Shown: one piece after another, positions 1 through 64,000 of the stretch
Layout: the number at the start of each line of letters is the position of its first letter
Position numbering within the stretch: position 1 is the first letter of the stretch
Assembly (NCBI GenBank): GCA_963717135.1
Contig: CAVQVN010000006.1
Coordinates: 75,995-139,994, forward strand
Reading direction: 5' to 3'
DNA: 64,000 bases
DNA from: an uncultured Actinomycetota bacterium
GTDB taxonomy: Bacteria; Actinomycetota; Acidimicrobiia; Spongiisociales; UBA4744
Notes under the pieces: generated by a model
What the model was told of the DNA's origin: nothing
The model's input: only the letters and a program-made list of their open reading frames with translations
Database searches by the model: none
Made by a program: the position numbers and the translations under genes

Positions 1-455
1 TCGAGGTAGTCGAAGTTTTTGCGCATCTCGGGAACCAGCCGGTTTTCCCACCAGTCCGCAAAGTTCTCTCCGTAGGTAGGCAGGACTGCTCCCAGATAGG
101 CACCTATCTTCGAGGCATAATCCGGGTCGTCTTTCGGGACCCGCGGGTAGTAGACGTTCCCGTATTCCATCGCCTTGATGTCGAAGTCCGGGTCGGCCGG
201 CACGGCGGCCGTGTACAGGTAGCCGTTGACGTTCTTGGCGATCCAGTCGGCGGCGAAGGGCGTCCCGAACCGGCGGAACATGTGGTCACACGTCAACCAC
301 CAGCCCCCGATATCGAAGTACATCGGCGACAGGGGCTGGGGGCAGTGCAGGTCGTCGTAGACCCAGAAGAGACCCTTCTCCCCTTCGGATTCCCAATCGA
401 TTGGGAAATCCTCGTCCCCCAGGAATTGCTTGACAATTTTGCTTTCATCGGCCAT
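1..455 (-). CDS. hypothetical protein, N-terminal 151 codons (3' end lies beyond window start); downstream partner of the UPF0261 gene
   Basis: Open frame running off the window edge (not in ORF track because no stop in window). ATG at 455..453 preceded by aaaaGGAGAGcgctac RBS. N-terminus MADESKIVKQFLGDEDFPIDWESEGEKGLFWVYDD is Trp/aromatic-rich. 39-nt gap after UPF0261 stop suggests co-transcription. Function not recognised. Confidence 0.55.
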   Translation of the reverse strand, partial: MADESKIVKQFLGDEDFPIDWESEGEKGLFWVYDDLHCPQPLSPMYFDIGGWWLTCDHMFRRFGTPFAADWIAKNVNGYLYTAAVPADPDFDIKAMEYGNVYYPRVPKDDPDYASKIGAYLGAVLPTYGENFADWWENRLVPEMRKNFDYL

Positions 456-494
456 GTAGCGCTCTCCTTTTTCGGTGACTCAGCTTGCCGCTTA

Positions 495-1799
495 TCAATC
501 CCGGGTCGACCCGGCGACCAGCGCATCTCTTCCTGCCTCGCCCTCCTCTCCGCTCTTCGGCCGACGCCGGCTCTGTGTCCATGTCTGATAGTGCTCGTCC
601 AGCTTTCTAGCCATTGCCAGCCCAAATTCCGGATCATTGATGTCGGTGTCCATTTCGATGACTTCTACTTCAGGATCGAGATTTGCCCGCAGGGTCGAAA
701 ACAGTGCTTCATCAGCCTCGGGGTCATTAAACACCTGCCCGGGAGCGGAATACTGCGTCGTCCCGCGCAGCGGAATGAAGACGGTCAGCGGGCCCGTTGC
801 TCGATTCAGCTTCTCAGCCACGAGCCGACCGAATAAGGCGTTTTCCTCGACAGTGGTGCGGATCGTGGTCACGGTGGGGTTATGCGCATAACTGGCCCGG
901 TTCGCATACTTGGCCGGTATCGATTCAGGTGGGGAGAAGGCGATCTGGTCGGCGCCACCCAGTGACACAACCTGCGGCAAACCCATTTCTCCTGCCGCTT
1001 CGAGCCGATCGGGGCCGGCCGACATGGTCCCACCGGCCAGTTCGTCTATGAGTTCGGTGGTCGTGACGTCGAGCGAAGCCGTAATGTGACCGCTCCTCAT
1101 CAACGCTTCCATCGAGCGGCCGCCGGCTCCTGTGGCGTGAAAGACCAGTACTTCGTAGCCGGCGGATTCCAACCATTTGCGGGCTTGATCAACGCAAGGA
1201 GTGGTCGTGCCCCACATCGTGGCGCCTACCAAAGGCTTTTCGTCAACGGCCGGCGAGAATCGTTCGTAGTTGTGCGCCATCCCGGCAGCCGCGGCGGCCG
1301 CGTTGCTCAGGATCTGCGACGAGACGGTGTTGATTCCGGCGATGTCTACCACCGAGTACATCATGGCGATATCGACCGCGCCCATGTACGGTCGAACATC
1401 GCCGGAAGCCATGGTCGAGACCAGAACCTTGGGAACGCCGACCGGCAGCGCCTGCATGGCGTGGCTGATGATCGACGATCCGCCCGAACCACCGGCCCCG
1501 ATAATGCCGTGCAAACGCCCCTCGACGTGAAGCTCTGCAACGATGGCGGCTGCGCCGCGCGCCATTGTGGTCACCGCAGCACCCCGGTCTTGACTGCGTT
1601 CCATGTCGTCGAGGTCGGCTCCGGCGGCCCGGGCGACGGCTTCCCGATCGAAGTCCACCACATAGTCGGGGTCCCCCAGCACCCCGGCGTTCACCACGAT
1701 GACCTCACAGCCGGCTTCCTCGAGCCTGTCCCGGAGAAAGGCATGCTCGCCACCTTTGGTGTCGAGCGTCCCCAGAAGCACAACAGTTGCCATAATCAA
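495..1799 (-). CDS. UPF0261 family protein (Tm-1-like N-terminal ATP-binding domain family)
   Basis: 434-aa ORF. Gly-rich motifs GIIGAGGSGGSSI, HATGAGG and overall similarity to the bacterial UPF0261/Tm-1 N-domain family. The usual bacterial partner is a PEP-hydrolase-like TIM-barrel gene downstream; identity of the downstream partial gene here not confirmed. Confidence 0.8.
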   Translation of the reverse strand: MIMATVVLLGTLDTKGGEHAFLRDRLEEAGCEVIVVNAGVLGDPDYVVDFDREAVARAAGADLDDMERSQDRGAAVTTMARGAAAIVAELHVEGRLHGIIGAGGSGGSSIISHAMQALPVGVPKVLVSTMASGDVRPYMGAVDIAMMYSVVDIAGINTVSSQILSNAAAAAAGMAHNYERFSPAVDEKPLVGATMWGTTTPCVDQARKWLESAGYEVLVFHATGAGGRSMEALMRSGHITASLDVTTTELIDELAGGTMSAGPDRLEAAGEMGLPQVVSLGGADQIAFSPPESIPAKYANRASYAHNPTVTTIRTTVEENALFGRLVAEKLNRATGPLTVFIPLRGTTQYSAPGQVFNDPEADEALFSTLRANLDPEVEVIEMDTDINDPEFGLAMARKLDEHYQTWTQSRRRPKSGEEGEAGRDALVAGSTRD

Positions 1800-2122
1800 G
1801 AGACCGTCGGCGGAGCGTTGTGGGGAATCGAGGTCAGGGTCGTGAGCAATCCACCTCCCGAGAGGGTCGGCACAAACGAGGACCGAACGTGCACTTCGGT
1901 ACCAAATCCTCTATCTTCGATAATCGATTATAGGAGAATAAGAATCTCCATGTGGTTCCGTCAATCTGAGCGTGAAACGAGAACGGTTTTGGGTCGTTTT
2001 GGGCAGCCCGACTCACTCGCTCGATCACTCCGGCCCGGGTGGCCTACCCAACCCTCCCGTGCCTGTGGTGCACACTTAGCCACGGATTTGTTACTCACTC
2101 GTTGATGACAGGAGACACCAGC

Positions 2123-3121
2123 ATGCAGCACGCGGGCCCGGCCCTCGACGAAAGTACTCGCCTCGGGCTTTACTCCGCCATGGTCCGGGCCCGGTTCTTC
2201 GAAAAGCGCGCCTACGACCTCTTCTTGCAGGGTCTGCTGAAGGGAACGACCCATCTCGGCCTCGGCCAGGAAGCCGTTGCCGCCGGGTTCGCCGGAGCCA
2301 TGCGGACCGGCGACATGACCTTCTGCACCTATCGGGGACACAATCACACGCTGTTGCGCGGTGCGCCGATGGGGGCGCTGATGGGCGAATTGCTGGGCCG
2401 GGAGAACGGGATCTGCGGAGGCAAGGGCGGATCCATGCATCTTACGGATGTGACCAAGGGGGCGATGGGCTCCTACGCCATCGTCGGCGCTCACCTTCCG
2501 GTGGCGGCCGGAGCGGCCTGGGCCGCTCAGCTACGTGGTACCGGCCAGGTGTCGGTGTGTTTCTTTGGTGATGGCACCACCAACATCGGTGCCTTCCACG
2601 AATCGGTCAACATTGCCGCAGTGTGGAACCTACCGGTCGTGTTCGTGTGCGAGAACAACCTCTACATGGAGTACACGCCGATCAGCGAAGTGACCGCCGT
2701 GGAGCACCCGGCTGCCGACCGAGCATCGGCCTACGGACTCGACGGCATCATCGTTGACGGCAACGACGTTGAGGCGGTGTTCGAAGTGGCGGTAACGGCG
2801 CTGGCCCGGGCCCGGCAGGGCGAAGGCCCGTCGCTGATCGAGGCGAAGACCTATCGTCACGGTGGTCATTCCCGGGCCGATCCGGGCAAGTATCGGCCAG
2901 ACGAGGAGGTAGCGGTCTGGATGGCCCGCGACCCGATAATCCTCTACCGGACCAGGTTGGAGGAACTCGGAATCGACCCGGCTGAGTTGGATCGCATCGA
3001 GTTGGCGGCGACCGCCGAAGTGGACCAAGCGACGGACGTGACCAAGGCAACCCCCACTCCCCCGCTCGACACCCTCGAAACCAACCTATGGGCAGATGGG
3101 GGGTCGGCATGGCGGAACTGA
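2123..3121 (+). CDS. thiamine-diphosphate-dependent 2-oxoacid (pyruvate/acetoin) dehydrogenase E1 component alpha subunit
   Basis: ORF 2039..3121. Motifs GDGTTNIGAFHESVNIA...VCENNLYMEYT (TPP-binding GDG...NN), YRxxGHS. Start chosen at ATG 2123 with GGAGA 7 nt upstream. Stop overlaps beta subunit start. Confidence 0.9.
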   Translation: MQHAGPALDESTRLGLYSAMVRARFFEKRAYDLFLQGLLKGTTHLGLGQEAVAAGFAGAMRTGDMTFCTYRGHNHTLLRGAPMGALMGELLGRENGICGGKGGSMHLTDVTKGAMGSYAIVGAHLPVAAGAAWAAQLRGTGQVSVCFFGDGTTNIGAFHESVNIAAVWNLPVVFVCENNLYMEYTPISEVTAVEHPAADRASAYGLDGIIVDGNDVEAVFEVAVTALARARQGEGPSLIEAKTYRHGGHSRADPGKYRPDEEVAVWMARDPIILYRTRLEELGIDPAELDRIELAATAEVDQATDVTKATPTPPLDTLETNLWADGGSAWRN

Positions 3122-4083
3122 GCTATCGGGAAGCCGTCGCCCGGGGGATCGCCCAGGAGATGAACCGCGATCCGTCGGTGGTATTGATCGGTGAGGATGT
3201 CGCCCGGGCGGGAGGTGTCTTCAAGACCACTGCGGGACTCTATGAACAGTTCGGCAGGGAGCGGGTGCGGGACACTCCCATCTCCGAAGAGGCCATCACC
3301 GGCATGATCATGGGAGCGGCCATGAACGGCCTGCGGCCTATCGGAGAGCTGATGTTCAGCGACTTCCTGGCTACCTGTTGGGACATCGTGGCCAATCAGA
3401 TCGCCAAGACCCGCTACATGACCGACGGGCAAATCTCTTTGCCCCTGGTCATCAGGACCGCCAACGGCGGCGGCGCCCGCTTCGGCGGTCAACACTCCCA
3501 GAGCCTCGAGAACTGGGCCATGGCGGTGCCCGGCCTCAAGGTGGTCGCCCCCAGTAATCCGGCCGATGTCATTGGACTGCTGGCCGCGTCGATTCGCGAT
3601 CCTGACCCCGTCGTCTTCTTTGAGCACAAGGCCCTCTTCGCAATCAAGGGAGAGGTTCCCGACGGTGAACACGTCGACGAACTGGGCACGGCGCGGGTGC
3701 TGCGAGATGGATCTGACGTCACGATTGTCGCTCTGGCGGCGATGGTCCCCAAAGCAGTGGAGGCAGCCGCCCTGCTGGCCGAAGACGGCATCGCCGCCGA
3801 GGTTATCGATCTCCGTTCGCTGGTCCCCCTCGACACGGCCGCCCTCTTCGCCTCGGTGACGAAGACTTCCCGTCTGGTCACGGTAGAGGAGAACCCCCGG
3901 TTGGTGGGGTGGGGAGCCGAAATCGCTTCGCTGGTGGCCGAGGAATTGTTCTGGAATCTGGATGGGCCCATCGTGCGGATCACCACGCCCCACATCCCGC
4001 TTCCGGCGGCCGACGAACTCGAAGATCTAGCGATTCCGTCGGTCCCCCGGATAGTCGACACGATCCGACGCACACTGGCCTGA
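3109..4083 (+). CDS. 2-oxoacid dehydrogenase E1 component beta subunit (transketolase-like)
   Basis: ORF 3088..4083. Start at ATG 3109 (MAELSYREA...) overlapping alpha stop by 13 nt. Typical E1-beta motifs GEDVARAGGVFKTT, FEHKALF. No E2/E3 genes follow. Confidence 0.9.
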   Translation: MAELSYREAVARGIAQEMNRDPSVVLIGEDVARAGGVFKTTAGLYEQFGRERVRDTPISEEAITGMIMGAAMNGLRPIGELMFSDFLATCWDIVANQIAKTRYMTDGQISLPLVIRTANGGGARFGGQHSQSLENWAMAVPGLKVVAPSNPADVIGLLAASIRDPDPVVFFEHKALFAIKGEVPDGEHVDELGTARVLRDGSDVTIVALAAMVPKAVEAAALLAEDGIAAEVIDLRSLVPLDTAALFASVTKTSRLVTVEENPRLVGWGAEIASLVAEELFWNLDGPIVRITTPHIPLPAADELEDLAIPSVPRIVDTIRRTLA

Positions 4084-4132
4084 CGAAAGAAAGTCGCCAG
4101 TCACGAGCCACGAGTCGCAGTCGCGAGAAACC

Positions 4133-4160
4133 AGCCATCAGCCATCAGCCATCAGCCATC
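4133..4160. repeat. perfect tandem heptamer (AGCCATC)x4 in the convergent 3' intergenic region
   Basis: Read directly: agccatc agccatc agccatc agccatc. Preceded by degenerate cacgag/gtcgc repeats 4095-4132. Lies between E1-beta stop (4083) and mmsA stop (4270). Confidence 0.85.
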
Positions 4161-4269
4161 AAGGGCCTAGCAGAACACGGGCCTCGACTCGCGACCATCT
4201 CCGCCCCGTCAACCTTGGGCAGGCTGTCGTTGCGGGACGACGTACGAAGTAGTCAGCACAAAGTGCTGA

Positions 4270-5784
4270 CTACTTCCTCGAAATGGTCCCCTCCCAGGTT
4301 CCGACCTTCTCGCCCTTGAGGGCCTCTTCGTCGAACCAGTAGCTGGTGACGGCCTTAGTCTCCGTATAGAACCTCACGCCGTCGCTGCCCATCACATGCA
4401 GATCGCCGAAGAAGCTGTTCTTGTGGCCGCTGAACGGGAAGACCGAGATCGGCACCGGAATGCCGACATTCACGCCGACCATACCGGCATCGATCCGCCG
4501 GGCGAACTCGCGGGCGTAGTGTCCGCTCTGCGTGAAGATGGTTGCTCCATTGGCGAATTCGCTGGCGTTGATCAGTTCGACGCCTTCATCGAAGTTGGCA
4601 ACCCGCTTCACGTACAAGACCGGCCCAAAGACCTCCTCACGCCCGCAGGACATGTCTTCGGTCACGTGATCGAACACCGTCGGGCCTACGTAGTAGCCGC
4701 CCTCGTGATCCGGGACTACAACGTCCCGGCCGTCCAAAACCAGCTCGGCACCTTCACCGACCGACTTGTCGATCCAATTCAACACGAAGTCTTTGTGGCC
4801 GGCGTTGACGAGGGGTCCCAGCTCCGTCGATTCCTCATAGGCTGGTCCGATCTTGCGTTCCTTGGCCAGCTCGGTGATGGCGGCGACTAGTTCGTCGGCA
4901 ATGGACTCTTCGACGGCAATCGCCGGGAGCGCCATGCAGCGTTCCCCGGCACATCCGAAGGCCGAGTTGATCACCCGCTGGGCGGTCGCCCGGATGGGGG
5001 CGTCGCGCAAGACGAGGGCATGGTTCTTCGCTTCGGTGAGTGCTTGCACCCGCTTGCCGTGGGCGGCCGCGGTTGCGTAGATGTGACGGCCGACCTCGGT
5101 CGAACCGACGAAGCTGATCCCCCGCACCTTGGGATGGGTCAGCAACCGTTCGGCCTCGTGCCGCGAGCACGTCACCACGTTCAGAACCCCGGGCGGCATG
5201 CCCGCCTCCTCAGCCAACTCCGCCACCCGAAAGGCCGTCTGTGGGACAAATGAGGCGGCTTTCAAAACGAAGGTATTGCCGGTCGTAACGGCAAGAGGCA
5301 TCATCCAGCCCATCGGGATCATGGCCGGGAAGTTCCAGGGAGCGATGCCGACAAATACTCCCAGCGGCTCGCGGAACGTGACGGTGTCGTAGCCGGTAGC
5401 CACGTTCATCAGCGAATCACCCATCATTGTGACCGGTAGCGCACAAGCCAGCTCGACGACCTCGATCGCCTTGAGCACGTCCCCACGAGCCTCGGTGTAG
5501 CTCTTGCCCATTTCGGTCGACAAGAGCACCGAAAGGTCATGGAGGTTTGCTTCCAGGCGTTCTTTCAGCCGGAACATCACCTGGACCCGCTCGGTGATCG
5601 GCGTGTCCCTCCAGGCCGGGTAGGCGGAGGCCGCCGCCTCGACCGCGGCGTCGACCTCATCGGCGGTACAACGGGGCGCTTCCGCCATCACCTCACCCGT
5701 GCTGCTGTTGGTTATCTCGTAGTACTCGCCGCTGGTCGTGTCGCGCCACTCGCCACCAACCAGGAACTTCAAACGCTCCGCCAT
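4270..5784 (-). CDS. mmsA: methylmalonate-semialdehyde dehydrogenase (CoA-acylating), aldehyde dehydrogenase superfamily
   Basis: ORF 4270..5805. ALDH motifs (FTGSTEVGR-like FVGSTEVGRHI, catalytic Cys in ...RCMALP...), MMSDH-type C-terminus. Start set at ATG 5784 preceded by GAGGAGGACGGAG. Confidence 0.88.
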   Translation of the reverse strand: MAERLKFLVGGEWRDTTSGEYYEITNSSTGEVMAEAPRCTADEVDAAVEAAASAYPAWRDTPITERVQVMFRLKERLEANLHDLSVLLSTEMGKSYTEARGDVLKAIEVVELACALPVTMMGDSLMNVATGYDTVTFREPLGVFVGIAPWNFPAMIPMGWMMPLAVTTGNTFVLKAASFVPQTAFRVAELAEEAGMPPGVLNVVTCSRHEAERLLTHPKVRGISFVGSTEVGRHIYATAAAHGKRVQALTEAKNHALVLRDAPIRATAQRVINSAFGCAGERCMALPAIAVEESIADELVAAITELAKERKIGPAYEESTELGPLVNAGHKDFVLNWIDKSVGEGAELVLDGRDVVVPDHEGGYYVGPTVFDHVTEDMSCGREEVFGPVLYVKRVANFDEGVELINASEFANGATIFTQSGHYAREFARRIDAGMVGVNVGIPVPISVFPFSGHKNSFFGDLHVMGSDGVRFYTETKAVTSYWFDEEALKGEKVGTWEGTISRK

Positions 5785-6217
5785 CTCCGTCCTCCTCAAT
5801 GACAATGAGCTACGTATCTTCGTTTCTCGCTTGCGCCGAACCTTACAACCGAAAGCGCCCGGAAAAGCCCTTCACGATCAAGATGAGGTCCGCGCCACCA
5901 CTGCCTGATCTATCTTTTCGCTCTTCACCTGGTCCACCGGATTGGTTTGACTTGGGTAGTGTCGAGTCCGTAATGTCCAAGTAATCGATTATCGAGGATA
6001 CAAGATTCAGGACTGTTTGGGTGCTGAACTCTTCTCGCCGATCGACAGGATCATGACCGGGAGGGTGTGTGGATAGGGTCTCAATCCCAACGCACGGCGG
6101 GGCCTTCCTCGTCGCCTCACTCTCCACAACCGGCGTACGCAATCCTTACTCCCCTCCCCAGCCTTTCCGTCCTGATCTTTCTACCTCTCAGTCGCCAGCA
6201 CGACAGGCCGGATCCCG

Positions 6218-7090
6218 ATGGACTTCATAGCCAAGTCCCTCGTCATCGGTTTGACCGAGCACGCTCCCCTAGTCCTGGCCGCGATGGGGTTTGCATTGCT
6301 CTACCGCCTCACCGGCCTCATCAACGTGGCCTACTCAGAGACAATCACCCTCGGCGCCTATTTCGGAATGTGGGTCAACACGACTTTTGATCTGAGCTTC
6401 TACGAAGTCTTGTTGCCTGCCGGGATCATGGCCGGGCTGGTCAGCGTCGCCACCTATTTCGCCATCTTCCGGCCGGCCAAGATACGCAACGTGGGCGTCC
6501 TGGAGATGATCATCATCTCGTTGGGGCTCTCGGTCTTCCTCCGGCACGGCCTCCAGTTTGTCTTCGGCTACCCGGTCCGCTTCTTTGACGTTCCACCTCC
6601 GGAATCGCTCCGGGTGCTCGGAGTCGGAGTTTCATCGTTCCGACTGCTCGCTCTCGGCAGCGTTCTGGTGCTTGCATTGCTGCTGTACTGGTTCATCCAA
6701 AAGTCGAGTTACGGATTGCAGATCCGGGCCCTGGCCAGCGATGAGAATCTCGCCCAGGTGAGCGGGATCCGGCCGCTGTTTGTCACCGTCCTGATCTGGT
6801 TCATCGCCGGGGTCGCCGGTGGACTGGCCGGAGCGTTCTACGGAGTCGGGTCGGCGGTGGCGCCACTGCTGGGATGGAGACAATTCCTCCTCATCTTCCT
6901 TGTCACTCTGGTCGGCGGACGCAAAAACATCGGAGGCGTCATCATCGCCGGTCTGGTAACCGGAATCGCCCTGGCCGCCATGAGCCTCCAATTCGGCCAG
7001 GTGCTGTACGCCCAACTCGCCTTGATAGTCGCCTTCATCGCCATCCTCAAGGCGCGCGGCCGGCGGATAACCGAAACGGAAAAGGTGTAG
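6218..7090 (+). CDS. livH: branched-chain amino acid ABC transporter permease (LivH-type)
   Basis: 290-aa polytopic membrane ORF with LivH-family pattern, first of a 5-gene transporter operon. Confidence 0.85.
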   Translation: MDFIAKSLVIGLTEHAPLVLAAMGFALLYRLTGLINVAYSETITLGAYFGMWVNTTFDLSFYEVLLPAGIMAGLVSVATYFAIFRPAKIRNVGVLEMIIISLGLSVFLRHGLQFVFGYPVRFFDVPPPESLRVLGVGVSSFRLLALGSVLVLALLLYWFIQKSSYGLQIRALASDENLAQVSGIRPLFVTVLIWFIAGVAGGLAGAFYGVGSAVAPLLGWRQFLLIFLVTLVGGRKNIGGVIIAGLVTGIALAAMSLQFGQVLYAQLALIVAFIAILKARGRRITETEKV

Positions 7091-7094
7091 TGCC

Positions 7095-8045
7095 ATGAGT
7101 CTTGACTGGCTCGACGCTTTCCTGATCTCCGGTCTGTTCTTCGTAGTGATGGTGATTGGACTCGCATTGCTCCTTCACCTGCAACTGGGCCTGGCCCGGA
7201 TCGCCAACTTCGGAGTAGTCGGTTTCTGGGGCATCGGGATGTACTCGTTCGGAGTGCTGTTCGTCAAGGTGGATTGGCCGTTCGGCGATCCCTGGCCGTT
7301 CCTGATCTCGGCGATCTTCGGGGCATTTGTCGCATTCCTGAGTGGTCTTCTGGTCGGCTGGCTCATCGCCGACCTCGACGACGACGGGGTCCTGGGCGGC
7401 ACGCTCGGCTTCGCCACCATCGTCTGGATCCTCGCCACGACCCAACAAGGCCTCACCGGCGGCGCCCTCGGCATGGGTGGCCTCAACTTCCCGTATCAGA
7501 TGGAGACGGTCAAGCAGAAAGAGGCCCTGTGGCTGGTGATACTGGTCGTCGTCGTCGCCGTCATTCTCTACTACGTGCATCGCGTGCACCGCGCCCCCTA
7601 TGGACGCCTCCTGACGGCGATCGGCGACAACGAGCCGCTCGCCCGGAGCCTCGGGAAACGCACGTTCCGCAACAAGCTCTGGCTGTTCGCCCTCGGCTCG
7701 GCCGGGATGGGATTCCTCGGTGCCATGTACGGAGTCATGGAACGTTTTCTCGAGACTTCCAACCTCGGGATCGACATCACCCTGGCCGCCATCGTCGGGT
7801 TGATCGTTGGAGGCACTGCCCGGGTGTGGGGAGCGGTAGTCGGCGTAGTGCTCGCCATCGGCTTCTTCGACATTGTGGTCCAGTTCTATCTGCCCTTCCC
7901 CCGGGAGTGGTACACGCAGGCCATTCCGGTGCTACGCGAAGCGGTATTCGGACTTGTGCTCATCACCGTTCTTCTGTTCCGACCGTTGGGCATCCTCGGC
8001 GACATGCGCCGGGACAAACTGATGCGGAGCATGCACGGTGACTGA
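7095..8045 (+). CDS. livM: branched-chain amino acid ABC transporter permease (LivM-type)
   Basis: 316-aa polytopic membrane ORF, 4-nt gap after livH. Overlaps livG start. Confidence 0.85.
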   Translation: MSLDWLDAFLISGLFFVVMVIGLALLLHLQLGLARIANFGVVGFWGIGMYSFGVLFVKVDWPFGDPWPFLISAIFGAFVAFLSGLLVGWLIADLDDDGVLGGTLGFATIVWILATTQQGLTGGALGMGGLNFPYQMETVKQKEALWLVILVVVVAVILYYVHRVHRAPYGRLLTAIGDNEPLARSLGKRTFRNKLWLFALGSAGMGFLGAMYGVMERFLETSNLGIDITLAAIVGLIVGGTARVWGAVVGVVLAIGFFDIVVQFYLPFPREWYTQAIPVLREAVFGLVLITVLLFRPLGILGDMRRDKLMRSMHGD

Positions 8046-8829
8046 CTTTCAGCAGACCCCCGTGGTAACCCGTCCCCGGATTCGAATTGAGAACGCGTCC
8101 AAGAGTTTCTCGGGACGCGTCGTGGTCGATATTGACGAGTTGGTATTCGGCGACAAACCGATCGAGGGTTTGATCGGGCCCAACGGAGCCGGCAAGACAA
8201 CGTTGATGCGGATGATCATGCATTCGACGCCGCTCGACCGCGGAACCATCACCCTTCTTCAGCCCGACGGAGAGGGGATTGAACTGTCAAGCCTGCGCAC
8301 TCACCGGATGGCTCACCACGGCGTCGTGAAGAGCAATCAAGTGATTATGGACTTCGGGAAACTGACCATATGGGATTCGCTGTTGCTTTCCCTGGCCCGG
8401 CCGGAGTATGAGCGACCCCATAGAATCTTTGCCGAGAAGGACCTGTTCGAAGAAACCGCCGACGCCGCCCGGAAATATCTCGACCTTTTCTCATTTGACA
8501 ACCCCTTTGGTTACGCTCAGTCGGCCGGCGAGAAGAAGCTGCTTGACATCGTTCGATGCTTGCTCCTCAAGCCGAAGTTCTTGCTCCTCGACGAGCCGAC
8601 CGCCGGTTTGCCTGAGGAGCTCACGGAAAAGGTCATGGATGTCGTCCGGGACCTGGCCGCCCACGGAACAGCGATCGTGATAGTCGAGCACGACCTCAAC
8701 GTGATCTGGAGCCTCAGCGATGATGTCCACTTCATGGCGGAAGGCAACGTCATCATGAGAGGCAGCCCGGAAGAGATCCGTGAACACAAGACGGTGGTCG
8801 AGAAGTACCTGGGAGAAGGCCATGTCTGA
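8038..8829 (+). CDS. livG: ABC transporter ATP-binding protein (LivG-type)
   Basis: Walker A GPNGAGKTT, signature SAGEKKLL, Walker B LLLDEP. Confidence 0.88.
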   Translation: MTDFQQTPVVTRPRIRIENASKSFSGRVVVDIDELVFGDKPIEGLIGPNGAGKTTLMRMIMHSTPLDRGTITLLQPDGEGIELSSLRTHRMAHHGVVKSNQVIMDFGKLTIWDSLLLSLARPEYERPHRIFAEKDLFEETADAARKYLDLFSFDNPFGYAQSAGEKKLLDIVRCLLLKPKFLLLDEPTAGLPEELTEKVMDVVRDLAAHGTAIVIVEHDLNVIWSLSDDVHFMAEGNVIMRGSPEEIREHKTVVEKYLGEGHV

Positions 8830-9538
8830 GCCGGTCGATTCCCCGATTCTCGAAGCCCGGTCGATCCGCAGCGGATACCACGGCGTCACCGTCATCAAAG
8901 GCCTCGACTTCGAGGTAGGCAATGAGATCTTCGCCGTTTTGGGAGCCAACGGCGCCGGCAAGACCACCCTGCTAGCAACACTGGCCCGGTTGATCCCGCT
9001 CATGGCGGGTAACATCCGGTTCAGAGGTGAGGACGTGTCAACGCTTCCACCCTTCGAGACTGCTGGTTTGGGCATCGGCTACGTGCCTCAGGAGAAAGGT
9101 GCCTTTCCGGAGCTATCCGTCTTCGAAAACCTCACCATCGGCGGGATGATCGGCGAGCGGTCGGTCGAGGAGCGGATGGATGAGGTCTTCGATCTGTTCC
9201 CCGACCTCAAGGCCCTGCAAGCTCAGCCGGCAGGGACCCTCAGCGGCGGCGAATCGAGAATGGTGGCGGCCGGCCGGGCCCTGATGCAGGATCCAACGTT
9301 GCTACTGCTCGACGAGCCAACCGCCGGGCTTTCACCGCTCTATGTCGACATGTTCTTCGAGAAAGTCACCGAGATCCACGAGACTCGCGGGGTCGGCATC
9401 ATCCTGGCCGAACAGAACGCCACCAAGGCGCTCGAGGTATCCCATCGGGTGATGGTGCTGAGCCTGGGCGAGTCTTTCCTCATCGAGCAAGCGGACAACC
9501 TGACCACCCAACAACTCAAGGAGGGATACCGGATATAA
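8822..9538 (+). CDS. livF: ABC transporter ATP-binding protein (LivF-type)
   Basis: Walker A GANGAGKTTLL, LSGGESRM, LLLDEPTAGL. Start set at ATG 8822 (MSEPVDSP) after GGAGAAGG RBS, overlapping livG end. Confidence 0.88.
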   Translation: MSEPVDSPILEARSIRSGYHGVTVIKGLDFEVGNEIFAVLGANGAGKTTLLATLARLIPLMAGNIRFRGEDVSTLPPFETAGLGIGYVPQEKGAFPELSVFENLTIGGMIGERSVEERMDEVFDLFPDLKALQAQPAGTLSGGESRMVAAGRALMQDPTLLLLDEPTAGLSPLYVDMFFEKVTEIHETRGVGIILAEQNATKALEVSHRVMVLSLGESFLIEQADNLTTQQLKEGYRI

Positions 9539-9577
9539 ATCTGGATCGCTGGCAACCAAGGAGGAGGAATAGCAATC

Positions 9578-11029
9578 ATGCGAATAGGAAAACTGGGGCG
9601 AGTACTTGCGCTTGTGTTTGTGCTCACCCTGATCGCCGCGGCGTGTGCCGGTGACGACACCACCGACACGACGGCCGCCACCGAAACAACAGCGGCCACC
9701 GAAACAACAGCCGCCACCGAAACAACAGCGGCCACCGAAACAACGGCGGCCATGAGCGACGAACCGGTAGTCGTCTGTGAGTTGGCTTACTACACAGGTG
9801 AGTTCGCGCCGTATGGACCCTCTCTCACAGCCGATGTCCAGTTCCCGATCTTTGAGGTAATCAACCTCGATCCCCCGCTGGGCCGCACCTGGGAATTCGT
9901 CTCCGAGGACCTCGGGACGGTTGGTGAGGCTCAGGCGGCGCGGGCGTGCCTCGAGCAGCATGGCGCCGAGATCCTGGTGAGCCAGGCCCACGGGTACCGG
10001 ACCTACCGGGACTTCATGCTGGAGTGGATCGCCGAGAACGACGGGCCGCTGGGCCCATCGGTCCACGGCGGGACGATCCCGCAAAACATCGGTGGAGTGG
10101 CCTCCGAGCCGATCTTCCGGGCGCAAGGCCTTGACGAAGCTCTGGGGATGACCGGTGTGTTGTACGCGGAAACGCTCGGCGTCGAGTCAATCGTGGTCTT
10201 CGCCACCCAGGTTGAGGGCTTCCAGCTGGCCGCCGGTGCCGCCGTTTTGGCTGCCGAAGCGATCGGCATGGAAGTACTGGCCCGGATCGATGTTCCTGCC
10301 GAGCAGCCGTCCTACCGGGCGGAAGCGGAGCGGATCGCCGGACTCGCCCCGGATGCAGTGATCGTGCAAGCCGGTTCTGTCGAGTCGGCCACTCTGATCC
10401 AACAGGCGGCAGAAGCGGGTCTGTCGACCCACTGGATCGGTGAGACCGGCTGGATCCAGAAGGAGTTCATCGACACTCTCGGAACCGAGCCGATCGCCGG
10501 CCAGAAGAGCATCGGGTACGCGGCGTTCACTTACAACGACAACACCCCGGCCTGGGAGTTCTACCAGCCGCTCTGGGACAACACCGCGCCCTATGGCAAG
10601 GACTCGGATTTCGCAGACCCGGCTACCGGGAACTACCACTACTCGACCTACGACCTGATGGTCCAGACGGCTCTGGCGGTCGAGTACGGTGGTTCGTACA
10701 AGGCGAGCGACTGGGCTCCGGCTATGTTCGCCGTGGGTGATCCGCCCGGAACCGTGTGCTACACGTATGCGGACTGCCTGGCGGAGATCCGGGCGGGCAA
10801 CGACATCGACTACGAGGGTGTCACCGGACCGGGTACGTACTCGGCCGGCGGCGTCAACGCCGTCACCCAGGCGTACGCTCCGTTCAACGCCGACGGCTCG
10901 CTCGGCGACGCGGTGATCATCGACGCCGACCGGGCGTTGGAGGTCATCGGCCTCATCGCCGTCCAAGCCGAGTGCGACAACCCGAACCCGGCCGGGACCA
11001 ACCCGGCGTCGCCCAACTGCACCTGGTAG
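9578..11029 (+). CDS. ABC transporter substrate-binding lipoprotein (Leu/Ile/Val-binding family) with Thr/Ala-rich repeat linker
   Basis: Signal peptide plus lipobox LIAAAC. Mature N-terminus DDTTDTTAATETTAATETTAATETTAATETTAA followed by periplasmic binding protein type-I fold features. RBS AAGGAGGAGG upstream. Confidence 0.85.
   Translation: MRIGKLGRVLALVFVLTLIAAACAGDDTTDTTAATETTAATETTAATETTAATETTAAMSDEPVVVCELAYYTGEFAPYGPSLTADVQFPIFEVINLDPPLGRTWEFVSEDLGTVGEAQAARACLEQHGAEILVSQAHGYRTYRDFMLEWIAENDGPLGPSVHGGTIPQNIGGVASEPIFRAQGLDEALGMTGVLYAETLGVESIVVFATQVEGFQLAAGAAVLAAEAIGMEVLARIDVPAEQPSYRAEAERIAGLAPDAVIVQAGSVESATLIQQAAEAGLSTHWIGETGWIQKEFIDTLGTEPIAGQKSIGYAAFTYNDNTPAWEFYQPLWDNTAPYGKDSDFADPATGNYHYSTYDLMVQTALAVEYGGSYKASDWAPAMFAVGDPPGTVCYTYADCLAEIRAGNDIDYEGVTGPGTYSAGGVNAVTQAYAPFNADGSLGDAVIIDADRALEVIGLIAVQAECDNPNPAGTNPASPNCTW
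9668..9749 (+). repeat. 18-nt tandem repeat (~4.4 copies) encoding TETTAA x4 linker
   Basis: gccaccgaaacaacagcg unit repeated with single synonymous changes. Produces spurious antisense ORF 9340..9753 (MAAVVSVAAVVSV...). Confidence 0.9.
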
Positions 11030-11065
11030 GAACGAATCGGACATAAGACACGTGGCAGACGAGTA

Positions 11066-11098
11066 GGTGGCAGCGGGGAAACCCGCTGCCACCTTTCT
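11066..11098 (+). terminator. rho-independent terminator after the transporter operon
   Basis: Perfect 12-bp stem GGTGGCAGCGGG / CCCGCTGCCACC with GAAA tetraloop followed by TTTCT. 37 nt after the SBP stop codon. Confidence 0.8.
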
Positions 11099-11103
11099 GA
11101 GCG

Positions 11104-11820
11104 GTGATTACTTCCGTGGCGATCGCCGCCTTCCTGATCGGTTTCAACAAGGCCGGGGTAGCCGGAACCCTCGGGCCGTTCGTGACAGTGCTGTTGGCGC
11201 TCAGCATTCCCGCCGACGACGCAGTCGGCCTGCTACTCCCCATCCTGATTGTGGCCGACTGGTTTACCCTGGCCGCCCACTGGAGACAATGGGACACACG
11301 AATCTACGGCAGACTGCTGATGGCTTCGTTGATCGGGATCGCCATCGGCAGTGTGGTGATCTCTGCCGTTAGCGAGACGGCTCTGCGGCGCATCATCGCG
11401 GTAGCGATGCTCGGATTTGCCATCTTCTACATCAAGAGCCGCTCGATCCGCCTGGACCCCCGCAAGTCCGACCGTTACGCCTGGCCGGCCGGGGCCACCT
11501 CCGGGCTCATCTCGACCCTGGCCCATCTCGGCGGCCCACCGGTCTTTGTGTACCTGATGACCACCAACTTGAAGCCCCGCCAGTTTGTGGCAACCAGCGC
11601 GGTGCTGTTTGCCACGATCAACTTGCTCAAGGTTCCCGGCTATCTCTTCGCCGGTTTGTTCGACGGTGAGTTGATAGTCTCGACCATGTGGACCTGGGTG
11701 ATGATCCCTGTAGGTGTTCTCGCCGGGCGAGCCCTGGTCGACAAGATCAACCGGGAGAGATTCGAGCGCATCACCGTCGCTCTGCTTACGGTCGGCGCCG
11801 CGCTGTTGCTCATCTTCTAG
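11104..11820 (+). CDS. TSUP/TauE-SafE family (DUF81) anion exporter permease
   Basis: 238-aa polytopic membrane ORF, GTG start. Two internal repeats typical of TSUP (..LGGPPVFVYLM..). Begins only 6 nt after the upstream terminator. Confidence 0.75.
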   Translation: MITSVAIAAFLIGFNKAGVAGTLGPFVTVLLALSIPADDAVGLLLPILIVADWFTLAAHWRQWDTRIYGRLLMASLIGIAIGSVVISAVSETALRRIIAVAMLGFAIFYIKSRSIRLDPRKSDRYAWPAGATSGLISTLAHLGGPPVFVYLMTTNLKPRQFVATSAVLFATINLLKVPGYLFAGLFDGELIVSTMWTWVMIPVGVLAGRALVDKINRERFERITVALLTVGAALLLIF

Positions 11821-11939
11821 CAGGCATCAGACTTCCCATACAGCCAGGCCGGTCCTGGCGTTTGCCGTACCGGGATCATGATGTCCGTTTTCAGCCCGAA
11901 CGTTGTCCCAACAGCATCGCAGCAGATTCGTGGACCCGG

Positions 11940-14624
<2,685 letters not shown>

Positions 14625-15971
14625 TCACAAATCCTGCTGGATCAAGTCGTCGTGGACTTGCCGCCGCACTACCAGCCGGGCCTCGCCGTTACGCACGAAC
14701 ACCACCGCCGGCCGCAAGACCTTGTTGTAGTTCGACCCCATCGAATGACCGTAGGCGCCGGTGACCGGTGTGCACAGCACATCTCCCACCCGCAGATCGG
14801 CCGGTACCCGAGCGTCGTGCACCAGCACGTCCCCGGACTCGCAGTGTTTGCCGACCACGGTGACGCGTTTCGGCCGTTCGGCCAGGGTCGCCCGGGGAAG
14901 GAAAGCTTCATAGCCGCTTCCGTAGAGGACCGGCCGGGGATTGTCGCTCATCCCGCCGTCGACCGCCACATACGTGCGGATCCCCGGCAGTTCCTTGACC
15001 GTCCCCACCCGGTAGAGCGTCACCGCCGCGTCGGCCACGATGGCCCGTCCGGGTTCGGCCGTGATCCGGGAGCTGATTCCGGCGTCCGTGCAGGCATTAC
15101 ACAGGGCGTTCCCCCAGTCGGTGATCGTGGGGGCTTGTTCCCCCTCAACGTAGGCGACGCCCAACCCGCCCCCGAAGCTCAATTCGGGGAGGCCCAACGG
15201 CTTCGCAAATTCTGCCACCGTCTCGACTGCCCGCAGAAACGAATCGACCCGAAAGATCTGGCTGCCGATGTGCACGTGGATTCCGAGAAGCTCGACGGCG
15301 GGCAAAGAAGCGAGACGCTCGACCGCGGCACGGGCCTTGCCCGTCGAGACCGTGAACCCGAATTTGGTGTCTTCCTGCCCGGTCGACAAATAGTGATGGG
15401 TATGAGCTTCGACGCCGGGCGCTACCCGGACCAGGGCCCGAACGGGCCCCAGTCCTTCGGCCAACAGGCTTTCCAGCCGGTCGATCTCGTCGAAGGAGTC
15501 GACGACCACTCGCCCAACCCCCTCTTGCAGGCCGTAACGGAGTTCGGCCGCCGACTTGTTGTTGCCGTGCAGCACCAGCCTCTCGGCCGGGACCCCGGCC
15601 GCCCGGGCCACGAACAGTTCGCCCCCGCTCGCCACGTCAAGGTGCATGCCCTCCTCATAGGCCAGCGACGCCATCGCCTTGCAGAGAAACGCCTTGGTGG
15701 CGTAGGCGACCCCCGGGCCAAACGTGGCCACCGCCTCCCGACAGCGGTCGCGCAAGTGGTCCTCGTCGTATACGAACAGCGGCGTCCCGAACTCGTCGGC
15801 CAGGTCGATCAGATCGAGCCCGGCGATTGCCAGCCGTCCATCCGGCCCGATCGTTGCGTTATCGGGAAGCAACTCGCGCGACACAGCCGTCGCCGGCTCG
15901 TCTCGAGCCGCCCGCGCCTGTTCCGTTCTGCCTATCTCGTTTCCGACGTTGGGGTCAAGCAAACCAATCAC
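14625..15971 (-). CDS. lysA: diaminopimelate decarboxylase
   Basis: 448-aa ORF, GTG start (a TTG three codons in with GGAG 7 nt upstream is an alternative). Fold-III PLP decarboxylase motifs, N-terminus LLPDNATIGPDGRLAIAGLDLIDLADEFGTPLFV resembles LysA N-termini. First ~15 codons lie inside the duplicated junction element. Confidence 0.85.
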   Translation of the reverse strand: MIGLLDPNVGNEIGRTEQARAARDEPATAVSRELLPDNATIGPDGRLAIAGLDLIDLADEFGTPLFVYDEDHLRDRCREAVATFGPGVAYATKAFLCKAMASLAYEEGMHLDVASGGELFVARAAGVPAERLVLHGNNKSAAELRYGLQEGVGRVVVDSFDEIDRLESLLAEGLGPVRALVRVAPGVEAHTHHYLSTGQEDTKFGFTVSTGKARAAVERLASLPAVELLGIHVHIGSQIFRVDSFLRAVETVAEFAKPLGLPELSFGGGLGVAYVEGEQAPTITDWGNALCNACTDAGISSRITAEPGRAIVADAAVTLYRVGTVKELPGIRTYVAVDGGMSDNPRPVLYGSGYEAFLPRATLAERPKRVTVVGKHCESGDVLVHDARVPADLRVGDVLCTPVTGAYGHSMGSNYNKVLRPAVVFVRNGEARLVVRRQVHDDLIQQDL

Positions 15972-16018
15972 TCCGCATAGACGACCACCCTAGGACCCAT
16001 CCCCGTCACCGAGGAGCC
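15926..16018 (-). repeat. copy A of ~93-nt duplicated junction element (argD|lysA junction)
   Basis: 79/93 identical to 20377..20469 in the same orientation. Spans last 4 codons of argD, the 34-nt intergenic spacer (with GGAG RBS) and first 15 codons of lysA. Confidence 0.85.
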
Positions 16019-17196
16019 GGCTCGCCGGACAGGGCGCGTCCGACCAGGGTGATCGCTTCGTCGATCTCGGCGGGCGTGACGATCAGCGGGGGCACGAAGC
16101 GGACCACGTCGGGGCCGGCCGGACAGGTGAGCAGCCCCAGACGGTGGAGTGATCCCACCAGGTCGGATGCTCGGGGTCCTGCCAGAACCAGGCCTTGCAT
16201 GAGGCCCCGGCCCCGCACCGCCGCCACCCCCGGATCTTCGGCCGCCAGGAGCTCCAGGCCTCTCTGTAGCCGGTCGCCGGCGGCCACCACCCCGTCGAGA
16301 AATCCGTCGCCGAGAACCACGTCGAGCACTGCACCGGCCACCGAGGCCACCAGCGGACCACCGCCGAACGTCGAAGCGTGATCGCCCGGCTCAAATACGT
16401 CGGCCGCCTCGCCGCGGGCGAGCAAAGCTCCCATGGGTAGCCCACCGGCGAGTGCCTTGGCGGTGGTGACCGCGTCGGGGAGCACCGCCTCCGCTTGGAA
16501 GGCGAACAGGCTCCCGGTTCGCCCAATCCCACTCTGTACTTCGTCGAAGACGAGTAATGCCCCGACGGCGTCGCAGGCCTCGCGCAGATGGGCAAGCCAG
16601 CCCGGTGGAGAAGGCCTCACCCCGCCCTCTCCCTGCACCGGTTCCACGATCACCATCGCGGTCCGGTCGTCGATGCGGACCGGCTCACCGAAAGGCAGAA
16701 TGTCGACGTCGGGAAGCAGGGGACGGAACGGCTCCTGGTAGCGGCGCCGGGCTGTGACCGACAACGCCCCCAGCGTGCGCCCGTGGAACGATCCCTCGAA
16801 GCAGACGATCCGGCTTCGCCCCGGCCGTGCCTTGCGGCTCAGCTTGATGGCCGCCTCCACCGACTCGGCGCCTGAGTTGCAGAAAAAGGCACGGTCCATG
16901 TCCGCAGCCGCGGTGAGCCGCTCCGCAAGCCGCACCATCGGCTCGGTCCAGTAGAGATTGCTCACGTGGATCAGACCGGCGGCCCCCCGGCGAAGGGCGT
17001 CGACTACCGCCGGGTGGGCATGACCCAGGGCCGACACCGCGATCCCTGCGACGAAATCGAGGTAGGTGCGGCCGGCCGAGTCGGCGACCCTGCATCCCGA
17101 CCCGGATACCAGTTCGATCGGATACCGGTCGTATGTGGACTGCAACACAGCACCACCCCGGGGGGCCAGCGTCCCCGCCCACTCCGGGGTGATCAC
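16006..17196 (-). CDS. argD: acetylornithine aminotransferase
   Basis: 396-aa class-III aminotransferase ORF. 4-nt overlap with argB stop. Confidence 0.88.
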   Translation of the reverse strand: MITPEWAGTLAPRGGAVLQSTYDRYPIELVSGSGCRVADSAGRTYLDFVAGIAVSALGHAHPAVVDALRRGAAGLIHVSNLYWTEPMVRLAERLTAAADMDRAFFCNSGAESVEAAIKLSRKARPGRSRIVCFEGSFHGRTLGALSVTARRRYQEPFRPLLPDVDILPFGEPVRIDDRTAMVIVEPVQGEGGVRPSPPGWLAHLREACDAVGALLVFDEVQSGIGRTGSLFAFQAEAVLPDAVTTAKALAGGLPMGALLARGEAADVFEPGDHASTFGGGPLVASVAGAVLDVVLGDGFLDGVVAAGDRLQRGLELLAAEDPGVAAVRGRGLMQGLVLAGPRASDLVGSLHRLGLLTCPAGPDVVRFVPPLIVTPAEIDEAITLVGRALSGEPAPR

Positions 17197-18077
17197 GTGC
17201 CCACCACCAGCGTCCCGGTCCCGTGGTCGGACAGCAGCTCCCGCACCAGGGCGTGGCGCTCCCGGCCGTCCACCAGATGTACCCGGGGGACCCCGGCGTG
17301 GAGAGCGCCCACCGCCGACTCCAGCTTGGGACGCATTCCGCCGCCGGCGACTCCCGAAGCGACCAGGCGGGCCGCTTCCTCACCGGTCACCACCCGCCGT
17401 ACCTCGCCGTCGACGATGACCCCCTGCACGTCCGAAAGGAATACCGCCACAGCCGCTCCGATCGCCCCGGCGACCGCCCCGGCGACTACGTCGGCGTTTA
17501 TGTTGTGGGGCTGCCCGTTGGTATCGGCGGCCGTGGAGGACAGTACCGGGATGTAGCCGTTGTCGACCAGCAGCCGCAACAGAGTGGCGTCCACCCCTTC
17601 CACCAGGCCGACGAACCCGATGTCGGACCCGTTCGGACGGTGGCGCACCACCGTCAGAGTCCCCGCGTCGGTGCCGGACAAGCCGACCGCCCGACCCCCC
17701 GCCCGCTGGAGCAGCGACACCACCTGCTTGTTCACCCGGCCGGAAAGGACCATCTCGGCGACCTCCGCTGCCTCGGCGTCGGTCTCCCGATGGCCGTCCA
17801 CGAACCGGGACTCGATCCCCATTCGCTCCATCGTCCGGGTCAGCGCCGGGCCGCCCCCGTGCACGACCACCGTCCGCACCCCCGCCTGCTGCAGCAACAC
17901 CAGATCCGCGGCCCACGACGCGGCAGTCTCCGGCCCTTCCATTGCCGCTCCGCCGATCTTGACGACGACCGTTGCACCCCGGAGTTCGAGGAGCCGCCCT
18001 CGACCGGCCGGTGGGGCGGCCGCCCGCGCCAGCAGTTCGTCGAGCGCCCTCTCGAGGTCAGGTCCGGTATCCGGCAT
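17193..18077 (-). CDS. argB: acetylglutamate kinase
   Basis: 294-aa amino-acid kinase family ORF (VVKIGGA...HGGGP motifs). Confidence 0.9.
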   Translation of the reverse strand: MPDTGPDLERALDELLARAAAPPAGRGRLLELRGATVVVKIGGAAMEGPETAASWAADLVLLQQAGVRTVVVHGGGPALTRTMERMGIESRFVDGHRETDAEAAEVAEMVLSGRVNKQVVSLLQRAGGRAVGLSGTDAGTLTVVRHRPNGSDIGFVGLVEGVDATLLRLLVDNGYIPVLSSTAADTNGQPHNINADVVAGAVAGAIGAAVAVFLSDVQGVIVDGEVRRVVTGEEAARLVASGVAGGGMRPKLESAVGALHAGVPRVHLVDGRERHALVRELLSDHGTGTLVVGT

Positions 18078-19257
18078 TGATATCTACGTAACGGCCGTTG
18101 ATGTCACAGGTCCAGGTGAGTGCCCCCTCATCGCCCAATCCCAGATCGAGATGTATCTCCACCTCGTTTTGCGACAGCCGGTGGGTCGCCTCACCCTCGG
18201 AAAAATCAGACAGATACCCGGGAGCCAGCACTTCGAGACCCCCGAGGCGCAACGTCATGCGCTCCCCCCTCACCGGGACACCTGCCCGTCCCGCCGCGGC
18301 AACGACCCGCCCCCAGTTGGCATCTGCCCCGTAGACCGCGGTTTTGACCAACAGCGACGTAGATACCGTCCGCGCCACGGCTAGGGCATCCGCCTCGGTC
18401 GCCGCCCCGGTCACCCGCACTGTGATCAGCCTGGTCGCCCCTTCCCCGTCACGGGCCACCTCCTTGGCCAGGTCCACCAGCACCGTCGTCAGCGCCGATT
18501 CGAACCCGGCCTCCTCGACGCTTCCCACCTCGACGCCGGCCGTGGCGTTGGCCAGCACAATGATCATGTCGTTGGTAGACGTGTCGCCGTCCACTGTGAT
18601 CCGGTTGAACGAGCGGTCGACCGCCCGCCGCAAGATCGGCTGAAGCCGGTCGACGGCAATGGCGGCGTCGGTCGTCACGAACCCCAAGGTGGTCGCCAGG
18701 TCGGGATGGATCATCCCCGAACCTTTCGCCATCCCCCCGACGGTGTACACGCCGCTCGGACCCTCGACCCATTGCACCGTCTCTTTGATGTGGGTATCGG
18801 TGGTGAGGATCGCCCTGGCTGCGGCCGGGCCTCCGTCGATCGACAGGCGCTCCACCGCCAGGGGCAGGCCCTCGGCAAGACGGTCGAGCGGCAACTGCAC
18901 CCCGATCACCCCGGTCGAGCCGACCAGCACATCGCCGGGTTCGAAGCCGAGCAACCGGCCGGTCTCCGCCGCCATCCACTCTGCGGCCCGATCGCCCTGC
19001 TCCCCCGTGCAGGCATTGGCTACCCCCGAATTCACCACGATCGCCCGGGCCCGGCCCCCATTCCGCTCCAGCACCGCTTGGTTATGAAGCAGGGGGGCCG
19101 CCTGCACCGCGTTGGTCGTGTATACCGCCGCCGCCACCGCCGGCCGATCCGACACCACCAGCGCCAGATCCGGCTTGTGGTTGCGGATCCCGCAGTGCAC
19201 CCCCGAGGCCCGGTAGCCCTCAGGAGCCGTCACCCCGACTCTGCTCCGGATGATCAC
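18058..19257 (-). CDS. argJ: bifunctional glutamate N-acetyltransferase / ornithine acetyltransferase
   Basis: ORF 18058..19305 trimmed to GTG 19257 (VIIRSRVGV...), which overlaps argC TGA stop in a GTGA arrangement. ArgJ self-cleavage region ...ATTLGFVTTDA (ATML-like Thr site). Confidence 0.85.
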   Translation of the reverse strand: MIIRSRVGVTAPEGYRASGVHCGIRNHKPDLALVVSDRPAVAAAVYTTNAVQAAPLLHNQAVLERNGGRARAIVVNSGVANACTGEQGDRAAEWMAAETGRLLGFEPGDVLVGSTGVIGVQLPLDRLAEGLPLAVERLSIDGGPAAARAILTTDTHIKETVQWVEGPSGVYTVGGMAKGSGMIHPDLATTLGFVTTDAAIAVDRLQPILRRAVDRSFNRITVDGDTSTNDMIIVLANATAGVEVGSVEEAGFESALTTVLVDLAKEVARDGEGATRLITVRVTGAATEADALAVARTVSTSLLVKTAVYGADANWGRVVAAAGRAGVPVRGERMTLRLGGLEVLAPGYLSDFSEGEATHRLSQNEVEIHLDLGLGDEGALTWTCDINGRYVDINAGYRT

Positions 19258-20291
19258 GACACCACCTTCCCACCCGGTAGCCCGGCAGTCTCGGCAAGCC
19301 CCCACACCCGATTGAACACCTGCACCGCTTGCCCCGCCGCTCCCTTCAACAGGTTGTCGATCACCGCGACGACAACGAGGGTTCCTGCGGCGGTATCGAC
19401 TACCGGTGCCAGCTCACAGACGTTGGTTCCCACCACGTTCCTGATGGCCGGGAGCCGGTCGGCCGAATCGACAATCCTTACGAACGGAGCCCCGGCGTAG
19501 GTTTCCCGGTAATGGGCCAGCACCTCCGCCTGGGAGGTCGGGCCGGTGAGCGGCATGACCACCGTTGCCAGGATTCCCCTCTCGATGGGGATCAGGTGCG
19601 GGACGAAGGTCAGCCGGATGGGCCGCCCCGCGTAGCGCTCCAGACCCGCCACCATCTCGGGAACGTGCTGATGGGCCGCGATCCGGTACGCCCGAGCATC
19701 TCCGTACATCTCGGAGAAGCTCAGCGCGACCTTGCCCGACCGCCCGGCACCGGAGGTCCCCGACATCGCAGTGACCGTGATCGACGAGCCCGAGCCGTCG
19801 AGGCGCAGAGCCGGGGCGGCCGCCAGGTGGACGGCGGTCGGGTAGCAGCCCGGGCAGGCGACCAGCGGAGCGCCGGGCAGTTCGCTGCCAAAGAGTTCGG
19901 GAAGGCCGTAGACCGCTCTCCCGAGCAACTCGGGAACGGGATGCTCGCGCCGGTACCACGACCGGTAGATGTCGGGATCCGAGAGCCGGAGGTCACCCGA
20001 CAGATCGATGACGCTCCCCACCCGGTCGAGGAGGGCCATGGCCGCCGGGGCCGACTCGCCGTGCGGGAGGGCCAGGAACACCGCGTCCAGGCCTGCGAGC
20101 CGATCCGGCTCCCACGGGCCTATCTCCCCTCGGAAGAGGTGGGCCCGGGCGGGGTACAGTTCCTCCCAGCGGCGGCCCGCCGAGCCGGCGCCCATGACGA
20201 CCTCTACCGAGACCTCCGGATGACCGCCGAGCAGACCCACGAGTTCGGCGCCGGAATAGCCGGATGCCCCAACGACGGCGGTGCGGATCAC
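19254..20291 (-). CDS. argC: N-acetyl-gamma-glutamyl-phosphate reductase
   Basis: 345-aa ORF, GTG start (VIRTAVVGASGYSGAELV, Rossmann motif). RBS AAGGAATAACC. Catalytic Cys region. Confidence 0.9.
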   Translation of the reverse strand: MIRTAVVGASGYSGAELVGLLGGHPEVSVEVVMGAGSAGRRWEELYPARAHLFRGEIGPWEPDRLAGLDAVFLALPHGESAPAAMALLDRVGSVIDLSGDLRLSDPDIYRSWYRREHPVPELLGRAVYGLPELFGSELPGAPLVACPGCYPTAVHLAAAPALRLDGSGSSITVTAMSGTSGAGRSGKVALSFSEMYGDARAYRIAAHQHVPEMVAGLERYAGRPIRLTFVPHLIPIERGILATVVMPLTGPTSQAEVLAHYRETYAGAPFVRIVDSADRLPAIRNVVGTNVCELAPVVDTAAGTLVVVAVIDNLLKGAAGQAVQVFNRVWGLAETAGLPGGKVVS

Positions 20292-20293
20292 GG

Positions 20294-20422
20294 TTATTCC
20301 TTGGGACGGGAACAGGGTGGAGCGAAGATAAGGCCCCGGGTCCCAGAACGCAACTCTTGCAGATCCGCCTGCCCCCTTCTGCCCATCTCGTTTTCGACGT
20401 TGGGGTCAAGCAAACCGATCAC
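20294..20422 (-). CDS. 42-codon upstream ORF translationally coupled to argC (putative leader peptide; derived from duplicated lysA 5' end)
   Basis: GTG 20422..20420 to TAA 20296..20294. TAA stop sits inside the argC RBS, 2 nt before argC GTG. Peptide MIGLLDPNVENEMGRRGQADLQELRSGTRGLIFAPPCSRPKE shares its first 13 residues with the lysA N-terminus. Translation unproven. Confidence 0.35.
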   Translation of the reverse strand: MIGLLDPNVENEMGRRGQADLQELRSGTRGLIFAPPCSRPKE

Positions 20423-20469
20423 TCCGTTTGGACGACCACCTCAAGACCGACCCCCATCATCGAGGAGCC
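20377..20469 (-). repeat. copy B of ~93-nt duplicated junction element (hisIE|argC intergenic)
   Basis: 79/93 identical to 15926..16018. Core cggagtgatyggtttgcttgaccccaacgtcgraaacgagatrggcag nearly invariant. Confidence 0.85.
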
Positions 20470-20511
20470 AGGCGGCGGCAACGCCGTCGCACGAAGGATC
20501 TCGGTCGTGTC

Positions 20512-21141
20512 TCATCCGGTACGGCGGCGAGCTTGGAGGATGTTGGCCACCTCGGTCGGGTCAATGCCCCGCTCGGCCAGCAACACCAAAGTGTGGTAGG
20601 CGAGATCGGCCACTTCTTCCGCCAGACGCCGGTCATCAGCCGGCCCGGCCGCATGGTCTTTGGCGGCCAGCAGCACCTCGCCGGCTTCCTCCAGGACCTT
20701 GCGGGCCACAGCATCGACGCCCCCGCTCAGGAGGGAAGCCGTGTAGGAACCCTCCGGGCGATCATCCGCTCGTTGCAGAATGATCGACCACAACTCGCCG
20801 AGGATCCCGAACCCTTCCGGTCGGCTGCCATCGGTGCCGTCGAAACATCCTCCAGTGCCCGTGTGACATGTGGGTCCCCGGGGATTGGCGATCAGCAAGA
20901 GGGTGTCGCCGTCACAATCGACCCGCAGCTCCACCAGACTGAGGGTGTTGCCGCTGGTTGCTCCTTTGCGCCAAATCTCTTGGCGGGAACGGCTCCAGAA
21001 GTGAACGTCTCCGGTCGAGAGGGTCAGCCGGAGCGACTCATGGTTGAGGTACCCCAACATCAGCACCCGGCCGGTCAGCTCGTCCTGCACGATCCCGGGC
21101 ACCAGCCCCTGGGCGTCGAAGCGCACGTCCGGCGGAATCAT
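20512..21141 (-). CDS. hisI: bifunctional phosphoribosyl-AMP cyclohydrolase / phosphoribosyl-ATP pyrophosphatase
   Basis: 209-aa ORF. HisI-type Cys-rich N-half (CDGD...CHTG) and HisE-type C-half. Confidence 0.88.
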
Positions 21142-21902
21142 GCGACCTCCCGGACGGGAACGCCGGCAGCCGCCAGGGCGGCCTTGACGGCGCCGATCTC
21201 CAATTGAAGCCGGTGAAAGGTTGAGGCCGCCAGGACCGCATCGGCACCGCCCTCAACTACCGCATCGACGAAATGCTCGAGCCGTCCGGCGCCGCCGGAA
21301 GCGACGACCGGGACGCTGACGGAATCGCGGACGGCCCGCAACTGCGCCAGATCGAACCCCTCCTGGGTTCCATCCCGGTCCATGGAGGTCAACAGAATCT
21401 CCCCGGCCCCGCGCTCGGTTCCGGCTCGAGCCCACGAAAGCAGGTCGATACCGGTCGACTCGCGACCCCCGTTGACATAGACCTCCCACCGACCGGGGCT
21501 CGTCTGTTTGGCGTCGATGGCCAGCACGACACACTGCCGGCCGAATTGGCGAGCGCATTCGGCGAGGAGTTGGGGGCGTGAAACCGCGGCGGTGTTCACC
21601 GCCACCTTGTCGGCACCGGCCCGCAACACGGCTCGCATATCATCGACCGACCGCACCCCTCCGCCCACCGTCAACGGTACGAACACTTGCGAGGCCGTCT
21701 TCCTGATGACGTCCAGCAAGGTAGCCCGACCTTCCGGTGAGGCGCCGATGTCCAGGTAGACGATTTCATCCGCGCCTTCCGCGGCGTACCGGGCGGCCAG
21801 GACGACCGGATCCCCCTCATCGACCAAACCGACAAACCGGGTACCTTTGACCACCCGGCCTTCCAGCACGTCCAGGCAGGCGATCACCCGGCTACGCAGC
21901 AT
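21138..21902 (-). CDS. hisF: imidazole glycerol phosphate synthase cyclase subunit
   Basis: ORF 21138..22028 trimmed to ATG 21902 ([20 protein letters not shown], canonical HisF N-terminus). TIM-barrel. Confidence 0.9.
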
Positions 21903-22509
21903 CGGCAGCTTCCCGACAAGTAGCAACGAAGTTGGACAGAAGTCGAGCCCCGTTGTGACCACTCCGCTCGGGATGGAACTGGACACCCACCCGGTTGCCC
22001 TGCCGGACCAGGGCCGCAAAAGGCACACCGTATTCGGCCACGGCGACCACTACCGCCGGATCCGACGGCACGGGTGCGAAGCTGTGTACGAAATAGAACG
22101 TGGGCCGGTCCTCGAGTCCTGCCAGAAGCGGGTCCGGGCGGAGCACCTGCAGGTCGTTCCATCCGATGTGCGGCAGGCGGGGGGCACCCTCGAGACGTTT
22201 GACCCGACCACCCATCAACCCCAGACAGCTGGTCTCGTCCTCTTCGGCGGTTTCGAAAAAGAGCTGGAGACCAACGCAGATCCCGAGCAGAGGAACGTCG
22301 AGTTCGATGAGCGGTGGGGGAAACCCGGCACCCGCCAACCGCTGCATGGCGGCTCCACTGGAACCAACGCCCGGAAGGATCACTCCGTCCGCCCCGGCAA
22401 GATCGGCCGGGCGGTCTACGACCCGGGCGGCGGCGCCGGTACGGGCTAGTGCCTCAGCGATCGAGACGAGGTTGCCGGCACCGTGGTCGATGATCGCCAG
22501 GGTGGTCAC
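21892..22509 (-). CDS. hisH: imidazole glycerol phosphate synthase glutamine amidotransferase subunit
   Basis: 205-aa class-I GATase ([11 protein letters not shown], catalytic GICVGLQ Cys). Confidence 0.9.
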
Positions 22510-23090
22510 GAGGTCCCCTTGGTGGAAGCTATCCCGACCCGGCGAGGATCGTGCTCTACAGCCCGGCGGAGGGCCCGGGCGAGAGCTTTGAAGGCGGCCT
22601 CGGCGAGGTGATGATCGTTGAACCCGGAGGCGCTGACATGCAAAGTGATTCCCGCCGAGCGGGTGAAAGCCTCCAGGGCATGGGGGATGTTCTGGGTGGT
22701 CAGATTGCCGATCCGTTCGGTCCGAAAAGCCAGATTCACGACCGAGTAAGGGCGCCCGCCGACATCGACCGCCACCACCGCCAGGGCCTCGTCCATGGGC
22801 ACCTGAGCCTCACCGAACCGGGAGATGCCGGTTCGGTCGCCCAGCGCTTCGGCCAGTGCCGCACCCAACACCAACATGGTGTCTTCAACCGTGTGGTGGT
22901 CGTCCACCTCCAGATCCCCTTTGGTACGCAGTTCGAGATCGAACAGCGCGTGGTGGGCGAGAGAAGTGAGGAGGTGATCGAAAAAGCCGACGCCGGTGTC
23001 GATGGATGCCAGACCTGTTCCGTCCAGCTCGAGGCGCACGTCGACCTCGGTCTCTCGGGTGGCCCGGGTGAGTGATGCGAACCTCGTCAT
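22506..23090 (-). CDS. hisB: imidazoleglycerol-phosphate dehydratase
   Basis: 194-aa ORF with IGPD His-rich motifs (DHHTVED, HHLAEA). Confidence 0.9.
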   Translation of the reverse strand: MTRFASLTRATRETEVDVRLELDGTGLASIDTGVGFFDHLLTSLAHHALFDLELRTKGDLEVDDHHTVEDTMLVLGAALAEALGDRTGISRFGEAQVPMDEALAVVAVDVGGRPYSVVNLAFRTERIGNLTTQNIPHALEAFTRSAGITLHVSASGFNDHHLAEAAFKALARALRRAVEHDPRRVGIASTKGTS

Positions 23091-24394
23091 CCGATCGGCT
23101 CCGTGAAACGTAGCTCGGCGGCCATTCGATGAGCTGTGAAACCTTCGGCATCCGCCAGCGCCGCAATCGTCGGAAGCAGACTGCTCAGACCTGTCTCCGT
23201 GAGGTTCTGCACCTGTCGCCAGGATCCGAAATCCTCAACCGAAAGGGGTCCGGCGGCCCGGGCCAGGCCACCGGTGGGCAACACATGATTGGCGCCGGTC
23301 GCGTAGTCACCGGCCGATTCCGGAGACCAGCGACCGACGTACACGGAACCGGCCGCGTAGATCTCTTCGGCGTCGGCCTGCGGATCGGCGGTCAGGATCG
23401 TTACGTGCTCGGCCGCGTATTCGTTGGCGAAATCGAAGGCCGAAGACCGATCGGTCGCCACGACGGCCAACCCGTGGGCAGCGAGCGCTTTGGCCAGGAT
23501 CTCACGCCGGTCGAGGTGCGGCAACAGCTCGGCCAGGGAGCTTTCCACCCTCGGCGGCAGGGTTGGGTCGGTGGTGACCAGCACCGCCGGGGAGTCGGGC
23601 CCGTGTTCGGCTTGACACAGCAGATCGATGGCCACCAGCCGCGGATCCGCTGTTTGGTCGGCCAGTACGAGTACCTCGGAAGGCCCGGCCGGCAAGTCGA
23701 TCGCGCAGTCTCCCAGCACGGCCAGCTTGGCAGCGGTCACCCACGCATTGCCCGGTCCGACGATCTTGTCGACCGGAGCCACCGTCTCGGTGCCGTAGGC
23801 GAGCGCGGCGATCGCCTGGGCACCACCCATCGCATATAGCTCGTCGATGTCGAGCATGGCAGCCGCCACCAAGAGGGCGGGTTGCAGTGATCCGTCGGGA
23901 CCTGCCGGGGTAGCAACCGCCACCTCCGGGACCCCTGCCACTCGAGCGGGAACCACGCTCATGATCAACGATGATGGGTAGGCGCCCTTTCCACCCGGCA
24001 CGTAGGCTCCGACCCGCCGCAGCGGCCGCCACACGCGACGGATCTCCACCCCGGCCTGGGTCTCGACCGTCATCGAATCGGGAAGCTGGGCGCGATGGAA
24101 AGCGGCCACGTTGGAGATGGCATGTTCGATCGCCCGGATCAACCGGGGAGATGCCGCGGATCGGGCGGCCGTGAGTTCCGAAGCCGGCACGGCGAGACCG
24201 GCGGAACGTCCGCCACCGAACCGGCGGTTGGCGTCGGCCACCGCCGAGTCGCCACCGTGACGGACTGATTCGCAAACCTCGGCGGCGCCGCTCCGGACGG
24301 TCGGATCCGGAACGGCCCGGCGCCGGACGAGGGCCCGCCGCTCCCGCGGACCGAGCCCGGCCAGCTCGACGAGTCGCAACCTCGGCGTGGTCAT
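23087..24394 (-). CDS. hisD: histidinol dehydrogenase
   Basis: 435-aa ORF. HisD motifs ([18 protein letters not shown]). ATGA overlaps with hisG and hisB. Confidence 0.9.
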
Positions 24395-25239
24395 GGAATC
24401 AACTGCTCGATCCGCAGCACCAGGATGTCCCGGGCGCCGGCCGCCTGCAATTCGGGGAGCAGGTTCCAGACATCGTCGGCCTTCACTACGGAATGCACCG
24501 CAACCATGCCATCCTCGGCCAGCGGCACCACGGTGGGACTCTCCAGACCCGGAATCAACTTCCCGATTCGCGAGATCGACTCCGAAGCCGCGTTGAGCAC
24601 CAGATAACGTTGCTGGCGGCCGGCCACCACCGCCTGAAGAGCCGTCGCCACCCTCTTGAGTTCGGTCGGGCGCTCCCGCAGCGCCACCGGGTCGGCAATC
24701 AGCACCGCCTGGGACTCGAGGATCGTGCCGACCCGGCGCAGACCGTTGACCATGAGGGTGCTGCCGGTGGACACCAAGTCGACGATGGCGTCTGCCACCC
24801 CCAGCTTGGGCGCCACCTCAACCGAACCGTGGAGCGGAATAACCGTCACCTCCACCTCACGCTCCGCAAAAAAGGAGGCGGTGAGGTGGGGATGCGCGGT
24901 GGCGATACTGAATCCGGCAAAATCCTCTGCATGGTCCGCTGCCAAATCTTTGGGGACTGCCGCCACCAACTCGCACCGCCCGTACCCCAGTTCGGCCAGG
25001 ACGGGCAGGTCGATACCGCTCTCGGCTAGAGCGTCCCGACCCGTGATGCCCAGATCCGCCGTGGAATCCCCTACCAGCTCGACTATGTCCTCGGTTCGTA
25101 CGAAGAGAAGATCCAGGTCGACGTTCCGCACCCGCACCGACAACGCCCGATCGGTCGGCTCGAACACGAGCCCGGCATCCCGCAGCAGGGCCAGGGTCGG
25201 CTCCTGCAACCGTCCCTTGTTAGGGATGGCGAATCGCAT
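24391..25239 (-). CDS. hisG: ATP phosphoribosyltransferase (long form)
   Basis: ORF 24391..25413 trimmed to ATG 25239 (MRFAIPNKGRL) preceded by GGAGGAAGG. 283 aa with C-terminal regulatory domain. Confidence 0.88.
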   Translation of the reverse strand: MRFAIPNKGRLQEPTLALLRDAGLVFEPTDRALSVRVRNVDLDLLFVRTEDIVELVGDSTADLGITGRDALAESGIDLPVLAELGYGRCELVAAVPKDLAADHAEDFAGFSIATAHPHLTASFFAEREVEVTVIPLHGSVEVAPKLGVADAIVDLVSTGSTLMVNGLRRVGTILESQAVLIADPVALRERPTELKRVATALQAVVAGRQQRYLVLNAASESISRIGKLIPGLESPTVVPLAEDGMVAVHSVVKADDVWNLLPELQAAGARDILVLRIEQLIP

Positions 25240-25247
25240 GGTGCGGC

Positions 25248-25556
25248 TCACGAACCTTCCTCCTTCGCCAATCGGTCCAGAGCCAGCCGGTAGCCGCCCA
25301 TGCCGTGCCGGAGCCACTGGTTGATGCGCGTCACGGTCGCGGTCGAGGCTCCGGTCAGTTCGGCAATCTCCCGGTAAGAAAGGCCCTGATCGAGCAATCG
25401 CACCACCGCCCACCGGTGGCTGAATTCCTCCAGCTCTCGCCGCGTGCAGAGATCACGCAAGAAGGCGGCGGCTTCGTCGGTGGTCGTCAGTCTGAGCACT
25501 GCTTCCAGCAGTGAGTCGAGCTCCCCGGTTCGCCAGTCGTCGGTTTCTACCGTCAC
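25248..25556 (-). CDS. TrpR-like / YerC-YecD family DNA-binding protein, first gene of the his operon
   Basis: 102-aa ORF. HTH region SYREIAELTGASTATVTRINQ typical of Trp-repressor fold (YerC/YecD) proteins. Stop 8 nt before hisG start. Confidence 0.7.
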   Translation of the reverse strand: MTVETDDWRTGELDSLLEAVLRLTTTDEAAAFLRDLCTRRELEEFSHRWAVVRLLDQGLSYREIAELTGASTATVTRINQWLRHGMGGYRLALDRLAKEEGS

Positions 25557-25579
25557 ACCATCACCAACCTGTGTACTAT

Positions 25580-25599
25580 TGTTTTAGCATGCTAACACA
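25580..25599. promoter_or_regulatory. 20-bp near-perfect palindrome TGTTTTAGCATGCTAACACA (core TTAGCATGCTAA) in divergent promoter region
   Basis: Read directly. 12-bp perfect core 25584..25595. Located in the locally AT-rich 84-nt gap between the TrpR-like gene (minus) and hisA (plus). Confidence 0.6.
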
Positions 25600-25640
25600 G
25601 TAACTGCGGAAGGGTATGTAGTGCGAAAAGAAGATCCGGA

Positions 25641-26468
25641 ATGCAGGTGATCCCGGCGGTCGACGTGCTGGACGGCCGGGTCGTGCGACTTCAAGAGGGT
25701 GACTTCGAGCGCCGAAGCTCCTACGGAGACGATCCGGTGGTCATGGCCCGGCACTGGGTTGCGGAAGGCGCAGACCTGCTCCATGTTGTCGATCTCAATG
25801 GAGCACGCACCGGACGACCCGATCCCTTTCTCTGGAGGAGCCTGGCCACCGCCCGGATTCCCTTCCAGATCGGAGGCGGCATCCGAACCCTGGCATCTGC
25901 CCGGGCCGCCGTGACGGCCGGCGCCCAACGGGTCGTACTGGGATCGGCCGCCGTCTGGCAGCCACAGCTGGTCGGCGAGATCATCGACGCCCTCGGGCCA
26001 CGTCGCGTCGTGGCGGCCGTCGATGTGCGGGCCGGCCGCGCCCTCGGGGACGCCTGGATGGATGAAGGGCTGGAATTGGCACGGGTCCTCGCCCGGCTCG
26101 TCGCGAGCGGCGTGCAGAACGTCCTGGCCACGTCGGTGAGCCGAGATGGAATGATGCAAGGCCCCGATCAGGACCTCCTCGATCAGATCCGCCGCCGGGC
26201 GCCGTCGGTGGCCGTGATCGCTTCCGGAGGGGTGGGCTCGCTCGACGATCTGCGAGCGCTGACCCTCACCGGGGTGGGAGCGGTAATCGTGGGCCGGGCC
26301 CTCTATGAAAACCGGTTCACCTACCAGGACGCGGTCACCATCGCCACCCGAAGACTGCCCGACCCGCCCCCGACCACCGGGCCCGCCCCGAAGATCGTTG
26401 GAGCGAGCAAGCCGGGCGATCCGGACGGCGGCAACGCGCCGGTGGGCCGTTCGGTCCGGGGTGAATGA
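25641..26468 (+). CDS. hisA: 1-(5-phosphoribosyl)-5-[(5-phosphoribosylamino)methylideneamino]imidazole-4-carboxamide isomerase (HisA/PriA-type)
   Basis: 275-aa TIM-barrel ORF (MQVIPAVDVLDGRVVRL..., SGGVGSLDDL). Confidence 0.88.
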   Translation: MQVIPAVDVLDGRVVRLQEGDFERRSSYGDDPVVMARHWVAEGADLLHVVDLNGARTGRPDPFLWRSLATARIPFQIGGGIRTLASARAAVTAGAQRVVLGSAAVWQPQLVGEIIDALGPRRVVAAVDVRAGRALGDAWMDEGLELARVLARLVASGVQNVLATSVSRDGMMQGPDQDLLDQIRRRAPSVAVIASGGVGSLDDLRALTLTGVGAVIVGRALYENRFTYQDAVTIATRRLPDPPPTTGPAPKIVGASKPGDPDGGNAPVGRSVRGE

Positions 26469-27266
26469 ATGCAGTCAAAAGTGCCGATGGACATGGATTC
26501 TTTGCAGGAGTTTTCGGTCCAATTGGCTCGCGAGTCGGGAGAGTTGATCACCCGGTATTTCCGGCAACCGGATCTGGTGGTCGACGCCAAGGCTGATAGT
26601 TCACCGGTCACCGCGGCGGATCGCGAGGCCGAGGAGTTGCTGCGTAGACGCATCCGCGCCCGTTTTCCCGAGCATGGGATCTTCGGCGAGGAATTCGGAA
26701 CCGAACGGGGGGACGCCGAATACGTCTGGGTCCTCGACCCCATCGATGGGACGATCTCCTTTGTGGCCGGCGTACCGCTCTTCGGCACCTTGATCGGCTT
26801 GATGCAGGGCGGCCGGCCGATTCTCGGGGTGATCCATCAACCGATCACGAAAGAACTCCTGGTCGGCACCGCTTCTCGTACCACCCTCAACGGCCGCCCC
26901 GTTCGAGTGAGAGAAACGAACTCGCTGGAGGCGGCGACCCTGCTCACCACCGACCCCGGGCTCATCGAGCGATACAAGAGTCTCGACCGCTTCGAGGTGC
27001 TGCGGAGCCGCACCGGGCAGTATCGAGGCTGGGGCGACTGCTATGGCTACCTCCTGGTGGCGACCGCCCGGGCAGACATCATGATTGATCCGATCATGAA
27101 CCCGTGGGATCTCATCCCGCTGGTTCCGGTGATTCAAGGCGCCGGTGGGGTGATCACAACCTGGGAAGGCAACGACCCGGTCCACGGGAACTCGGCCGTG
27201 GCGTCGACACCGGCCCTTCACCAGCAGGTGCTCGAGATCCTGAACCACCCACCCGATCGCTCCTAG
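26469..27266 (+). CDS. hisN: inositol-monophosphatase-family histidinol-phosphate phosphatase
   Basis: 265-aa ORF. IMPase motifs WVLDPIDGT and WDxxAG-like region. Start abuts hisA stop (TGAATG). Actinobacterial HisN is of this family. Confidence 0.8.
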   Translation: MQSKVPMDMDSLQEFSVQLARESGELITRYFRQPDLVVDAKADSSPVTAADREAEELLRRRIRARFPEHGIFGEEFGTERGDAEYVWVLDPIDGTISFVAGVPLFGTLIGLMQGGRPILGVIHQPITKELLVGTASRTTLNGRPVRVRETNSLEAATLLTTDPGLIERYKSLDRFEVLRSRTGQYRGWGDCYGYLLVATARADIMIDPIMNPWDLIPLVPVIQGAGGVITTWEGNDPVHGNSAVASTPALHQQVLEILNHPPDRS

Positions 27267-27361
27267 TCCGGCGATCCACCTCCACCCGCTTGCCTGTCCC
27301 GGGTCCCGCGGCTCCGGTCCCGGTCGACTGAGCCGTTGGAACCTCCCCTGGCAGGCGCACC

Positions 27362-28126
27362 GTGGGGGTATCGTTGAGAAGAGCCCACCAGCGAGGTCAA
27401 ATGAGTCGCCGGTCCACGCCCGTGCTCGCCTGGCAGGAGGATGAAGGAGGCGAGAGCGCCGGGCCGTACACCATTCGATTAGAGGCACCTCGACGTTGGC
27501 AACTTCTCGTCAAGGGGCGGTCGGTCGGATTTCACGAAACCAAGACCGCGGCCCGACAAGCAGCGACGGAATTGAACCGACGACACGGCGTCAAGCGACA
27601 GCTGGTTGGCTATCTCGTGGTTGCCGGCGTCTCCCTGGCCGGCCTCGGGACGGCCCTGGTCGCACGCACCGAACCCAACCCCCAGTACCCGCCCGCCCGG
27701 GCCATCGCCGATCGCTTCGACCAAGCCAGGCTGGCGGTCGAGGAGGGTCGGGTGACCATCGATCAGGTCGATCAGATGTTTGATGGTATTGAGGGTGGCT
27801 CCTTCGAGCATGGTGGCCGTGTCAAGCTTGGACTCACCGGGGTCTTTGATGGCGCCTGTTACGCCATGACCTGGCGATCCGGTTATCCGCTGGGCGGCGT
27901 GGTGGTCCGCAGCAACTACCTCACCTGTCAACCCGATCCGAGCCTCATCGATCAACCCGACCCTCCGGGACTGGTGGCGGAGCCTGTACGGCCCTCCTGG
28001 AAGTATGCCCTCCCCGATCCGGTCCAGACCCGGGTGTGGTTCATTCCGGTGGTCGCCATCTTCTTCGGGTTGTTCCTGGCAACGGCCCTTCGCGCCATAG
28101 GCCTGCTGTTTGCCCTAAGAAGATGA
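27362..28126 (+). CDS. hypothetical membrane-anchored protein
   Basis: 254-aa ORF with one central and one C-terminal hydrophobic helix. No recognisable domain. Start uncertain. Confidence 0.5.
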   Translation: MGVSLRRAHQRGQMSRRSTPVLAWQEDEGGESAGPYTIRLEAPRRWQLLVKGRSVGFHETKTAARQAATELNRRHGVKRQLVGYLVVAGVSLAGLGTALVARTEPNPQYPPARAIADRFDQARLAVEEGRVTIDQVDQMFDGIEGGSFEHGGRVKLGLTGVFDGACYAMTWRSGYPLGGVVVRSNYLTCQPDPSLIDQPDPPGLVAEPVRPSWKYALPDPVQTRVWFIPVVAIFFGLFLATALRAIGLLFALRR

Positions 28127-28231
28127 CCCGCACCACGCGGCCACCCACAGGAGCTACCGGTTCTGTGGGATGATCATCGCCGCCGATCCAGATTTCGGGG
28201 AGCCGGCGCAGGCGACAAGGGACGCATCGGA

Positions 28232-31200
28232 ATGACCAAACATGGCGCGGAGGGCCGGTTCGAAACCAGCAGCGGAGACGAGGCGTACCGCATCTCCAAT
28301 TACGATCGGCTGCCGCCTTTCTTGATGAGCGTCGTTTCTGATTCCAACCACTGGATGTACCTGTCGAGCGGCGGCGGAATCACCGCCGGACGGGTCGACG
28401 AGGAGAACTGCCTGTTCCCGTACGAGACGGACGACCGTCTCCACGTCGCCTATGGTGTTACCGGTCCCGTCACCATCGTCCGGGCCCATACCAAGGCCAA
28501 CGGGATGACGATCTGGCGTCCGTTCGATCCCCACCGAAGTGGCGACCGGTTCGAACGCCATCTCTACAAGAGCGTGGTGGGGAATTGGGTGGAGTTCGAA
28601 GAGATCGATCACGAGTTGGGATTGATCTTTGGATACCGGTGGTCGACCAGCGACCGTTTCGGCTTCATCCGCTCAGCCAGATTGCGACGAGATAGCAAGT
28701 CGCCGGTGCGCTCGGCTCAAGTGCTGGATGGCTTGCTCAACGTCATGCCGCCGGGAGTGCCACTTTTGTCTCAGCAAACCTCCAGCACTCTGGTCGACGC
28801 GTACAAACGATCCGAACTGGACTCCTCCACCGGCATGGGGTTCTTCACCCTCGAAGCCCGTATAACGGATCGGGCGGAAGCTGCCGAGTCGTTGCGCACC
28901 AACGTCGTCTGGTCTCCGGAGTTCGACGAGTCGGTCGTGCTCCTGGATGCCGGACCGGTGGGTCGTTTCCAGGAAACGGGCACAGTGGAAAGCCGGCATA
29001 TCCGGGTCGGACGCCGGGGCGCCTACTTGATGGCATTCGATCTGGAATTCGAAGACGAGGGCCCGGCCCGGTGGGACCTGATCGCCGACGTCGGACTTGG
29101 ACACCGCCAAGCACAGCAACTACGTGCCCTGATCCTGAACCGCTCCGACCTCCAGCCCCTCATCCAAGCCGACGTTCAGGCCGGAGCTGCCCACCTCCGC
29201 ACCATTATCGCCGGCGCCGACGGCTTCCAGCACACCGCCGACCGGATGGCCGCCGCGCACCACGCCGTCAACGTGCTCTTCAACGACATGCGGGGCGGGG
29301 TCTACTCCGACAACCATTCCGTCGAAATATCCGACTTCGTGAGTTTCGTCGGCACCCGCAACCGCCGGGTCCACGAGGCCCATCGGGACTTCCTCACCAA
29401 ACTTCCACCAAAGCTCGAAATTGGCGCATTGCGGGAAGCGGCCGCCACCAGAGGCGGCGCCGACTTGCTGCGGCTGGTCTCGGAGTATCTCCCCATCTTC
29501 TTCAGCCGCCGGCACGGAGACCCCAGCCGACCCTGGAACCGTTTTTCGATTCGAGTCAAGCACCGGGATGGGTCGCGGCGCCTCGACTACGAGGGCAACT
29601 GGAGGGACATCTTCCAGAACTGGGAGGCCCTATCCCAGAGCTTCCCCGGTTTCCTCGAGAGCATCGTCGCCAAGTTCGTCAATGCCTCAACGATGGACGG
29701 CCACAATCCATACCGCCTCACCCGCCGGGGCATCGACTGGGAGATCCCCGAACCGGACAACCCATGGAGCAACATCGGCTATTGGGGTGACCACCAGATC
29801 GTGTACCTGCTTCGGTTTCTCGAGCAATTGGACCGGTACCACCCCGATGCCATCACCCGGATTCTGGACCGGCAAGTCTTCAGCTACGCCGACGTTCCCT
29901 ACCGGATTGCTCCGTTCGACCAGATTGTCGTGGATCCGAAGAACACGATCACCTTCGACACCGAGGCGGCCCGGCGGATCGACCGCCGCGTCGAAACGGT
30001 GGGTTTCGACGGCAAACTCGTGGCGAACGAATCCGGATCGGTCTTGCACGTCACCTTGGCCGAGAAGCTGCTGGTTCCTGCCCTCGCCAAACTCTCGAAT
30101 CTGGTCCTCGACGGAGGCATCTGGCTGAACACCCAGCGTCCCGAGTGGAACGACGCCAATAACGCCCTGGTCGGCAACGGGCTCTCGATGGTGACCCTCG
30201 CTTATCTACGGCGCTACCTCACCTGGTTGACCCGCCTCTTCGAGAACGAAGCACGCACCTTCCCCATCTCTACCGAAGTAGCCGGCTGGTGCCACGAGGT
30301 GTTGAGCATTCTCCAGGATCACCGCCCGATCCTGAATGAACCGGTGACCGATTCGCGCCGCCGCCGGCTGCTCGATGCGCTGGGAGGAGCATTCTCCGAT
30401 TACCGCAAGCAGGTCTACCGGGATGGATTGACGGGCCGGACCGACGTGGAGGCTCGGACGCTGGTCGAGTTGGGCACAACTGCGCAGGCCTTCCTCGATC
30501 ACAGTATCTACGCCAACCGGAGACCAGACGGTCTCTACCACTCGTACAATCTGCTGGTTCTCACAGCGGATCGGGCCGGCATCGAGCATCTCGACGAGAT
30601 GCTGGAAGGACAGGTAGCCGTGCTCAGCTCAGGGATCCTCTCCCCTCCCGAGGCGGTCGAGCTCATCGAAGGCTTGTTCGACAGCGCCCTGTATCGGCCC
30701 GATCAAAACAGCTTCATGCTGTACCCGGACCGGCGGCTTCCATCGTTTCTGGAGAAGAACCTGATACCCCCTGAAACGGTCGGCGCCAATCCCCTGCTGC
30801 AGGCCCTCGTGGAAGAAGGCGACACCTCGATAATCGAGAAAGATGCCTTGGGAAATTACCGATTCAGTCCTGATTGTGAGACGGCCGCCCGGGTCGAAGA
30901 GGCCCTCGACCGCCTGGCGGACGTCCCCCGTTGGTCGGATCTGGTCTCCGCCCATCGCGCCGACACCCTCGAGGCCTTCGAATCGGTCTTCCATCACCAT
31001 GCCTTCACCGGCCGCTCGGGTTCCATGTACAAATACGAAGGACTAGGCAGCATCTACTGGCACATGGTGGCGAAACTCCTCGTCGCCATTCAGGAGGTGT
31101 TCTTCGAGGCGGTCGACCACGATGCTGCCGGTGAGACCGTCACCCGCCTCCGGGATGCCTACTACCGGGTGCGGGACGGTCTCGGTTTCAACAAGACACC

Positions 31201-31672
31201 GGATGAGTACGGAGCCTTCCCGATGGATCCCTACTCGCATACTCCGGCCGGGGCCGGCGCTCAGCAACCGGGTATGACGGGCCAGGTCAAAGAGGAGATC
31301 ATCACCCGCATGGGCGAGCTGGGCATCCGCGTGTCGAAAGGAACCGTCCGTTTCGAGCCTCGCTTGCTCCGCCGAGAGGAGTTTCTGACCGAACCGGCCT
31401 CCTGGCAGGTTCTCGATCTGGCCGGTGGCAAGGAGACCTTGCTCCTCCGGCCCGGATCGCTCGGCTTCACCTTCTGCGGAGTCCCCATCGTGTATCGCTT
31501 GACCGGCGCCGGCCCGACTGTTTCTACTGTCGATGGGAGCGGACGGACCACGACCGCGGCCGGCACTCAGCTTGATGAGGCCACCGCCCGTCTGCTCCTC
31601 CGGCGGGCGGGCCGTATCCGCCGGATCGAGGTTGAGATCCCGGAATCTGCGCTCATCCCTCAACCGGCTTGA
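28232..31672 (+). CDS. large (1146 aa) cytoplasmic protein of unknown function; possibly (alpha/alpha)6-barrel glycoside hydrolase/phosphorylase-like
   Basis: Single uninterrupted ORF with normal codon usage and no antisense competitor. Motifs NIGYWGDHQIVYLLRF and RPEWNDANNALVGNG resemble the GYxW..RD and DWND/TWMD catalytic-region motifs of GDE/GH15/GH94-type barrels (from memory, unverified). Confidence 0.8.
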   Translation: MTKHGAEGRFETSSGDEAYRISNYDRLPPFLMSVVSDSNHWMYLSSGGGITAGRVDEENCLFPYETDDRLHVAYGVTGPVTIVRAHTKANGMTIWRPFDPHRSGDRFERHLYKSVVGNWVEFEEIDHELGLIFGYRWSTSDRFGFIRSARLRRDSKSPVRSAQVLDGLLNVMPPGVPLLSQQTSSTLVDAYKRSELDSSTGMGFFTLEARITDRAEAAESLRTNVVWSPEFDESVVLLDAGPVGRFQETGTVESRHIRVGRRGAYLMAFDLEFEDEGPARWDLIADVGLGHRQAQQLRALILNRSDLQPLIQADVQAGAAHLRTIIAGADGFQHTADRMAAAHHAVNVLFNDMRGGVYSDNHSVEISDFVSFVGTRNRRVHEAHRDFLTKLPPKLEIGALREAAATRGGADLLRLVSEYLPIFFSRRHGDPSRPWNRFSIRVKHRDGSRRLDYEGNWRDIFQNWEALSQSFPGFLESIVAKFVNASTMDGHNPYRLTRRGIDWEIPEPDNPWSNIGYWGDHQIVYLLRFLEQLDRYHPDAITRILDRQVFSYADVPYRIAPFDQIVVDPKNTITFDTEAARRIDRRVETVGFDGKLVANESGSVLHVTLAEKLLVPALAKLSNLVLDGGIWLNTQRPEWNDANNALVGNGLSMVTLAYLRRYLTWLTRLFENEARTFPISTEVAGWCHEVLSILQDHRPILNEPVTDSRRRRLLDALGGAFSDYRKQVYRDGLTGRTDVEARTLVELGTTAQAFLDHSIYANRRPDGLYHSYNLLVLTADRAGIEHLDEMLEGQVAVLSSGILSPPEAVELIEGLFDSALYRPDQNSFMLYPDRRLPSFLEKNLIPPETVGANPLLQALVEEGDTSIIEKDALGNYRFSPDCETAARVEEALDRLADVPRWSDLVSAHRADTLEAFESVFHHHAFTGRSGSMYKYEGLGSIYWHMVAKLLVAIQEVFFEAVDHDAAGETVTRLRDAYYRVRDGLGFNKTPDEYGAFPMDPYSHTPAGAGAQQPGMTGQVKEEIITRMGELGIRVSKGTVRFEPRLLRREEFLTEPASWQVLDLAGGKETLLLRPGSLGFTFCGVPIVYRLTGAGPTVSTVDGSGRTTTAAGTQLDEATARLLLRRAGRIRRIEVEIPESALIPQPA

Positions 31673-31692
31673 CGCCGGCCACCACCTCTTCC

Positions 31693-33165
31693 TCATCGCT
31701 CCCCAACACAAACCTGCCGAGGTGGGTCCCCCGTCAATACCTCATAGACCATCGCCAGCTGCTCACAGGGAGGGTCACCCAGCCGCTCCAAACGGATCTC
31801 TTCATCGTTCAGCCCCCAGGACAGGACTTCGGCCGCGTACTCCACGCCGCGTTCTACCCACGGCACCTCGTCGGCCGCCCATACGTCCCTTCCGGATAGC
31901 TCCAACACCTCGGCGCGGAGGTCCTCGTCCGTATGGTCGAGCAGCCAGACGTGGCCCAGCTCGTGCAGCATCCCGGCTCGAATGGCGAGCGGGTAGACAT
32001 CGCACGTCTCCGGGCTTCCACAAAGATCCTGCTCGTAGATACACAGCACGAGATCACGAGAGGTTTGGTCGCTATCTACTCTGCCGAAGACCCCTTCGCA
32101 ACGCCGGGTCGGCTCGAAGGTAACCGAATCGACCTGCGGCCGGGCGAGACCGGCGCCGACGAACTGCTCCAAACCCCACCGCACGAGACCGTCGAGCCTT
32201 TCGGAGCCGTTACGGATCTCGATGACGCGCCCGCCGGCAGCCTGGATAGTGCCGGTCACAACCCGGTCGCGGGGCTCCGGCAGCCTCAGACCCGTCCACC
32301 AACCGTCAATCAGATCTATTGAGGTACACCGGCGGAAAGACTCGAGCTCCGGGTAGCGATACTCATCAACGATCTCACCGCCGTCGAGCACCCACAGGAC
32401 CGCAGTCCTGAATGAGCATCCGTCCCGCTCGAAGCGATAGAGGCCGATTGCCCTTTGTGGATCTCGTCCATACGAGATCGGATCGAGAAACAGGGCCGTG
32501 CCCCTGTTGTCGGCCGCCTGCTCGCCTGCGATGGTTTCGATCGAGACGCTCTCCCAACGCTCGGAGGAGCTCTTGACCAGCCGGGCGATGGCTTCCCACC
32601 CGGCGGCCTCGACTCCCCCGAGCGGATCGCTCACCGTGGCCCCGGGCGCATACCACTGCGAAGCCAGGTCGGTATTCCCGGTCGACCAGGCTTGGGCGAG
32701 GCTCGTATAGAGGCCCTGGTAAATCCCGGCTAGCTCGGGCGAGGCGCGCAGGCTTCTCTCGAGGGAACCCAGATCAACGAGGATCGTGTCGCGGTCGATC
32801 AGGCCCGTATCCATGTCGCTCACGATCGCGCCGAAATCCCCCGAGCCGGGCCACGCCACGAGGCTGACTGCCTGGTCGGCCCCCAGGTGCACGTCGAGAA
32901 GGTCCCGGCTCAGGTCTGCCCTATGCGAGGCCAGCCAGTCGGATACCGGCACGGTTGCACCCAGGAAGTCGCTCGTGCGGTCGGCAATCTCGGCCTCGGC
33001 CGAGTAGAAGTCGAGAACCCCGTAAACGTCGTCGTCGGTGAAAGCTTGCGACAGTTGCTGGAAGTAGGCCTCCGCTTCGTCACCCCACGTGGCGGACGAC
33101 GTGGACGCGTCAGACGAGCCGCAGGCCGACAGCGAGATCACCAGGAGTGACGGCAAGATCAACAT
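31693..33165 (-). CDS. secreted lipoprotein with HExxH (zinc metallopeptidase-like) motif
   Basis: ORF 31693..33315. Lipobox LLVISLSAC after hydrophobic h-region. HELGHVW motif near C-terminus. Start provisionally at ATG 33165 (no clear RBS; could be further upstream). Confidence 0.65.
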   Translation of the reverse strand: MLILPSLLVISLSACGSSDASTSSATWGDEAEAYFQQLSQAFTDDDVYGVLDFYSAEAEIADRTSDFLGATVPVSDWLASHRADLSRDLLDVHLGADQAVSLVAWPGSGDFGAIVSDMDTGLIDRDTILVDLGSLERSLRASPELAGIYQGLYTSLAQAWSTGNTDLASQWYAPGATVSDPLGGVEAAGWEAIARLVKSSSERWESVSIETIAGEQAADNRGTALFLDPISYGRDPQRAIGLYRFERDGCSFRTAVLWVLDGGEIVDEYRYPELESFRRCTSIDLIDGWWTGLRLPEPRDRVVTGTIQAAGGRVIEIRNGSERLDGLVRWGLEQFVGAGLARPQVDSVTFEPTRRCEGVFGRVDSDQTSRDLVLCIYEQDLCGSPETCDVYPLAIRAGMLHELGHVWLLDHTDEDLRAEVLELSGRDVWAADEVPWVERGVEYAAEVLSWGLNDEEIRLERLGDPPCEQLAMVYEVLTGDPPRQVCVGER

Positions 33166-33492
33166 CCAAGGCGTGAGGGCTCTCAACCGGTTAGGACGGG
33201 CTGCCGGCGTAGCCGCCCCGGTGAGTGTTCGGGCACCGTGCAGCCGGCATCCTTCATGGTCGGCAGTCCCCTGACAACGCCCTCTCATTGGCCCGAGTGT
33301 ACGGCGAGCGCCCATTTGGCGAGCGCCCGGCTCTACCTCGCCATCTTCGAGGGCCGCCGGCGGCTCTCCCCCTCGTGGAGTGTCGGTGCGCTACTCATCT
33401 GGTCTGGGCGACGGTGGTGGAAACGGTCACCTGAGCCGACATCGACGCTTCCCAGCTCCTATGCTGCTCTGCGCCTCGGAGAGGGAGGAACA

Positions 33493-33987
33493 ATGGATCC
33501 GTTTGATGTTGGTTTACTCGTTCTGCGGCTCGTAGCGGGGACCGTGATGATCGCCCACGGGATCAATCACGGTCGCAACCTCGCGAGCACGGCCGCCTGG
33601 TTCGAGAAGCTCGGCTTCCGCCAGGCTCGCATGCAGGCGTTGATGTCCTCGGGGACCGAGCTGGCAGTCGGGGCCGGACTGATCTCCGGTTTGCTCGCCA
33701 CGCCGGCCGCGGCGGGGCTGGCGGCGATCATGGTGGTCGCCTGGGTCTCGAATCATCGCAAAGCCGGGTTCTTTGTCTTCAACCGTCCAACCGAAGGGTG
33801 GGAGTACGTCATGACCCTCACCGCCATCGGTGTGACCATTGCCACCCTGGGCGCCGGGGAGATTTCCCTCGATGGGGTGATCGGCATCGATCTGTCGGGT
33901 TGGACCGGTTTGCTGATCGGCCTGGGCGGCATCGTGGCCGGCTTCGGACAGCTGGCTACTTTCTGGAGACCACCAAAAGAAACCTGA
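33493..33987 (+). CDS. DoxX family membrane protein
   Basis: ORF 33238..33987 trimmed to ATG 33493 (MDPFDVGLLVLRLVAGTVMIAHGINH) with GAGGGAGGAAca RBS. 4 TM DoxX pattern. Confidence 0.8.
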   Translation: MDPFDVGLLVLRLVAGTVMIAHGINHGRNLASTAAWFEKLGFRQARMQALMSSGTELAVGAGLISGLLATPAAAGLAAIMVVAWVSNHRKAGFFVFNRPTEGWEYVMTLTAIGVTIATLGAGEISLDGVIGIDLSGWTGLLIGLGGIVAGFGQLATFWRPPKET

Positions 33988-34171
33988 GGCCACCTGAGGG
34001 GAACCGGTCGGCGGGGCAATTCCCCTGCTCTGCTCTCCCTCGACCAGCGTGGTGCCGCCACCCAGGAAGAGGTGTCAGCCCTACCCGGTAAACCGCGCTG
34101 ACACTGTTGCCGCCCGAAGCGCTCCACGCCACACTGCCCGAACGCACAATCGCCGGTTGAGGGAGGATCGG

Positions 34172-35476
34172 ATGACAATCTCGGTGTTTCTCGCCGACGA
34201 CAACCTCATCGTGCGAGAGGGTGTGAAGGCATTGCTGGACCTAGAGGACGACTTCGAGGTAGTCGGGGAGGCCGTCGACTTCGATGGACTTGTCGCGGGA
34301 GCCAAAGCTACGAATCCCCAGGTGATCGTCACCGACATTCGCATGCCCCCCGATTTCTCCCGGGAAGGCATCGAAGCCGCCAAGGAGGTGCGAAAGCGCT
34401 ACCCGGGCACCGGCGTCGTGATCCTTTCCCAGTTCGATGATCCCGACTACGCCGTCAGATTGCTTTCCGAGGGAGCGGCGGGGTATGCCTACCTCCTCAA
34501 GGATCGGGTTGGTGAAGGAAACCAGCTGGCCCGGGCGGTGCGGGAAGTTGCAGCAGGGGGGTCCGTTCTCGATCCCAAGATCGTGGATGCATTGACCACT
34601 CCGGTCAGGGCCGATGCCTCACTGTCGCCCGGAGAAGAGGACCTCCTTCAGCAAGTCGCTGAGGGCCGGACCATCAATGCCATCGCTGCCCAGCGCAAGA
34701 CAACCCCTGCCGACGCCGACGCCGCCATTGAAGCGCTGTTCAAGAGACTGGCTGAGGGTCTCACCGCGGGGCGAAGCGACAGTCTCGAACGGCTGAGAAT
34801 GCTGCAGAAGGCCATCGTGGAACGCAAGGAACAAGGTGAATCTCTCAGCAGGCTGCTCCCCGGCGGAGTCGCTGAAAAACTCCGCCGCGAAGGTCAGCGG
34901 ATTGGCGAGACAGAAATGCTCGACGTGACCGTCCTGATGGGGGACATCCGCGGATACACGACAATCGCCGAGCGAACCGATCCCAGCGTCCTGGCCGGTC
35001 AGCTGAACGAACATCGGGCAGCCATGAATCATGCAATTCTCGACGCCGGCGGCACCATCATGCAGTTCGTCGGCGACGCGGTAATAGCCGTGTTCGGCGC
35101 CCCGCTCCCCCAGGACCATCACGCCGAGCGGGCGGTTGTCACTGCCGAAGCCATGCACGCTGCACAGGTTCGCCTCAACGCCGCATGGAAGACCGAAGGC
35201 AAGGAGCCTTTCGGTCTCGGCATCGGGTTATCGACAGGCATTGTGGCTGCTGTGGTCTTGGGCTCGGAGGAGCGCCTCGAGTACACGGTGATCGGAGACA
35301 CCGTCAACCTCGCCCAGCGCCTTCAGCAATGGGCCGAGCCGGGCGAGACAGTGTTGAGCGAACCAACCTGGGCGGCTTTGAGTGTTCCGCCGGCTGCCGA
35401 CGTTCTTCCCGCGGAGAAAGTCAAAGGCCGTGAGGCGCCGGTGTCGGCGTACCGCTTCCCGAGGAGGGTCGGATGA
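34172..35476 (+). CDS. response regulator with NarL-type receiver, degenerate LuxR-type HTH and C-terminal class III adenylyl/guanylyl cyclase domain
   Basis: ATG 34172 after GAGGGAGGA. REC motifs (FLADDN..., VTDIRMPP, phospho-Asp). HTH-like LSPGEEDLLQQVAEGRTINAIAAQRK. Cyclase motifs VLMGDIRGYT, FVGDAVIAVFGAP, GLSTGIV..GS, IGDTVNLAQRLQ. Confidence 0.85.
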   Translation: MTISVFLADDNLIVREGVKALLDLEDDFEVVGEAVDFDGLVAGAKATNPQVIVTDIRMPPDFSREGIEAAKEVRKRYPGTGVVILSQFDDPDYAVRLLSEGAAGYAYLLKDRVGEGNQLARAVREVAAGGSVLDPKIVDALTTPVRADASLSPGEEDLLQQVAEGRTINAIAAQRKTTPADADAAIEALFKRLAEGLTAGRSDSLERLRMLQKAIVERKEQGESLSRLLPGGVAEKLRREGQRIGETEMLDVTVLMGDIRGYTTIAERTDPSVLAGQLNEHRAAMNHAILDAGGTIMQFVGDAVIAVFGAPLPQDHHAERAVVTAEAMHAAQVRLNAAWKTEGKEPFGLGIGLSTGIVAAVVLGSEERLEYTVIGDTVNLAQRLQQWAEPGETVLSEPTWAALSVPPAADVLPAEKVKGREAPVSAYRFPRRVG

Positions 35477-37659
35477 ACGTTGACCTCTCCGACCGCGCTC
35501 GCCTCCGGATCGGTGTCACATTCGGTGCCGTCTCCGCCGGGCTGTCGGTGGCGTCGATGGCCACGCTTCTCATCCTCGGCGACTGGAACTTCCTCGTTGA
35601 GATCTCGGGCACCGTGTTCGGTCTGATGGGCGCAGGCTTCGGTGTGCTGACGATCGTGATGATCCGGTCCCAACCGAAGAACGGGGCGGTGTGGGCTATC
35701 GCGTGGGCGGGGGTCTTCGCTTCGCTGTACGTTGCGGGTGCGGCCGGCGCGCTCCTCCTCGCCCGTGGCGCGTTTCCCGGGCTCACGTACGAGGTGTTCC
35801 GCGAGCTCAGCCCCGCCCAGCTCCCCCGGCCTGCGGCGTTCGCCATCCACTTCCGTTTCTGGACCGTGTACCCGGCGATCTGGCTTCCCCTCACCCTGGG
35901 CCTGCTCCTGTTCCCCGACGGCCACCCGCCGTCACCCCGATGGAAATGGGTCGGCTGGTGGAGCGTCCTCGCCATTGCCTTGGGAGCAGCGGCGGCAGCA
36001 CTGTCTGGCAACCCATGGAGCACCGTCCCCATCCGGGCCTCCGAATCGACCGTCCCCGGAACCCTCGGATCGCTCATTACGGCGGGGTTTCTCCTGGCGG
36101 CGCTGTCGGCGGTTGTGTCGGTTGTCTCGCTCGTGGTCCGGTACCGGCGATCCTCGGGGGTGGCCCGGAGCCAGATCCGGTGGATCGTCCTGGGCGGTGC
36201 ATTCCTGGTCGCCTTCATCTTCGTTGTGCCGATTTTTGAGACGGAGGGCCCGTCGAGCATCGGCTCGGAGCTCATCGGCGCGGTCGCCATCTTGATGCTG
36301 ATGGCCTCCTACGGCATCGCCATCACCAAGTACCGCCTCTACGACATCGATGTTGTGATATCGAGAACCGTCACCTACGGGGTCTTGGCCGCCTTCATCA
36401 CCGGCGTGTATGCGCTCCTGGTCGTGGGCATCGGTTCACTGCTCGGTGGTGGGGATGAGCCCAATCTGGTCTTGTCAATCGTGGCAGTAGCCGTCGTGGC
36501 GGTGGCCTTCGAGCCGCTGCGTCGGCGTGTTCAGCATTGGGCGAACGTCCTGGTGTACGGCAAGCGGGCGACCCCGTACGAGGTACTTGCCAACGCCACG
36601 ACACGCCTCGCCGACACGAGGGACCCTGATCAGGCGCTCACCGAGATCACCCAACTCGTTGCCGATGGCACGGGGGCGTCCGTGGTGGTTTTGTGGCTGA
36701 CGGTCGGGGAGGTAATGCATCCGCGTGTTTCGTCGCCGGTCGGGGCGATCGAGGAACTCGTTCCGGTCGGGACCGGTGGCGATCTGTCCGATGTTCCGGG
36801 GGATCGGGTGGTGGCGGTCCGGCATCGTGGTGAGGTTTTGGGTGCCCTATCCATTACGAAGGAACGCGGCGACTCGGTCACCGGAGGGGACGAGAAGGTG
36901 CTCGCCGATGTGGCGGCGGGGGCAGGGGTGTTGTTGCGCAACATCGGGTTGAACGCAGAGTTGGCTGAACGGGCTGCTCAACTGCGGGTGTCGCGGCGTC
37001 GTTTGGTTGCGGCCCATGATGCGGAGCGGCACCGGTTGGAACGGGATCTTCATGATGGGGCCCAGCAGCAGGTCGTTGCGTTGAAGGTGAAGCTGGGGAT
37101 TGCCCGGACGTTGGCGGAGCGTGAGGGTGCCGAACAGGTGGCGGCGATGGTGGCGTCGCTGTCGGACACGACCCAGGAGGCGGTTGATGGGATGCGGGCG
37201 GTTGCGCATGGGATCTACCCGCCGTTGCTGGAGGCCGAAGGGCTCGAAGCGGCACTCGGCGCCGTCAAGCGGTCGATCCCGGTCCCGGTGACCCTCGAGG
37301 TGAGGGACCTGGGTCGGTACGCCCGACCGGTCGAAGGGAGCATCTATTTCGCCGTGCTGGACACCGTCACGCGGGCCGTCGACCACGGAGCATCCAGCAT
37401 CGTCATCTCGCTCGGTGGCAACGACGGGATGGTCGGATTCTCGATCCGCCACAACGGCAATGTCGGAGATCTCACCGTGGTCGAAGACCGCATCGACGCC
37501 CTTGAAGGCACCGTCACCGTAACCGTCGAACCGAGCGGATCAGACATCCACGCACAAGTTCCCGAAAGTCCCGAACGGCCTGCTGATCGCCCCGGTGCGG
37601 TCCACATGACGCCGGCCAGCCCCATCCGTTCCGCCGCCGAAGTGTCGCTCCCAAGATGA
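35473..37659 (+). CDS. sensor histidine kinase, NarL-partner type (polytopic N-domain + HisKA_3 + HATPase)
   Basis: 728 aa. ~8-10 TM helices. Dimerisation/phospho-His box ERHRLERDLHDGAQQ. ATPase region. ATGA overlap with upstream cyclase-RR. Confidence 0.85.
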   Translation: MNVDLSDRARLRIGVTFGAVSAGLSVASMATLLILGDWNFLVEISGTVFGLMGAGFGVLTIVMIRSQPKNGAVWAIAWAGVFASLYVAGAAGALLLARGAFPGLTYEVFRELSPAQLPRPAAFAIHFRFWTVYPAIWLPLTLGLLLFPDGHPPSPRWKWVGWWSVLAIALGAAAAALSGNPWSTVPIRASESTVPGTLGSLITAGFLLAALSAVVSVVSLVVRYRRSSGVARSQIRWIVLGGAFLVAFIFVVPIFETEGPSSIGSELIGAVAILMLMASYGIAITKYRLYDIDVVISRTVTYGVLAAFITGVYALLVVGIGSLLGGGDEPNLVLSIVAVAVVAVAFEPLRRRVQHWANVLVYGKRATPYEVLANATTRLADTRDPDQALTEITQLVADGTGASVVVLWLTVGEVMHPRVSSPVGAIEELVPVGTGGDLSDVPGDRVVAVRHRGEVLGALSITKERGDSVTGGDEKVLADVAAGAGVLLRNIGLNAELAERAAQLRVSRRRLVAAHDAERHRLERDLHDGAQQQVVALKVKLGIARTLAEREGAEQVAAMVASLSDTTQEAVDGMRAVAHGIYPPLLEAEGLEAALGAVKRSIPVPVTLEVRDLGRYARPVEGSIYFAVLDTVTRAVDHGASSIVISLGGNDGMVGFSIRHNGNVGDLTVVEDRIDALEGTVTVTVEPSGSDIHAQVPESPERPADRPGAVHMTPASPIRSAAEVSLPR

Positions 37660-39761
37660 CGATGGATACGAGCTTTCGAGCCAGACCCTCACCGTGGCCG
37701 TGGTTGGCGCTCGTCGTCGTGGTTTCTGCCTCAATCGTCGGAGTCGCCGGTGCTGCTCTTGACGCACCATCGCCGATCACCTTCATCAACGAAGCGGCAT
37801 GGGCAGCACTCCCGACCCTGTTCGTTGGTCTCGGCGTCCTCATCGAAGTGCGACAGCCAGGGAATCGGATCGGGTGGCTACTCATCGCCATCGCCGGAGG
37901 CCAGGCGCTCAGCGGTCTCACGGACTTTGCGGTGGTTCGCATCGACTCGGCTCCCGAGAGTCTGACCGTGGGCCTCTTCCTCCTCCTGTGGGCCGAGAAT
38001 TCAGCCTGGGCCGCGTTCGTCTTCCCGACATTCCTGCTGCTGTACGTCTTCCCGACTGGCCGACTGCTCTCGCGCCGGTGGGTGTGGGTCCCCGTGTCGA
38101 TGATGGTGATGATCGGAATCCTCCTCGTGAGCTTCGTCGCGCAGACGGAGGTCGGCCCATTTGACGAAGGGTGGCATCTGGCGAATCCGATCGGGTTCCT
38201 GGAAGCGGACACCGTTGGCGTCATCCTTGCCCCCTGGGCTGTCGCACTGATGATCCTGGCCGTGGGCGGAATCGTCGCCGTTGTGATGCGCTTTCGAAGG
38301 GCTGCGGTCATCGAGCGGGCCCAAATCAAGCTGGTTCTCGTATCGGTCGTCTTCTTCGCTGTCTCATACGGAGTCCTGCTATTGGGCGAGGCCTACTCAG
38401 ATCCCTCATCGCCCGTCGCGCTCCTGCTGCCAATCGGGTTCGGTGGCATACCGGTGGCCATCGCAATGGCCGTCCTCAAGCACGGGCTCTTCGAGATCGA
38501 TGTGGTGATCAGTCGGTCGTTGACGTTTGGTGTATTGGCGGTGTTCATCGGTGGGGTGTATGTGGCGATCGTGGTGGGGATCGGTGCCCTGTTCGATCAA
38601 GCCGATGGCTCGAATGTTGGTTTGTCGGTGATAGCGACCGCAGTGGTGGCGTTGGCGTTCCAACCGGTGCGTTCGCGGGTGGAGCGGTGGGCGAATCGGT
38701 TGGTGTATGGGAAGCGGGCAACGCCGTATGAGGTGTTGGCGCGGTTCTCGCATCGGGCGGCGGAGGAGTCTGATGAGGATGTGTTGGCCCGGATTCCTCG
38801 TTTGATTGTGGATGGGACGGGTGCTGCGGAGGCGGCATTGTGGGTGCGCACGGGCGACGGTTTCCGCACGACCTCGGTGTGGCCCGAGGACGCGTCGGAG
38901 CGAACGCTTGAGGACGACGCCGCCTTTGAGGATCCCGACGGTGATGTGTCGTTGCCGGTGGTCCACAACGGCGAGCTCCTTGGTGGGATCTCGTTAGTGG
39001 CGACGCGGGGTGGTTCGATCACGCCTCCTGAGCGGGAGTTGTTGGCGAATCTGGCGGATGGGTTGGGATTGACGTTGCGCAACAGTCAGCTCACGAGCCA
39101 GTTGCGTCGGCAGGTGAAGGATCTACAGAGGTCCCGTGACAGGGTGGTGTCGGCGGCTGATGAGGCGAGACGGTCGTTGGAGCATGATCTCGATTCGGGT
39201 CCGCAGCAGCAGTTGGTGGCGGTGAAGGTGAAGTTGGGTCCGGTGCGGAGGATGGCCGAACAGGCCGGTGCCGTCCGCGCGGCTGAGGTATTGGCCGGTA
39301 TCGAGGCCCAGGCGTCGGAGGCGATCCAGGCGGTGCGGGACTTCGCTGCGGGCATCTATCCGCCGTTGTTGGGTGCTGAGGGATTGGCGGTGGCGTTGGG
39401 TCAGGAGGTCCGCAAGGCGGCGTTGCCGGTGGATCTCGAGGTCGATGGTGTGGGGCGGTATCTGCGTGAGGTGGAGTCTGCGGTGTACTTCTCGATTCTC
39501 GAGGCGCTCCAGAACACCGCCAAGTACGCCGAGGCATCACGGGCCGTCGTCAAGCTCAGCGCAAGCGATGGTGACCTGCGGTTCGAAGTCTTGGACGACG
39601 GGCGAGGGTTCGACGTTGCATCCGTATCTCGAGGGGCTGGGCTCAATGGCATCGCCGACCGAATCGACACAGTTGGAGGCTCATGGCGTATAGCCTCGAA
39701 ACCCGGATCAGGAACGACCGTCGAGGGAACCGTGCCGGTAAACAACGGGGATAACGTCTAG
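37656..39761 (+). CDS. sensor histidine kinase, tandem paralog of the preceding kinase
   Basis: 701 aa. Shares blocks KHGLFEIDVVISRSLTFGVLAVF, VYGKRATPYEVLA, H-box RRSLEHDLDSGPQQQ, and HATPase_c (GAGLNGIADRIDTVGG). ATGA overlap. Confidence 0.85.
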   Translation: MTMDTSFRARPSPWPWLALVVVVSASIVGVAGAALDAPSPITFINEAAWAALPTLFVGLGVLIEVRQPGNRIGWLLIAIAGGQALSGLTDFAVVRIDSAPESLTVGLFLLLWAENSAWAAFVFPTFLLLYVFPTGRLLSRRWVWVPVSMMVMIGILLVSFVAQTEVGPFDEGWHLANPIGFLEADTVGVILAPWAVALMILAVGGIVAVVMRFRRAAVIERAQIKLVLVSVVFFAVSYGVLLLGEAYSDPSSPVALLLPIGFGGIPVAIAMAVLKHGLFEIDVVISRSLTFGVLAVFIGGVYVAIVVGIGALFDQADGSNVGLSVIATAVVALAFQPVRSRVERWANRLVYGKRATPYEVLARFSHRAAEESDEDVLARIPRLIVDGTGAAEAALWVRTGDGFRTTSVWPEDASERTLEDDAAFEDPDGDVSLPVVHNGELLGGISLVATRGGSITPPERELLANLADGLGLTLRNSQLTSQLRRQVKDLQRSRDRVVSAADEARRSLEHDLDSGPQQQLVAVKVKLGPVRRMAEQAGAVRAAEVLAGIEAQASEAIQAVRDFAAGIYPPLLGAEGLAVALGQEVRKAALPVDLEVDGVGRYLREVESAVYFSILEALQNTAKYAEASRAVVKLSASDGDLRFEVLDDGRGFDVASVSRGAGLNGIADRIDTVGGSWRIASKPGSGTTVEGTVPVNNGDNV

Positions 39762-40138
39762 CCGCGAGTGGCGAGATCCCATATCTCGGCCAGAGTCTCC
39801 ATTCCGAACTGGGACTTGGGAACGAACCCGACCGCCCCGGCCTCCAAGGCCACCCTCTCGTAGTCACCCGACTCGTGAGTCGACATAACGAGGACGACCG
39901 GCGGATGGGCGAGGGAACGGATCCGTCGCGTCGTTTCGATGCCGTCCATGCCGGGCATCTGTACATCCATGAGCACGAGATCTGGCTGCAGATGCGCCAC
40001 CAACTCGAGCGCCTGATCGCCATTGACTGCCTCACCCGCGACGTCGAAACCGTTCGTCATCTCCACCACCATCCGCGAGGCCTCGCGGAAAGGCAGTTGA
40101 TCATCAACGATCAAGACCTGGACCTCATCGTGTTTCAT
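39758..40138 (-). CDS. single-domain response regulator (CheY-like receiver only)
   Basis: C-terminal 126 aa of ORF 39758..40483 starting MKHDEVQVLIVDDQ. Motifs VLMDVQMPGMDG, ...FVPK. Convergent with and 4 nt overlapping kinase 2 stop. The upstream ORF extension overlaps the NarL gene in another frame. Confidence 0.75.
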   Translation of the reverse strand: MKHDEVQVLIVDDQLPFREASRMVVEMTNGFDVAGEAVNGDQALELVAHLQPDLVLMDVQMPGMDGIETTRRIRSLAHPPVVLVMSTHESGDYERVALEAGAVGFVPKSQFGMETLAEIWDLATRG

Positions 40139-40211
40139 AGGTTCATCATCCCAGAGGGCAGGTTCGCCGACCACCCGGATTACGCGACTCGTACATTGGT
40201 GCTGGCACGAG

Positions 40212-40880
40212 TCACTCCTTCTGGTCCGCCAGATAGAGGAGAACGGCCCGAACCCTTCGATGGATGTCGTCTGTCTGTGATAGGTCGAGTTTTGTGAAGA
40301 TCGAGTTGATGTGCTTTTCGACGGACCGGGACGAAATGAAGAGGGCGTCACCGATCGCCGCGTTGTTTCCGCCCTCGGCCATTGCGGAAAGCACTTCTTT
40401 CTCCCGCTCGGTGAGCCGGTCGAGAATCGATTGTTTGTCCTTGGAGCGCCCCTCGACGAGCGCGTCCACCACCCTCGAGTCAATGACTGATCCCCCCTCT
40501 GCCACCCGCCGGATGGCAGTCGCCAGCTCGCCGCAATTCGCCACTCGCTCTTTCAGCAAGTAGGCGCGTCCGCTGGATCCTTCCTCGAGCAGTTTCAGCG
40601 CATACCGAGGCTCGACGTATTGGCTGAGAACGACCACGCCCATCTCTGGATGGTTCTCCCTGATGATGCTGGCGGCTCTAATCCCCTCATCCGTCTGCGA
40701 GGGCGGCATGCGGATGTCGGTGACGACAACGTCCGGCCGATGCTCGTCCACGGCCGACAGCAGCTCGTCGTAATCAGCACAGCTGGCCACGAGCAGGAGG
40801 TCCTCATCCAAAGCAAGGACCGCCCTGATGCCCTCACGCATGAGGAGACTATCTTCCGCAATCACGAGCCGCAGAGCCAT
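40212..40880 (-). CDS. NarL/FixJ family response regulator (REC + LuxR HTH)
   Basis: 222 aa. VIAEDSLLMREG, TDIRMPP, HTH LTEREKEVLSAMAEGGNNAAIGDALFISSRSVEKHINSIFTKL. Confidence 0.88.
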   Translation of the reverse strand: MALRLVIAEDSLLMREGIRAVLALDEDLLLVASCADYDELLSAVDEHRPDVVVTDIRMPPSQTDEGIRAASIIRENHPEMGVVVLSQYVEPRYALKLLEEGSSGRAYLLKERVANCGELATAIRRVAEGGSVIDSRVVDALVEGRSKDKQSILDRLTEREKEVLSAMAEGGNNAAIGDALFISSRSVEKHINSIFTKLDLSQTDDIHRRVRAVLLYLADQKE

Positions 40881-41074
40881 GGCGGAAGCCTACTTGTAAC
40901 GTCTTCGCTTTCTGCGGTCGCTGCGGTTGCGAACATAGTGTCTGAGTAGCTCCGGGGGTGACACTCGAATTCACAAAATAGTCGATCCGCTGCCGCTGGT
41001 GTGAGCTTGGGTTTTGTGACCCTGTTGCCGACAACCATGACCACCTAGGGCGGCCGTAGGCGGAAGCCGGATTA

Positions 41075-41446
41075 TCACGTCCACCCCAGCTCGTCGAGGC
41101 GCTCGTCTGAGATCCCGAAGTGATGTCCGACTTCGTGAACCACCGTGATGGCGATCCGGCGGCGCAGTTGATCACGGTCGGAGGTGATACGGAGGTGAGG
41201 GCCCCGAAAGATGGTGATCCGATCCGGCATGGCCCCCTGGTAGGAGATCGGACCTCGCCGGGTCAAGCTCACACCCTCATAAAGACCCAACAACATGCCC
41301 TGATGGTCCTGTTGCTGGCTGCGAGTCGGCCAATCCTCGACCTGTACCGCAATGTTCTCCATGTGCCTGGCGAGGTCGTCCGGGATCGAATCGAGCGCTT
41401 CGGCGACCAGATCCTCGAATTCGGCGAGCGACATGGTCACGGACAT
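41075..41446 (-). CDS. zincin-like metallopeptidase family protein (SprT/DUF1025-like)
   Basis: ORF 41075..41521. HEVGHHFG motif. Start provisionally ATG 41446. Confidence 0.6.
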   Translation of the reverse strand: MSVTMSLAEFEDLVAEALDSIPDDLARHMENIAVQVEDWPTRSQQQDHQGMLLGLYEGVSLTRRGPISYQGAMPDRITIFRGPHLRITSDRDQLRRRIAITVVHEVGHHFGISDERLDELGWT

Positions 41447-41643
41447 GGCTATCAGGGTAGGTGCCGCCCGGATCAACGAAGGGCGGCCACGACCGACTCC
41501 CGGTGATCCTTGGAGGGCCACCGCCAGAAGTCCTCAGCCTGGTACCGGCCGGCGGCGGCCACTCTACCTCGGCGATGGGGCAAATCTGCGCCCTAAAACT
41601 GGTGGGCGGGGCGGGTAGCCGGATGCGGTCGTCGGGAGACGAA

Positions 41644-42474
41644 CTACGTGATGATCTCGATGGCGTCTGATAGGGCGCGGATCAGGCCGAACACGGTGGC
41701 ACCTGCCAGACCGACGAAGCCGAGCAGCATGCCCGCCATGGAGGACCGGTTGGGTCTGAGGGCGTGCCACCACCACAGCAGCGTTCCGGCGGCGGCTATC
41801 ACGACGAAGACCGACGAGATGATCGGTGGGTCGCAGTCGCATGCCTGCCTGGAGAACAGCAGGAAAGGGGCGGCAAGGCCAGCCAGACCGGCACCTACCA
41901 GAGCCAGAAACGCATATACCCAGCGCCCCGTAACGTCATCGATGCCCGGTAGACGACGATCCAAGATTCCGAACATCCACTCCATGAACGCTCCGAACCC
42001 GACAAACAGACCAACAATCATCGCCACCACCAGGACGCTGTTGCCCAAGACCAAGAAGTCGAAGTTGTCAGGATTGAGAACGTCCGAGGTTGCACTACCA
42101 ACCGCAAACAACAGCAGGCCGAACGCGATCCCTCGCCACCGTCCCGCCCACGCCAACCACGGGCGAAACACGAGATACATGACCGCTCCGACAATCCCCA
42201 CCAAAACCCCGACGAAGGTCACCAGACCGAGAGTGCCGCCCAGGGTGATCTCTCCCACAGTGAACCCTGCTTCGGTGGTGGCACCCTGAGCGGAGTCGGG
42301 TGCGACGGCCCCGGCGACCCGCATGAACAGCCTTCCCCCCAAACCTCCAACCAGCAGACCCGTGACCAGACCGACGACCCCCGCCACGGTGATATGGCGG
42401 GCCAACCCCAACAGCGTCTCAAACGGCGGGGGCGACCCATTTCGGGCAGCCAGAGTTAGCCGTTGCAGAGTCAT
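41644..42474 (-). CDS. polytopic membrane protein of unknown function
   Basis: C-terminal 277 aa of ORF 41644..43254 starting MTLQRL (ATG 42474 after GAGGGAGGAC). Gly/Val/Leu-rich helices. The ORF's N-terminal 260 codons are antisense to the DM13 gene and rejected. Confidence 0.65.
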   Translation of the reverse strand: MTLQRLTLAARNGSPPPFETLLGLARHITVAGVVGLVTGLLVGGLGGRLFMRVAGAVAPDSAQGATTEAGFTVGEITLGGTLGLVTFVGVLVGIVGAVMYLVFRPWLAWAGRWRGIAFGLLLFAVGSATSDVLNPDNFDFLVLGNSVLVVAMIVGLFVGFGAFMEWMFGILDRRLPGIDDVTGRWVYAFLALVGAGLAGLAAPFLLFSRQACDCDPPIISSVFVVIAAAGTLLWWWHALRPNRSSMAGMLLGFVGLAGATVFGLIRALSDAIEIIT

Positions 42475-42906
42475 GTCCTCCCTCGCCTGCAAGGTCAACC
42501 AACCTATCAGAGAGTCGGCCCGGTTGGATAAACAAGTGGGTGGTTCCATGATTGGTGTGGCGACGGGAGCGGCCCGCAGACCGTTCCCCAACCGGCTGTG
42601 AGGGCGATAGGGTGGAGTTTGGTCGCGGTTCTTTGGGGAGCCTTGGGCGGGGCCTGCAAGCTGGAGCGCGAGATGCCCGAATTCAGTGAGGCGGGCACCA
42701 CCATCGAGGACGAGTTCGAATCGAGTAGCGAGGTTCGTGACCGTGGCGCGTCGTGATGGTCGCCCGGCGATGCCCGAATTCCGACGGTTCCCGTATTCAC
42801 CGGAACTCCTCTCGGCGTCGCACGTGGATGGTGTTTCGATCTTGTTCATCTCTTCTTGGGAATCCCTCGGGAGCAGACACGGTTCACCGATGAAAAGCGG
42901 AGGACT

Positions 42907-43506
42907 ATGACTGACCAGACCAATACCCGAACGAAACGACGCCTGCTCATGGGAAGCGGAATACTGGCCATCCCGGTGGTTGCGCTGGCTTGGTGGCTTG
43001 GTTCGCCATTGTTCCTGGATACCACCGTCGACGAGACCTTCCCCATCGTTGAAGCTGTCACACCGGACAGCAACGACCCAAGCGCCCAAGGCGATGGACC
43101 CGCGACCCCCGCAGTCCCGGCCCTCGGCACTTCTGAAGCTGAGGAAGCGGCAGCCGGACCCATCCAACTTCTCACAGGCGCATTTGTCGATGCCGACGCC
43201 GCCCATCGGGGCAGCGGATCGGCAACTATCTTCGAGCTCGAAGATGGTGCTCATGTGCTTCGTTTCGAGGACTTCGAGGTGACCAACGGTCCCGACCTAC
43301 ATGTTCTGCTCGTACCGACCGACGACCCAGTCGACCGGGAGTTCCTCTCCGACGTTGGGTATGAGAATCTCGGCAAGCTGAAGGGCAATGTGGGCAACCA
43401 GAACTACGACCTTCCTGAGGGGTTTGACCCGGACGGGTCATGGACGGTCGTGATCTACTGCGACCCGTTTCACGTCGTGTTCAGCACGGCCCGACTGTCC
43501 CGGTGA
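42907..43506 (+). CDS. DM13 domain-containing protein with N-terminal membrane anchor
   Basis: ATG 42907 after GGAGGAct. TM anchor LLMGSGILAIPVVALAWWL. DM13 signature GSGSATIFELEDGAHVLRFEDFEVTNGPDLHVLLV. Confidence 0.8.
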   Translation: MTDQTNTRTKRRLLMGSGILAIPVVALAWWLGSPLFLDTTVDETFPIVEAVTPDSNDPSAQGDGPATPAVPALGTSEAEEAAAGPIQLLTGAFVDADAAHRGSGSATIFELEDGAHVLRFEDFEVTNGPDLHVLLVPTDDPVDREFLSDVGYENLGKLKGNVGNQNYDLPEGFDPDGSWTVVIYCDPFHVVFSTARLSR

Positions 43507-43637
43507 TCGAAGGGCGGGGATCGGCGGAAGGGGTGATGTGGTCGTGGTGGCGCCCCCACTATCACTCGCCGCTGCGCCCTTGCGCCCCACCTCACTCTCT
43601 CGACAAAGGTCTTTGCGTCCATACATCCGCCCAGCTT

Positions 43638-44120
43638 TCAGGAATCTGGGGCGAAGCGGTCGTCCGCTTCACGGAGGCTTTGTGTCTCCGGGTCGTCCAT
43701 CCAGCCGTTGCGAGTGACGGCGAAGACGTCGAAGCGCTTCGAGTACGGCTTGATGTCGAGGAGGGGGGTGCCATCGAGGATATCCAATCCGTCTACGCGC
43801 AGAATCCGTCCTTCCCGGCGTAGCAAACGCACCGGGGAGATGCCGATTGGGTTGGGACGAGATGGCGCCCGGGTGGCAAAGAGGCCGCGCCGGCGAGTGT
43901 CGAGATAGGGTACGACCTTCATCTGCACCGGACCTACCCGATCGAACCACACGATCAGCCAGATCCGCTCGAACCCCTCCAGATCGTCGAGGCCTTCCGC
44001 AAATCTCTCGTACACCTCGACCGTGCCGACCGCCTCTCGCCCGGCACAAGCCGGTTGAACCGGTGTGCCCGACTGGGAGGAGAACCGGCTATGCACGATT
44101 CCTATCGGTTCAAGCTGCAC
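43638..44120 (-). CDS. tsaA: tRNA (adenine37-N6)-methyltransferase TsaA/YaeB family (TrmO)
   Basis: 160 aa, GTG start after GAAGGAAGGAAG. Motifs LEPIGIVHS, ...NPIGIS, DGTPLLDIKPY. Confidence 0.85.
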   Translation of the reverse strand: MQLEPIGIVHSRFSSQSGTPVQPACAGREAVGTVEVYERFAEGLDDLEGFERIWLIVWFDRVGPVQMKVVPYLDTRRRGLFATRAPSRPNPIGISPVRLLRREGRILRVDGLDILDGTPLLDIKPYSKRFDVFAVTRNGWMDDPETQSLREADDRFAPDS

Positions 44121-44212
44121 GATGGCTTCCTTCCTTCATCACGGGCTGTATTTGGTCTGGCGTACTGCCCATACCTCCCCGGCGGAGCAACTCTCTCCTC
44201 CATCGGGAGGCG

Positions 44213-44950
44213 TCATTTCCCAATCTCACGCCGTTGCATTGTCAGCAAGCGGACCCCTCGCATCTGCTGGAAGATCGCTCCCTCCGACAAACAACGCAGT
44301 GCCTGTTCCGCATCGGTCACACGAGTACCGGAGATCACGTCCACCCCATAGTCGAACAGAACCGGTGAAAGAGGCGCGGTAGGACCGAGAACCATCACCA
44401 AGCTGTCCGGCCGGCAGAGGCTCAACAGGTGTTCGATGGTGTGGTTGATGAAGGCACTGCCGGTTATGGCCACGACATCGGCTTGGCCAACCAGGGCGTC
44501 TCCCTCACCGGGCGTCACGTCTCCCAGTTGGGGCTCTTGCTCGATGACCCAGAGTTGGCCGGCGGCTTCGCGCAGCTCTGGCACGAACGGGAAGTGGCCG
44601 ACCAAGGCCACTCGCTTGGAGCGACCGTGCTCGATGAGGAACCGGCCGGCGTTGAGCTCGACGCATCGCGTTTCGTCGACCTCCAGCAGGGAGTTGACGG
44701 CGGCCAGACCGATGCCGGCCTCGAGCGTACTGTTGCTGAAAGCGAGCCGGACTAGGTCGGAGGCCGACCCGGTGGTCAACCGACCCGGTGTCTCTACCAG
44801 AGCCGAACCATGGAGGTGTTTTCCCGGCAATATGGTGGAGGCGAGACCGCAGAAACGGCTCCACACCGCCGTCCAGAAAGGTCCGATACGCACCTCGCGA
44901 ACAGGTGTATCCGCGTCCAGGCCGGCTATCAGGTCATCCAAGATTCTCAT
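44213..44950 (-). CDS. DUF4213/DUF364 family protein (Rossmann-like, putative metal-chelatase fold)
   Basis: ORF 44213..44983. Start chosen at ATG 44950 (MRILDDLIAGL..., family-typical N-terminus). Last gene of the Hdr-like operon. Confidence 0.7.
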   Translation of the reverse strand: MRILDDLIAGLDADTPVREVRIGPFWTAVWSRFCGLASTILPGKHLHGSALVETPGRLTTGSASDLVRLAFSNSTLEAGIGLAAVNSLLEVDETRCVELNAGRFLIEHGRSKRVALVGHFPFVPELREAAGQLWVIEQEPQLGDVTPGEGDALVGQADVVAITGSAFINHTIEHLLSLCRPDSLVMVLGPTAPLSPVLFDYGVDVISGTRVTDAEQALRCLSEGAIFQQMRGVRLLTMQRREIGK

Positions 44951-44979
44951 TGCAGCGACCGTATTCGTGCGACGCCACG

Positions 44980-45378
44980 TCAATGAAGCCGGTCGGTCTT
45001 GTTTGGCAGATCACCCCGGGCAAAGCGCTGGATTGCTTCGGAGACGCCATGCTCATCTGTGATGACGGTCTCGATGCCGACCGCCTGCATACTCTCGAAC
45101 GCACCCTGGCCCATACCGCCGGCGATGAGGAAGTCACAGTCACCGATGGTCTCCGCCATCGCCTGGTGTTTTGCCGGCGAACCATGACCGTAGCCGTGTG
45201 GTTGCCCCGGTTCCGCAAGCCCGTGATCATGGCCTGCAAACTCTTCGTGACCGACTTTGGGTCGGAGTTCCCGTGCCACCACCTCGCCAGCTTCCAGCGT
45301 CACCACCAGGTAGGAGCGGGCTCTGCCGAAGTGACGACTGACGGTCACGCCGTCGTTCGTGACCACGGCTATCTTCAC
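44980..45378 (-). CDS. NifX/NifB-like dinitrogenase FeMo-cofactor-binding family protein (Nitro_FeMo-Co fold)
   Basis: ORF 44980..45558 trimmed to GTG 45378 (VKIAVVTNDGVTVSRHFGRA...CDFLIAGGMGQGA...). Small MTH1175-like fold. Confidence 0.7.
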   Translation of the reverse strand: MKIAVVTNDGVTVSRHFGRARSYLVVTLEAGEVVARELRPKVGHEEFAGHDHGLAEPGQPHGYGHGSPAKHQAMAETIGDCDFLIAGGMGQGAFESMQAVGIETVITDEHGVSEAIQRFARGDLPNKTDRLH

Positions 45379-45410
45379 AACCCGCGTGCTTAGCCGTTCC
45401 CCGGGGACGC

Positions 45411-45662
45411 TCACAGCCGCTCCGCCAACCACAGGGCGGTCCACGCCGAGGGTGCCAGCAACGATGCCAGTTGATCGACGTCGAGCCCGTCGATGCGGTC
45501 CTGGGTTGCGCTTTCGGATATGTGCGAACAATCGCCTTCCCGGGAGGTGAGCCCGCACAGCGCCACATGACTGTGAGCGAGTTGGTGGGCCATCTCCCGC
45601 AGCGTGCCGGGATCAGCCTTGCGGAGCGCTTCCTCCACTTCGTGAAGCGTGACGACACGCAT
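45411..45662 (-). CDS. DUF1858 (hybrid-cluster-protein-associated redox disulfide-like) small protein
   Basis: 83 aa. ATG after GAGAGGAGTATCC. HVALCG and GLDVDQLASLL resemble DUF1858 LHCLGCP...GIDVDALVAEL. Confidence 0.6.
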   Translation of the reverse strand: MRVVTLHEVEEALRKADPGTLREMAHQLAHSHVALCGLTSREGDCSHISESATQDRIDGLDVDQLASLLAPSAWTALWLAERL

Positions 45663-45677
45663 GGATACTCCTCTCGT

Positions 45678-46703
45678 TTACGGTCGGACGGACAACGTTC
45701 CGACCACCGTTCTCTCTTGAGCGTGATCGACCGCCGCGGAAACCGGACAAAACGCTCTTTGGAGGAACACCGAGATGTCCTCCATCTCCAACGATCCGCC
45801 GGCTGCCTTCGACAATGAGGCCAGACAGATCGGACACATCGTGGTGACCTGCTTCCCACCAGTTGCCTTGAGCTGCTCGACCCGCTGCTGTCCAATGTCA
45901 TGGGCCTTCTTGGGGAAGAGCGCTTCGATAGGCCCACCACAGCAGTACGTGAGGTTTCTACTCGCCCGGGGTTCCCTCAGCGAATACCCGGCTCGCTCGA
46001 GCAATTGACGCGGTTGGTCAACGACACCTTCACTTCGGGCATACACACACGAGTCGTGAATAACTACATCCTCGCCGATCCGGCGCAAAGGCTCGGCGTC
46101 GGCGTCGGCCAACACCTCGAGGTAACTCTTGACCTCGATATCGAACCCGTCGATCACGGTCGGATACACGCTGCGCAGCATGTTGGTCGTGTGGGGATCG
46201 AGGGTTATGGCGTTCCGGACACCATGCTTCTTGAAGGTGGCGTATACCTTCTTGGCGTGCGCCGCCAGCGTGGCATCGACTCCCATGTCGTAGGCTAGAG
46301 CGCCGGCGTACAGATCGTCTTCGTAGAGATACCCGAACTCGATCCCAGCCTGCTGCAACAGACCGGCGATGTTCTTGAGCATCTGATCGTACTTCATGGT
46401 CTCGGATCGGGACGGTCGAGCTGCCAGCGACGACAGATTCACAAAACGGTTGGCGAACCTGCCGAGGAACACAAACCTGGTCAGGAAGGTGTCTTCGACC
46501 CGTTCCAGCAGTCCCACCATAGAGATGATGTATGGGAGCAGCTGGTACATGGCACCGGTGTAGAGCACCGTGGCTCCCCCTCGGGGAATACCCAAACCGT
46601 CCGCCCAACGGGTCGACTTCCTGGCCGACATTGGAAAGACCGAGCCCCTCTTGTTGAGGTTGTCGACCATCAGACCAACGATGTCACCGGTGGGCAAGGG
46701 CAT
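45678..46703 (-). CDS. hdrB: HdrB-like CCG-domain iron-sulfur protein
   Basis: ORF 45678..46820 trimmed to ATG 46703 (MPLPTGD) after GAGGAAGGAAC. Two CCG-type Cys-rich domains (ITLDPHTT.., DSCVYARS, YCCGGPIEALFPK, MCPICL). Confidence 0.75.
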   Translation of the reverse strand: MPLPTGDIVGLMVDNLNKRGSVFPMSARKSTRWADGLGIPRGGATVLYTGAMYQLLPYIISMVGLLERVEDTFLTRFVFLGRFANRFVNLSSLAARPSRSETMKYDQMLKNIAGLLQQAGIEFGYLYEDDLYAGALAYDMGVDATLAAHAKKVYATFKKHGVRNAITLDPHTTNMLRSVYPTVIDGFDIEVKSYLEVLADADAEPLRRIGEDVVIHDSCVYARSEGVVDQPRQLLERAGYSLREPRASRNLTYCCGGPIEALFPKKAHDIGQQRVEQLKATGGKQVTTMCPICLASLSKAAGGSLEMEDISVFLQRAFCPVSAAVDHAQERTVVGTLSVRP

Positions 46704-47037
46704 GTTGTTCCTTCCTCGCGGCGGGATCCGCATCCAGCCCGAATAGCTCGCGGTCGATGTAGCCGCGCAAAAAACGCACGTTCTCGGCAATGTGCACGTC
46801 GGCCGTGCAGTTCTCCTCACACAGTTTGCAAAGCAGGCATTGGAAGATCGACTCGGTCTGGTCGAGAACTTCTTCCTTCAACCCCAGCACCGTGTACCGG
46901 AAGAGCTTGCGGGGCATCAGATCGATCCCCAACGGGCATACCGCGCTGCAAACCCCGCAGTTCAAGCAGGCCCAGGCATTGAAATCCTCGGAGGTCGCTA
47001 CCTCTTCTGCGAATTCAAGATCGACCTTGCAAGTCAC
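46684..47037 (-). CDS. hdrC: HdrC-like 4Fe-4S dicluster ferredoxin
   Basis: 117 aa, GTG start. CLNCGVCSAVCP and CLLCKLCEENC motifs. 20-nt overlap with hdrB start. Confidence 0.75.
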   Translation of the reverse strand: MTCKVDLEFAEEVATSEDFNAWACLNCGVCSAVCPLGIDLMPRKLFRYTVLGLKEEVLDQTESIFQCLLCKLCEENCTADVHIAENVRFLRGYIDRELFGLDADPAARKEQHALAHR

Positions 47038-47285
47038 GTCGGTTGCTCCTTCTCGACCGCGGCGTAGGAGAAGTAGTCATCCTCATTGGGCTGGCCGCTC
47101 TCCTTTACCAAGCCGTACCGCCGGGCTGCCATAACCCAGTACATGACTTCGTGCGAAGGACACCCCATCGCCTGGGCGATCTCAGGTACCGTCTTCGGGC
47201 CATCCGCCAGAGCGGCCACAAGGCCGTTGCGCATGACCATTTCGTCTCGCATGACCTCGCGCGCTTCTCGCAATAGCTCAGACAT
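47034..47285 (-). CDS. small hypothetical protein between hdrA and hdrC
   Basis: ORF 47034..47306 trimmed to ATG 47285 (MSELLREAREVMRD), 8-nt overlap with hdrA stop. No recognised domain. Positionally equivalent to the 'hyp' gene of sHdr clusters. Confidence 0.5.
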   Translation of the reverse strand: MSELLREAREVMRDEMVMRNGLVAALADGPKTVPEIAQAMGCPSHEVMYWVMAARRYGLVKESGQPNEDDYFSYAAVEKEQPT

Positions 47286-48990
47286 GGACGACCCCCAACG
47301 CTTCAATCATCGCTCGAATCTGCTGGTCCGTGGAACCGCGCAACTGGAGCGCGCCTTGAGGACAAGAGGGAACGCAAGCCCCGCACCCTTTGCACATGGC
47401 CTCGCTCACCGCCGCTACCTCCTTGCCCTCAATGCGGACCTCGGCGATGGCGCCGTACGGACAGGCGCCGACACATACATCACACCAGGTGCATGCCTCC
47501 GGATCTACGGTGGCGATCAGCGGCTCCAGCTCGACATATCCTTTCTTCAAGAGGGCCGCACTCTTGGCGGTGGCCGCTAAGGCGGAAGCGACGCTTTCTG
47601 CCGAGCTCCGGGGAGCCTGGCAGGTGCCGGCAATGAACACTCCATCGATCACGGTCTCGACGGGACGGAGTTTCGGATGGATCTCCATGAAGAAGCCGTC
47701 CAGCCCGACCGGGAGTTTGAGCACATCGTTCAGGGCGTTATTGGCGCGCGGCTCCATGGCGGTCACCAGCACAACCAGATCGCTTTCGACTTCCAGCTCT
47801 TTGCCACCGGTCAGGACGTCCTTGACCGTCAATCGACAACCACCGTTGTGCAATGCGATCTGGGGAGGTTCCGAAGCGTCGAATTTGATGAAGACGGATC
47901 CCATCTGGCGGCTTTGCTGGAAGAGCGTCTCGTATTTGCCGTAGGTGCGAATATCTCGATACAAGTGGAACTGGTGCAGGGCGGGCGATCGCTCATGTGC
48001 CACCAGGGAGGCGTGCATCACGGCATTGCAGCAGTAGCGCGAACAGTATTGGTGGCCGTTGCCTTCGCAACGGTCACCTACGCAGTAGATGTAAGCGATG
48101 CTCGCCACTGGTCTGCCTTGGTATTCAAGTGGTCCCTCGGAACCGTCGAGGAGTTGTTTGAATTCGGGCAGGGTCAGCACCCGGTCGCTGCCGTAGCCGT
48201 ACTCCCCCGCGGCGGGCTGGTATACATCGAAACCGGTGGCCACGATGATGGCACCCACGTTGAGCGAGATGAGTTCGCCGGCCACTGCCAGAGTGACCGA
48301 GAAGTCGCCGATGGTCCCCGCCTTCTCGACCAGCTCAGCGTTCGTGTAGATCGTGATGTTGTCCCGCAGGTCGATGTCGTGAACCAGTTCGGCTACCAGT
48401 TCGTGCCCGACCCGATCATGCGGGTACATCTTGTTGAAACCGCCCACCCATCCCCCGACCCTGTCGGTCCGTTCGACTACAAAGGCGGAGATACCGAGGT
48501 CGGACAGGGCCAGGGCGGCCCGCAATCCGGCGATCCCGGCACCTACCACGAGTGCCCGCGGCACCGTGTCGATTCGGGTCTTTTCGAGTGGCTCGGTGAA
48601 CCGGGCTTTGGCGATCCCGGCCCGAACCATGGCAATGGCCTTCTCGGTGGCCGGCCCGGGCAGATCGGTGTGGGCCCACGAGCACTGCTCGCGTAGGTTC
48701 ACCTGAACGTACTGGTACGGGTTGAGTCCCGCCCGCTCCGCGACTCCTCGGAAGGTCATCAGGTGGAGGGTCGGCGAGCAGGAAGCGACGACAATGGCGT
48801 CCAGGTGTTGCTCCCGAATGTCGTCGATCATCTCCTGCTGGGCCGCGTCGGAGCAGGCGAACATGGTGGTCCTGGCGATCTCCACCGCGGCTTCACCGGC
48901 GACTTCGCTCCGGACCCGCTCGCAGTCGACGTAGTCAGAGATGTTTCCGCCGCAGTAGCAGATGTACACGCCGATCCGCCGGTCGTTCAT
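47278..48990 (-). CDS. hdrA: HdrA-like FAD/iron-sulfur flavoprotein with N-terminal MvhD/FlpD-like domain
   Basis: 570 aa. N-terminus IGVYICYCGGNISDYVD...TMFACSD...AIVVASCS parallels MvhD ILGFLCNWCSYAGAD...MCSGR...VLVSGCH. FAD dinucleotide motif ALVVGAGIAGL. C-terminal 2x[4Fe-4S] CTWCDVCVGACP / CKGCGACVPSCP. Confidence 0.8.
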   Translation of the reverse strand: MNDRRIGVYICYCGGNISDYVDCERVRSEVAGEAAVEIARTTMFACSDAAQQEMIDDIREQHLDAIVVASCSPTLHLMTFRGVAERAGLNPYQYVQVNLREQCSWAHTDLPGPATEKAIAMVRAGIAKARFTEPLEKTRIDTVPRALVVGAGIAGLRAALALSDLGISAFVVERTDRVGGWVGGFNKMYPHDRVGHELVAELVHDIDLRDNITIYTNAELVEKAGTIGDFSVTLAVAGELISLNVGAIIVATGFDVYQPAAGEYGYGSDRVLTLPEFKQLLDGSEGPLEYQGRPVASIAYIYCVGDRCEGNGHQYCSRYCCNAVMHASLVAHERSPALHQFHLYRDIRTYGKYETLFQQSRQMGSVFIKFDASEPPQIALHNGGCRLTVKDVLTGGKELEVESDLVVLVTAMEPRANNALNDVLKLPVGLDGFFMEIHPKLRPVETVIDGVFIAGTCQAPRSSAESVASALAATAKSAALLKKGYVELEPLIATVDPEACTWCDVCVGACPYGAIAEVRIEGKEVAAVSEAMCKGCGACVPSCPQGALQLRGSTDQQIRAMIEALGVVHV

Positions 48991-51692
48991 ATCCGCACCC
49001 TTTCGACATAGGCACCGGCCAGCGCTGCCGCGGCCGCCGACTGAAGGATCGTGTCCGGAATATCCATGACGGCCGCCGCGGAGCCGGCTGCGAAAACTCC
49101 TTCGATACTCGTCCGGGCCGGACTGTGATCCTCGTCGATCTCCTTCACGAAGTTATGGGCATCAGCCTCCAACCCGCCGTTGGAGAAGAGACGCATTGCG
49201 TCCTGATTGGGAAGCATCCCTACCGAGAGGACAACGAGGTCGTGTTCGGCCTCAACGACACCTCCATCGCCGGCGATGTTCTCGTAGCGCACGACGAGAT
49301 TGCCGTTTTCCGCTCCGCTGATATCGGCAACTTTGCCCTTCACGAAGTAGGTCCCCATGGCTTTGGACTGCTGATAGAACTCTTCGAAGCCTTTTCCAAA
49401 GGCTCGAACGTCGATGTAGTAGATGGTCACGTCTGCCATCGGCAGCGCTCCCATGATCAGCTGGGCTTGCTTGACGGTATACATGCAGCACACGCGGGAG
49501 CAGAGCTCATTCCCGACCTGACAATCACGCGATCCGGCGCACAGAATGTAGGCAATGTTGTCGGGAATCTTCCCATCCGAGGGCCGCAGCACGGAGTTGT
49601 AGGGCCTGGTCGGCGACAAGAGCCGATCCATCTGCATGGCAGTAATGACGTTGGGGAACCGGCCGTAGCCGTATTGCGGTTTGCGGAGCGGTTCGAAGAG
49701 TTCGAATCCGGTCGAGACGACCACCGATCCCACATTGAGGGTGAACGCTTCGTCGCGCAAGCCCAGGTCGATGGCATGGCCCGGGCAGACGTTGAGACAC
49801 TGGTGACACTCCGAACATCCGCCGCAGTCGAGACAGCGTCCGGCGCCGGATCGCGCTTCCTCCTCGGAAAGGGGCAGCTCGACCTCTGCGAAATCGCCGA
49901 TCCGTTCCGGGGCGGGGCGTTCCGCAGTCTGCGCTCCGTTGAGGTAGCGGTAGGTTCGCTGCCGGGCAAGCACGTCCTTTCTTTCCACCACCGGGAGGCG
50001 TTGGTCGTATTCGCCGGCGTTGAGATCCTCGCCATTGAGGAAACGGTCGATGAAGTAGGCCGCCCTCCGGCCCTGGCCGAGAGCGTCGGTGATCGAACTG
50101 GGACCGGTCACCAGGTCTCCTCCGGCGAACACATGCGGGACGGTGGTCTGCAGCGTTCCGGGATCAGCCTGAACCCGACCGCTCCGGGTGACACCTAATC
50201 CATCTTTCCAACCGACCGGCGTGGGAACCAGGCCGACGGCAATGATGGCGAAGTCCACGTCGGCATTCGATTCGGACCCCTCCACGGGGAGCGGTCGCCG
50301 CCGACCGGAGTCGTCGGGTTCGCCGAGCCGCATCCCGATCGACTCAGCCCGGACCAGTTTGCCGTCTTGGCCGAAGAACCGGACCGGGACCCGGAGGTAC
50401 TCGACCTCGATCCCTTCGGCCAGGGCGGCCTCGATCTCCCAGTCGAACGCCGGCATCTCGGCCCGGCTGCGTCGATATTGAATCGTCACTCGAGCGGCGC
50501 CCAACCGACGGGCTACCCGGGCGGAGTCGATCGCGACATTGCCCCCTCCCACCACCAACACCCGACGACCGGTGAGGTCAGGATGGTTCCCCTGGTTGAC
50601 GGTGCGCAAGAACTCGAGAGATCTGACCACGCCATCGAGGTCTTCGCCCTCGATGCCCATTGCCCGGTCTGTAGCAGCCCCGCAGGCGACGAACACCGCC
50701 TCGAACCCTGCCGTCTCGAGATCTTTCAAGTTGTCGATTTGCCGGCCGGTCTGTAGGTCGACACCGAGGGAAGTGATGTTCTTGATGTCCCGATCCACGA
50801 CATCCTTGGGCAATCGATAGGAGGGGATCGCATAGCGAAGCATTCCGCCCGGCTGGTCGTCCGCCTCGAAGATGGTGACGAGATACCCCTGCCGGGCCAG
50901 GTCGTAGGCAGCCGCCAGGCCGGCGGGTCCGGATCCCACCACCGCCACCTTCTTGTCGAGAAGGTGGTCGGGAGGCCCCTGTTTTGGTTCCGGGTATCGG
51001 GCGTAGTACTCGTCGGCCACGAACCGCTTCAGTCTCCGGATCGGGACTGCTCCCTCGAGTTCATCCCGGGTGCATTGGTCCTCGCAGGGGGCATAGCATG
51101 CCCTTCCCAGAGACCCGGGAATGGGGACAGCCTCGAGGATCAGGTCCATGGCCTCCTCGTACAGACCACTCCGCACCAAGGACACGTACCCGTGCGCCTT
51201 GATCCCCGCCGGGCACGCATAGGTACAAGGCGAACTGCCGGCCCGGTCGATCACGGCCTTCTTGGGGACCGCCTGCGAGTAAGGGATGTAGGCGGCCCGA
51301 CGCGCCACCAGGTCGAAGTTGAATTGATCGGGAATGGCCACCGTGCAGGCCACCTCACACTGAGAGCATCCGGTACAGCGATCTGGGTCAACGAAGGTCG
51401 CCTTCCTATTGATATCGACCTGGAAGGTTCCGTCCGAGCTTCGTTCGATTCTGGTCACCTCAGCGGAGGTGAGCGTCTCGATTCGGGGATGGTGGAACGT
51501 GGCGGCCATCTTCGGGGTGGCGATGCAACTAGCACAGTCGAGAGTGGGGAATACCTTGCTCAGCAGGATCATCGTGCCGCCGATCGATGCTTCCTTTTCG
51601 ACGAGCACGACGGAATAGCCCATATCACCGAGGCTAAGAGCCGATTCCATACCCGCCGTTCCACCCCCGACTACCAGAGCGTCGTAATCCAT
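48987..51692 (-). CDS. HdrL-like large flavoprotein: HdrA with inserted GltD/NfnB-type NAD(P)H-binding oxidoreductase module
   Basis: ORF 48987..51707 trimmed to ATG 51692 (MDYDALVVGGGTAG). HdrA N-domain + inserted ferredoxin CTGCSQCEVAC. GltD-like region (SPCTYACPAG...RACYAPCEDQC, VAVVGSGPAGLAAA, second NAD site VLVVGGGNVAID). Ferredoxin CLDCGGCSECHQC. HdrA C-domain (CAGSRDC..CSRVCC). ATGA overlap with hdrA. Confidence 0.8.
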   Translation of the reverse strand: MDYDALVVGGGTAGMESALSLGDMGYSVVLVEKEASIGGTMILLSKVFPTLDCASCIATPKMAATFHHPRIETLTSAEVTRIERSSDGTFQVDINRKATFVDPDRCTGCSQCEVACTVAIPDQFNFDLVARRAAYIPYSQAVPKKAVIDRAGSSPCTYACPAGIKAHGYVSLVRSGLYEEAMDLILEAVPIPGSLGRACYAPCEDQCTRDELEGAVPIRRLKRFVADEYYARYPEPKQGPPDHLLDKKVAVVGSGPAGLAAAYDLARQGYLVTIFEADDQPGGMLRYAIPSYRLPKDVVDRDIKNITSLGVDLQTGRQIDNLKDLETAGFEAVFVACGAATDRAMGIEGEDLDGVVRSLEFLRTVNQGNHPDLTGRRVLVVGGGNVAIDSARVARRLGAARVTIQYRRSRAEMPAFDWEIEAALAEGIEVEYLRVPVRFFGQDGKLVRAESIGMRLGEPDDSGRRRPLPVEGSESNADVDFAIIAVGLVPTPVGWKDGLGVTRSGRVQADPGTLQTTVPHVFAGGDLVTGPSSITDALGQGRRAAYFIDRFLNGEDLNAGEYDQRLPVVERKDVLARQRTYRYLNGAQTAERPAPERIGDFAEVELPLSEEEARSGAGRCLDCGGCSECHQCLNVCPGHAIDLGLRDEAFTLNVGSVVVSTGFELFEPLRKPQYGYGRFPNVITAMQMDRLLSPTRPYNSVLRPSDGKIPDNIAYILCAGSRDCQVGNELCSRVCCMYTVKQAQLIMGALPMADVTIYYIDVRAFGKGFEEFYQQSKAMGTYFVKGKVADISGAENGNLVVRYENIAGDGGVVEAEHDLVVLSVGMLPNQDAMRLFSNGGLEADAHNFVKEIDEDHSPARTSIEGVFAAGSAAAVMDIPDTILQSAAAAALAGAYVERVRI

Positions 51693-51693
51693 C

Positions 51694-52128
51694 TCAACCA
51701 ACCTCACTCATCGCTTCGAGAGCAATCAACGCCTCGGAGAACTGGGCCATGTGGCGTGCAAATGGTTCTGCACACACCGAGCAAATGGCTGCCATTTTCA
51801 AGCGTTCTGGAGGAATACCTCTCTCTCTCATCAGATCCTGAGCAACGGCGGTGATGTGCGCCGTGCGATCGGTGCAATCGGCCAAATACGGGCAATCGCT
51901 GCCGTCGGCGGCAATGAAGACCCCATCAAACCCTCGGTCGATCGCGAACAGGATCCAATCCGGGCGGATTCCGCTCGAGCATGAAACCGCGATACAACTG
52001 ACCGAGGGTGAGTAGTGCAGATGAGTGCTGCCCGCCAGGTCGATGCCGATGTCAGAGATCGTGGACGTCGAGAACACCAGGATACGTGGGCGATCTCCGG
52101 CCGCGGCGGGGTCCAGGTCCGCCGGCAT
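51694..52128 (-). CDS. mvhD: MvhD/FlpD-like protein (methyl-viologen-reducing hydrogenase delta subunit family) with variant Cys pattern
   Basis: 144 aa. ILVFSTSTISDIGIDLAG...IAVSCSSGIRPDWILFAIDRGFDGVFIAADGSDCPY aligns to MvhD, but the N-terminal CxxC pair is replaced by STST. Confidence 0.75.
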   Translation of the reverse strand: MPADLDPAAAGDRPRILVFSTSTISDIGIDLAGSTHLHYSPSVSCIAVSCSSGIRPDWILFAIDRGFDGVFIAADGSDCPYLADCTDRTAHITAVAQDLMRERGIPPERLKMAAICSVCAEPFARHMAQFSEALIALEAMSEVG

Positions 52129-52130
52129 CG

Positions 52131-52388
52131 TTATTTGGCTCGTTTGACGAAGATCCGCCAGTACCCGGCTTCCGCGATGGTCCCCAGGTATTCATGACCG
52201 ATCTTGGCCGCCCACCGGGGAAGGTCGTTGCTTGTGCTCACATCGGACGACCGGACCTCCATGACACCGCCAACCGGCACCGTCGTGATTCCTCGCTTGG
52301 CCTCCAGGAGTGGACCCGGACAGGCGACCCCGCGAGCGTCGATCTCTTTGTCGGGAGTGAGCGTGGCGAGTTCTTCAGTGGTAATCAT
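52131..52388 (-). CDS. tusA: TusA-like sulfurtransferase
   Basis: 85 aa with CPxP motif (DARGVACPGPLLEAK). Confidence 0.85.
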   Translation of the reverse strand: MITTEELATLTPDKEIDARGVACPGPLLEAKRGITTVPVGGVMEVRSSDVSTSNDLPRWAAKIGHEYLGTIAEAGYWRIFVKRAK

Positions 52389-52420
52389 GATTCTTCTCTC
52401 TCTTCAGTTGGGAGGATCGA

Positions 52421-52777
52421 CTAGAAAGTGAGGACGACATCCGCCTCCTCGGCTTCGGCCACGAACGTGGCAACCCCCTGGCACTCGACCCCGTCGATGA
52501 GATCCGCTTCGGTACAGTCGACGATCGGGAAAGCTGCGGAGCAGGCCAGCAACCTGGCGCCGCCCTTCTTGACGGTGTCGATGAACTCAGGCAATGTTTT
52601 CGGCGCCCCATCGAGCTTGATCACATCGGCTCCGTCCTTGAGCACGATGTTGAGACCACTCATCGTGAAGAACAGAACGAGTTCCATATCGAGCGCCAGG
52701 GCCCCCGATCCCAACATGAAAGGGGGAAATGCTTTCTCGGGTTCATCCGATCCGCAAAAGACGACCATTTTTGACAT
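52421..52777 (-). CDS. DsrE/DsrF-like sulfur relay family protein
   Basis: ORF 52421..52813 trimmed to ATG 52777 (MSKMVVFCGSDEPEKAFPPF...) after AAAGGAG. Conserved Cys in MVVFCGSD typical of DsrE-type active-site. Confidence 0.75.
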   Translation of the reverse strand: MSKMVVFCGSDEPEKAFPPFMLGSGALALDMELVLFFTMSGLNIVLKDGADVIKLDGAPKTLPEFIDTVKKGGARLLACSAAFPIVDCTEADLIDGVECQGVATFVAEAEEADVVLTF

Positions 52778-52927
52778 GCCAACTCCTTTCCGGCAATTAC
52801 CGCTCGTATTCAACGTTCGGCATCGCTCTCGGTCCTTGCAGTATTTGGCTGCTCACTTGAGACTCCTACACGGATGTCACCGGACGGTCGACCTATCATC
52901 AATTGAGTTTCAACAAACAGTGAGCTG

Positions 52928-53629
52928 ATGACCACGGGAATTCTGACCAGAACCCGCCACATCGTGGTGCTAGACAATGACCCGGACATGCGCAGGACGA
53001 TTGGCGCCATCCTGGAGGAAGACGGATTCCGCGTGACACCAACCGGCGATGGAGACGCCCTCCTCGCCATGCTCCCCGAGCATCACCCCGATCTAGTCAT
53101 CCTCGAGATGGTGCTTCCCGGGATGCCCGGTCTCGAGGTCCTCCGCCGATTGCAGGAGCATGGGCGTGTCCCGGCCATTGTGGTCAGCAGCAAGAGCTCC
53201 GAGACTGATCGGATCGTCGGTCTGGAAATGGGAGCGGATGACTACCTGGCCAAACCGTTCTCTCCCCGGGAACTACTGGCGCGGGCGCATGCGGTGCTCC
53301 GTCGCACCGAGCACGAATGCCCGTGCGACACCCTCGAATACGACGGTCTCCGCCTCGACCTGACTTGTCGCGACGTCGTCATCGACGGTGATCTCATAGA
53401 ACTCACTTCGCTCGAATTCGATCTGCTGGCTTTCATGGCCGGCTCCCCCCGGCAGGTCTTCTCCCGGGAAATGCTCCTGGACCGGGTCTGGGGGTCGTCG
53501 AGCGAGTGGCAAACGGCCGCCACCGTTAGCGAGCACATCCACCGACTGCGCCGCAAGATCGAACGGGACCCAGCCAATCCTCGATGGATCCAGACGCTGC
53601 GTGGAGCCGGGTATCGCTTCGTGCCCTGA
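52928..53629 (+). CDS. OmpR/PhoB family response regulator (orphan)
   Basis: 233 aa. REC + winged-helix (LRLDLTCRDVVIDGDLIELTSLEFDLLAFMA...). Divergent from the Hdr-like operon. No kinase adjacent. Confidence 0.88.
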   Translation: MTTGILTRTRHIVVLDNDPDMRRTIGAILEEDGFRVTPTGDGDALLAMLPEHHPDLVILEMVLPGMPGLEVLRRLQEHGRVPAIVVSSKSSETDRIVGLEMGADDYLAKPFSPRELLARAHAVLRRTEHECPCDTLEYDGLRLDLTCRDVVIDGDLIELTSLEFDLLAFMAGSPRQVFSREMLLDRVWGSSSEWQTAATVSEHIHRLRRKIERDPANPRWIQTLRGAGYRFVP

Positions 53630-53734
53630 ACGGGTCGCAGCTCTCCATCGTTGAAACTCTGTTGAGACGGCTCAAATCGCCGGGTGATCCTGTCGTGATA
53701 CATCTGTAAGTGCTCGAGAGAGGAGGCGACGACC

Positions 53735-54199
53735 GTGACGATGACCAAATGGGCGCCATTCAGCGCATTCACGGAACTCGAGCAAGAAATGCACACGCTG
53801 CTTGATCACTTCGGTGGACGCCCCTGGCTGGAAGGCTTCGGCTGGCGGCCGGATACCGACATCTCCCGGGAGGGCTCGACGTTGGTGGTCGAAATGGACC
53901 TTCCCGGCATGGACCCGTTTCATGATCTCCACATCGATCTGGTCGACAACGTGCTCAGGATCGAAGGCGAGCGATGCGAGTCGCGACCCGTCAAGGAGGC
54001 CGACCGCTACATCCACGAACGCCGATGCGGATGCTTCCACCGCAGCGTGATGCTCCCGGACGGTGTGAAGCCTGAGACAGTCAGCGCCCACTACGAGAAC
54101 GGGACGCTGACGGTACGAATACCGATGCCTGATGTTTCGGTAGCCGGAAGCCAACGTCACCAGATACCCATAAGGATCTCTGAACGGATAGGTATTTGA
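53735..54199 (+). CDS. Hsp20/alpha-crystallin family small heat-shock protein
   Basis: 154 aa. ACD pattern (WRPDTDISREGSTLVVEMDLPG..., AHYENGTLTVRIP). Confidence 0.85.
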   Translation: MTMTKWAPFSAFTELEQEMHTLLDHFGGRPWLEGFGWRPDTDISREGSTLVVEMDLPGMDPFHDLHIDLVDNVLRIEGERCESRPVKEADRYIHERRCGCFHRSVMLPDGVKPETVSAHYENGTLTVRIPMPDVSVAGSQRHQIPIRISERIGI

Positions 54200-54218
54200 A
54201 ACGAACGAGGAGTTGCGG

Positions 54219-54500
54219 ATGACGGCTGAAAAGACTCGCGACTGGTTGTGGACGGCGACCGTTCTCATTCCGCTGGTCATCGGCCTGAGCTTTCTGGCAT
54301 TGCTTGGGATATTCCAGATCCTCGACGTGTGCGGAGCCGAGAAAGCGTGCGACGTCGTCGGCACGATCGCTCTGTGGGGGGCGGTCGGGATGCTGGGGTT
54401 CATCGCCGTGAGCCGAATGGCGATTCTGGTGTTCGGTGTGGTGAAAGCCCTCATTTCGGCCACCCACCGGTCCGGGCCGACCAATGCTCACACCACGTGA
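54219..54500 (+). CDS. small two-helix membrane protein, hypothetical
   Basis: ATG 54219, 7 nt after GAGGAG. Two hydrophobic helices. Confidence 0.5.
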   Translation: MTAEKTRDWLWTATVLIPLVIGLSFLALLGIFQILDVCGAEKACDVVGTIALWGAVGMLGFIAVSRMAILVFGVVKALISATHRSGPTNAHTT

Positions 54501-54675
54501 AGTTTGCCGGGCTACCGGAGACAACGGCCCGACAGAACGAAGAGAGCGGCGCATTGGAAAAGTCGACCGGCTTGCTTCTGTGGGGATGGGGAGCAGCCGT
54601 CGCTGCAGCACTGCAGGCATACCGAGTCATTCGCTATCCAAACCGCGACCTATCCCCGACCTCTAGGAAGGCCCC

Positions 54676-55527
54676 ATGTCCTTGATCGGGCTGCAGTACT
54701 ACCAAAGGCCTACCACACTCGAATCGGCCCTTGAACAGGTTCGAGCAAGTGGTCCCGGAGCCCGGTTCATGGCTGCGGGTACGGACCTGGTCTTGCACGG
54801 TGGCGACGAGATCACCACCCTCATCGACCTATCGGACCTGAACCTAGCCTATGTCGGAGCGGAAAATCACGACATCGCCATCGGGGCCATGACGACCCTG
54901 ACCGACCTGATGGAGCACCCCATTTTGGCCGGCTATCTCGGGGGGATTGTGCCCACGGTGATCCGTCAGGTCGGGTCTCCGCTGCTCCGCAACCTGGCGA
55001 CGGTCGGGGGAAGCCTGGTCCGCCGCCAGCCATGGTCGGACGTCGTCCCGCTATTCCTGGCACTGGGCGCCACCGTCCGCCACTTCGACGGAACAAAACA
55101 TGAGGAAACTCTGGCCGAATTCTACGGAAGGCCCGGACACTCTCCCGGAGACATCCTGACCGAGATTGTGCTGCCGGCCCCGAAACCTCTTGCCGTTGCG
55201 GCGTTTGAAAAATTCACCCGGTCCGCGGTCGACGTCGCTCTGCTCAACTGCGCGGTGTTCATCCGTACCAAACACGATCAATGTGTTGAAGCGCGGGTCT
55301 ATGTCGGCGGTACGCCTCGGTCGGCAGCCGCGGTCCCCGCGGTCGTCGAGATGCTGCAAGGGAGGGAGCTTGACGACGAGGTTATCTCGGAAGCCGCCCG
55401 GATCGCCGCCGCCGAGGTGCCGACCGGCGATGACCGTCGGGCTTCTGCCGTCTACCGATCCCACCTGGTTGGGGTGGGGATCGGACGCTGCCTCCGCCGG
55501 ATAGCGAGGGAGATGGAGGCGGCATGA
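54676..55527 (+). CDS. molybdenum hydroxylase FAD-binding subunit (CoxM/XdhB-like)
   Basis: 283 aa. FAD-binding-5 motifs (AAGTDLV, ...ATVGGSL). Confidence 0.85.
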   Translation: MSLIGLQYYQRPTTLESALEQVRASGPGARFMAAGTDLVLHGGDEITTLIDLSDLNLAYVGAENHDIAIGAMTTLTDLMEHPILAGYLGGIVPTVIRQVGSPLLRNLATVGGSLVRRQPWSDVVPLFLALGATVRHFDGTKHEETLAEFYGRPGHSPGDILTEIVLPAPKPLAVAAFEKFTRSAVDVALLNCAVFIRTKHDQCVEARVYVGGTPRSAAAVPAVVEMLQGRELDDEVISEAARIAAAEVPTGDDRRASAVYRSHLVGVGIGRCLRRIAREMEAA

Positions 55528-55991
55528 AGATAGCGTTGACCATCAATAGTGTTTCTCGAACGTTGGAGTCACCGCTGGGCGAAACGCTGCTGGATCTCCT
55601 CCGCCGGGAGAACTACAAGAGTGTCAAACTCGGCTGCAACACGGGAGACTGCGGGACTTGTGCTGTCCTGTTGGACGGTCGGGCCGTCAACGCCTGCATG
55701 CTTCTGGCGGCGGCCTGCGCCGGAAGGTCGATCGTCACCGTCGAAGGTCTTGAAGCTGATGGTCGCCTACATCCGCTTCAAGAGGCTTCGCTGGATTCCG
55801 GTGCGGTGCAGTGCGGCTTCTGCACTCCGGGCATGATCGTGGCGGCAATTGATCTTCTCGACAAGAACCCCGACCCCTCGGAGCAGGAAATTCGGGAAGG
55901 CTTGGCCGGCAACTTGTGCCGCTGCACCGGCTATGTGAAGCAGGTAGCAGCCGTCCGGATGGCCAGCGGGAGGGGGAACGCCGATGCTTGA
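55524..55991 (+). CDS. molybdenum hydroxylase (2Fe-2S) iron-sulfur subunit (CoxS-like)
   Basis: 155 aa. Plant-type CNTGDCGTC and second CGFCTPGM / CRCTGY motifs. Confidence 0.88.
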
Positions 55992-58326
55992 TCGCACAGA
56001 GTTTGAGGTGGTCGGCCACAACGAGCGGAAGGTGGACGGTTACTCGCTGGTGACCGGGAAGCCGGTCTTCGCCGGGGACGTCGACCTACCCGATTCCCTG
56101 TATGTGAGATTGCTGTACAGCCCTCATGCGCATGCGCGGATCGTCTCTATCGACACAAGCCGGGCGGAAGCTCTCCCCGGGGTTGTCCTGGTACTTACCC
56201 ATCTGAACACCCCTCCCCGGCGCTACACCACGGCCGGACAGGGGTATCCGGAACCGTCCCCCTACGACGCCCGGATGTTCGATACCAAGGTGCGGTTTGT
56301 CGGCGACCGGGTGGCCGCCGTAGCAGCCGAGAGCCCGGCCGCCGCCGCGGAGGCCATCAAGCTGATCGACGTCGAGTATGAGACCCTGCCCGCGGTCATG
56401 TCGATCGACGAGGCACAGGACGACGGTGCTCCTGTGATCCATGACGAAGACGGCGCAATCGGGGTTTTGGACGCGGCCCGCAACCTCGTGGCCGAGGTCC
56501 TGGTAGCAGTCGGTGACACCGAAGCCGGGTTCGCTGAGTCCGACCAAATCGTCGAAACAACCTGCGAAACTCATTACGCCCAGCACACTCCTCTCGAGCC
56601 GCACGTCGTCCAGTCGTACCTCGACCACAGCAACCGCCTGGTCCTACTCACCTCCACCCAGGTGCCGTTCCACGCCCGGCGAATCATTGCCCGGCTACTC
56701 GACCTGCCCGTCGCCCGGGTGCGAGTGATCAAGCCGCGGGTCGGTGGAGCTTTCGGAGTCAAACAGGAGGTCCTGCTCGAGGATGTCGCGGCGTTGGTTG
56801 CCTTGCGGACCGGGCGGGCGGCCCGCGTGGAACTGACTCGCCCGGAGGAGTTCTACGCCTCCCGGACCCGTCACCCGATGCGAGTGACGGTGAAGCTCGG
56901 TGCCGCCTCAGACGGCATACTCAAGGCACTTGACATGGAGGTCGTCTCCAACACCGGAGCGTACGGAACGCACGGCCTCACCGTGATGTCGAACGCCGGT
57001 TCGAAGACGCTACCGCTCTACAACAAAGCTCCCAACGTCCGCTTCGACGGCAAAGCCGTCTACACCAACCTCCCGGTCGGCGGCGCCTATCGCGGCTACG
57101 GAGCCACTCAGGGGTACTTCGCCCTGGAAACTGCCATGGATGAAATGGCCGACCGCCTGGCCCTCAACCCGCTTGAACTGCGGCGGCGCAACCACATCCG
57201 CCAGGGTGAAACGTCCCCGATTTTTGAGGAGATCGGGGAAGGCAAGAAGGGCGTCGAACAAACGGTCAATAGCTGTGAACTGGCGCGTTGTATCGAGCTG
57301 GGTGCCGCCCGGATCGGCTGGCACGCCAAACGCGGCACCCGGCGCCGGGAAGGTTCGTGGGTCTACGGGATGGGTATGTCGATCCACATGCAGGGATCGG
57401 GAATCCCGGCTGTGGACATGGGAGCCGCCACCATCAAGATGAATGACGACGGCTCGTTCAACCTGCTTGTCGGAGCCACTGATCTCGGAACCGGCTCCGA
57501 TACGATCCTGGGACAGATCGCGGCCGAGACGCTGGGGGTACCGCTCGACAAGATCATCGTGTACTCGAGCGACACCGATATGACTCCGTTCGATGTCGGC
57601 GCGTACGCTTCATCGACGACCTACGTTTCGGGCAATGCCGTTCGGCGAGCCGCCGAGCAGACCCGCCGTCAGATTATCGAGGTCGCCGCCGCGATGCTGA
57701 ACGTCGATCCAGATGGCCTCAGGGTCGCGAGCCAAATGGTCACCACACCGGACGGACGGACTGTCGGCTTGGCCGAGGTAGGCATCCGTAGCCTGTACGG
57801 CGCCGACCAATTGCAGATCGGGGCGACTGCTTCGTTCGTTGGCGAGGAGTCTCCTCCCCCCTTCCTGGCCAGCTTTGCCGAGGCAGCCGTCGATGTCGAA
57901 ACCGGGCAGATCAGGGTTACCGATTATGTAGCCGCCGTCGACTGCGGCGTGGCGATCAATCCACAGGCGGCCGAAGGTCAGATAGAGGGGGCCATTGCCA
58001 ACGGAATCGGCTATGCCCTCACCGAGGAGATGGTGTTCAGCTCCCACGGCCGGCTGCGCAATCCGACCTTCTTCGACTACAAGATCCCGGCTGCCCCGGA
58101 TCTCCCCGACATCAAGGTGATACTGGTCGACTCGTACGAACCGACCGGACCGATGGGAGCCAAATCAGTTGCCGAAATCGGCATCAACGCGCCGATTCCA
58201 ACCATAGCCAACGCCATCTTTGACGCGGTTGGTGTTCGATTGAGACAAACGCCTTTCACGGCGGAGCGGGTGCTGGCAGCTCTGGCGGAGAAGGCCTCGG
58301 CCGCCTCCGCGATGGTTGTGGAATAG
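55984..58326 (+). CDS. molybdopterin-binding large subunit of a xanthine dehydrogenase/aldehyde oxidoreductase family enzyme
   Basis: 780 aa. GGAFG, AYRGYGATQG motifs. Lacks the CODH form-I AYxCSFR signature, so not a CO dehydrogenase. Confidence 0.85.
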   Translation: MLDRTEFEVVGHNERKVDGYSLVTGKPVFAGDVDLPDSLYVRLLYSPHAHARIVSIDTSRAEALPGVVLVLTHLNTPPRRYTTAGQGYPEPSPYDARMFDTKVRFVGDRVAAVAAESPAAAAEAIKLIDVEYETLPAVMSIDEAQDDGAPVIHDEDGAIGVLDAARNLVAEVLVAVGDTEAGFAESDQIVETTCETHYAQHTPLEPHVVQSYLDHSNRLVLLTSTQVPFHARRIIARLLDLPVARVRVIKPRVGGAFGVKQEVLLEDVAALVALRTGRAARVELTRPEEFYASRTRHPMRVTVKLGAASDGILKALDMEVVSNTGAYGTHGLTVMSNAGSKTLPLYNKAPNVRFDGKAVYTNLPVGGAYRGYGATQGYFALETAMDEMADRLALNPLELRRRNHIRQGETSPIFEEIGEGKKGVEQTVNSCELARCIELGAARIGWHAKRGTRRREGSWVYGMGMSIHMQGSGIPAVDMGAATIKMNDDGSFNLLVGATDLGTGSDTILGQIAAETLGVPLDKIIVYSSDTDMTPFDVGAYASSTTYVSGNAVRRAAEQTRRQIIEVAAAMLNVDPDGLRVASQMVTTPDGRTVGLAEVGIRSLYGADQLQIGATASFVGEESPPPFLASFAEAAVDVETGQIRVTDYVAAVDCGVAINPQAAEGQIEGAIANGIGYALTEEMVFSSHGRLRNPTFFDYKIPAAPDLPDIKVILVDSYEPTGPMGAKSVAEIGINAPIPTIANAIFDAVGVRLRQTPFTAERVLAALAEKASAASAMVVE

Positions 58327-58410
58327 GCGAAAGGAGCGACACGCTCATGGCGGACGTTCCCGTGGCTCGAAGAAACGTACCGGCTGGGTTGGCATGACCC
58401 GATCGAGTAT

Positions 58411-59757
58411 GTGTTCGCCACCGAGAAGGGCATCGACGAAGGGGTTATCCGAGAGATTTCTGCTCACAAAGAGGAATCCGCTGAGATCCTCGAGAAGAGA
58501 CTCACAGCCTTCCGGGTCTTCCGACGGTTGCCGGTGCCGACCTGGGGTGGCGCCGGGGAACTGACCAACATCGATTTCGGCGACATCCGCTACTACGTGC
58601 GTCCCACCCGCGTCCAGGTGCGCGACTGGAACCAGGTTCCCGTGACTATCAAGACCACCTTCGACCGCCTGGCCATTCCCCAGGCTGAGGAGCATTTCCT
58701 GGGCGGGGTTAGCGCCCAATACGATTCTGAGGTCGTCTACCACCGCAACCGGTCGGAACTCGACCGTAGCGGTGTGATCTTCACCGATATGGACACCGCC
58801 GTGCGCGAACACTGGGATCTGGTACGCCGGTACCTGGGCACGGTCGTACCGTTCGACGACAACAAGTTCGCGGCACTCAACTCGGCGGTATGGTCGGGCG
58901 GATCCTTCCTCTACGTACCGCCCGGCGTGCACGTGGACAAGCCTCTGCAGGCCTACTACCGGATCAACGCCGAGAGAATGGGCCAGTTCGAACGCACCCT
59001 GGTCGTGGTCGACGAAGGCGCGTTGGTTCACTACATCGACGGCTGCTCCGCCGCTATGTCGGCGTCAACGTCTCTCCATGCCGGCGTGATCGAGGTGGTG
59101 GTGGCACCTGGGGGGCGCTGCCGTATCACCGGCCTGCAGAACTGGTCAAAGAGCGTCTATAACCTGGTCACCAAACGGGCGGTCGCCTATGAGGACGCCA
59201 CCATGGAATGGATCGACGGCAACGTCGGAGCTCGGCTCACCATGAATTACCCGTCGGTGATACTTAGGGGACCACACGCCCACGGCGAGGTCCTCTCGAT
59301 CGGCTACGCCGGCCGCAACCAATACCAGGACACCGGTGCCAAGATGATCCATTCAGCTCCGGCCACCACCTCCACCGTCACCTCTAAGTCGATCTGCCGG
59401 GACGGCGGGAGGGCCGGATATCGGGGTGTGGTGCACGTCGACCAGGGCGCCACCGGGGCGCGCTCGTTCGTCCGCTGCGACTCGCTCATCTTGGACCCGG
59501 CCTCGCGCGCCGACACCCACCCCTACATCGAAGTCGAAGAACGGGATGCCCGCATCGGCCACGAAGCGACTGTCTCCCAGGTCAGCGAAGACCAGCTGTT
59601 CTACCTGATGAGTCGCGGGCTCAGCGAGGACCAGGCAGCCTCGATGCTGATCGCCGGGTTCATCGAACCGATCATGCGTGAACTACCCCTGGCCTGTGCC
59701 GACGAGATCAACCACCTGATCGCCCTCGACATGGCCGCCGCCGGAGCCGTCGGATAG
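58411..59757 (+). CDS. sufB: Fe-S cluster assembly protein SufB (N-terminus apparently frame-disrupted)
   Basis: 448 aa from GTG 58411. End-to-end collinear with Bacillus SufB. The conserved N-terminal motif (...EETYRLGWHDPIEYVF) is encoded in-frame 58327..58410 without any start codon. RBS+ATG at 58347 is in the -1 frame. Confidence 0.8.
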   Translation: MFATEKGIDEGVIREISAHKEESAEILEKRLTAFRVFRRLPVPTWGGAGELTNIDFGDIRYYVRPTRVQVRDWNQVPVTIKTTFDRLAIPQAEEHFLGGVSAQYDSEVVYHRNRSELDRSGVIFTDMDTAVREHWDLVRRYLGTVVPFDDNKFAALNSAVWSGGSFLYVPPGVHVDKPLQAYYRINAERMGQFERTLVVVDEGALVHYIDGCSAAMSASTSLHAGVIEVVVAPGGRCRITGLQNWSKSVYNLVTKRAVAYEDATMEWIDGNVGARLTMNYPSVILRGPHAHGEVLSIGYAGRNQYQDTGAKMIHSAPATTSTVTSKSICRDGGRAGYRGVVHVDQGATGARSFVRCDSLILDPASRADTHPYIEVEERDARIGHEATVSQVSEDQLFYLMSRGLSEDQAASMLIAGFIEPIMRELPLACADEINHLIALDMAAAGAVG

Positions 59758-59888
59758 CCGGCGATTCGAATCAGTCCGCCTGGTCCCCAGAACCCTCCAG
59801 TCTTGGCCAAGATTGTGCGTTAGTGCCGGGCGAGATCACAGACCGGGACCGGGCCGACGAGGATCGGATATGTTGGAGGTGATCGACT

Positions 59889-60935
59889 ATGAAGGATGAC
59901 ACTCCATCCAATCAGGCGCCATCAACCTGCGCCGGGCAGGACAGATCCGGTGCTCGCTTCGAATTCGGTGCATGTCAGAACCCGGTGGGGTCTCCGCCTC
60001 TGGCGTTCGGCCCGGTTCCATCGCGCCGGCTCGGCCGGAGCCTCGGGATCAACAACATTCCGCCCAAGGTCTGCTCATATTCATGCGTCTACTGTCAGGT
60101 CGGTCCCACCATGGATCGGGCCGTCGAGCCTCGGGCCTTCTACCCACCCGACCAGATCGTCGAGGAAGTCACGGCGCAAGTAGAGCGGGTCCGAAGGCGT
60201 GGAGAGCCGATCGACTACCTCACCTTCGTCCCCGATGGGGAGCCGACTCTCGACTCCGGCCTCGGTGAATCGATCCGTCGGCTCCACCCGCTGGGCATCA
60301 AGATCGCGGTGATCTCCAACGGGTCGCTGCTGTGGAGACCTGAGGTTCGGAGGGCGTTGCAGGCCGCGGATTGGGTGTCGGTGAAAGTGGACGCCGCCAC
60401 TGAGTCGACCTGGCGACTTGTCAACCGGCCCCATCCGAGCCTCGACCTGGCAACCGTCCAACACGGCATCCTTCGGTTCGCTCGAGAATCCGAAGGGGAT
60501 CTTGTGTCAGAAACCATGCTCGTCGACGAGCTCAACGATTCTCCCGAGTCGATAGGTGCGGTGGGTGACTTCCTTCGCGAAACCGGAATCGGCACGGCCT
60601 ACTTGGCGATCCCGACCCGACCCCCGCCCTATCCCGCTATCACCGCCCCGGACGAGGAGACCGTTAACGGCGCTTACCAGTTGCTGGCGGGGTTTGTGCC
60701 CCACGTTGAGTATCTCATCGGATACGAGGGAGACCAGTTCGCGGCGAGCGGTGACCCAGGCCACGACCTGTTGAGCATCACGGCCGTGCATCCGATGCGC
60801 GAATCCGCCGTCAGAGAACTGCTCGAACAGACCGGCGCCTCATGGACGGTGGTCGACGAGCTCATCGCCGAAGGCCGGATCAAGGAGGTCACCCACCGGG
60901 AAGAACAGTTCTACCTACGGCGCTGGCATCGGTAG
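59889..60935 (+). CDS. radical SAM domain protein
   Basis: 348 aa. CxxxCxxC as VCSYSCVYCQ preceded by GPVPSRRLGRSLGIN. Subfamily not recognised. Confidence 0.75.
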   Translation: MKDDTPSNQAPSTCAGQDRSGARFEFGACQNPVGSPPLAFGPVPSRRLGRSLGINNIPPKVCSYSCVYCQVGPTMDRAVEPRAFYPPDQIVEEVTAQVERVRRRGEPIDYLTFVPDGEPTLDSGLGESIRRLHPLGIKIAVISNGSLLWRPEVRRALQAADWVSVKVDAATESTWRLVNRPHPSLDLATVQHGILRFARESEGDLVSETMLVDELNDSPESIGAVGDFLRETGIGTAYLAIPTRPPPYPAITAPDEETVNGAYQLLAGFVPHVEYLIGYEGDQFAASGDPGHDLLSITAVHPMRESAVRELLEQTGASWTVVDELIAEGRIKEVTHREEQFYLRRWHR

Positions 60936-61138
60936 CCGCACCCGCACGAAGATCGAACGGCGTAGCGGGGAGAGGTCCGGAGAACTCACAAGAGACGCCC
61001 GGAAATCTGCGTATCGACGCCGGTTGGGCCTTTCGCCCCTGGGACGGAGGGCCGATCATCGCTTCGTGATTTTCTTCACAAGCAGGTACCTTGGGAGCCG
61101 GCACATGCCAACGCCGACGAGAGAGAAAGGTGATTGAC

Positions 61139-62515
61139 GTGCCTCTGCCGCATTGGTTATTGGCCGTTTCGGAGGCCAATCTCCTGGCAGCTCGTTACCA
61201 GATGGCGATCAGCCTCGGCTTCCATATCATCCTGGCGGCACTCGGTATCGGCTTTCCGCTCATCACGCTGATCGCCCACACAAGAGGTCTCCGCCGCAAA
61301 GATCCCGACGCGCTCTTGCTTGCCAAGCGTTGGTCCAAAGTGATGGCGGTTCTCTTCGCGGTCGGCGCCGTGTCTGGGACCATTCTGAGCTTTGAAATGG
61401 GCATGCTGTGGCCGGGGTTGATGGGCCCGTTCGGTGATGTGATCGGGGTTCCCTTTACTCTCGAGGGCGTCTCGTTCTTCCTGGAGGCAATCTTCCTGGC
61501 GATCTACTTGTATGGCTGGAAGCACCTGTCCGCCCGGGTCCACTACTTCACCCTGATTCCGATTGTGCTGGCGGGTATCTCCGGTAGTTTCTTCATCGTC
61601 TCCGTCAACGGGTGGATGAACTCGCCGGCTGGATTCGCTATCACCGCCGATGGAACCATCACCAATGTTGACCCTTGGGCGGCGATGTTCAATGCAGCGG
61701 CGATTATCCAGTACGTCCACATGTTGCTGGCGGCCTACATGGTGTCCGGATTCCTGGTTGCCGGCGTCTACGCGACCGGTTGGTTGAAAGGTCGACGCGA
61801 CCATTTGCACCGAATCGGGTTCGCCATCCCGTTTGTGGTGGCGGCCTTGGCTGCTCCTCTTCAGGTGCTGGTCGGAGACCTCGCCACCGGCCGTCTCATC
61901 GATGCCCAGCCTGCCAAATTCGCAGCGATGGAGTTGCTCCCGGAGACCATGGCAGGAGCCCCGCTGACACTGGGGGGGTTTCTAATCGAGGGTGAAGTTC
62001 TGGGAGCGATCGAGATCCCGGGTCTGGCATCGTGGCTCGGCACCCGGGATGTCAACGGGGTCGTCCCGGGACTGGACTCGGTCGCCCTTGATGAACGACC
62101 CACAGCCGCCAACCTGGTGCATTGGGCTTTTCAGCTGATGGTGGGTATCGGCACCGGCTTCTTGATTCTCGGAGTCTGGTATTCGGTGGCGTGGTGGAGG
62201 CGTCGCGACCCGCCTCACAGTGTGTGGTTCTGGAGGTTTGCTTCGCTGGCGGGGATCGGAGCTGTGGCGGCCATGGAACTCGGTTGGGTCACGACTGAGG
62301 TGGGCCGCCAACCGTGGATCGTCCAGGGCGTTTTGCGCACGGCTGATGCGGTGAGCAACGCCGACGGCCTCGTGACGACTGCGATCACGATTTCGGTGGT
62401 CTATCTGGCGCTGGGGATAATCACCATTGTGGCGTTGCGCTGGATCGGCAAGCAGTTCGCGGCCGGTGAAGCGGTCGCGGCTCCATACGGGCCGCCCGAG
62501 GAAGTGTCGCCATGA
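61139..62515 (+). CDS. cydA: cytochrome bd ubiquinol oxidase subunit I
   Basis: ORF from TTG 61091. Start chosen GTG 61139 after AAAGGTGA. Q-loop and haem-ligand regions typical of CydA. Confidence 0.85.
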   Translation: MPLPHWLLAVSEANLLAARYQMAISLGFHIILAALGIGFPLITLIAHTRGLRRKDPDALLLAKRWSKVMAVLFAVGAVSGTILSFEMGMLWPGLMGPFGDVIGVPFTLEGVSFFLEAIFLAIYLYGWKHLSARVHYFTLIPIVLAGISGSFFIVSVNGWMNSPAGFAITADGTITNVDPWAAMFNAAAIIQYVHMLLAAYMVSGFLVAGVYATGWLKGRRDHLHRIGFAIPFVVAALAAPLQVLVGDLATGRLIDAQPAKFAAMELLPETMAGAPLTLGGFLIEGEVLGAIEIPGLASWLGTRDVNGVVPGLDSVALDERPTAANLVHWAFQLMVGIGTGFLILGVWYSVAWWRRRDPPHSVWFWRFASLAGIGAVAAMELGWVTTEVGRQPWIVQGVLRTADAVSNADGLVTTAITISVVYLALGIITIVALRWIGKQFAAGEAVAAPYGPPEEVSP

Positions 62516-63573
62516 GCCTGGCCGACGTTGTCCTCGTGATCATCTGGCTGGGTGTCTCGGCCTACGGAGTATTCGGGGGCGCCGACTTTGGAGCGGGGAT
62601 CTGGGATCTTCTGGCCGGCGGACCGCAGAAGGGGTTGCGTGTTCGGGCGCTGCTAGAGCGGTCGATCGGCCCGGTTTGGGAAGCGAATCATGTCTGGCTG
62701 ATTTTCGTGCTGGTCTACCTGTGGACTGCCTTCCCGGAGCCGTTCGCGGCGATCGCCTCTTCGATGTTGGTCCCGTTGAGCCTCGCCGCGCTTGGCATCG
62801 TCTTGCGCGGTTCGGCGTTCGCCTTCCGCAAGTGGGCTGGCTCTGTTCACCGACAACGGCTCTTCGGGGCGACGTTTGCGGGATCCTCTGTGCTGACCCC
62901 GTTCTTTCTCGGCACCGTCGCCGGGGGCGTGGCATCGGGCCGGGTTCCCTTGGGGAACGCCGCCGGTGATCCGGTGACCGTGTGGTTGAACCCGACGTCG
63001 CTGATGGGCGGCACGCTGGCGGTGGTGACGTGCGCCTACCTGGCGGCGGTGCTGGTGAGCCGGGATGCAGCAGAGGGCGACGATCAAAGCCTCGCCGAGT
63101 ACTTCCGGCGCCGGGCACTGGTCAGCGGATTAGTAGCAGGGTTCATTGCTCTGGTCGGGGTGTTCGTTCTGGAGTTCGATGCGCCGAACCTGTTCGACCG
63201 GCTGTTGTCGGCGCGCGGTATCCCGATCCTGGCGGTTTCTGCGGTCAGCGGGCTCACCTCGATGTGGTTGCTGGTCAAGCGCCGCCTGGTCGTCGCTCGC
63301 GGAACGGCGGTGCTCGCCACTGTGGCCGTCCTGTGGGGCTGGGGGGCCGCACAGTGGCCGTGGCTGCTGGACCAAGAAGCCTCGATCGATGCGTACGCGG
63401 CGCCCGATCCCGTTTTGTGGGCCCTGATCGTCGCTTTCGCGGCGGCTGCCCTGCTGGCGGTCCCGGCACTAATCTGGCTGTACACGCTCACCGAACGAGG
63501 CCTCCTGGGTGAGCATGGCTCCGCCGACAGAGAGTCCACCGACATGCTCCTGGACCGCTTGCGCACTGGGTGA
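62512..63573 (+). CDS. cydB: cytochrome bd ubiquinol oxidase subunit II
   Basis: 353 aa, ATGA overlap with cydA, CydB-like polytopic pattern. Confidence 0.85.
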   Translation: MSLADVVLVIIWLGVSAYGVFGGADFGAGIWDLLAGGPQKGLRVRALLERSIGPVWEANHVWLIFVLVYLWTAFPEPFAAIASSMLVPLSLAALGIVLRGSAFAFRKWAGSVHRQRLFGATFAGSSVLTPFFLGTVAGGVASGRVPLGNAAGDPVTVWLNPTSLMGGTLAVVTCAYLAAVLVSRDAAEGDDQSLAEYFRRRALVSGLVAGFIALVGVFVLEFDAPNLFDRLLSARGIPILAVSAVSGLTSMWLLVKRRLVVARGTAVLATVAVLWGWGAAQWPWLLDQEASIDAYAAPDPVLWALIVAFAAAALLAVPALIWLYTLTERGLLGEHGSADRESTDMLLDRLRTG

Positions 63574-64000
63574 ATAAATGGGCCGGCGATGAAATGATCG
63601 GCCATCTCGAAGCCCCAGGCTGCCCTGCAACGATCCGGGCGTTCTAGGTCTTGGGTTGCTCGAACATCCTCTCCGGATCAGGTGAGCAGCGTTGACAGGA
63701 GTAGGAGCCCGAGCCCGGCGCCAAAGGCGCGTCTCGATCTTGTCGCGGATCGCCAGGCGGCCGTCGGTTGGGTCTTCGCAGGGCTGGCCGGCGGTGATCT
63801 GCGGGAGGAGGTCGGCGGCAACGATGTGGATGAAGTTCCCGGCTGCGAAAGGCACCAGGAAGGCGACATAGAGGGTGCCGGATAGGGCGTAGGCGACGAC
63901 TCCGCCAACGAGAAAACTCAACGCCGAGAGGTAGTTGCATAGCAGGGCGGAGCGACGATTCCATCCACTGTGGACCAGGATTCCAAGGTCGCCCAACTTT
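63469..64000 (-). CDS. ZIP family metal transporter, C-terminal portion (5' end beyond window); possible frameshift near 3' end
   Basis: ZIP-like ...FAAGNFIHIVAADLLPQI. The expected final TM helix (RRAFGAGLGLLLLSTLLT*) is in another frame ending at 63678, whereas the current frame runs on to 63469 as non-membrane sequence. Confidence 0.45.
   Translation of the reverse strand, partial: KLGDLGILVHSGWNRRSALLCNYLSALSFLVGGVVAYALSGTLYVAFLVPFAAGNFIHIVAADLLPQITAGQPCEDPTDGRLAIRDKIETRLWRRARAPTPVNAAHLIRRGCSSNPRPRTPGSLQGSLGLRDGRSFHRRPIYSPSAQAVQEHVGGLSVGGAMLTQEASFGERVQPD

Follow-up and report, generated by a model that had tools for sequence, protein, structure and literature searches.

Division of kinase functions between two proteins is known from Rv0600c/Rv0601c of Mycobacterium tuberculosis, and receiver-regulated class III cyclases are represented by the cyanobacterial CyaC type. 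In EnvZ, a His mutant and an ATP-binding mutant reportedly complement each other intermolecularly, a laboratory demonstration of trans-autophosphorylation. The split-kinase concept is exemplified by CheA3/CheA4 of Rhodobacter sphaeroides, for which ultrasensitivity and bistability were predicted in an article that also mentions an EnvZ domain-splitting experiment (PMC3591291), and Rv0600c/Rv0601c form, together with TcrA, a system of two sensor kinases and one regulator (PMC3544749). Pseudo-histidine kinases and inhibitory histidine kinase heterodimers are documented as well, as in DivL-CckA and RetS-GacS (PMC12189002), and M. tuberculosis Rv0386 is listed with a CHD+LuxR architecture (PMC3466318).

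The locus described here, contained in a window of 64,000 nt (the whole stretch of DNA analyzed), may encode a single, branched two-component system whose central element is a naturally split (heteromeric) histidine kinase, a reading of the sequence to which we assign a probability of about 0.55. As in CheA3/CheA4 and Rv0600c/Rv0601c, ATP binding on the one hand and phospho-acceptor/phosphotransfer (plus phosphatase) functions on the other would be placed on two co-encoded, cooperating proteins, here named K1 and K2, with the phosphatase motif on the His-bearing partner as in other split kinases. In contrast to those two systems, both K1 and K2 are full-length membrane-embedded paralogues, in each of which the sensor, the GAF-like domain, and DHp are retained along with a CA of domain length, and they are of the HisKA_3 type, unlike CheA. 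The pair resembles the engineered EnvZ combination of a His-less subunit with a subunit incapable of ATP binding, whose heterodimer restores a working kinase, but the present arrangement appears to be evolutionarily fixed, being conserved across a clade. In DivL-CckA and RetS-GacS, too, a kinase without some catalytic feature is partnered with another kinase; however, that second kinase is complete, whereas neither K1 nor K2 is.

Layout and distribution of the locus

All five genes of the original prediction were found as open reading frames with highly significant domain matches (Table 1), and both the predicted domain assignments and the predicted gene order are borne out. Gene lengths and starts match more than 100 orthologues each. 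As read in the sequence, 4-bp ATGA overlaps of start and stop codons occur at the RR-cyclase/K1 and K1/K2 junctions, suggesting translational coupling, and the stop codon of K2 overlaps that of the convergent CheY-like gene. The CheY-like protein is a stand-alone receiver with D58 as the phospho-acceptor. The other convergent gene encodes a classical NarL/LuxR-type response regulator with phospho-acceptor D55, which is paralogous to the first 200 residues of the RR-cyclase (40% identity over residues 1–198, E 5e-48).

Table 1 Features of the locus in window coordinates
Feature	Position	Strand	Details
Perfect palindrome	34072-34104		GTGTCAGC-N17-GCTGACAC; 70-100 nt upstream of RR-cyclase start
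RBS of RR-cyclase gene	34161-34166		GGGAGG; 5' of RR-cyclase start
RR-cyclase gene	34172-35476	+	434 aa; PF00072 4.8e-16, PF00211 3.1e-19
Receiver domain	34178-34552	+	Residues 3-127; PF00072 4.8e-16
RR-cyclase phospho-acceptor D55	34334-34336		
Vestigial LuxR/GerE-type HTH	34619-34765	+	Residues 150-198; in-register alignment with NarL-type paralogue
Linker	34775-34888	+	Long helix (residues 202-221) and cyclase-transducer-like helix LSRLLPGGVAEKL (residues 226-239); AF2, Foldseek
Class III (IIIb-like) nucleotidyl cyclase domain	34910-35458	+	PF00211 3.1e-19
Metal Asp D258	34943-34945		
Gln298	35063-35065		Substrate-Lys position
Metal Asp D302	35075-35077		
Thr372	35285-35287		Second specifier
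K1 gene	35473-37659	+	728 aa; PF07730 2.7e-12, the only Pfam match
K1 phospho-acceptor His527	37051-37053		Within RDLHDGAQQ
K2 gene	37656-39761	+	701 aa; PF02518 8e-9
K2 Asp513	39192-39194		His position; within HDLDSGPQQ
K2 N-box Asn620	39513-39515		
K2 G1	39594-39614		DDGRGFD
K2 G2	39633-39662		GAGLNGIADR
CheY-like receiver gene	39758-40138	-	126 aa; PF00072 1.2e-25
CheY-like phospho-acceptor D58	39965-39967		
NarL-type RR gene	40212-40880	-	222 aa; PF00072 1.7e-16, PF00196 2.2e-13
NarL-type RR phospho-acceptor D55	40716-40718		

The four-part module composed of RR-cyclase, kinase(s), CheY-like protein, and NarL-type regulator is widespread in Actinomycetota, its hosts including Microbispora, Planotetraspora, and Spongisporangium. 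Of the two reservations originally attached to the novelty of the architecture, that it be common and that it be characterized, the former applies, the architecture being present in at least 64 species-level loci, and the latter does not for the literature searched, in which no characterization of the module was found. Confirmed tblastn matches number 593; as one of the search patterns falls in the receiver, ordinary NarL-type regulators are probably among them. Of the 39 loci flanked by 8 kb or more of sequence on each side, 34 contain the kinase, CheY-like, and NarL-type genes, and in 34 of the 39 the CheY-like gene adjoins the NarL-type gene. The palindrome upstream of the RR-cyclase gene is a candidate operator or promoter element; the loci L001, L002, and L004 have a similar element with equal spacing, and a loose palindrome within 200 nt upstream occurs in 13 of 78 loci, where the background rate predicts about 0.4.

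Reciprocal defects of the paralogous kinases

The paralogues K1 and K2 are 37% identical (E 1e-106), each beginning with a polytopic sensor of about 10 TM helices that is related to HisKA_7TM and followed by a GAF-like region. The helix number rests on hydropathy and on the AF2 model of K2 residues 1–355 (10 helices, pLDDT 89), for which a PDB fold search gave no match. Thus, the paralogy and the polytopic sensors of the two predicted 8–10-TM kinases are confirmed, but each kinase is catalytically incomplete. In K1, an intact DHp containing His527 and retaining the DxxxQ phosphatase motif is followed by a degenerate ATP-binding domain, in which the N-box, aligned with K2, reads LDTVTRAVDHG with a one-residue deletion and without Asn, both G1 and G2 are absent, and the ATP lid is shortened by 9 residues. 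The pattern [DN]LHDGAQQQVVAL together with the loss of N, G1, and G2 recurs in about 115 orthologue clusters (44–96% identity), although the CA remnant might still bind ATP non-canonically. Conversely, K2 has an intact CA with N, G1, and G2 boxes, but the His of its DHp is replaced by Asp513, and its HisKA_3 score (20.7 bits) falls under the cut-off of 24. Essentially all of the approximately 120 K2 clusters listed (48–97% identity) share the motif LDSGPQQ and unimpaired N, G1, and G2 boxes, whereas the His three residues N-terminal to the Asp513 position is not conserved among them. The view of a duplicated sensing input, with both kinases functional, is therefore not borne out, K1 lacking the ATP-binding motifs and K2 the phospho-acceptor His.

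Column conservation amounts to 0.84 in the DHp and 0.52 in the CA of K1 versus 0.83 and 0.70, respectively, in K2; that is, the DHp of the His-less K2 is as conserved as that of K1, and the CA is relaxed in K1 relative to K2. Residues 364–640 of K1 align to K2 without gaps, which indicates matching DHp geometry. It could be argued from the frameshifted kinase genes of several MAG relatives that the defects represent decay, i.e., pseudogenization of a redundant duplicate in one genome, but this is contradicted by the conservation data, since each of the two defect patterns is a fixed feature of over 100 clusters, in full-length ORFs of constant length, and the kept halves of K1 and K2 are strongly constrained; we give this explanation practically no credence. 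K1-type and K2-type genes lie side by side in each of the 10 separate genomic contexts inspected (the window; L001, whose contig also bears L005; L002; L003; L006; and L082–L086), with the gene order reversed in L086, so that the pairing and not the order is conserved. Related loci encode canonical kinases, either a single one or a tandem arrangement (L045, L073), which fits duplication followed by complementary degeneration.

A different explanation dispenses with trans-phosphorylation: K1 would be a phosphatase-only (or phosphotransfer-only) sensor and K2 a pseudokinase-like modulator such as DivL or RetS, with the receivers being phosphorylated by an unlinked kinase or acetyl phosphate. The position of the K1 DxxxQ motif next to the His and the precedents of DivL-CckA and RetS-GacS (PMC12189002) are in agreement with this scheme. 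However, the near-invariance of the K2 N, G1, and G2 boxes in the clusters listed suggests that ATP binding and catalysis are retained, which would be needless in a pure scaffold, the constant K1-K2 adjacency and the translational coupling fit complementation, and the module encodes no further kinase; we thus regard it as unlikely. With a split kinase as the preferred reading, one composite kinase acting on three receivers is more likely than the originally suggested stoichiometry of two kinases to three regulators.

The receiver-linked cyclase and its predicted product

Orthologues of the RR-cyclase form more than 120 clusters (74–94% identity) and are nearly all 430–450 aa long. The receiver, 40% identical to the same-locus NarL-type regulator, carries the acidic pair D9/D10, D55, S86, and K110, all invariant in 50 orthologues. 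This receiver and the entire NarL-type protein belong with the NarL/DesR/VraR-type regulators, as the DHp/CA of K1 and K2 belong with the HisKA_3 kinases paired with them, but the RR-cyclase has swapped DNA binding for an enzymatic output. The degenerate LuxR HTH anticipated from the sequence is supported by its in-register alignment with the NarL-type paralogue and by the orthologue P0098 (76% identical), which passes PF00196 at residues 149–193 (24.6 versus the threshold of 23.5 bits); NCBIfam NarL/MctR/MadR profiles match the RR-cyclase through residue 199, and the AF2 model contains helices at 153–163, 168–174, and 179–198. We propose that the RR-cyclase was derived from a NarL-type regulator and that its HTH, devoid of basic/polar recognition residues, serves as a helical spacer. 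A dual-output regulator that still binds DNA besides its cyclase role might be envisaged because the LuxR-type domain keeps its four helices in register and one orthologue exceeds the GerE threshold; nevertheless, this is very improbable, as the recognition-helix positions read TTPADADAAIEALF in the RR-cyclase versus ISSRSVEKHINSIF in the paralogue (A/D/E in place of R/S/K/H/N) and vary between orthologues, the PF00196 search of the window protein gave no HTH match, and the remnant is wedged between REC and the coiled-coil linker.

The helix of residues 202–221 continues the fourth helix of the HTH domain, and the AF2 linker helices at 202–221 and 230–239 have low pLDDT, which is to be expected when a dimeric linker is modeled as a monomer. 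The best Foldseek match of the RR-cyclase, 6fht, extends over the linker and cyclase (237 columns), and the cyclase-transducer-like motif is conserved in all relatives. Only one fusion of RR-cyclase with the CheY-like protein was found (P0121, a singleton on a 4-kb contig). Compared with the CyaC type, REC is likewise located upstream of a class III cyclase, but a vestigial LuxR-type four-helix domain is inserted between them, and this simple stand-alone regulator shares its locus with kinase(s), a NarL-type paralogue, and a CheY-like protein.

Aligned to CyaB (3r5g), Cya2 (2w01), and CyaC (1wc0), to whose structures the cyclase domain is similar (Foldseek TM 0.8–0.88), the RR-cyclase has the metal Asps D258 and D302 and the transition-state residues Asn379 and Arg383. 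Thus, it does not lack the metal-binding residues as a pseudo-cyclase would, and with its catalytic residues intact the enzyme should be active. In the second specifier Thr372, the metal Asps, Asn, and Arg, and the homodimeric fold, it agrees with CyaB and CyaC, but Gln298 takes the place of their substrate Lys, so that the specifiers are neither of the pairs initially considered (Lys/Asp or Glu/Cys). With Gln298/Thr372, the product is most likely cAMP, relaxed purine specificity being possible; the Gln might also lower or abolish the activity. M. tuberculosis Rv0386, in which Castro et al. in 2005 are said to have found Gln/Asn specifiers and a guanylyl cyclase side activity, likewise joins a class III cyclase to a LuxR-type domain in an actinobacterium and reportedly has the same Gln, but it shows the opposite domain order (cyclase-ATPase-LuxR), no receiver, and a presumably functional LuxR domain, and the two proteins are not orthologous.

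The Rv0386 precedent may also be taken to suggest that cGMP or another cNMP, not cAMP, is produced, the Lys-to-Gln replacement marking a subfamily of new specificity whose product would be read by an adjacent cNMP-binding protein. Gln is kept across all of the approximately 60 species-level loci of this subfamily, whereas the sister subfamily (42–45% identical) retains Lys in all but one member, and a cNMP-binding protein is encoded directly upstream and divergently in 50/64 Gln-subfamily loci but in 0/12 Lys-subfamily loci; the gene for this partner is absent from the 64,000-nt window. The binding domain of the neighbor scores best against PKG cGMP-binding domains, followed by PycTIR, although such a PDB ranking is not diagnostic of the ligand. 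Since Thr is the class IIIb adenylyl-cyclase state of CyaB and CyaC and the nearest solved relatives are adenylyl cyclases, a non-cAMP product is possible yet rather doubtful.

Proposed signaling route

In the predicted mechanism based on a split kinase, K1 and K2, as co-translated membrane paralogues, would associate by way of their DHp helices, which are conserved to the same extent, with a K1:K2 heterodimer as the simplest assembly. Because only K2 should be able to bind ATP and only K1 has His527 and DxxxQ, K1 would receive a phosphoryl group in trans from K2, and K1~P would then hand it on to the three receivers, namely the NarL-type regulator as the transcriptional output, the CheY-like protein, which probably serves as phosphate sink or kinase modulator, and the RR-cyclase. 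At the level of sequence, a phosphorelay with one branch leading to a cyclase, as originally suggested, is upheld. In the RR-cyclase, where the last HTH helix would run into a signaling helix and the cyclase-transducer-like element, phosphorylation of D55 may drive or re-register dimerization, whichever the direction of cyclase regulation, so that the two active sites arise from the pairing of two cyclase domains.

The main new result is the reciprocal defects of K1 and K2. Unlike in CheA3/CheA4 and Rv0600c/Rv0601c, the split would have arisen by point and indel degeneration of motifs and not by truncation, and each half could therefore bring its own sensory input to a configuration of the kind predicted to yield ultrasensitivity or bistability.

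Layout of the module

The module at window positions 34172–40880 consists of five genes in two convergent units (see table). The plus-strand unit encodes RR-cyclase, in which a receiver and a vestigial LuxR-type HTH precede a class III cyclase, followed by K1 and K2, tandem membrane kinase paralogues each composed of a sensor with about 10 TM segments, a GAF-like region, a DHp domain and a CA (ATP-binding) domain; the minus-strand unit encodes a NarL-type response regulator (NarL-type RR) first and then a CheY-like receiver. Pfam assigns Response_reg, GerE, Guanylate_cyc, HisKA_3 and HATPase_c domains to the five proteins (E-values of 1e-9 to 1e-25), in agreement with the anatomy of the locus described in the original prediction. 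ATGA overlaps are found at both the RR-cyclase/K1 and K1/K2 junctions, and the lengths of the three plus-strand proteins agree with those of more than 100 orthologues each. All three receiver proteins (RR-cyclase, CheY-like and NarL-type RR) pass the PF00072 cut-off; the receiver residues are D12/D13, D58, T and K in the CheY-like protein, and E9/D10, D55, S and K in the NarL-type RR, which also matches PF00196 (50.0 bits, with a cut-off of 23.5).

A perfect palindrome, GTGTCAGC-N17-GCTGACAC, precedes the RR-cyclase gene. Of 78 related loci, 13 have a similar element (GTGCCAGC..CACC...CAC) about as far from the gene, where about 0.4 would be expected; no such palindrome was found upstream of the window NarL-type RR gene. 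No sigma-70-like promoter was found at the module, Rfam searches of positions 33000–42500 gave zero matches (E up to 1), and base composition gives no sign of foreign origin, with a GC content of 0.59–0.66 throughout. Terminator-like sites at the module occur at background frequency, all within genes, and K2 and the CheY-like gene run convergently into overlapping stop codons at 39758–39761, so that the two operons, having no intergenic terminator, may interfere with each other's transcription. The long ORFs beside the module, of 1146 aa (28232–31672, +) and 536 aa (41644–43254, −), have no Pfam match; the latter ends C-terminally in a multi-pass membrane region, and neither is kept beside the module in relatives.

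Coordinates of the module and of related features (L, related loci in other genomes; P, related proteins)
Feature	Sequence	Positions	Strand	Length	Pfam domains or remark
RR-cyclase	window	34172–35476	+	434 aa	Response_reg + Guanylate_cyc
K1	window	35473–37659	+	728 aa	HisKA_3
K2	window	37656–39761	+	701 aa	HATPase_c
NarL-type RR	window	40212–40880	−	222 aa	Response_reg + GerE
CheY-like receiver	window	39758–40138	−	126 aa	Response_reg
Perfect palindrome	window	34072–34104			70–100 nt upstream of RR-cyclase start
cNMP-binding protein gene	L001	8954–9988	−
cNMP-binding protein gene	L006	8810–10288	−
cNMP-binding protein gene	L050	8865–10001	−
cNMP-binding protein gene	L083	2408–3424	−
cNMP-binding protein gene	L086	1419–2420	−
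His-less kinase	L011	11101–13449			DLAGG (His to Ala)
His-less kinase	L015	3871–8432			DLAGG (His to Ala)
His-less kinase	L016	11026–13368			DLAGG (His to Ala)
His-less kinase	L067	230–1858			DIREG (His to Arg)
His-less kinase	L080	3403–5922			DIREG (His to Arg)
ABC/permease-associated locus	L050	11289–11987
ABC/permease-associated locus	L036	11250–12122
ABC/permease-associated locus	L001	16687–18705
ABC/permease-associated locus	L084	14645–16064
Damaged module	L084	1997–3196
Damaged module	L083	3604–4907
Damaged module	L085	2474–4586
One-component Gln-type membrane cyclases	P0146, P0153, P0174, P0176, P0179, P0180, P0208, P0227				outside window

The tandem kinases K1 and K2

K1 and K2 (37% identity, gapless across K1 residues 364–640) carry defects in opposite domains. 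The H-box of K1, RDLHDGAQQ, contains His527 and the DxxxQ motif (PF07730, 47.5 bits), which after the His is the phosphatase motif of NarX-type kinases; on the ATP-binding side of K1, the N-box lacks its Asn and a further residue, the G1 (DDGxGFD) and G2 boxes are gone, nine residues of the ATP lid are deleted, and PF02518 finds no match. The H-box of K2 reads HDLDSGPQQ, with Asp513 at the His position (HisKA_3, 20.7 bits, below the cut-off of 24) and with the next Asp, that of the DxxxQ motif present in K1 (HDGAQQ), replaced by Ser (DSGPQQ), and its ATP-binding boxes are intact (Asn620, DDGRGFD and GAGLNG; PF02518, 36.3 bits). Judged by these motifs, neither K1 nor K2 alone satisfies the whole definition of a HisKA_3-type kinase. 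A His located three residues upstream was ruled out as an alternative phospho-acceptor of K2, since it is not conserved: orthologues have H, N, R, Q or I there.

Both sets of changes are conserved. The LDSGPQQ motif and intact ATP-binding motifs recur in essentially all of the about 120 K2 orthologue clusters listed (48–97% identity), and about 115 K1 orthologue clusters (44–96% identity) have [DN]LHDGAQQQVVAL and have lost the ATP-binding motifs. Thus, at the level of sequence motifs, ATP binding and phosphotransfer reside on two proteins, as in a split kinase. Database labels reflect the same division, K1-type proteins being assigned HisKA_3 only and named 'histidine kinase', and K2-type proteins being assigned HATPase_c only and named just 'ATP-binding protein'. 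Column conservation is 0.84 for the DHp and 0.52 for the CA domain of K1, and 0.83 and 0.70, respectively, for those of K2; therefore, the K2 DHp domain is constrained though His-less, and the K1 catalytic domain is relaxed. K1- and K2-type genes were adjacent in all 10 distinct contexts inspected, with the order reversed once. The original view of two kinases, with a duplicated input and a kinase-to-regulator stoichiometry of 2:3, gives way to the more likely one of a single composite kinase made up of two mutually dependent halves, K1 without ATP-binding motifs and K2 without His.

Tandem canonical kinases in the related loci L045 and L073 suggest that a duplication was followed by complementary degeneration. 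Other related modules contain further His-less kinases with intact ATP-binding motifs adjoining His-bearing kinases (the DLAGG and DIREG variants in the table), suggesting that heteromeric kinases have evolved repeatedly in tandem arrays. No description of membrane kinase paralogues that have degenerated reciprocally at full length was found in the literature searched.

As for the sensors, the AF2 model of the K2 N-terminal region is a 10-helix bundle (pLDDT 89, pTM 0.83) with no significant fold match in the PDB. PF16927 (HisKA_7TM) matches neither K1 nor K2 of the window, and the K2 orthologue P0306 lies just above its cut-off (29.1 vs 28.6 bits, residues 48–273). Kinship of the sensors with the membrane cyclase P0176 was considered and set aside, the similarity being marginal for K2 (E 0.003) and absent for K1.

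The receiver–cyclase fusion

The phosphorylation residues of RR-cyclase are complete (D9, D10, D55, S86 and K110) and invariant in 50 orthologues. Residues 1–198 align with the NarL-type RR of the same locus (40% identity, E 5e-48), in register through the HTH, and the NCBIfam profiles NarL, MctR and MadR cover the protein up to residue 199. PF00196 (GerE) gives no match in the window RR-cyclase even at E up to 10; the orthologue P0098 (76% identical) is above the GerE threshold at residues 149–193. The recognition helix reads ISSRSVEKHINSIF in the NarL-type paralogue versus TTPADADAAIEALF in RR-cyclase, and these positions are variable among orthologues. The paralogue alignment, the P0098 match and the changed, variable recognition helix therefore bear out the earlier label of a degenerate LuxR HTH. 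By its sequence the domain is a remnant outside PF00196, homologous to the functional HTH, and DNA binding has very probably been lost. The pI of the remnant did not discriminate it from a functional HTH, and the residue-level comparison was used instead. In the AF2 model (pLDDT 73), the REC domain (residues 3–127) is followed by the three helices of an HTH-type domain (153–198), a fourth helix (202–221) that runs on toward LSRLLPGGVAEKL (helix 230–239), and the cyclase domain (247–429). The LSRLLPGGVAEKL motif resembles the cyclase-transducer element found ahead of many class III cyclases. A vestigial HTH serving as a linker is not described in the literature searched.

The assignment to class III cyclases is upheld by a PF00211 match (69.7 vs 21.9 bits), and a Foldseek search grouped the catalytic domain with Cya2 (2w01), CyaC (1wc0) and CyaB (3r5g), at TM scores of 0.8–0.88, with the phytochrome-linked cyclase 6fht as the best match, aligned over linker and cyclase. 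In the alignment with CyaB, CyaC and Cya2, the metal-binding D258 and D302 and the transition-state residues N379 and R383 fall on catalytic residues, and all four are invariant or nearly so among relatives. Judging from these motifs, RR-cyclase is not a pseudo-cyclase and looks catalytically competent.

The residues expected to distinguish an adenylyl from a guanylyl cyclase are present as a pair, Gln298/Thr372, that is canonical for neither. Gln298 occupies the position of the substrate-specifying Lys of CyaB and CyaC and the Glu of Cya2, in the segment GGTIMQFVGD (GGTIDKFVGD in CyaB), so that the Lys of an adenylyl cyclase is missing; the second specifier, Thr372, is in the class IIIb state of adenylyl cyclases, with Thr also at this position in CyaB and CyaC and Thr or Ser in relatives. 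Both this Thr and the closest relatives of solved structure favour cAMP as the probable product. The Gln side chain is both a hydrogen-bond donor and acceptor, and Rv0386, with Gln/Asn specifiers, reportedly has guanylyl side activity; a relaxed or altered specificity of RR-cyclase is therefore possible. A one-component version also exists, in which polytopic membrane proteins about 600 aa long carry the same Gln-type cyclase domain (VMQ[FY]VGDAV), with the same LSRLLPGG linker, at their C-terminal end (see table).

Distribution, cyclic-nucleotide partner and proposed signalling scheme

The module is common and ancient. RR-cyclase orthologues form more than 120 clusters (74–94% identity) in metagenomes of Acidimicrobiia and other Actinomycetota. 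Scanning species-representative genomes yielded 593 confirmed matches, some of which are probably ordinary NarL-type regulators, since one search pattern of the two used falls in the receiver. The best 79 of these loci belong to Acidimicrobiia and Actinomycetes, with Microbispora corallina (NBRC 16416, L050), Planotetraspora thailandica and Spongisporangium articulatum among the cultured carriers; those cultured carriers that were found possess one canonical kinase instead of the K1/K2 pair. The tri-domain architecture is widespread, and no characterised REC–HTH–cyclase was found in the literature searched. Sorted by the residue at the substrate-Lys position, the relatives fall into a Gln subfamily (58–94% identity), which in about 60 loci invariably has Gln within GT[VI]MQ[FY]VGDAV, and a Lys subfamily (42–45% identity) with the canonical Lys in all members but one; the HTH remnant is retained in both. 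Of 39 loci flanked by 8 kb or more on both sides, 34 have a HisKA_3-type kinase, a CheY-like protein and a NarL-type RR within 10 kb, usually in the order RR-cyclase(+), kinase(s)(+), CheY-like(−) and NarL-type(−), and the number of kinases per module ranges from one to about six.

In many single-kinase relatives, RR-cyclase is followed by an ABC-transporter ATPase, and FtsX/MacB-type permease genes flank the module. The ABC ATPase of L001 is fused to a cNMP-binding domain, suggesting cyclic-nucleotide control of the transporter; no ABC transporter adjoins the module in the window. Damaged modules in some MAG relatives, with an IS110-family transposase upstream of a truncated RR-cyclase or with a frameshifted RR-cyclase or K2, could be assembly errors or true decay. 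A fusion of RR-cyclase with the CheY-like protein (P0121) was dropped as Rosetta-stone evidence, being a single sequence on one 4-kb contig.

Of 64 Gln-subfamily loci, 50 have, immediately upstream of RR-cyclase, a gene for a conserved protein about 340 aa long, whose N-terminal region spans about 230 aa and whose C-terminal part is a cNMP-binding domain (PBC GERAALEGGARTATLRA); the gene is divergent in 46 of these loci, and none of 12 Lys-subfamily loci has it. This cNMP-binding protein is likely to be the receptor for the RR-cyclase product; its domain scores best with PKG, then PycTIR, then PKA, a ranking that does not settle the ligand. The window has no such gene, nor a remnant of one between 31 and 35 kb, its place being taken by DoxX-like and SnoaL-like genes, and the gene is also missing from the two closest relatives, L003 and L004. 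The conserved five-gene module with this sixth partner in most relatives is not described in the literature searched.

The simplest model for K1 and K2, as far as their sequences indicate, would be a split kinase: K2 would bind ATP and act as the catalytic partner, and K1 would contribute the phospho-acceptor, the phosphotransfer function and the phosphatase surface. Their DHp helices would hold the pair together, in the simplest case as a heterodimer in which phosphorylation occurs in trans; the adjacency in 10 of 10 contexts, the probable translational coupling and the matched DHp conservation lend indirect support to such a complex and to one partner phosphorylating the other. Phosphorylated K1 would then pass its phosphoryl group to the NarL-type RR and to RR-cyclase, the receivers of which are closely paralogous and alike in their alpha-1 helices; the CheY-like protein may be a further target, acting as a sink or modulator. 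Phosphorylation of D55 would act through the REC domain, the four-helix HTH remnant and the signalling helix to promote or re-register dimerisation, leading to the dimeric cyclase.

Precedents exist for each element (split kinases, receiver–cyclase fusions and the Gln specifier). K1/K2 would be, from sequence, the natural equivalent of the EnvZ experiment in which a His mutant and an ATP mutant are said to complement each other intermolecularly. By their motifs they fit the 'split kinase' class of CheA3/CheA4, predicted to show ultrasensitivity and bistability if the partner with the His is also the one with phosphatase activity (PMC3591291), and an actinobacterial precedent is M. tuberculosis Rv0600c/Rv0601c–TcrA, with two kinase genes for one regulator (PMC3544749). 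What sets K1 and K2 apart is that both are full-length membrane sensors, so each could bring its own input. We regard it as unlikely that an obligate heterodimeric receptor kinase, integrating two signals through two different sensors in an AND- or ratio-type manner with a switch-like output, should occur jointly with a non-cAMP cyclic nucleotide, made through the Lys-to-Gln change and read by a dedicated neighbouring cNMP-binding family as yet undescribed.

If K1/K2 is an obligate heteromeric kinase, it would represent a natural and widely conserved counterpart of His-mutant/ATP-mutant complementation, would add full-length transmembrane sensors to the split kinases, beside CheA-type and truncated proteins, would show how tandem kinase duplicates become mutually dependent, a dependence hidden by the present annotation of K1- and K2-type proteins, and would provide a system in which to study the ultrasensitivity or bistability that is predicted. 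RR-cyclase would give a two-component system a direct route into cyclic-nucleotide signalling in Actinomycetota, and it illustrates the reuse of a DNA-binding domain as a mechanical linker, and the conserved Gln specifier, together with the co-located cNMP-binding protein, points to an uncharacterised second-messenger branch.

Follow-up and report, generated by a model that had tools for sequence, protein, structure and literature searches.

What reaction is served by a gene cluster that joins sulfur-carrier proteins to subunits of the heterodisulfide reductase (Hdr) type? Such a cluster is present in the window, by which we mean the whole 64-kb stretch of DNA that was analysed. The most likely role of its conserved core is electron transfer between NAD(P)H and carrier-bound sulfur. 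The form of this activity that we tentatively propose from context, with somewhat less than an even chance of being correct, is an NAD(P)H-linked and possibly ferredoxin-coupled reductase of sulfane sulfur or disulfide bound to TusA and DsrE.

An eleven-gene cluster with a conserved core

There are 11 genes in the cluster (44213-52777) and all are encoded in the same direction on the minus strand. Their junctions range from -20 to +32 nt, in agreement with the sequence-only reading, which described co-directional genes with overlaps or gaps of no more than 32 nt. Most of the genes have a GGAG-type ribosome-binding site ahead of the start, the interior of the cluster contains no terminator-like signal exceeding shuffle expectation, and ENA's independent gene call for the same contig gives identical genes. 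The cluster is a genuine, tightly packed operon. A gene for a TrmO_N-domain protein (43638-44120, minus strand; Pfam TrmO_N, 122 bits) is located 92 nt downstream and is possibly co-transcribed. A divergent gene for an OmpR-type response regulator (52928-53629, plus strand; Pfam Response_reg and Trans_reg_C) is found in the same position in loci L004, L005, L006 and L083, and is a candidate regulator of the cluster in this lineage.

With Pfam assignments counted only above curated cut-offs, ten of the 11 genes have a confirmed Pfam or fold assignment. The title of the sequence-only reading listed ten genes, and the eleventh (47034-47285) encodes a small winged-helix protein. The one label that fell was DUF1858, given to an 83-amino-acid open reading frame (ORF; 45411-45662, minus strand). 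This ORF has no Pfam match even at E<=10 and no NCBIfam match, and the label is therefore unsupported. The ORF occurs only in L004-L006. Likewise, the gene for a NifX/Nitro_FeMo-Co family protein (44980-45414, minus strand; PF02579, 56 bits) adjoins the cluster only in these three loci, and that for a DUF4213+DUF364 protein (44213-44950, minus strand; Pfam, 128 and 52 bits) only in L005. These three genes, which had been proposed as cofactor-handling parts of the system, are add-ons confined to the three loci of the closest Acidimicrobiia. DUF364 and TrmO_N genes travel together, and the pair is also present in L012, where DUF364, TrmO and NifX genes are located on the opposite strand, 9 kb from the core.

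The conserved genes number eight and encode the DsrE3-like protein, TusA, MvhD, HdrL, HdrA, the winged-helix protein, and the HdrC-like and HdrB-like subunits. The catalytic-subunit family is present in 445 GTDB species genomes. The seven-gene order TusA-MvhD-HdrL-HdrA-wHTH-HdrC-HdrB is kept in 57 of the 58 loci of other genomes that offer enough contig to be assessed, one locus differs, and another 23 are interrupted by contig ends. A DsrE gene directly adjoins the seven-gene core in 49 of the 57. This recurrence exceeds chance, and an order kept in so many phyla points to a single functional unit. Loci with the core order are spread over about a dozen phyla, with hosts among the Actinomycetota, Bacillota, Zixibacteria, Desulfobacterota/Myxococcota, Kiritimatiellales, Bacteroidales, Ignavibacteria, Chloroflexota, Spirochaetia, Planctomycetota and Fermentibacteria. 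The majority of hosts are strict anaerobes or fermenters. A non-methanogenic lifestyle that leans towards aerobic conditions does not hold in general. Cytochrome bd is encoded in the window organism.

No LbpA, second HdrCB pair, hydrogenase or formate dehydrogenase is encoded in the 64-kb window, nor with the core in 80 related loci, which bears out what had been read from the window alone.

Flavin, adaptor and catalytic subunits

The composition first read from this locus, namely HdrL (a second HdrA into which a GltD/NfnB-type NAD(P)H domain is fused), MvhD, one HdrC/HdrB-like pair, TusA and DsrE, is confirmed. HdrL (48987-51707, minus strand; 901-906 amino acids) is an HdrA-type thioredoxin-reductase-like flavoprotein in which an NfnB/GltD-type module splits the inserted ferredoxin domain. 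Pfam Fer4_20 and Pyr_redox_2 cover residues 153-646, and the PDB entries matched are NfnA, NfnB and GltD over residues 159-637 and HdrA over residues 625-900. The module is predicted from sequence to carry FAD, an NAD(P)H site and two [4Fe-4S] clusters. The motifs FPTLDCxSC and CCMYxxK are kept in 58 orthologues and 21 cysteines are conserved, and HdrL thereby retains the CxxC and lysine hallmarks of a bifurcating flavin. An NfnB-like module of about 500 residues also resides within the inserted ferredoxin domain of HdrA9-11 from ANME-1 (PMC9012536), and it has been proposed that these fusions hold two sites where bifurcation might occur and that HdrA paralogues pair as heterodimers (PMC9012536). 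However, the ANME-1 proteins are archaeal, function in the setting of methane oxidation and are not associated with TusA/DsrE.

HdrA (47278-48990, minus strand; 570 amino acids) possesses the N-terminal, flavin and C-terminal ferredoxin domains of methanogen HdrA, as indicated by Pfam and by an alignment to HdrA of 5ODC and 8RVU that is restricted to residues 1-235 and 314-636. The inserted ferredoxin domain is missing from it, and so are the CxxC and the flavin-N5 lysine. Among 54 orthologues, the CxxC position holds variable residues and the lysine position holds histidine. We count the retention of CxxC and lysine by HdrL and their loss from HdrA as a division of labour. This arrangement parallels BamE, a fused HdrA dimer in which one of the two FADs is bifurcating and the other is not (bioRxiv 10.64898/2026.04.10.717634). 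The BamDEF part of class II benzoyl-CoA reductase also shares with the core an HdrA-like pair with a single bifurcating FAD, an MvhD-like adaptor that includes a winged-helix element and, as high-potential exit, a subunit resembling HdrBC (bioRxiv 10.64898/2026.04.10.717634), but in that system a single protein contains both HdrA units, NADH comes in by way of a NuoEFG-like module and a tungsten enzyme forms the low-potential exit.

The MvhD-type [2Fe-2S] adaptor subunit (51694-52128, minus strand; 144 amino acids; Pfam FlpD, 82.5 bits) has five cysteines that are invariant among 35 orthologues. The winged-helix protein (minus strand; 83 amino acids) has no cysteines, is found in essentially all loci and is invariably encoded between HdrA and HdrC. 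Its assignment draws on weak Pfam HTH matches and an AlphaFold model (pLDDT 88) with a generic wHTH fold, and its family comprises only 79 clusters, every one about 80 amino acids long. The HdrC-like subunit (46684-47037, minus strand; 117 amino acids; Pfam Fer4_8 and Fer4_17) is a 2x[4Fe-4S] ferredoxin with eight conserved cysteines, whose top NCBIfam match is HdrC (TIGR03290), under the cut-off of that model.

The HdrB-like CCG protein (45678-46703, minus strand; 341 amino acids) is the presumed catalytic subunit. It has one Pfam CCG match (residues 213-297) with a complete C-terminal motif (C219, C254, C255, C290 and C293), and its N-terminal CCG domain is without cysteines (YAG / DPHT). 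This signature of exactly five conserved cysteines and one CCG motif is kept across representatives of the family. Because there is only one predicted noncubane [4Fe-4S] site, the protein is not a canonical HdrB, as it had been labelled, and its profile match to methanogen HdrB reaches an E-value of only about 1e-3. The modelled fold most resembles EtfD, LutA and HdrB. The Hdr-like module falls outside LutA/GlpC proper.

In both structure and sequence the CCG subunit comes closest to EtfD of M. smegmatis, followed by LutA, and its nearest paralogous clade, which has the same cysteine-free N-terminal domain, is partnered with LutB-like LUD proteins. Both observations count against sulfur as the substrate, as EtfD, the closest solved relative, serves ETF and quinone and no disulfide. 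Perhaps the CCG subunit passes a high-potential electron to another carrier, as EtfD does to quinone and as the HdrBC-like BamD does to ETF (bioRxiv 10.64898/2026.04.10.717634), or acts on a small organic substrate in the manner of LutA. TusA and DsrE might then have a part in regulation or in the maturation of clusters or cofactors. We regard this role for the CCG subunit as rather improbable, and the auxiliary role for the carriers as equally so. Genes for ETF, quinone-binding proteins, LUD proteins or substrate-specific dehydrogenases do not recur in the loci, and the only conserved non-redox partners of the core are TusA and DsrE, whose active-site cysteines are invariant.

Sulfur carriers and related systems

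The DsrE3-like protein (52421-52777, minus strand; 118 amino acids; Pfam DrsE_2, 73 bits; DsrE, 38 bits) has DsrE3A (3MC3) as its nearest solved structure, and its Cys79 is invariant in 24 of 24 orthologues. TusA (52131-52388, minus strand; 85 amino acids, CPGP motif; Pfam TusA, 66 bits) is encoded by the gene that opens the core in 57 loci, and its Cys23 is conserved in all 28 orthologues. We count the invariance of these two cysteines in favour of carrier-bound sulfur as the substrate. ArsR-family regulators in 15 loci, with HlyU, YgaV, SqrR and BigR among their closest solved relatives, and CoA-disulfide-reductase/rhodanese fusions that neighbour the core in 4 loci were counted on the same side. 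However, the regulator evidence is weak: the cysteine pattern of the ArsR-family proteins matches SqrR/BigR only partly, and a CsoR-type regulator in Bacillota might sense copper because a copper-type P-type ATPase is nearby. In the window itself, the regulator gene beside the cluster is of the OmpR response-regulator type, which likewise counts against this reading.

Selenium could in principle take the place of sulfur, with the core reducing selenium species on a TusA/YedF-like protein and DsrE. TusA weakly matches YedF-type selenium-metabolism models, HdrL and the CCG protein both match NF045663 ('dicluster-binding protein near Sec'), and HdrA/HdrL paralogues of Desulfobacterium autotrophicum are selenoproteins (PMC2702500). 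Nevertheless, the YedF-type and NF045663 matches are far under curated cut-offs and selD, selA and yedE do not recur in the loci, which leaves this option very improbable.

Genes for TusA and DsrE also flank the sHdr-LbpA clusters (types I and II), in which a small gene, 'H', separates hdrA from the second hdrC/B, much as the winged-helix gene follows hdrA in the core (PMC11094781). The taxonomic breadth of these clusters is similar (397 assemblies, compared with 445 species here), and sHdrB3 of the sulfur-oxidising type II system is also a CCG subunit with one predicted noncubane cluster (PMC11094781). Thus, the core might be an oxidative, lipoate-independent counterpart that oxidises carrier-bound sulfane sulfur or makes TusA persulfide from sulfide. 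Electrons would reach NAD(P)+ at the direct NAD(P) site on HdrL, reduced ferredoxin may assist by confurcation, and cytochrome bd in the window organism is compatible with such a role. We consider this unlikely. LbpA, a second HdrCB or B3, and EtfAB-EMO are absent here, whereas the core does include an NAD(P)H module and MvhD, and there is a single noncubane site. HdrA is of the methanogen type (E 1e-119) rather than the short sHdrA type (E 1e-32 to 6TJR), and the hosts are mostly strict anaerobes or fermenters. Moreover, NAD(P)+ reduction from sulfide or sulfane sulfur would be uphill without a second, low-potential donor.

Sets of HdrL, HdrA, HdrCB and MvhD have been described for the sulfate reducers Desulfobacterium autotrophicum (locus VIII; PMC2702500), Syntrophobacter fumaroxidans (Sfum_0819-0824; PMC5947623) and Desulfotomaculum reducens (Dred_1325-1330; PMC4759654). 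These loci are known solely via genomes and proteomes, and DsrC reduction has been proposed for them (PMC2702500, PMC5947623, PMC4759654). Thus, the earlier statement that no characterised system has this architecture stands with regard to biochemistry, but not with regard to description from genomes and proteomes. The core shares with these loci HdrL, the second HdrA, MvhD, the single HdrC/HdrB pair and the absence of a hydrogenase. Published descriptions set them apart by an FdhB-like Fe-S subunit and another gene order, and TusA, DsrE and the winged-helix gene, present here, are unreported there. We found no published description of the TusA/DsrE-linked form.

These likenesses raise the possibility of an NADH-dependent, flavin-based bifurcating DsrC reductase for dissimilatory sulfite reduction, with TusA and DsrE as peripheral sulfur-relay helpers. 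The similar sets in D. reducens (PMC4759654) and S. fumaroxidans (PMC5947623), which consist of HdrC, HdrB, a large NADH-binding HdrA, HdrA and MvhD, are sulfate-induced, and several hosts of the core are sulfate-reducing Desulfotomaculia. However, many hosts are outside known sulfate-reducer groups (Kiritimatiellales/Pontiella, Bacteroidales, Ignavibacteria, Acidimicrobiia and Thermoleophilia). In addition, dsrC, dsrAB and an FdhB-like gene do not recur beside the core in related loci, its gene order is unlike that of the published loci, and its first gene is invariably TusA. We judge a DsrC reductase to be decidedly improbable.

According to the passages on Desulfovibrio FlxABCD-HdrABC in PMC4759654 and PMC5947623, this complex is also Hdr-like, NADH-linked and without a hydrogenase, and has the MvhD-like FlxD, but its NAD(P)H site is on the separate FlxA instead of being fused into an HdrA paralogue. 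Flx genes are absent from the cluster.

A proposed reductase of carrier-bound sulfur

From gene content, cofactor-binding and cysteine motifs, and synteny, we infer the following assembly, electron path, substrate and direction for the preferred sulfur reductase. The core would make up an enzyme of the heterodisulfide-reductase type, soluble and built of several subunits with flavins and iron-sulfur clusters. It shares with methanogen HdrABC-MvhAGD (5ODC, 8RVU) the flavin and N- and C-terminal ferredoxin domains of HdrA (E 1e-117 to 1e-119), the MvhD adaptor, an HdrC with two cubane clusters and a catalytic subunit with a CCG fold. In contrast to that complex, the core has no hydrogenase, an HdrA without the inserted ferredoxin domain, CxxC and lysine, an additional NfnB-bearing HdrA paralogue, one noncubane site instead of two, and bacterial hosts without CoM/CoB. 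An HdrL-HdrA heterodimer may replace the methanogens' HdrA homodimer, and HdrL would house the sole flavin with electron-bifurcation hallmarks. NAD(P)H would enter at the NfnB/GltD module fused into HdrL, for which we count the NAD(P)-binding fold of this module.

MvhD and the winged-helix protein would act as adaptors. Electrons would pass through the C-terminal ferredoxin domain of HdrA and through HdrC, and would arrive in the HdrB-like subunit at its only noncubane [4Fe-4S] site. The substrate there would be sulfur that TusA and the DsrE3-like protein bear on their invariant cysteines, perhaps as a persulfide, polysulfide or carrier disulfide. The likeliest net reaction would be NAD(P)H plus carrier-bound sulfane sulfur or disulfide giving thiol and sulfide, with ferredoxin coupling possible. 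The potential of a persulfide is about -270 mV, at which its reduction by NAD(P)H needs no bifurcation and could not afford the reduction of ferredoxin. Therefore, simple persulfide reduction does not explain the elaborate bifurcation-type architecture. The TusA/DsrE-linked NAD(P)H Hdr-like core is a system that is widespread across bacterial phyla and has never been characterised biochemically.

Operon layout and the conserved core

All eleven genes between positions 44213 and 52777 lie on the minus strand, in agreement with the sequence-only reading of a single co-directional series, and their junctions range from -20 to +32 nt (in order, +32, +2, +1, -4, -8, -4, -20, +15, -4 and +29 nt). 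GGAG-like ribosome-binding sites are found ahead of most of the starts, and a scan of the operon for promoter and terminator consensus sequences gave no signal beyond shuffle expectation. When the same metagenomic contig was annotated independently (ENA ERZ25039600), the same genes were called.

Most of the domain names that had been proposed for these genes are recovered by Pfam and NCBIfam scans. The scans identify a DsrE/DrsE_2 protein (118 aa), a TusA protein (85 aa, with a CPGP motif), an FlpD/MvhD protein (144 aa), HdrL (901-906 aa), HdrA (570 aa), an HdrC-type two-cluster ferredoxin (117 aa), a CCG protein (341 aa), a NifX-like protein of the Nitro_FeMo-Co family (44980-45414) and a DUF4213+DUF364 protein (44213-44950). 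HdrL is an HdrA-type flavoprotein that carries a GltD/NfnB-type module (Fer4_20 plus Pyr_redox_2) at residues 153-646. The exception is the 83-aa ORF at 45411-45662, for which a DUF1858 identity is unsupported, as the product lacks any Pfam match even at E<=10. The count of eleven genes was correct, and the one gene left nameless in it encodes another 83-aa product (47034-47285, minus strand), which is called here as a winged-helix protein on the basis of weak HTH matches and an AlphaFold model (pLDDT 88) with a generic ArsR/MarR-like fold. A TrmO_N gene (43638-44120), assigned by a domain match, follows 92 nt downstream of the operon on the same strand.

There are 1724 relatives of the CCG protein at E<=1e-5 in a collection of 5.8 billion proteins, and those at E<=1e-30 form 199 clusters at 50% identity. 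A pattern search over GTDB, with each species represented by one genome, finds the protein encoded in 445 genomes. When twelve window proteins were compared by tblastn with the best 80 loci, the gene order TusA-MvhD-HdrL-HdrA-winged helix-HdrC-HdrB was intact in 57 loci, truncated at a contig end in 23 and deviating in one. TusA is found in every one of the 57 complete loci, and a DsrE gene adjoins the core in 49 of them (upstream in 26, downstream in 22 and on both sides in one). The downstream DsrE is a longer, DsrE2-like form, as for example in Bacillota.

The closest loci, at 82-88% identity, come from Acidimicrobiia/Actinomycetota MAGs, which makes Acidimicrobiia the probable class of origin of the window. 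Actinomycetota hosts include Acidimicrobiia, Thermoleophilia and Gaiellales, and Bacillota hosts include Desulfallas, Desulfoscipio, Desulfotruncus, Desulfotomaculum copahuensis and Peptococcaceae MAGs. The cluster is also found in Zixibacteria, Desulfobacterota/Myxococcota MAGs, Kiritimatiellales/Pontiella, Lentisphaerota, Bacteroidales, Ignavibacteriales, Dehalococcoidia/Thermoflexia, Spirochaetia, Pirellulales and Fermentibacteria. Cultured and sequenced Desulfotomaculia that carry it include Desulfoscipio gibsoniae, Desulfallas thermosapovorans, Desulfotruncus and others.

This distribution does not bear out the view of all eleven genes as the functional unit. L004-L006, the three loci closest to the window, are the only ones among the best 80 in which HdrB is followed by the counterparts of the 83-aa ORF at 45411-45662, the NifX-like gene and the DUF364 gene. 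In another related locus, L012, the DUF364, TrmO_N and NifX-like genes lie together (~19100-21000) on the opposite strand and 9 kb away from the core. The trio is therefore a lineage-specific addition or a separate abutting module outside the conserved system, and its proposed role as integral cofactor-handling subunits is rejected. The grouping of DUF4213/DUF364, TrmO_N and NifX-like genes independently of the Hdr-like core, both in the window (43638-45662, minus strand) and in L012, suggests a separate small module, possibly metal- or cofactor-related, that merely abuts the operon here.

Regulatory genes recur when all ORFs of the best 80 loci are clustered. Near the core, 15 loci have ArsR-family regulators, 10 loci from Bacillota have CsoR/CstR-family regulators that diverge from tusA, four loci of the window's lineage have an OmpR-type response regulator, and Zixibacteria and Desulfobacterota MAGs have sigma-54-type response regulators and histidine kinases. 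The ArsR representatives most closely resemble HlyU, NolR, SmtB, YgaV, SqrR and BigR, but in a reading of the sequences the C-terminal cysteine is the only one whose position agrees with HlyU, YgaV, SqrR and BigR. This kinship would be compatible with the sensing of thiols or persulfides, without being proof of it.

The closest solved relatives of the CsoR-type regulator are copper-sensing CsoR, InrS and other CsoR-family repressors, and both Desulfallas and D. gibsoniae encode a copper-type P-type ATPase close by. In Desulfotomaculia, TM_HPP and cupin genes always adjoin this regulator, which shows an unusual C-x2-C ... C-H pattern (L002, 3441-3860, minus strand; L084, 2673-3098, minus strand). 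The fingerprint of CsoR is C-H-C and that of CstR is C-C, and the pattern read here does not clearly correspond to either. Given this pattern and the copper-type ATPase, the regulator is at most an ambiguous pointer to persulfide sensing.

Two further types of neighbour are restricted to few loci. CoA-disulfide-reductase/rhodanese fusions are found in four. In seven distant loci (L013, L015, L017, L018, L020, L022 and L024) from Zixibacteria, Desulfobacterota and Fermentibacteria MAGs, genes downstream of HdrB encode NuoE-like and NuoF-like proteins and a 430-aa [2Fe-2S]/[4Fe-4S]/GcvH-like fusion. The one representative inspected has no lysine at the lipoyl-lysine position. These genes, which recall BamGHI, may form a second NADH-input module. 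There is no recurrent dsrC, dsrAB, ETF, hydrogenase, formate dehydrogenase or LbpA gene in the best 80 loci.

The remainder of the window encodes housekeeping or unrelated functions such as a 2-oxoacid dehydrogenase E1, an ABC transporter, arginine and histidine biosynthesis, and signalling. A CoxM/CoxS/CoxL-like molybdenum hydroxylase operon (54676-58326, plus strand) is followed by genes for a SufBD-like protein, a radical SAM protein and cytochrome bd subunits I and II (58411-63573, plus strand), and an HSP20 gene (53735-54199) and a 95-aa ORF without matches lie between a response regulator gene and the cox operon. Three ORFs with coding-like GC3, of 1146 aa (28232-31672, plus strand), 254 aa (27362-28126, plus strand) and 536 aa (41644-43254, minus strand), have no Pfam match at E<=1e-5; judged by its sequence, the 536-aa product seems to span the membrane in its C-terminal half. 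The window's only other sulfur-related genes, some 30 kb from the operon, encode a membrane protein of the TauE/SafE (sulfite-exporter-type) family (11104-11820, plus strand) and a PLP enzyme of Cys/Met metabolism (13028-14347, minus strand).

Cofactor sites of the Hdr-like subunits

Methanogen HdrB has two CCG motifs (CX31-39CCX35-36CXXC) and two noncubane [4Fe-4S] clusters, whereas the CCG protein of the cluster retains the C-terminal motif only. In an alignment of 16 diverse members, the sole conserved cysteines are C219, C254, C255, C290 and C293, which together make up one complete motif. Its N-terminal half can be aligned to the HdrD-like protein 9OJN over the first CCG domain of the latter, and the CTG and CPHC positions of that domain read Y-A-G and D-P-H-T in the CCG protein. 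YAG and DPHT likewise replace CCG and CPxC in each of the 16 aligned members. The signature Y-x-G / [DS]-P-H-[TSA] is shared by most of the 150 top-scoring family representatives, and canonical two-motif proteins appear at lower scores only. The family profile matches methanogen HdrB at E ~1e-3 and 9OJN at 9e-17. These residues, together with an AlphaFold model (pLDDT 77, pTM 0.81), indicate an HdrB-like fold that can probably hold one noncubane cluster only. The same capacity is predicted for sHdrB3 (PMC11094781).

The closest structure to this model is M. smegmatis EtfD, followed by LutA (19% identity) and then methanogen HdrB. A place among LutA/LutB or GlpC proteins had been named in the sequence-only reading as the contrary outcome, and it is ruled out by the partner genes: the CCG protein is paired with the 117-aa HdrC-like ferredoxin, and there are no LUD or GlpA/B genes at the window cluster or the compared loci. 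However, there is a paralogous CCG clade whose N-terminal domain is likewise free of cysteines (S-P-H-A/S variant), and in Desulfitobacterium hafniense and Syntrophobotulus glycolicus its partner is an Fe-S protein of LutB-like type with a LUD domain (L085, 7001-9219; L086, 7001-9188). This is an uncharacterised LutAB-like pair.

Both HdrA and HdrL depart from the domain plan of methanogen HdrA. The latter comprises N-terminal, flavin, inserted ferredoxin and C-terminal ferredoxin domains. The 570-aa HdrA of the cluster aligns with its residues 1-235 and 314-636 (5ODC), and since the alignment skips the stretch between residues 235 and 314, the inserted ferredoxin domain is missing. HdrL lacks the N-terminal and C-terminal domains, and its inserted ferredoxin domain is split into halves that flank the NfnB/GltD module. 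HdrL has 21 conserved cysteines, including those in both halves of the split domain.

The flavin sites differ as well. In HdrL, FPTLDC-x-S-C and CCMY-x-x-K are kept in 58 of 58 orthologues. Across 54 orthologues of HdrA, the flavin-adjacent CxxC ('DCSIC' in 5ODC) is replaced by variable residues other than cysteine, and the lysine of 'CCMYAMK' by histidine. A lysine near flavin N5 and a CxxC disulfide are hallmarks of the bifurcating flavin in HdrA-type modules, and BamE of class II benzoyl-CoA reductase is a fused HdrA dimer with these hallmarks on one flavin only (bioRxiv 10.64898/2026.04.10.717634). By analogy, we infer an HdrL-HdrA heterodimer whose single bifurcation-type flavin would reside in HdrL.

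In four loci, HdrA matches in two tblastn segments: one from Actinomycetota (L004, 7711-9400) and three from Bacteroidales/Rikenellaceae (HdrA region of L045, L062 and L075). An insertion, a frameshift or an in-frame selenocysteine codon could account for this split; in D. autotrophicum, HdrA/HdrL paralogues are selenoproteins (PMC2702500).

Among the small proteins, TusA Cys23 and DsrE Cys79 are invariant among orthologues, and the closest structure to DsrE is DsrE3A (3MC3). HdrC has eight conserved cysteines, MvhD has five and the winged-helix protein has none.

Comparison with known systems

The cluster shares with methanogen HdrABC the two [4Fe-4S] clusters expected from the eight HdrC cysteines and an MvhD with an FlpD match and five cysteines as [2Fe-2S] adaptor. 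Membership in that system fails on the HdrB motif, the HdrA architecture and the missing hydrogenase, as neither MvhAG hydrogenase nor formate dehydrogenase genes are present in the 64-kb window. Comparison with NfnAB shows that an NfnB-type module (in NfnB/GltD, an FAD, an NADPH site and two [4Fe-4S] clusters) sits inside HdrL. There is no encoded NfnA ([2Fe-2S] plus FAD), and MvhD is the only [2Fe-2S] candidate.

Linked tusA and dsrE genes are common to the cluster and the sulfur-oxidising sHdr-LbpA system. However, sHdr has two arms (shdrC1B1 plus shdrC2B2 or shdrB3) and a short sHdrA-type flavoprotein, whereas the window and all 57 complete loci have one HdrC/HdrB-like pair, and the HdrA of the cluster is of methanogen type (E 1e-119 to methanogen HdrA, versus 1e-32 to sHdrA, 6TJR). 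No GcvH/LbpA-type protein is encoded in the 64-kb window, and the lbpA-hdrC2B2 genes whose presence beside the cluster had been considered are absent from it. A canonical sHdr system is thus ruled out by the lack of LbpA and of a second HdrCB pair and by the type of HdrA. The results support the central point of the initial proposal, an NAD(P)H-linked Hdr-like system that is tied to a TusA/DsrE relay and distinct from both sHdr and methanogen Hdr.

The accompanying claim of complete unfamiliarity is not supported, as HdrABC/HdrL loci of sulfate reducers have already been described. These combine HdrL with HdrA, MvhD, HdrC and HdrB, as the cluster does (PMC2702500, PMC5947623, PMC4759654), and, compared by description, they are its nearest described relatives. 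The name HdrL comes from D. autotrophicum, in which an hdrL/hdrA tandem accompanies hdrACB at one locus (PMC2702500). Sfum_0819-0824 was detected with sulfate only (PMC5947623), and Dred_1325-1330, which is induced more than 20-fold by sulfate, has been proposed to transfer electrons from NADH to DsrC by bifurcation (PMC4759654). By their published description, the sulfate-reducer loci differ in having an extra FdhB-like subunit, of which the window cluster has no gene, and another gene order, and TusA, DsrE and the winged-helix protein are unreported for them. Full-text literature searches returned no description of the TusA/DsrE-linked cluster, although the HdrA-neighbourhood review of Appel et al. 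2021 may list it. The D. gibsoniae genome paper does not mention the cluster, though that genome carries it.

A possible function in sulfur metabolism

A mechanism can be built on four observed features: the cofactor motifs, the module for NAD(P) binding, the invariance of the carrier cysteines and the conservation of gene order. Perhaps a hydride from NAD(P)H is accepted by the NfnB-type flavin of HdrL, from which electrons would pass over the two [4Fe-4S] clusters and the clusters of the flanking ferredoxin-domain halves to or from the HdrA-type flavin of the same protein. The [2Fe-2S] cluster of MvhD and the winged-helix protein would serve as adaptors. On the high-potential side, electrons might leave the flavin-domain cluster for HdrA's C-terminal ferredoxin domain, continue through HdrC and arrive at the HdrB-like subunit's one noncubane cluster, where a sulfur species carried on TusA Cys23 or DsrE Cys79 would be reduced. 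For a persulfide, one thiolate-binding site is enough because the second product is free sulfide, and such one-site chemistry would rationalise the loss of the second cluster.

The weak point of this scheme is its energetics. The reduction of persulfide or polysulfide lies at about -270 mV, so that its reduction by NAD(P)H requires no bifurcation and is unable to drive the reduction of ferredoxin. The substrate may instead be a disulfide of higher potential, the complex may operate in a confurcating or oxidative manner, or the two flavins may be coupled in an as yet undescribed manner. Because of this weak point, we favour the assignment of the complex to sulfur carriers and NAD(P)H, leaving aside direction and the role of ferredoxin, only tentatively and stop just short of considering it probable.

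A bolder and rather unlikely possibility is that the complex represents a sulfur enzyme of a new class. The NfnB-type and the HdrA-type flavin of HdrL, both of bifurcation type and in one polypeptide, would then be coupled through their low-potential Fe-S chains, so that NAD(P)H, ferredoxin and sulfur bound to TusA/DsrE are interconverted. Examples would be the reductive cleavage of a carrier-bound thiosulfonate or polysulfide, or the ferredoxin-assisted formation of TusA persulfide from sulfide. If true, this would constitute an unrecognised cytoplasmic route for sulfane sulfur in several hundred anaerobic or facultative species from about a dozen phyla.

Among known devices, Hdr-type modules are the main ones for flavin-based electron bifurcation, and cytoplasmic sulfur metabolism is entered through TusA/DsrE relays. 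The cluster is a conserved fusion of the two with a direct link to NAD(P)H, and the number of species that carry it about equals that of the sHdr system. The feature is real and strongly conserved, and its occurrence in cultured Desulfotomaculia makes the question of its function directly testable. It also offers a natural experiment on the asymmetry of HdrA dimers and on the workings of a one-cluster CCG site. The breadth of this fusion points to a widespread but unassigned step in anaerobic sulfur cycling, which could serve in the detoxification of sulfane sulfur, in the use of sulfur as an electron sink or in the activation of sulfur for biosynthesis.

Follow-up and report, generated by a model that had tools for sequence, protein, structure and literature searches.

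HdrA proteins with an internal NAD(P)H-oxidoreductase region have been described under three names, namely HdrL in 2009 (PMC2702500), HdrA9-11 of ANME-1 in 2022 (PMC9012536), and 'type III HdrA' in 2025 (PMC12054007). The locus described here lies in a stretch of 64,000 nucleotides from an uncultured Actinomycetota bacterium (the window). As at this locus, HdrL1-3 of Desulfobacterium autotrophicum HRM2 and Sfum_0819-0824 of S. fumaroxidans comprise a large HdrA with an internal glutamate-synthase-like NAD(P)H region, an adjacent mvhD, and a tandem hdrA with hdrB/hdrC (PMC2702500, PMC5947623; compared by description). At locus VIII of D. autotrophicum, for example, tandem hdrL/hdrA genes occur with hdrCB and mvhD. 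Unlike the present locus, these loci also feature an FdhB-like Fe-S protein, dsrABC together with HdrL1, and some selenoproteins, while tusA, dsrE and a small winged-helix gene are not mentioned in their descriptions. Function has been addressed through genome context and proteomics only (PMC2702500, PMC5947623), and no biochemical assay of an HdrL-class enzyme is reported in PMC2702500, PMC5947623, PMC9012536 or PMC12054007.

Work on archaea has shown that HdrA9/10/11 of ANME-1 and type III HdrA share with the present HdrL an NfnB/GltD-like insertion of ~500 aa inside the inserted ferredoxin domain, as well as a conserved Lys409 (PMC9012536, PMC12054007). For these proteins NAD(P)H has been proposed to donate or accept electrons, and two flavins are regarded as possible sites of bifurcation (PMC9012536, PMC12054007). 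The archaeal type III proteins carry GxGxxG, which is read as NADH-type, and cluster with mvhADG or several hdrA genes, whereas HdrL here has GxGxxA plus YRR and an Asp for Glu356. Moreover, unlike its archaeal counterparts, it belongs to a tusA/dsrE cluster in a bacterium with cytochrome bd.

The fusion is of a kind already known; what is new here is the permuted NfnB module, the divergence of the tandem HdrA (HdrA'), and the conserved gene order tusA-mvhD-hdrL-hdrA'-wHTH. No published description of this cluster, in which TusA accompanies MvhD and the Hdr proteins, was found, although Pereira et al. 2011 or Appel et al. 2021 (BBA Bioenergetics) may hold one.

Domain map of HdrL

The hdrL ORF is uninterrupted (48987-51707, reverse strand, GTG start), and from the ATG at 51692 it encodes a protein of 901 aa (48987-51692). 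A sequence-only reading had described this protein as an HdrL-type fusion in which HdrA is split by a complete GltD/NfnB-like module, and this is confirmed, with Pfam, NCBIfam and PDB alignments in agreement and the architecture matching that of PMC2702500, PMC9012536 and PMC12054007. As assigned from its sequence, HdrL is an HdrL-type HdrA in which a complete NAD(P)H:FAD:[4Fe-4S] module of the NfnB/GltD type interrupts the inserted ferredoxin domain (Table 1). Pfam matches comprise FAD_oxidored/GIDA (residues 4-41), Fer4 (99-118), Fer4_20 (153-230; 6.7e-18) and Pyr_redox_2 (247-541; 3.4e-50); NCBIfam adds PRK12771 (148-641; 1.7e-143) and HdrA/HdrA2 models (620-897).

Alignment to M. thermolithotrophicus HdrA (5odc_A) paired HdrL 4-150 with HdrA 145-290 and HdrL 622-893 with HdrA 289-562, which together with the Pfam matches bears out the N-terminal FAD and ferredoxin segments of HdrA seen in the first reading. 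Residues 154-632 aligned with NfnABC-NfnA, StnC and NfnB in the PDB (9n5u_A, 9bov_A, 8oh5_C, 4ylf_B). In an AlphaFold2 model of HdrL, the insert was also NfnB-like by Foldseek (4ylf_B; target-normalised TM 0.80, rmsd 2.7 A, 42% identity).

Table 1. Coordinates of the HdrL segments and of the other genes of the operon
Feature	Coordinates	Strand	Assignment and basis
HdrL residues 1-95	51408..51692	-	N-terminal part of the HdrA thioredoxin-reductase-like FAD domain; corresponds to 5odc_A 145-240
HdrL residues 96-150	51243..51407	-	First half of the HdrA inserted ferredoxin domain; corresponds to 5odc_A about 241-290; Pfam Fer4
HdrL residues 151-623	49824..51242	-	Circularly permuted NfnB/GltD-like module; Pfam, PDB, Foldseek, re-permutation
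HdrL residues 624-645	49758..49823	-	Second half of the HdrA inserted ferredoxin domain; corresponds to 5odc_A 289-311
HdrL residues 646-901 + stop	48987..49757	-	C-terminal part of the HdrA FAD domain; corresponds to 5odc_A 312-562
mvhD (144 aa)	51694..52128	-	[2Fe-2S] electron-transfer subunit, FlpD/MvhD family; Pfam FlpD 3.1e-23
tusA (85 aa)	52131..52388	-	Sulfur carrier with CPGP active-site Cys; Pfam TusA 2.6e-18
dsrE-like (118 aa)	52421..52777	-	DsrE/DsrE2-family sulfurtransferase, first operon gene; Pfam DrsE_2, DsrE
hdrA' (570 aa)	47278..48990	-	HdrA paralogue; alignment to 8rvu_a 9-242 and 323-651
small winged-helix protein, wHTH (83 aa)	47034..47285	-	Between hdrA' and hdrC; weak wHTH matches only
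hdrC-like ferredoxin (117 aa)	46684..47037	-	Two CxxCxxCxxxC motifs; weak Fer4 matches
hdrB-like, hdrB' (341 aa)	45678..46703	-	One intact CCG domain (C..CC..CxxC); Pfam CCG 2.4e-11, one stretch

The first segment bears GGGTAG and DCASC motifs, and its C53 and C56, which correspond to Cys194 and Cys197 of M. thermolithotrophicus HdrA, are kept in all 65 relatives compared. The same holds for the cysteines of both ferredoxin half-domains (C106, C109, C112 and C116; C626, C629, C632 and C636, the last followed by Pro). In the C-terminal part, C718/C731/C735/C736 match the [4Fe-4S] motif Cys386/399/403/404 of HdrA in the 5odc_A alignment; three of them are present in 65/65 relatives, while C735 is present in 59/65 and is Gly in the other 6. 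Because HdrL begins at the equivalent of HdrA residue 145 and stops at about 562, it lacks the N-terminal Cys-rich domain and the C-terminal 2x[4Fe-4S] ferredoxin domain.

The permuted module and the tandem HdrA'

The insert carries the double-Cys [4Fe-4S] region (C156, C160, C199, C203, C207) and the two dinucleotide-binding sites that had been noticed at the outset, and these are conserved. The FAD site is GSGPAG (253-258), and the NADPH-type site consists of GGGNVA (382-387) plus YRR (406-408), a pattern identical to that of NADPH-binding T. maritima NfnB. In 16 of the 65 relatives, YRR is replaced by an NADH-like xLE. The equivalent of NfnB Arg187, R293, is invariant among 24 homologues.

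After a linker, a relocated NfnB N-terminal segment closes the insert and ends in RCLDC (C620, C623). In its native order, the insert aligned only with positions 29-109 of the Fer4_20 profile and 45-462 of NfnB, but when residues 586-623 were moved to the front, the alignment extended to profile positions 2-109 and to a contiguous NfnB 13-462 at 316 bits. In NfnB numbering, residues 13-44 are placed after residue 462, and the module is, as judged by this re-permutation, circularly permuted like those of StnC and NfnABC-NfnA. C620 and C623 complete the first four-Cys motif of NfnB and lie three residues from the first Cys of the second ferredoxin motif; by its predicted position, the surface [4Fe-4S] cluster of NfnB is joined straight to the HdrA ferredoxin domain. 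What was first taken for an 'extra ferredoxin' after the insert is the second half of the inserted ferredoxin domain that belongs to HdrA itself (C626/C629/C632/C636), and the two cysteines before C626 belong to the relocated RCLxC segment, not to that domain.

StnC (8OH5) and NfnABC-NfnA (9N5U, 9BOV) are the best sequence and fold matches of the insert (about 330-363 bits) and share its permuted order, with PCxxxCP first and RCLxCG-C last. In both, the chain runs on into a formate-dehydrogenase-like domain and the partners are NuoE/NuoF-like subunits (StnAB/NfnBC), whereas HdrL continues into HdrA. NfnB itself (T. maritima 4YLF, P. furiosus 5JCA) shares the two [4Fe-4S] motifs, the FAD and NADPH sites and the Arg187 equivalent with the insert; it is free-standing, however, with a canonical RCLxC..PCxxxCP N-terminus, while the insert is permuted, embedded and without an NfnA partner. 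Such a partner (FNR-like, with [2Fe-2S], a second FAD and an NAD+ site) is absent from the operon, from the 22-kb locus L081 and from the scanned window ORFs. A plain glutamate-synthase small subunit was considered and rejected, since GltD scored 185 bits against 363-291 for the bifurcating NfnB, StnC and NfnABC-NfnA, and gltB was not found among the window ORFs scanned.

The start of hdrA' overlaps the hdrL stop. A second HdrA in tandem had been noted and is indeed present, but it is not the conventional one proposed. HdrA' retains three domains (N-terminal Cys, FAD and C-terminal 2x[4Fe-4S] ferredoxin), whereas the inserted ferredoxin domain is missing. The flavin site of HdrA' is remodelled, with V193/E196 in place of Cys194/Cys197, K278 for Glu356 and H326 for Lys409. 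Among 62 HdrA' relatives, the Lys409 position is His and never Lys. Bifurcating HdrA has two published markers, Lys409 and Glu356 (PMC12054007), and in HdrL the former is kept as K741 in 65/65 relatives, while the latter is D689 (Asp in 62 and Glu in 3 of 65). Domain loss in the two proteins is complementary, and since each lacks domains that the other keeps, an obligate HdrL/HdrA' heterodimer would fit.

Partner genes and distribution

The operon reads dsrE-tusA-mvhD-hdrL-hdrA'-wHTH-hdrC-hdrB', and start and stop codons overlap or abut along it, mvhD ending 2 nt before the hdrL start. The genes for MvhD and HdrCB, which the sequence-only reading had named as likely partners, are thus in the same operon. 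Both mvhD and tusA occur in 76/76 related loci with enough upstream DNA, tusA always directly or almost directly upstream of mvhD; the Cys positions of MvhD are conserved in 78 homologues, and the TusA motif DARGxxCPGP is at least 90% conserved. In 49 of 60 well-covered loci, the cluster has a DsrE-family gene in its vicinity. The dsrE-like protein here falls below the cutoff of the NCBIfam DsrE2 model; its gene was also called in L081. The 83-aa winged-helix gene is found in 68/72 related loci and has no conserved cysteine. The possibility that it encodes a DsrC-like thiol substrate was rejected, as its sole Cys is not conserved and profile searches gave weak winged-helix matches. HdrB' is too diverged for a sequence match to methanogen HdrB, and its N-terminal pseudo-CCG half has zero cysteines, with LDPH where its alignment partner 9ojn_A has CPHC.

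Of some 66 ORFs that were predicted or listed for the window, about 58 were scanned; several had no Pfam match. No [NiFe]-hydrogenase, aprAB or dsr genes were found among the ORFs scanned, no tRNAs were found in the window, and the operon contains no ferredoxin gene. A cytochrome bd oxidase is encoded in the window and, taken with the lack of dsr and apr genes among the scanned ORFs, this leaves a role in sulfate respiration unsupported here. A survey of 80 related loci, from which spurious antisense ORFs were filtered out, yielded no conserved hydrogenase, Fdh, rhodanese, transporter, lipoate-binding protein or other partner beyond the core set.

In sulfate reducers and sulfur oxidisers, QmoABC and QmoAB-HdrCB likewise combine two HdrA paralogues and an MvhD-like element with QmoC or soluble HdrCB, both of which also occur as alternatives among relatives of this locus, but Qmo proteins lack the NfnB insertion and are linked to aprAB, whereas the linkage here is to tusA. 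The sHdr system (hdrC1B1A-hyp-hdrC2B2, LbpA, TusA/DsrE3) also combines an Hdr-type complex with TusA/DsrE carriers, which serve that complex, and its hdrA is followed by a small 'hyp' gene (a likeness of gene position). In contrast to sHdr, whose sHdrA has no ferredoxin domains, the present locus has a single hdrCB set, and neither the operon genes nor the conserved neighbours include a gene for a lipoate-binding protein. FlxABCD-HdrABC is an NADH-fed Hdr with an MvhD-like FlxD, in which NADH enters via separate Flx subunits and not through a fused module as in HdrL. Unlike the present system, canonical methanogen HdrABC-MvhAGD has N- and C-terminal domains in one HdrA, an MvhAG hydrogenase and a two-CCG HdrB.

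The gene order tusA-mvhD-hdrL-hdrA'-wHTH is kept in 80 genomes or loci from about ten phyla. Downstream, the cluster continues either, like the present one, with hdrC and an hdrB that has one CCG, or with a membrane subunit of the QmoC-like type, in most cases together with dsrE; the QmoC-like subunit, which has no CCG site, replaces HdrCB in 36/62 related loci, and TusA is still kept. Relatives of HdrL occur in at least 586 genome stretches from about ten phyla in a species-representative set, the closest named homologue (70% identical) being from an Acidimicrobiia MAG. The view that HdrL occurs in only a few anaerobes thus holds for the literature only, and not for nature, given this spread and the cytochrome bd in the window.

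An assembly or annotation artefact, namely a chimera of hdrA with gltD/nfnB, would also produce a long ORF of this kind, but its probability is negligible. Two independent assemblies, one represented by an ENA metagenome contig and the other from Logan, contain an identical 901-aa protein with the same neighbours. Proteins of ~900 aa from at least 120 clusters match 98-100% of the HdrL length with no less than 60% identity, and full-length homologues are present in hundreds of genomes. GC3 is uniform at 0.71-0.78 in every 100-codon block, the cluster-binding cysteines flanking both junctions are invariant among relatives, and the architecture has been published three times (PMC2702500, PMC9012536, PMC12054007).

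Predicted electron routes and their alternatives

With a probability of about 0.55, hdrL encodes the NADPH-entry subunit of a soluble multi-subunit Hdr-type complex formed by the products of the co-transcribed dsrE-to-hdrB' genes. Its most likely function, we infer, would be NADPH-fed, possibly electron-bifurcating reduction of a persulfide or disulfide borne by TusA/DsrE. An HdrL/HdrA' heterodimer would take the place of the HdrA homodimer, and electrons from NADPH would enter at the NfnB-type FAD and reach the HdrA-type FAD of HdrL over four clusters, first the two [4Fe-4S] clusters of the NfnB-type module and then the two of the ferredoxin domain. From this flavin, one route could reach HdrB' via HdrA' and HdrC, and the one noncubane cluster there would reduce the disulfide or persulfide on TusA/DsrE. 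Another could deliver electrons to ferredoxin, or to a different low-potential acceptor, by way of MvhD and/or the C-terminal ferredoxin domain of HdrA'. Such a second route would amount to electron bifurcation and, in reverse, to confurcation making NADPH.

The NADPH-entry role is supported by the domain map, the NfnB-like fold, the permuted seam and the NADPH-type motif. The complex as a whole gains support from the retention of Lys409/Cys194/Cys197 in HdrL and their loss in HdrA', from the conserved gene order, the catalytic Cys of TusA and the abutting genes, and from S. fumaroxidans, where HdrABC/HdrL homologues are abundant only with sulfate present (PMC5947623). Independent proposals for HdrA9-11 of ANME (PMC9012536) and for type III HdrA (PMC12054007) likewise let NAD(P)H feed in at the inserted module. 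Against the complex count the one CCG cluster of HdrB', where methanogenic HdrB needs two, the Asp at the Glu356 position, and an MvhD without hydrogenase or an operon ferredoxin gene. Sulfur borne by TusA/DsrE is a candidate substrate pointed to by gene neighbourhood; of course, HdrB' may not be the site at which TusA acts, because so many loci with a QmoC-like subunit lacking CCG keep TusA.

A simpler, clearly less probable alternative is a linear, non-bifurcating NAD(P)H:disulfide/persulfide (or NAD(P)H:quinone) oxidoreductase, in which the module would work as in glutamate synthase, dihydropyrimidine dehydrogenase (DPD) or SudA, with both NADPH electrons passing down the cluster chain, the HdrA flavin acting as a mere 2e-/1e- converter and no ferredoxin taking part. 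GltD-type modules are mostly non-bifurcating, structures of glutamate synthase and DPD match the insert, and the Asp at Glu356 would be in keeping with such a chain, as would the lack of a ferredoxin gene or NfnA-like partner in the operon or the scanned window ORFs. Moreover, this organism possesses an oxidase and soil aerobes are numerous among the carriers, a setting in which bifurcation coupled to ferredoxin is less to be expected. However, the equivalents of Lys409 and Cys197 are invariant in HdrL, the top matches of the insert are the bifurcating NfnABC-NfnA, StnC and NfnB and not GltD, and both MvhD and the complete surface ferredoxin domain of HdrA' would be superfluous for a linear chain.

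Improbable, but conceivable, is a redox balancer with two bifurcating flavins back to back, essentially an Nfn/Stn-like transhydrogenase fused to Hdr, in which the low-potential electron of one flavin is used at the other and TusA/DsrE serve cofactor or cluster biogenesis or regulation instead of being substrates. The distal cluster of NfnB, at which NfnAB reduces ferredoxin, connects directly with the inserted ferredoxin domain, which has been described as the ferredoxin-reducing site of HdrA (PMC12054007), and two bifurcation sites have been suggested for ANME HdrA-NfnB fusions (PMC9012536). The invariance of R293 would agree with this, although R293 is not known as diagnostic of bifurcation. 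No gene nearby offers a second pyridine-nucleotide site (NfnA, StnAB and NuoF-like proteins were not found), and the near-universal tusA at the head of the cluster and frequent dsrE are hard to call coincidence.

The NADPH-entry reading predicts an assembly of MvhD, the HdrL/HdrA' heterodimer, and either HdrC with HdrB' or a QmoC-like subunit, wired at the permuted cluster seam and using NADPH here; a quarter of the relatives carry the NADH-type motif. Among the uncharacterised proteins of the electron-bifurcating Hdr family, those of the HdrL type belong to the commonest, this subfamily alone being encoded in at least 586 genome stretches. More speculatively, and with less confidence than in the complex itself, tusA-mvhD-hdrL-hdrA'-wHTH-(hdrCB or qmoC-like)-dsrE could represent an undescribed but widespread system, in which an obligate HdrL/HdrA' heterodimer would use NAD(P)H, bifurcation and interchangeable high-potential outlets (the soluble CCG site or the quinone pool) to drive a difficult reduction of TusA/DsrE-bound sulfur, such as a persulfide or thiosulfonate. 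Run in reverse, such a system would feed electrons from sulfane sulfur into NADPH, and its carriers would be many bacteria, and Thermoplasmata, without Dsr, Apr or sHdr pathways. If the sulfur link is true, it would place an NAD(P)H-coupled route in the cytoplasmic sulfur trafficking of soil and sediment phyla seldom counted as sulfur metabolisers.

Domain architecture of HdrL

The hdrL gene lies in an ORF unbroken from 48987 to 51707 on the minus strand, where the ATG at 51692 yields 901 residues. The sequence-only reading had taken the product for an HdrA/NfnB-like fusion, and this is borne out by Pfam, NCBIfam and PDB sequence searches and by an AlphaFold2 model; its identity as an HdrL-type fusion is nearly certain. 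In Pfam, residues 4–41 match the HdrA-like FAD start, 99–118 a ferredoxin motif, 153–230 Fer4_20 (the characteristic [4Fe-4S] domain of GltD, DPD and NfnB) and 247–541 a complete Pyr_redox_2 domain with two dinucleotide sites. NCBIfam places GltD-like NAD(P)-binding models over 148–641 and HdrA models over 620–897. Among PDB sequences, 154–632 matches 9N5U (NfnA of NfnABC), 9BOV (a C. saccharolyticus homologue), StnC (8OH5) and NfnB (4YLF), and 623–893 matches HdrA (5ODC). The model, built from an alignment of 24 homologues, has a mean pLDDT of 77.8, exceeding 90 over most of the inserted module. Its superposition on T. maritima NfnB gives a TM of 0.80, normalised to the target (rmsd 2.7 Å, 42% identity).

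With the insert taken out, HdrL was aligned to M. thermolithotrophicus HdrA, whose numbering is used for HdrA residues here; HdrL 4–150 corresponds to HdrA 145–290 and 622–893 to 289–562. The foreign module thus sits exactly between both CxxCxxCxxxC halves of the inserted ferredoxin domain of HdrA, the same position as in ANME-1 HdrA9-11 (PMC9012536). Two HdrA domains are missing from HdrL, the Cys domain at the N-terminus and the ferredoxin domain at the C-terminus. Its HdrA-type flavin site is intact in the alignment, C53/C56 matching Cys194/Cys197; C718, C731, C735 and C736 match the Cys386/399/403/404 cluster motif, K741, the Lys409 equivalent, is kept in all 65 aligned relatives, and the Glu356 position is Asp. 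Lys409 and Glu356 are used to tell bifurcating from non-bifurcating HdrA (PMC12054007).

As the insert stands in HdrL, its match begins only at residue 45 of NfnB and only at position 29 of the Fer4_20 profile. Residues 594–623, just ahead of the second ferredoxin half, read PAPERIGDFAEVELPLSEEEARSGAGRCLDC and are similar to the NfnB N-terminus, PESRRRNFEEVALGYTLEEALEEAQRCLQC. When residues 586–623 were placed ahead of 152–560, the Fer4_20 match reached profile positions 2–109 (69 to 81 bits), NfnB was aligned without a break over 13–462 (291 to 316 bits), and the NfnI and GltD scores also rose. By these scores the insert is an NfnB in circularly permuted order; this order is native in StnC and in NfnA of NfnABC, which is why these are its best matches. 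The NfnB cluster of C39/C42/C47/C51, which we take to be the distal, ferredoxin-facing cluster of the NfnAB structure, is predicted to be made in HdrL from C620/C623 and C156/C160. C626 is the first ligand of the ferredoxin-domain cluster, and C623 is only three residues away from it; the NfnB module would thus be hard-wired into HdrA, cluster to cluster.

The nucleotide site (GGGNVA and YRR) has the pattern of NADPH-binding NfnB, whereas archaeal type III HdrA is reported to have GxGxxG (PMC12054007). In 16 of the 65 relatives, the YRR after the second Rossmann strand is replaced by an NADH-like (S/C)LE (related loci L017, L018, L019, L021, L028, L045, L047, L050, L053, L063, L065, L066, L072, L074, L075 and L076), which suggests a switch to NADH inside one orthologous cluster.

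An assembly artefact, the chimera that the sequence-only reading had named as the alternative, is extremely improbable. An ENA metagenome contig and an independent Logan assembly from another run both carry the exact protein with the same neighbours, and GC3 stays level at 0.71–0.78 along the ORF. The best 120 database matches (Acidimicrobiia, Zixibacteria, Desulfofundulus, Acidobacteria, Latescibacterota and others) are all proteins of ~900 aa at 60–100% identity, with 98–100% of the query covered; relatives are encoded in at least 586 genome stretches when each species is represented by a single genome, and the cluster-binding Cys flanking both domain junctions, on both sides, are invariant in the 65 relatives.

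The fusion itself is not new. It belongs to a known kind that includes HdrL of D. autotrophicum, found among others in a tandem hdrL/hdrA-hdrCB-mvhD locus (PMC2702500), HdrA/HdrL adjoining fdhAB in Desulfurivibrio (PMC12142623), ANME-1 HdrA9-11 (PMC9012536) and "type III HdrA" (PMC12054007). Another member, HdrABC/HdrL of S. fumaroxidans, was detected with sulfate only (PMC5947623). Published members are without biochemical characterisation, as the sequence-only reading said, and it is the gene context that turns the long-uncharacterised HdrL into specific experiments.

HdrA' and the conserved operon

The second HdrA noted beside HdrL is present, but calling it conventional was wrong. HdrA' aligns to M. 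marburgensis HdrA over 9–242 and 323–651, the gap being exactly the 80-residue inserted ferredoxin domain, and its flavin pocket is remodelled: both Cys of the DCxxC motif are changed, to Val and Glu, the Glu356 position holds Lys (41 of 62 aligned relatives) or Arg, and the Lys409 position holds His in 48 of 62 and Lys in none. The N-terminal Cys domain is still there in HdrA', as is the C-terminal 2x[4Fe-4S] domain, so that each protein holds what the other is missing. On the simplest reading, an obligate HdrL/HdrA' heterodimer would stand in place of the HdrA homodimer, with a canonical bifurcation-type flavin in HdrL only. Qmo likewise has two HdrA-like subunits. For ANME, HdrA paralogues have been suggested to pair as heterodimers (PMC9012536).

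The operon genes, from the dsrE-like gene to hdrB' on the minus strand, abut or overlap, and mvhD lies beside hdrL.

Features of the window around and beyond hdrL
Feature	Position	Strand	Remark
TauE/SafE-family membrane protein	11104-11820	+	sulfite exporter-like
Cys/Met-metabolism PLP enzyme	13028-14347	-	
Large ORF	28232-31672	+	1146 aa
Large ORF	41644-43254	-	536 aa
TrmO-family protein	43638-44120	-	
DUF4213/DUF364 protein	44213-44950	-	"metal chelation"
Nitro_FeMo-Co protein	44980-45414	-	NifX/NafY-like
ORF without Pfam match	45411-45662	-	83 aa
hdrB-like (hdrB')	45678-46703	-	one intact CCG domain
hdrC	46684-47037	-	
Winged-helix protein	47034-47285	-	83 aa
hdrA'	47278-48990	-	second HdrA gene, 570 aa; overlaps hdrL stop codon
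hdrL	48987-51692	-	
mvhD	51694-52128	-	ends two bases ahead of hdrL start
tusA	52131-52388	-	
dsrE-like	52421-52777	-	
OmpR-type response regulator	52928-53629	+	divergent from operon
HSP20	53735-54199	+	
CoxM/CoxS/CoxL-like molybdenum hydroxylase	54676-58326	+	
SufB/D and radical-SAM genes	58411-60935	+	
Cytochrome bd oxidase subunits I and II	61091-63573	+	

Conservation was followed by tblastn with the operon proteins against the best 80 related loci, drawn from Acidobacteriota, Actinomycetota, Chloroflexota, Gemmatimonadota, Bacillota (including Desulfofundulus thermobenzoicus), Bacteroidota, Alpha- and Gammaproteobacteria, "delta proteobacteria", Kiritimatiellota and Thermoplasmata. Both tusA and mvhD occur in all 76 loci with enough upstream DNA; downstream, hdrA' is found in 72 of 72 loci with enough DNA and the 83-aa-type protein in 68. 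Gene order is the same throughout, except that in about nine loci a dsrE-like gene lies between tusA, mvhD and hdrL. Of 60 loci, 49 have a gene of the DsrE family close by, and no further widely conserved genes were found around the cluster among the best 80. The CPGP Cys of TusA is conserved among homologues; those of the small protein share no conserved Cys. An ArsR-type regulator stands upstream of tusA in about 14 related loci, where the window has an OmpR-type one instead; some ArsR members are sulfane-sulfur sensors.

The genes hdrC and one-CCG hdrB follow, as in the window, in 22 of 62 related loci. In 36 of the 62 they are replaced by a QmoC-like protein of ~390 aa, an HdrC-like di-cluster ferredoxin fused to a NarI/HdrE-type membrane domain (loci L003, e.g. 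12561-13805, L004, L008, L010, L034-L064 and others), a domain content that implies a putative quinone-coupled version of the HdrL/HdrA' module. Neither the universal tusA linkage, the alternation of HdrCB with a QmoC-like subunit, the complementary degeneration of the partner HdrA nor the permuted cluster seam was found described in the literature searched, key reviews lying outside its scope, and no priority is claimed.

Proposed electron path and its alternatives

What the sequences show directly are the motifs for cofactor binding, the seam at which the modules are wired, the complementary domains of the two paralogues and a conserved link to MvhD, HdrC/HdrB' or QmoC, and TusA/DsrE. In the proposed function, HdrL is probably the subunit through which NAD(P)H electrons enter an Hdr-type complex. 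NADPH would reduce its NfnB-type FAD, and electrons would then pass via two NfnB-module clusters and two ferredoxin-domain clusters to its HdrA-type FAD. From there, one branch would run via HdrA' and HdrC and end at the HdrB' noncubane cluster; in relatives with the QmoC-like subunit it would instead reach quinone through QmoC. The other branch would use the C-terminal ferredoxin domain of HdrA', MvhD or both to reach an acceptor of low potential. A sulfur substrate, persulfide or mixed disulfide, would be brought by TusA/DsrE.

This overall picture is given a probability of roughly 0.55, while electron bifurcation and a TusA/DsrE-borne substrate, each taken singly, are tentative. The main weakness is that most relatives have no CCG site at all and still retain tusA, so that the sulfur chemistry may not take place at HdrB'. 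A linear NADPH:disulfide/quinone reductase is unlikely, and a two-flavin redox-balancing device with no sulfur role more improbable still.

Other genes of the window

Among the ~58 of ~66 predicted or listed ORFs scanned, no hydrogenase, dsrAB, aprAB or nfnA was found, and those outside the operon are mostly housekeeping, signalling or unassigned. With genes for cytochrome bd oxidase in the window, a strictly anaerobic host is improbable, in contrast to the organisms from which HdrL was originally reported.

Four genes directly 3' of hdrB' on the same strand (43638-45662) are not conserved by the cluster in the best 80 related loci; their sole matches are a NifX-like gene near L021, NifX-like genes on each side in L042 and TrmO near L062. 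They may help locally with cofactor assembly or have nothing to do with the cluster. The CoxM/CoxS/CoxL-like subunits correspond to FAD, [2Fe-2S] and MoCo, and in L081 (the same locus in the other assembly) two gene calls share the large subunit between them, which may reflect a frameshift or a sequence difference between assemblies. The 1146-aa and 536-aa ORFs have coding-like GC3 and no Pfam match at E <= 1e-4. The TauE/SafE-family and PLP-enzyme genes lie ~35-40 kb from the operon, and over the argC/J/B/D-like arginine-biosynthesis genes (16001-22000) GC reaches 0.67-0.70, against ~0.62 elsewhere.
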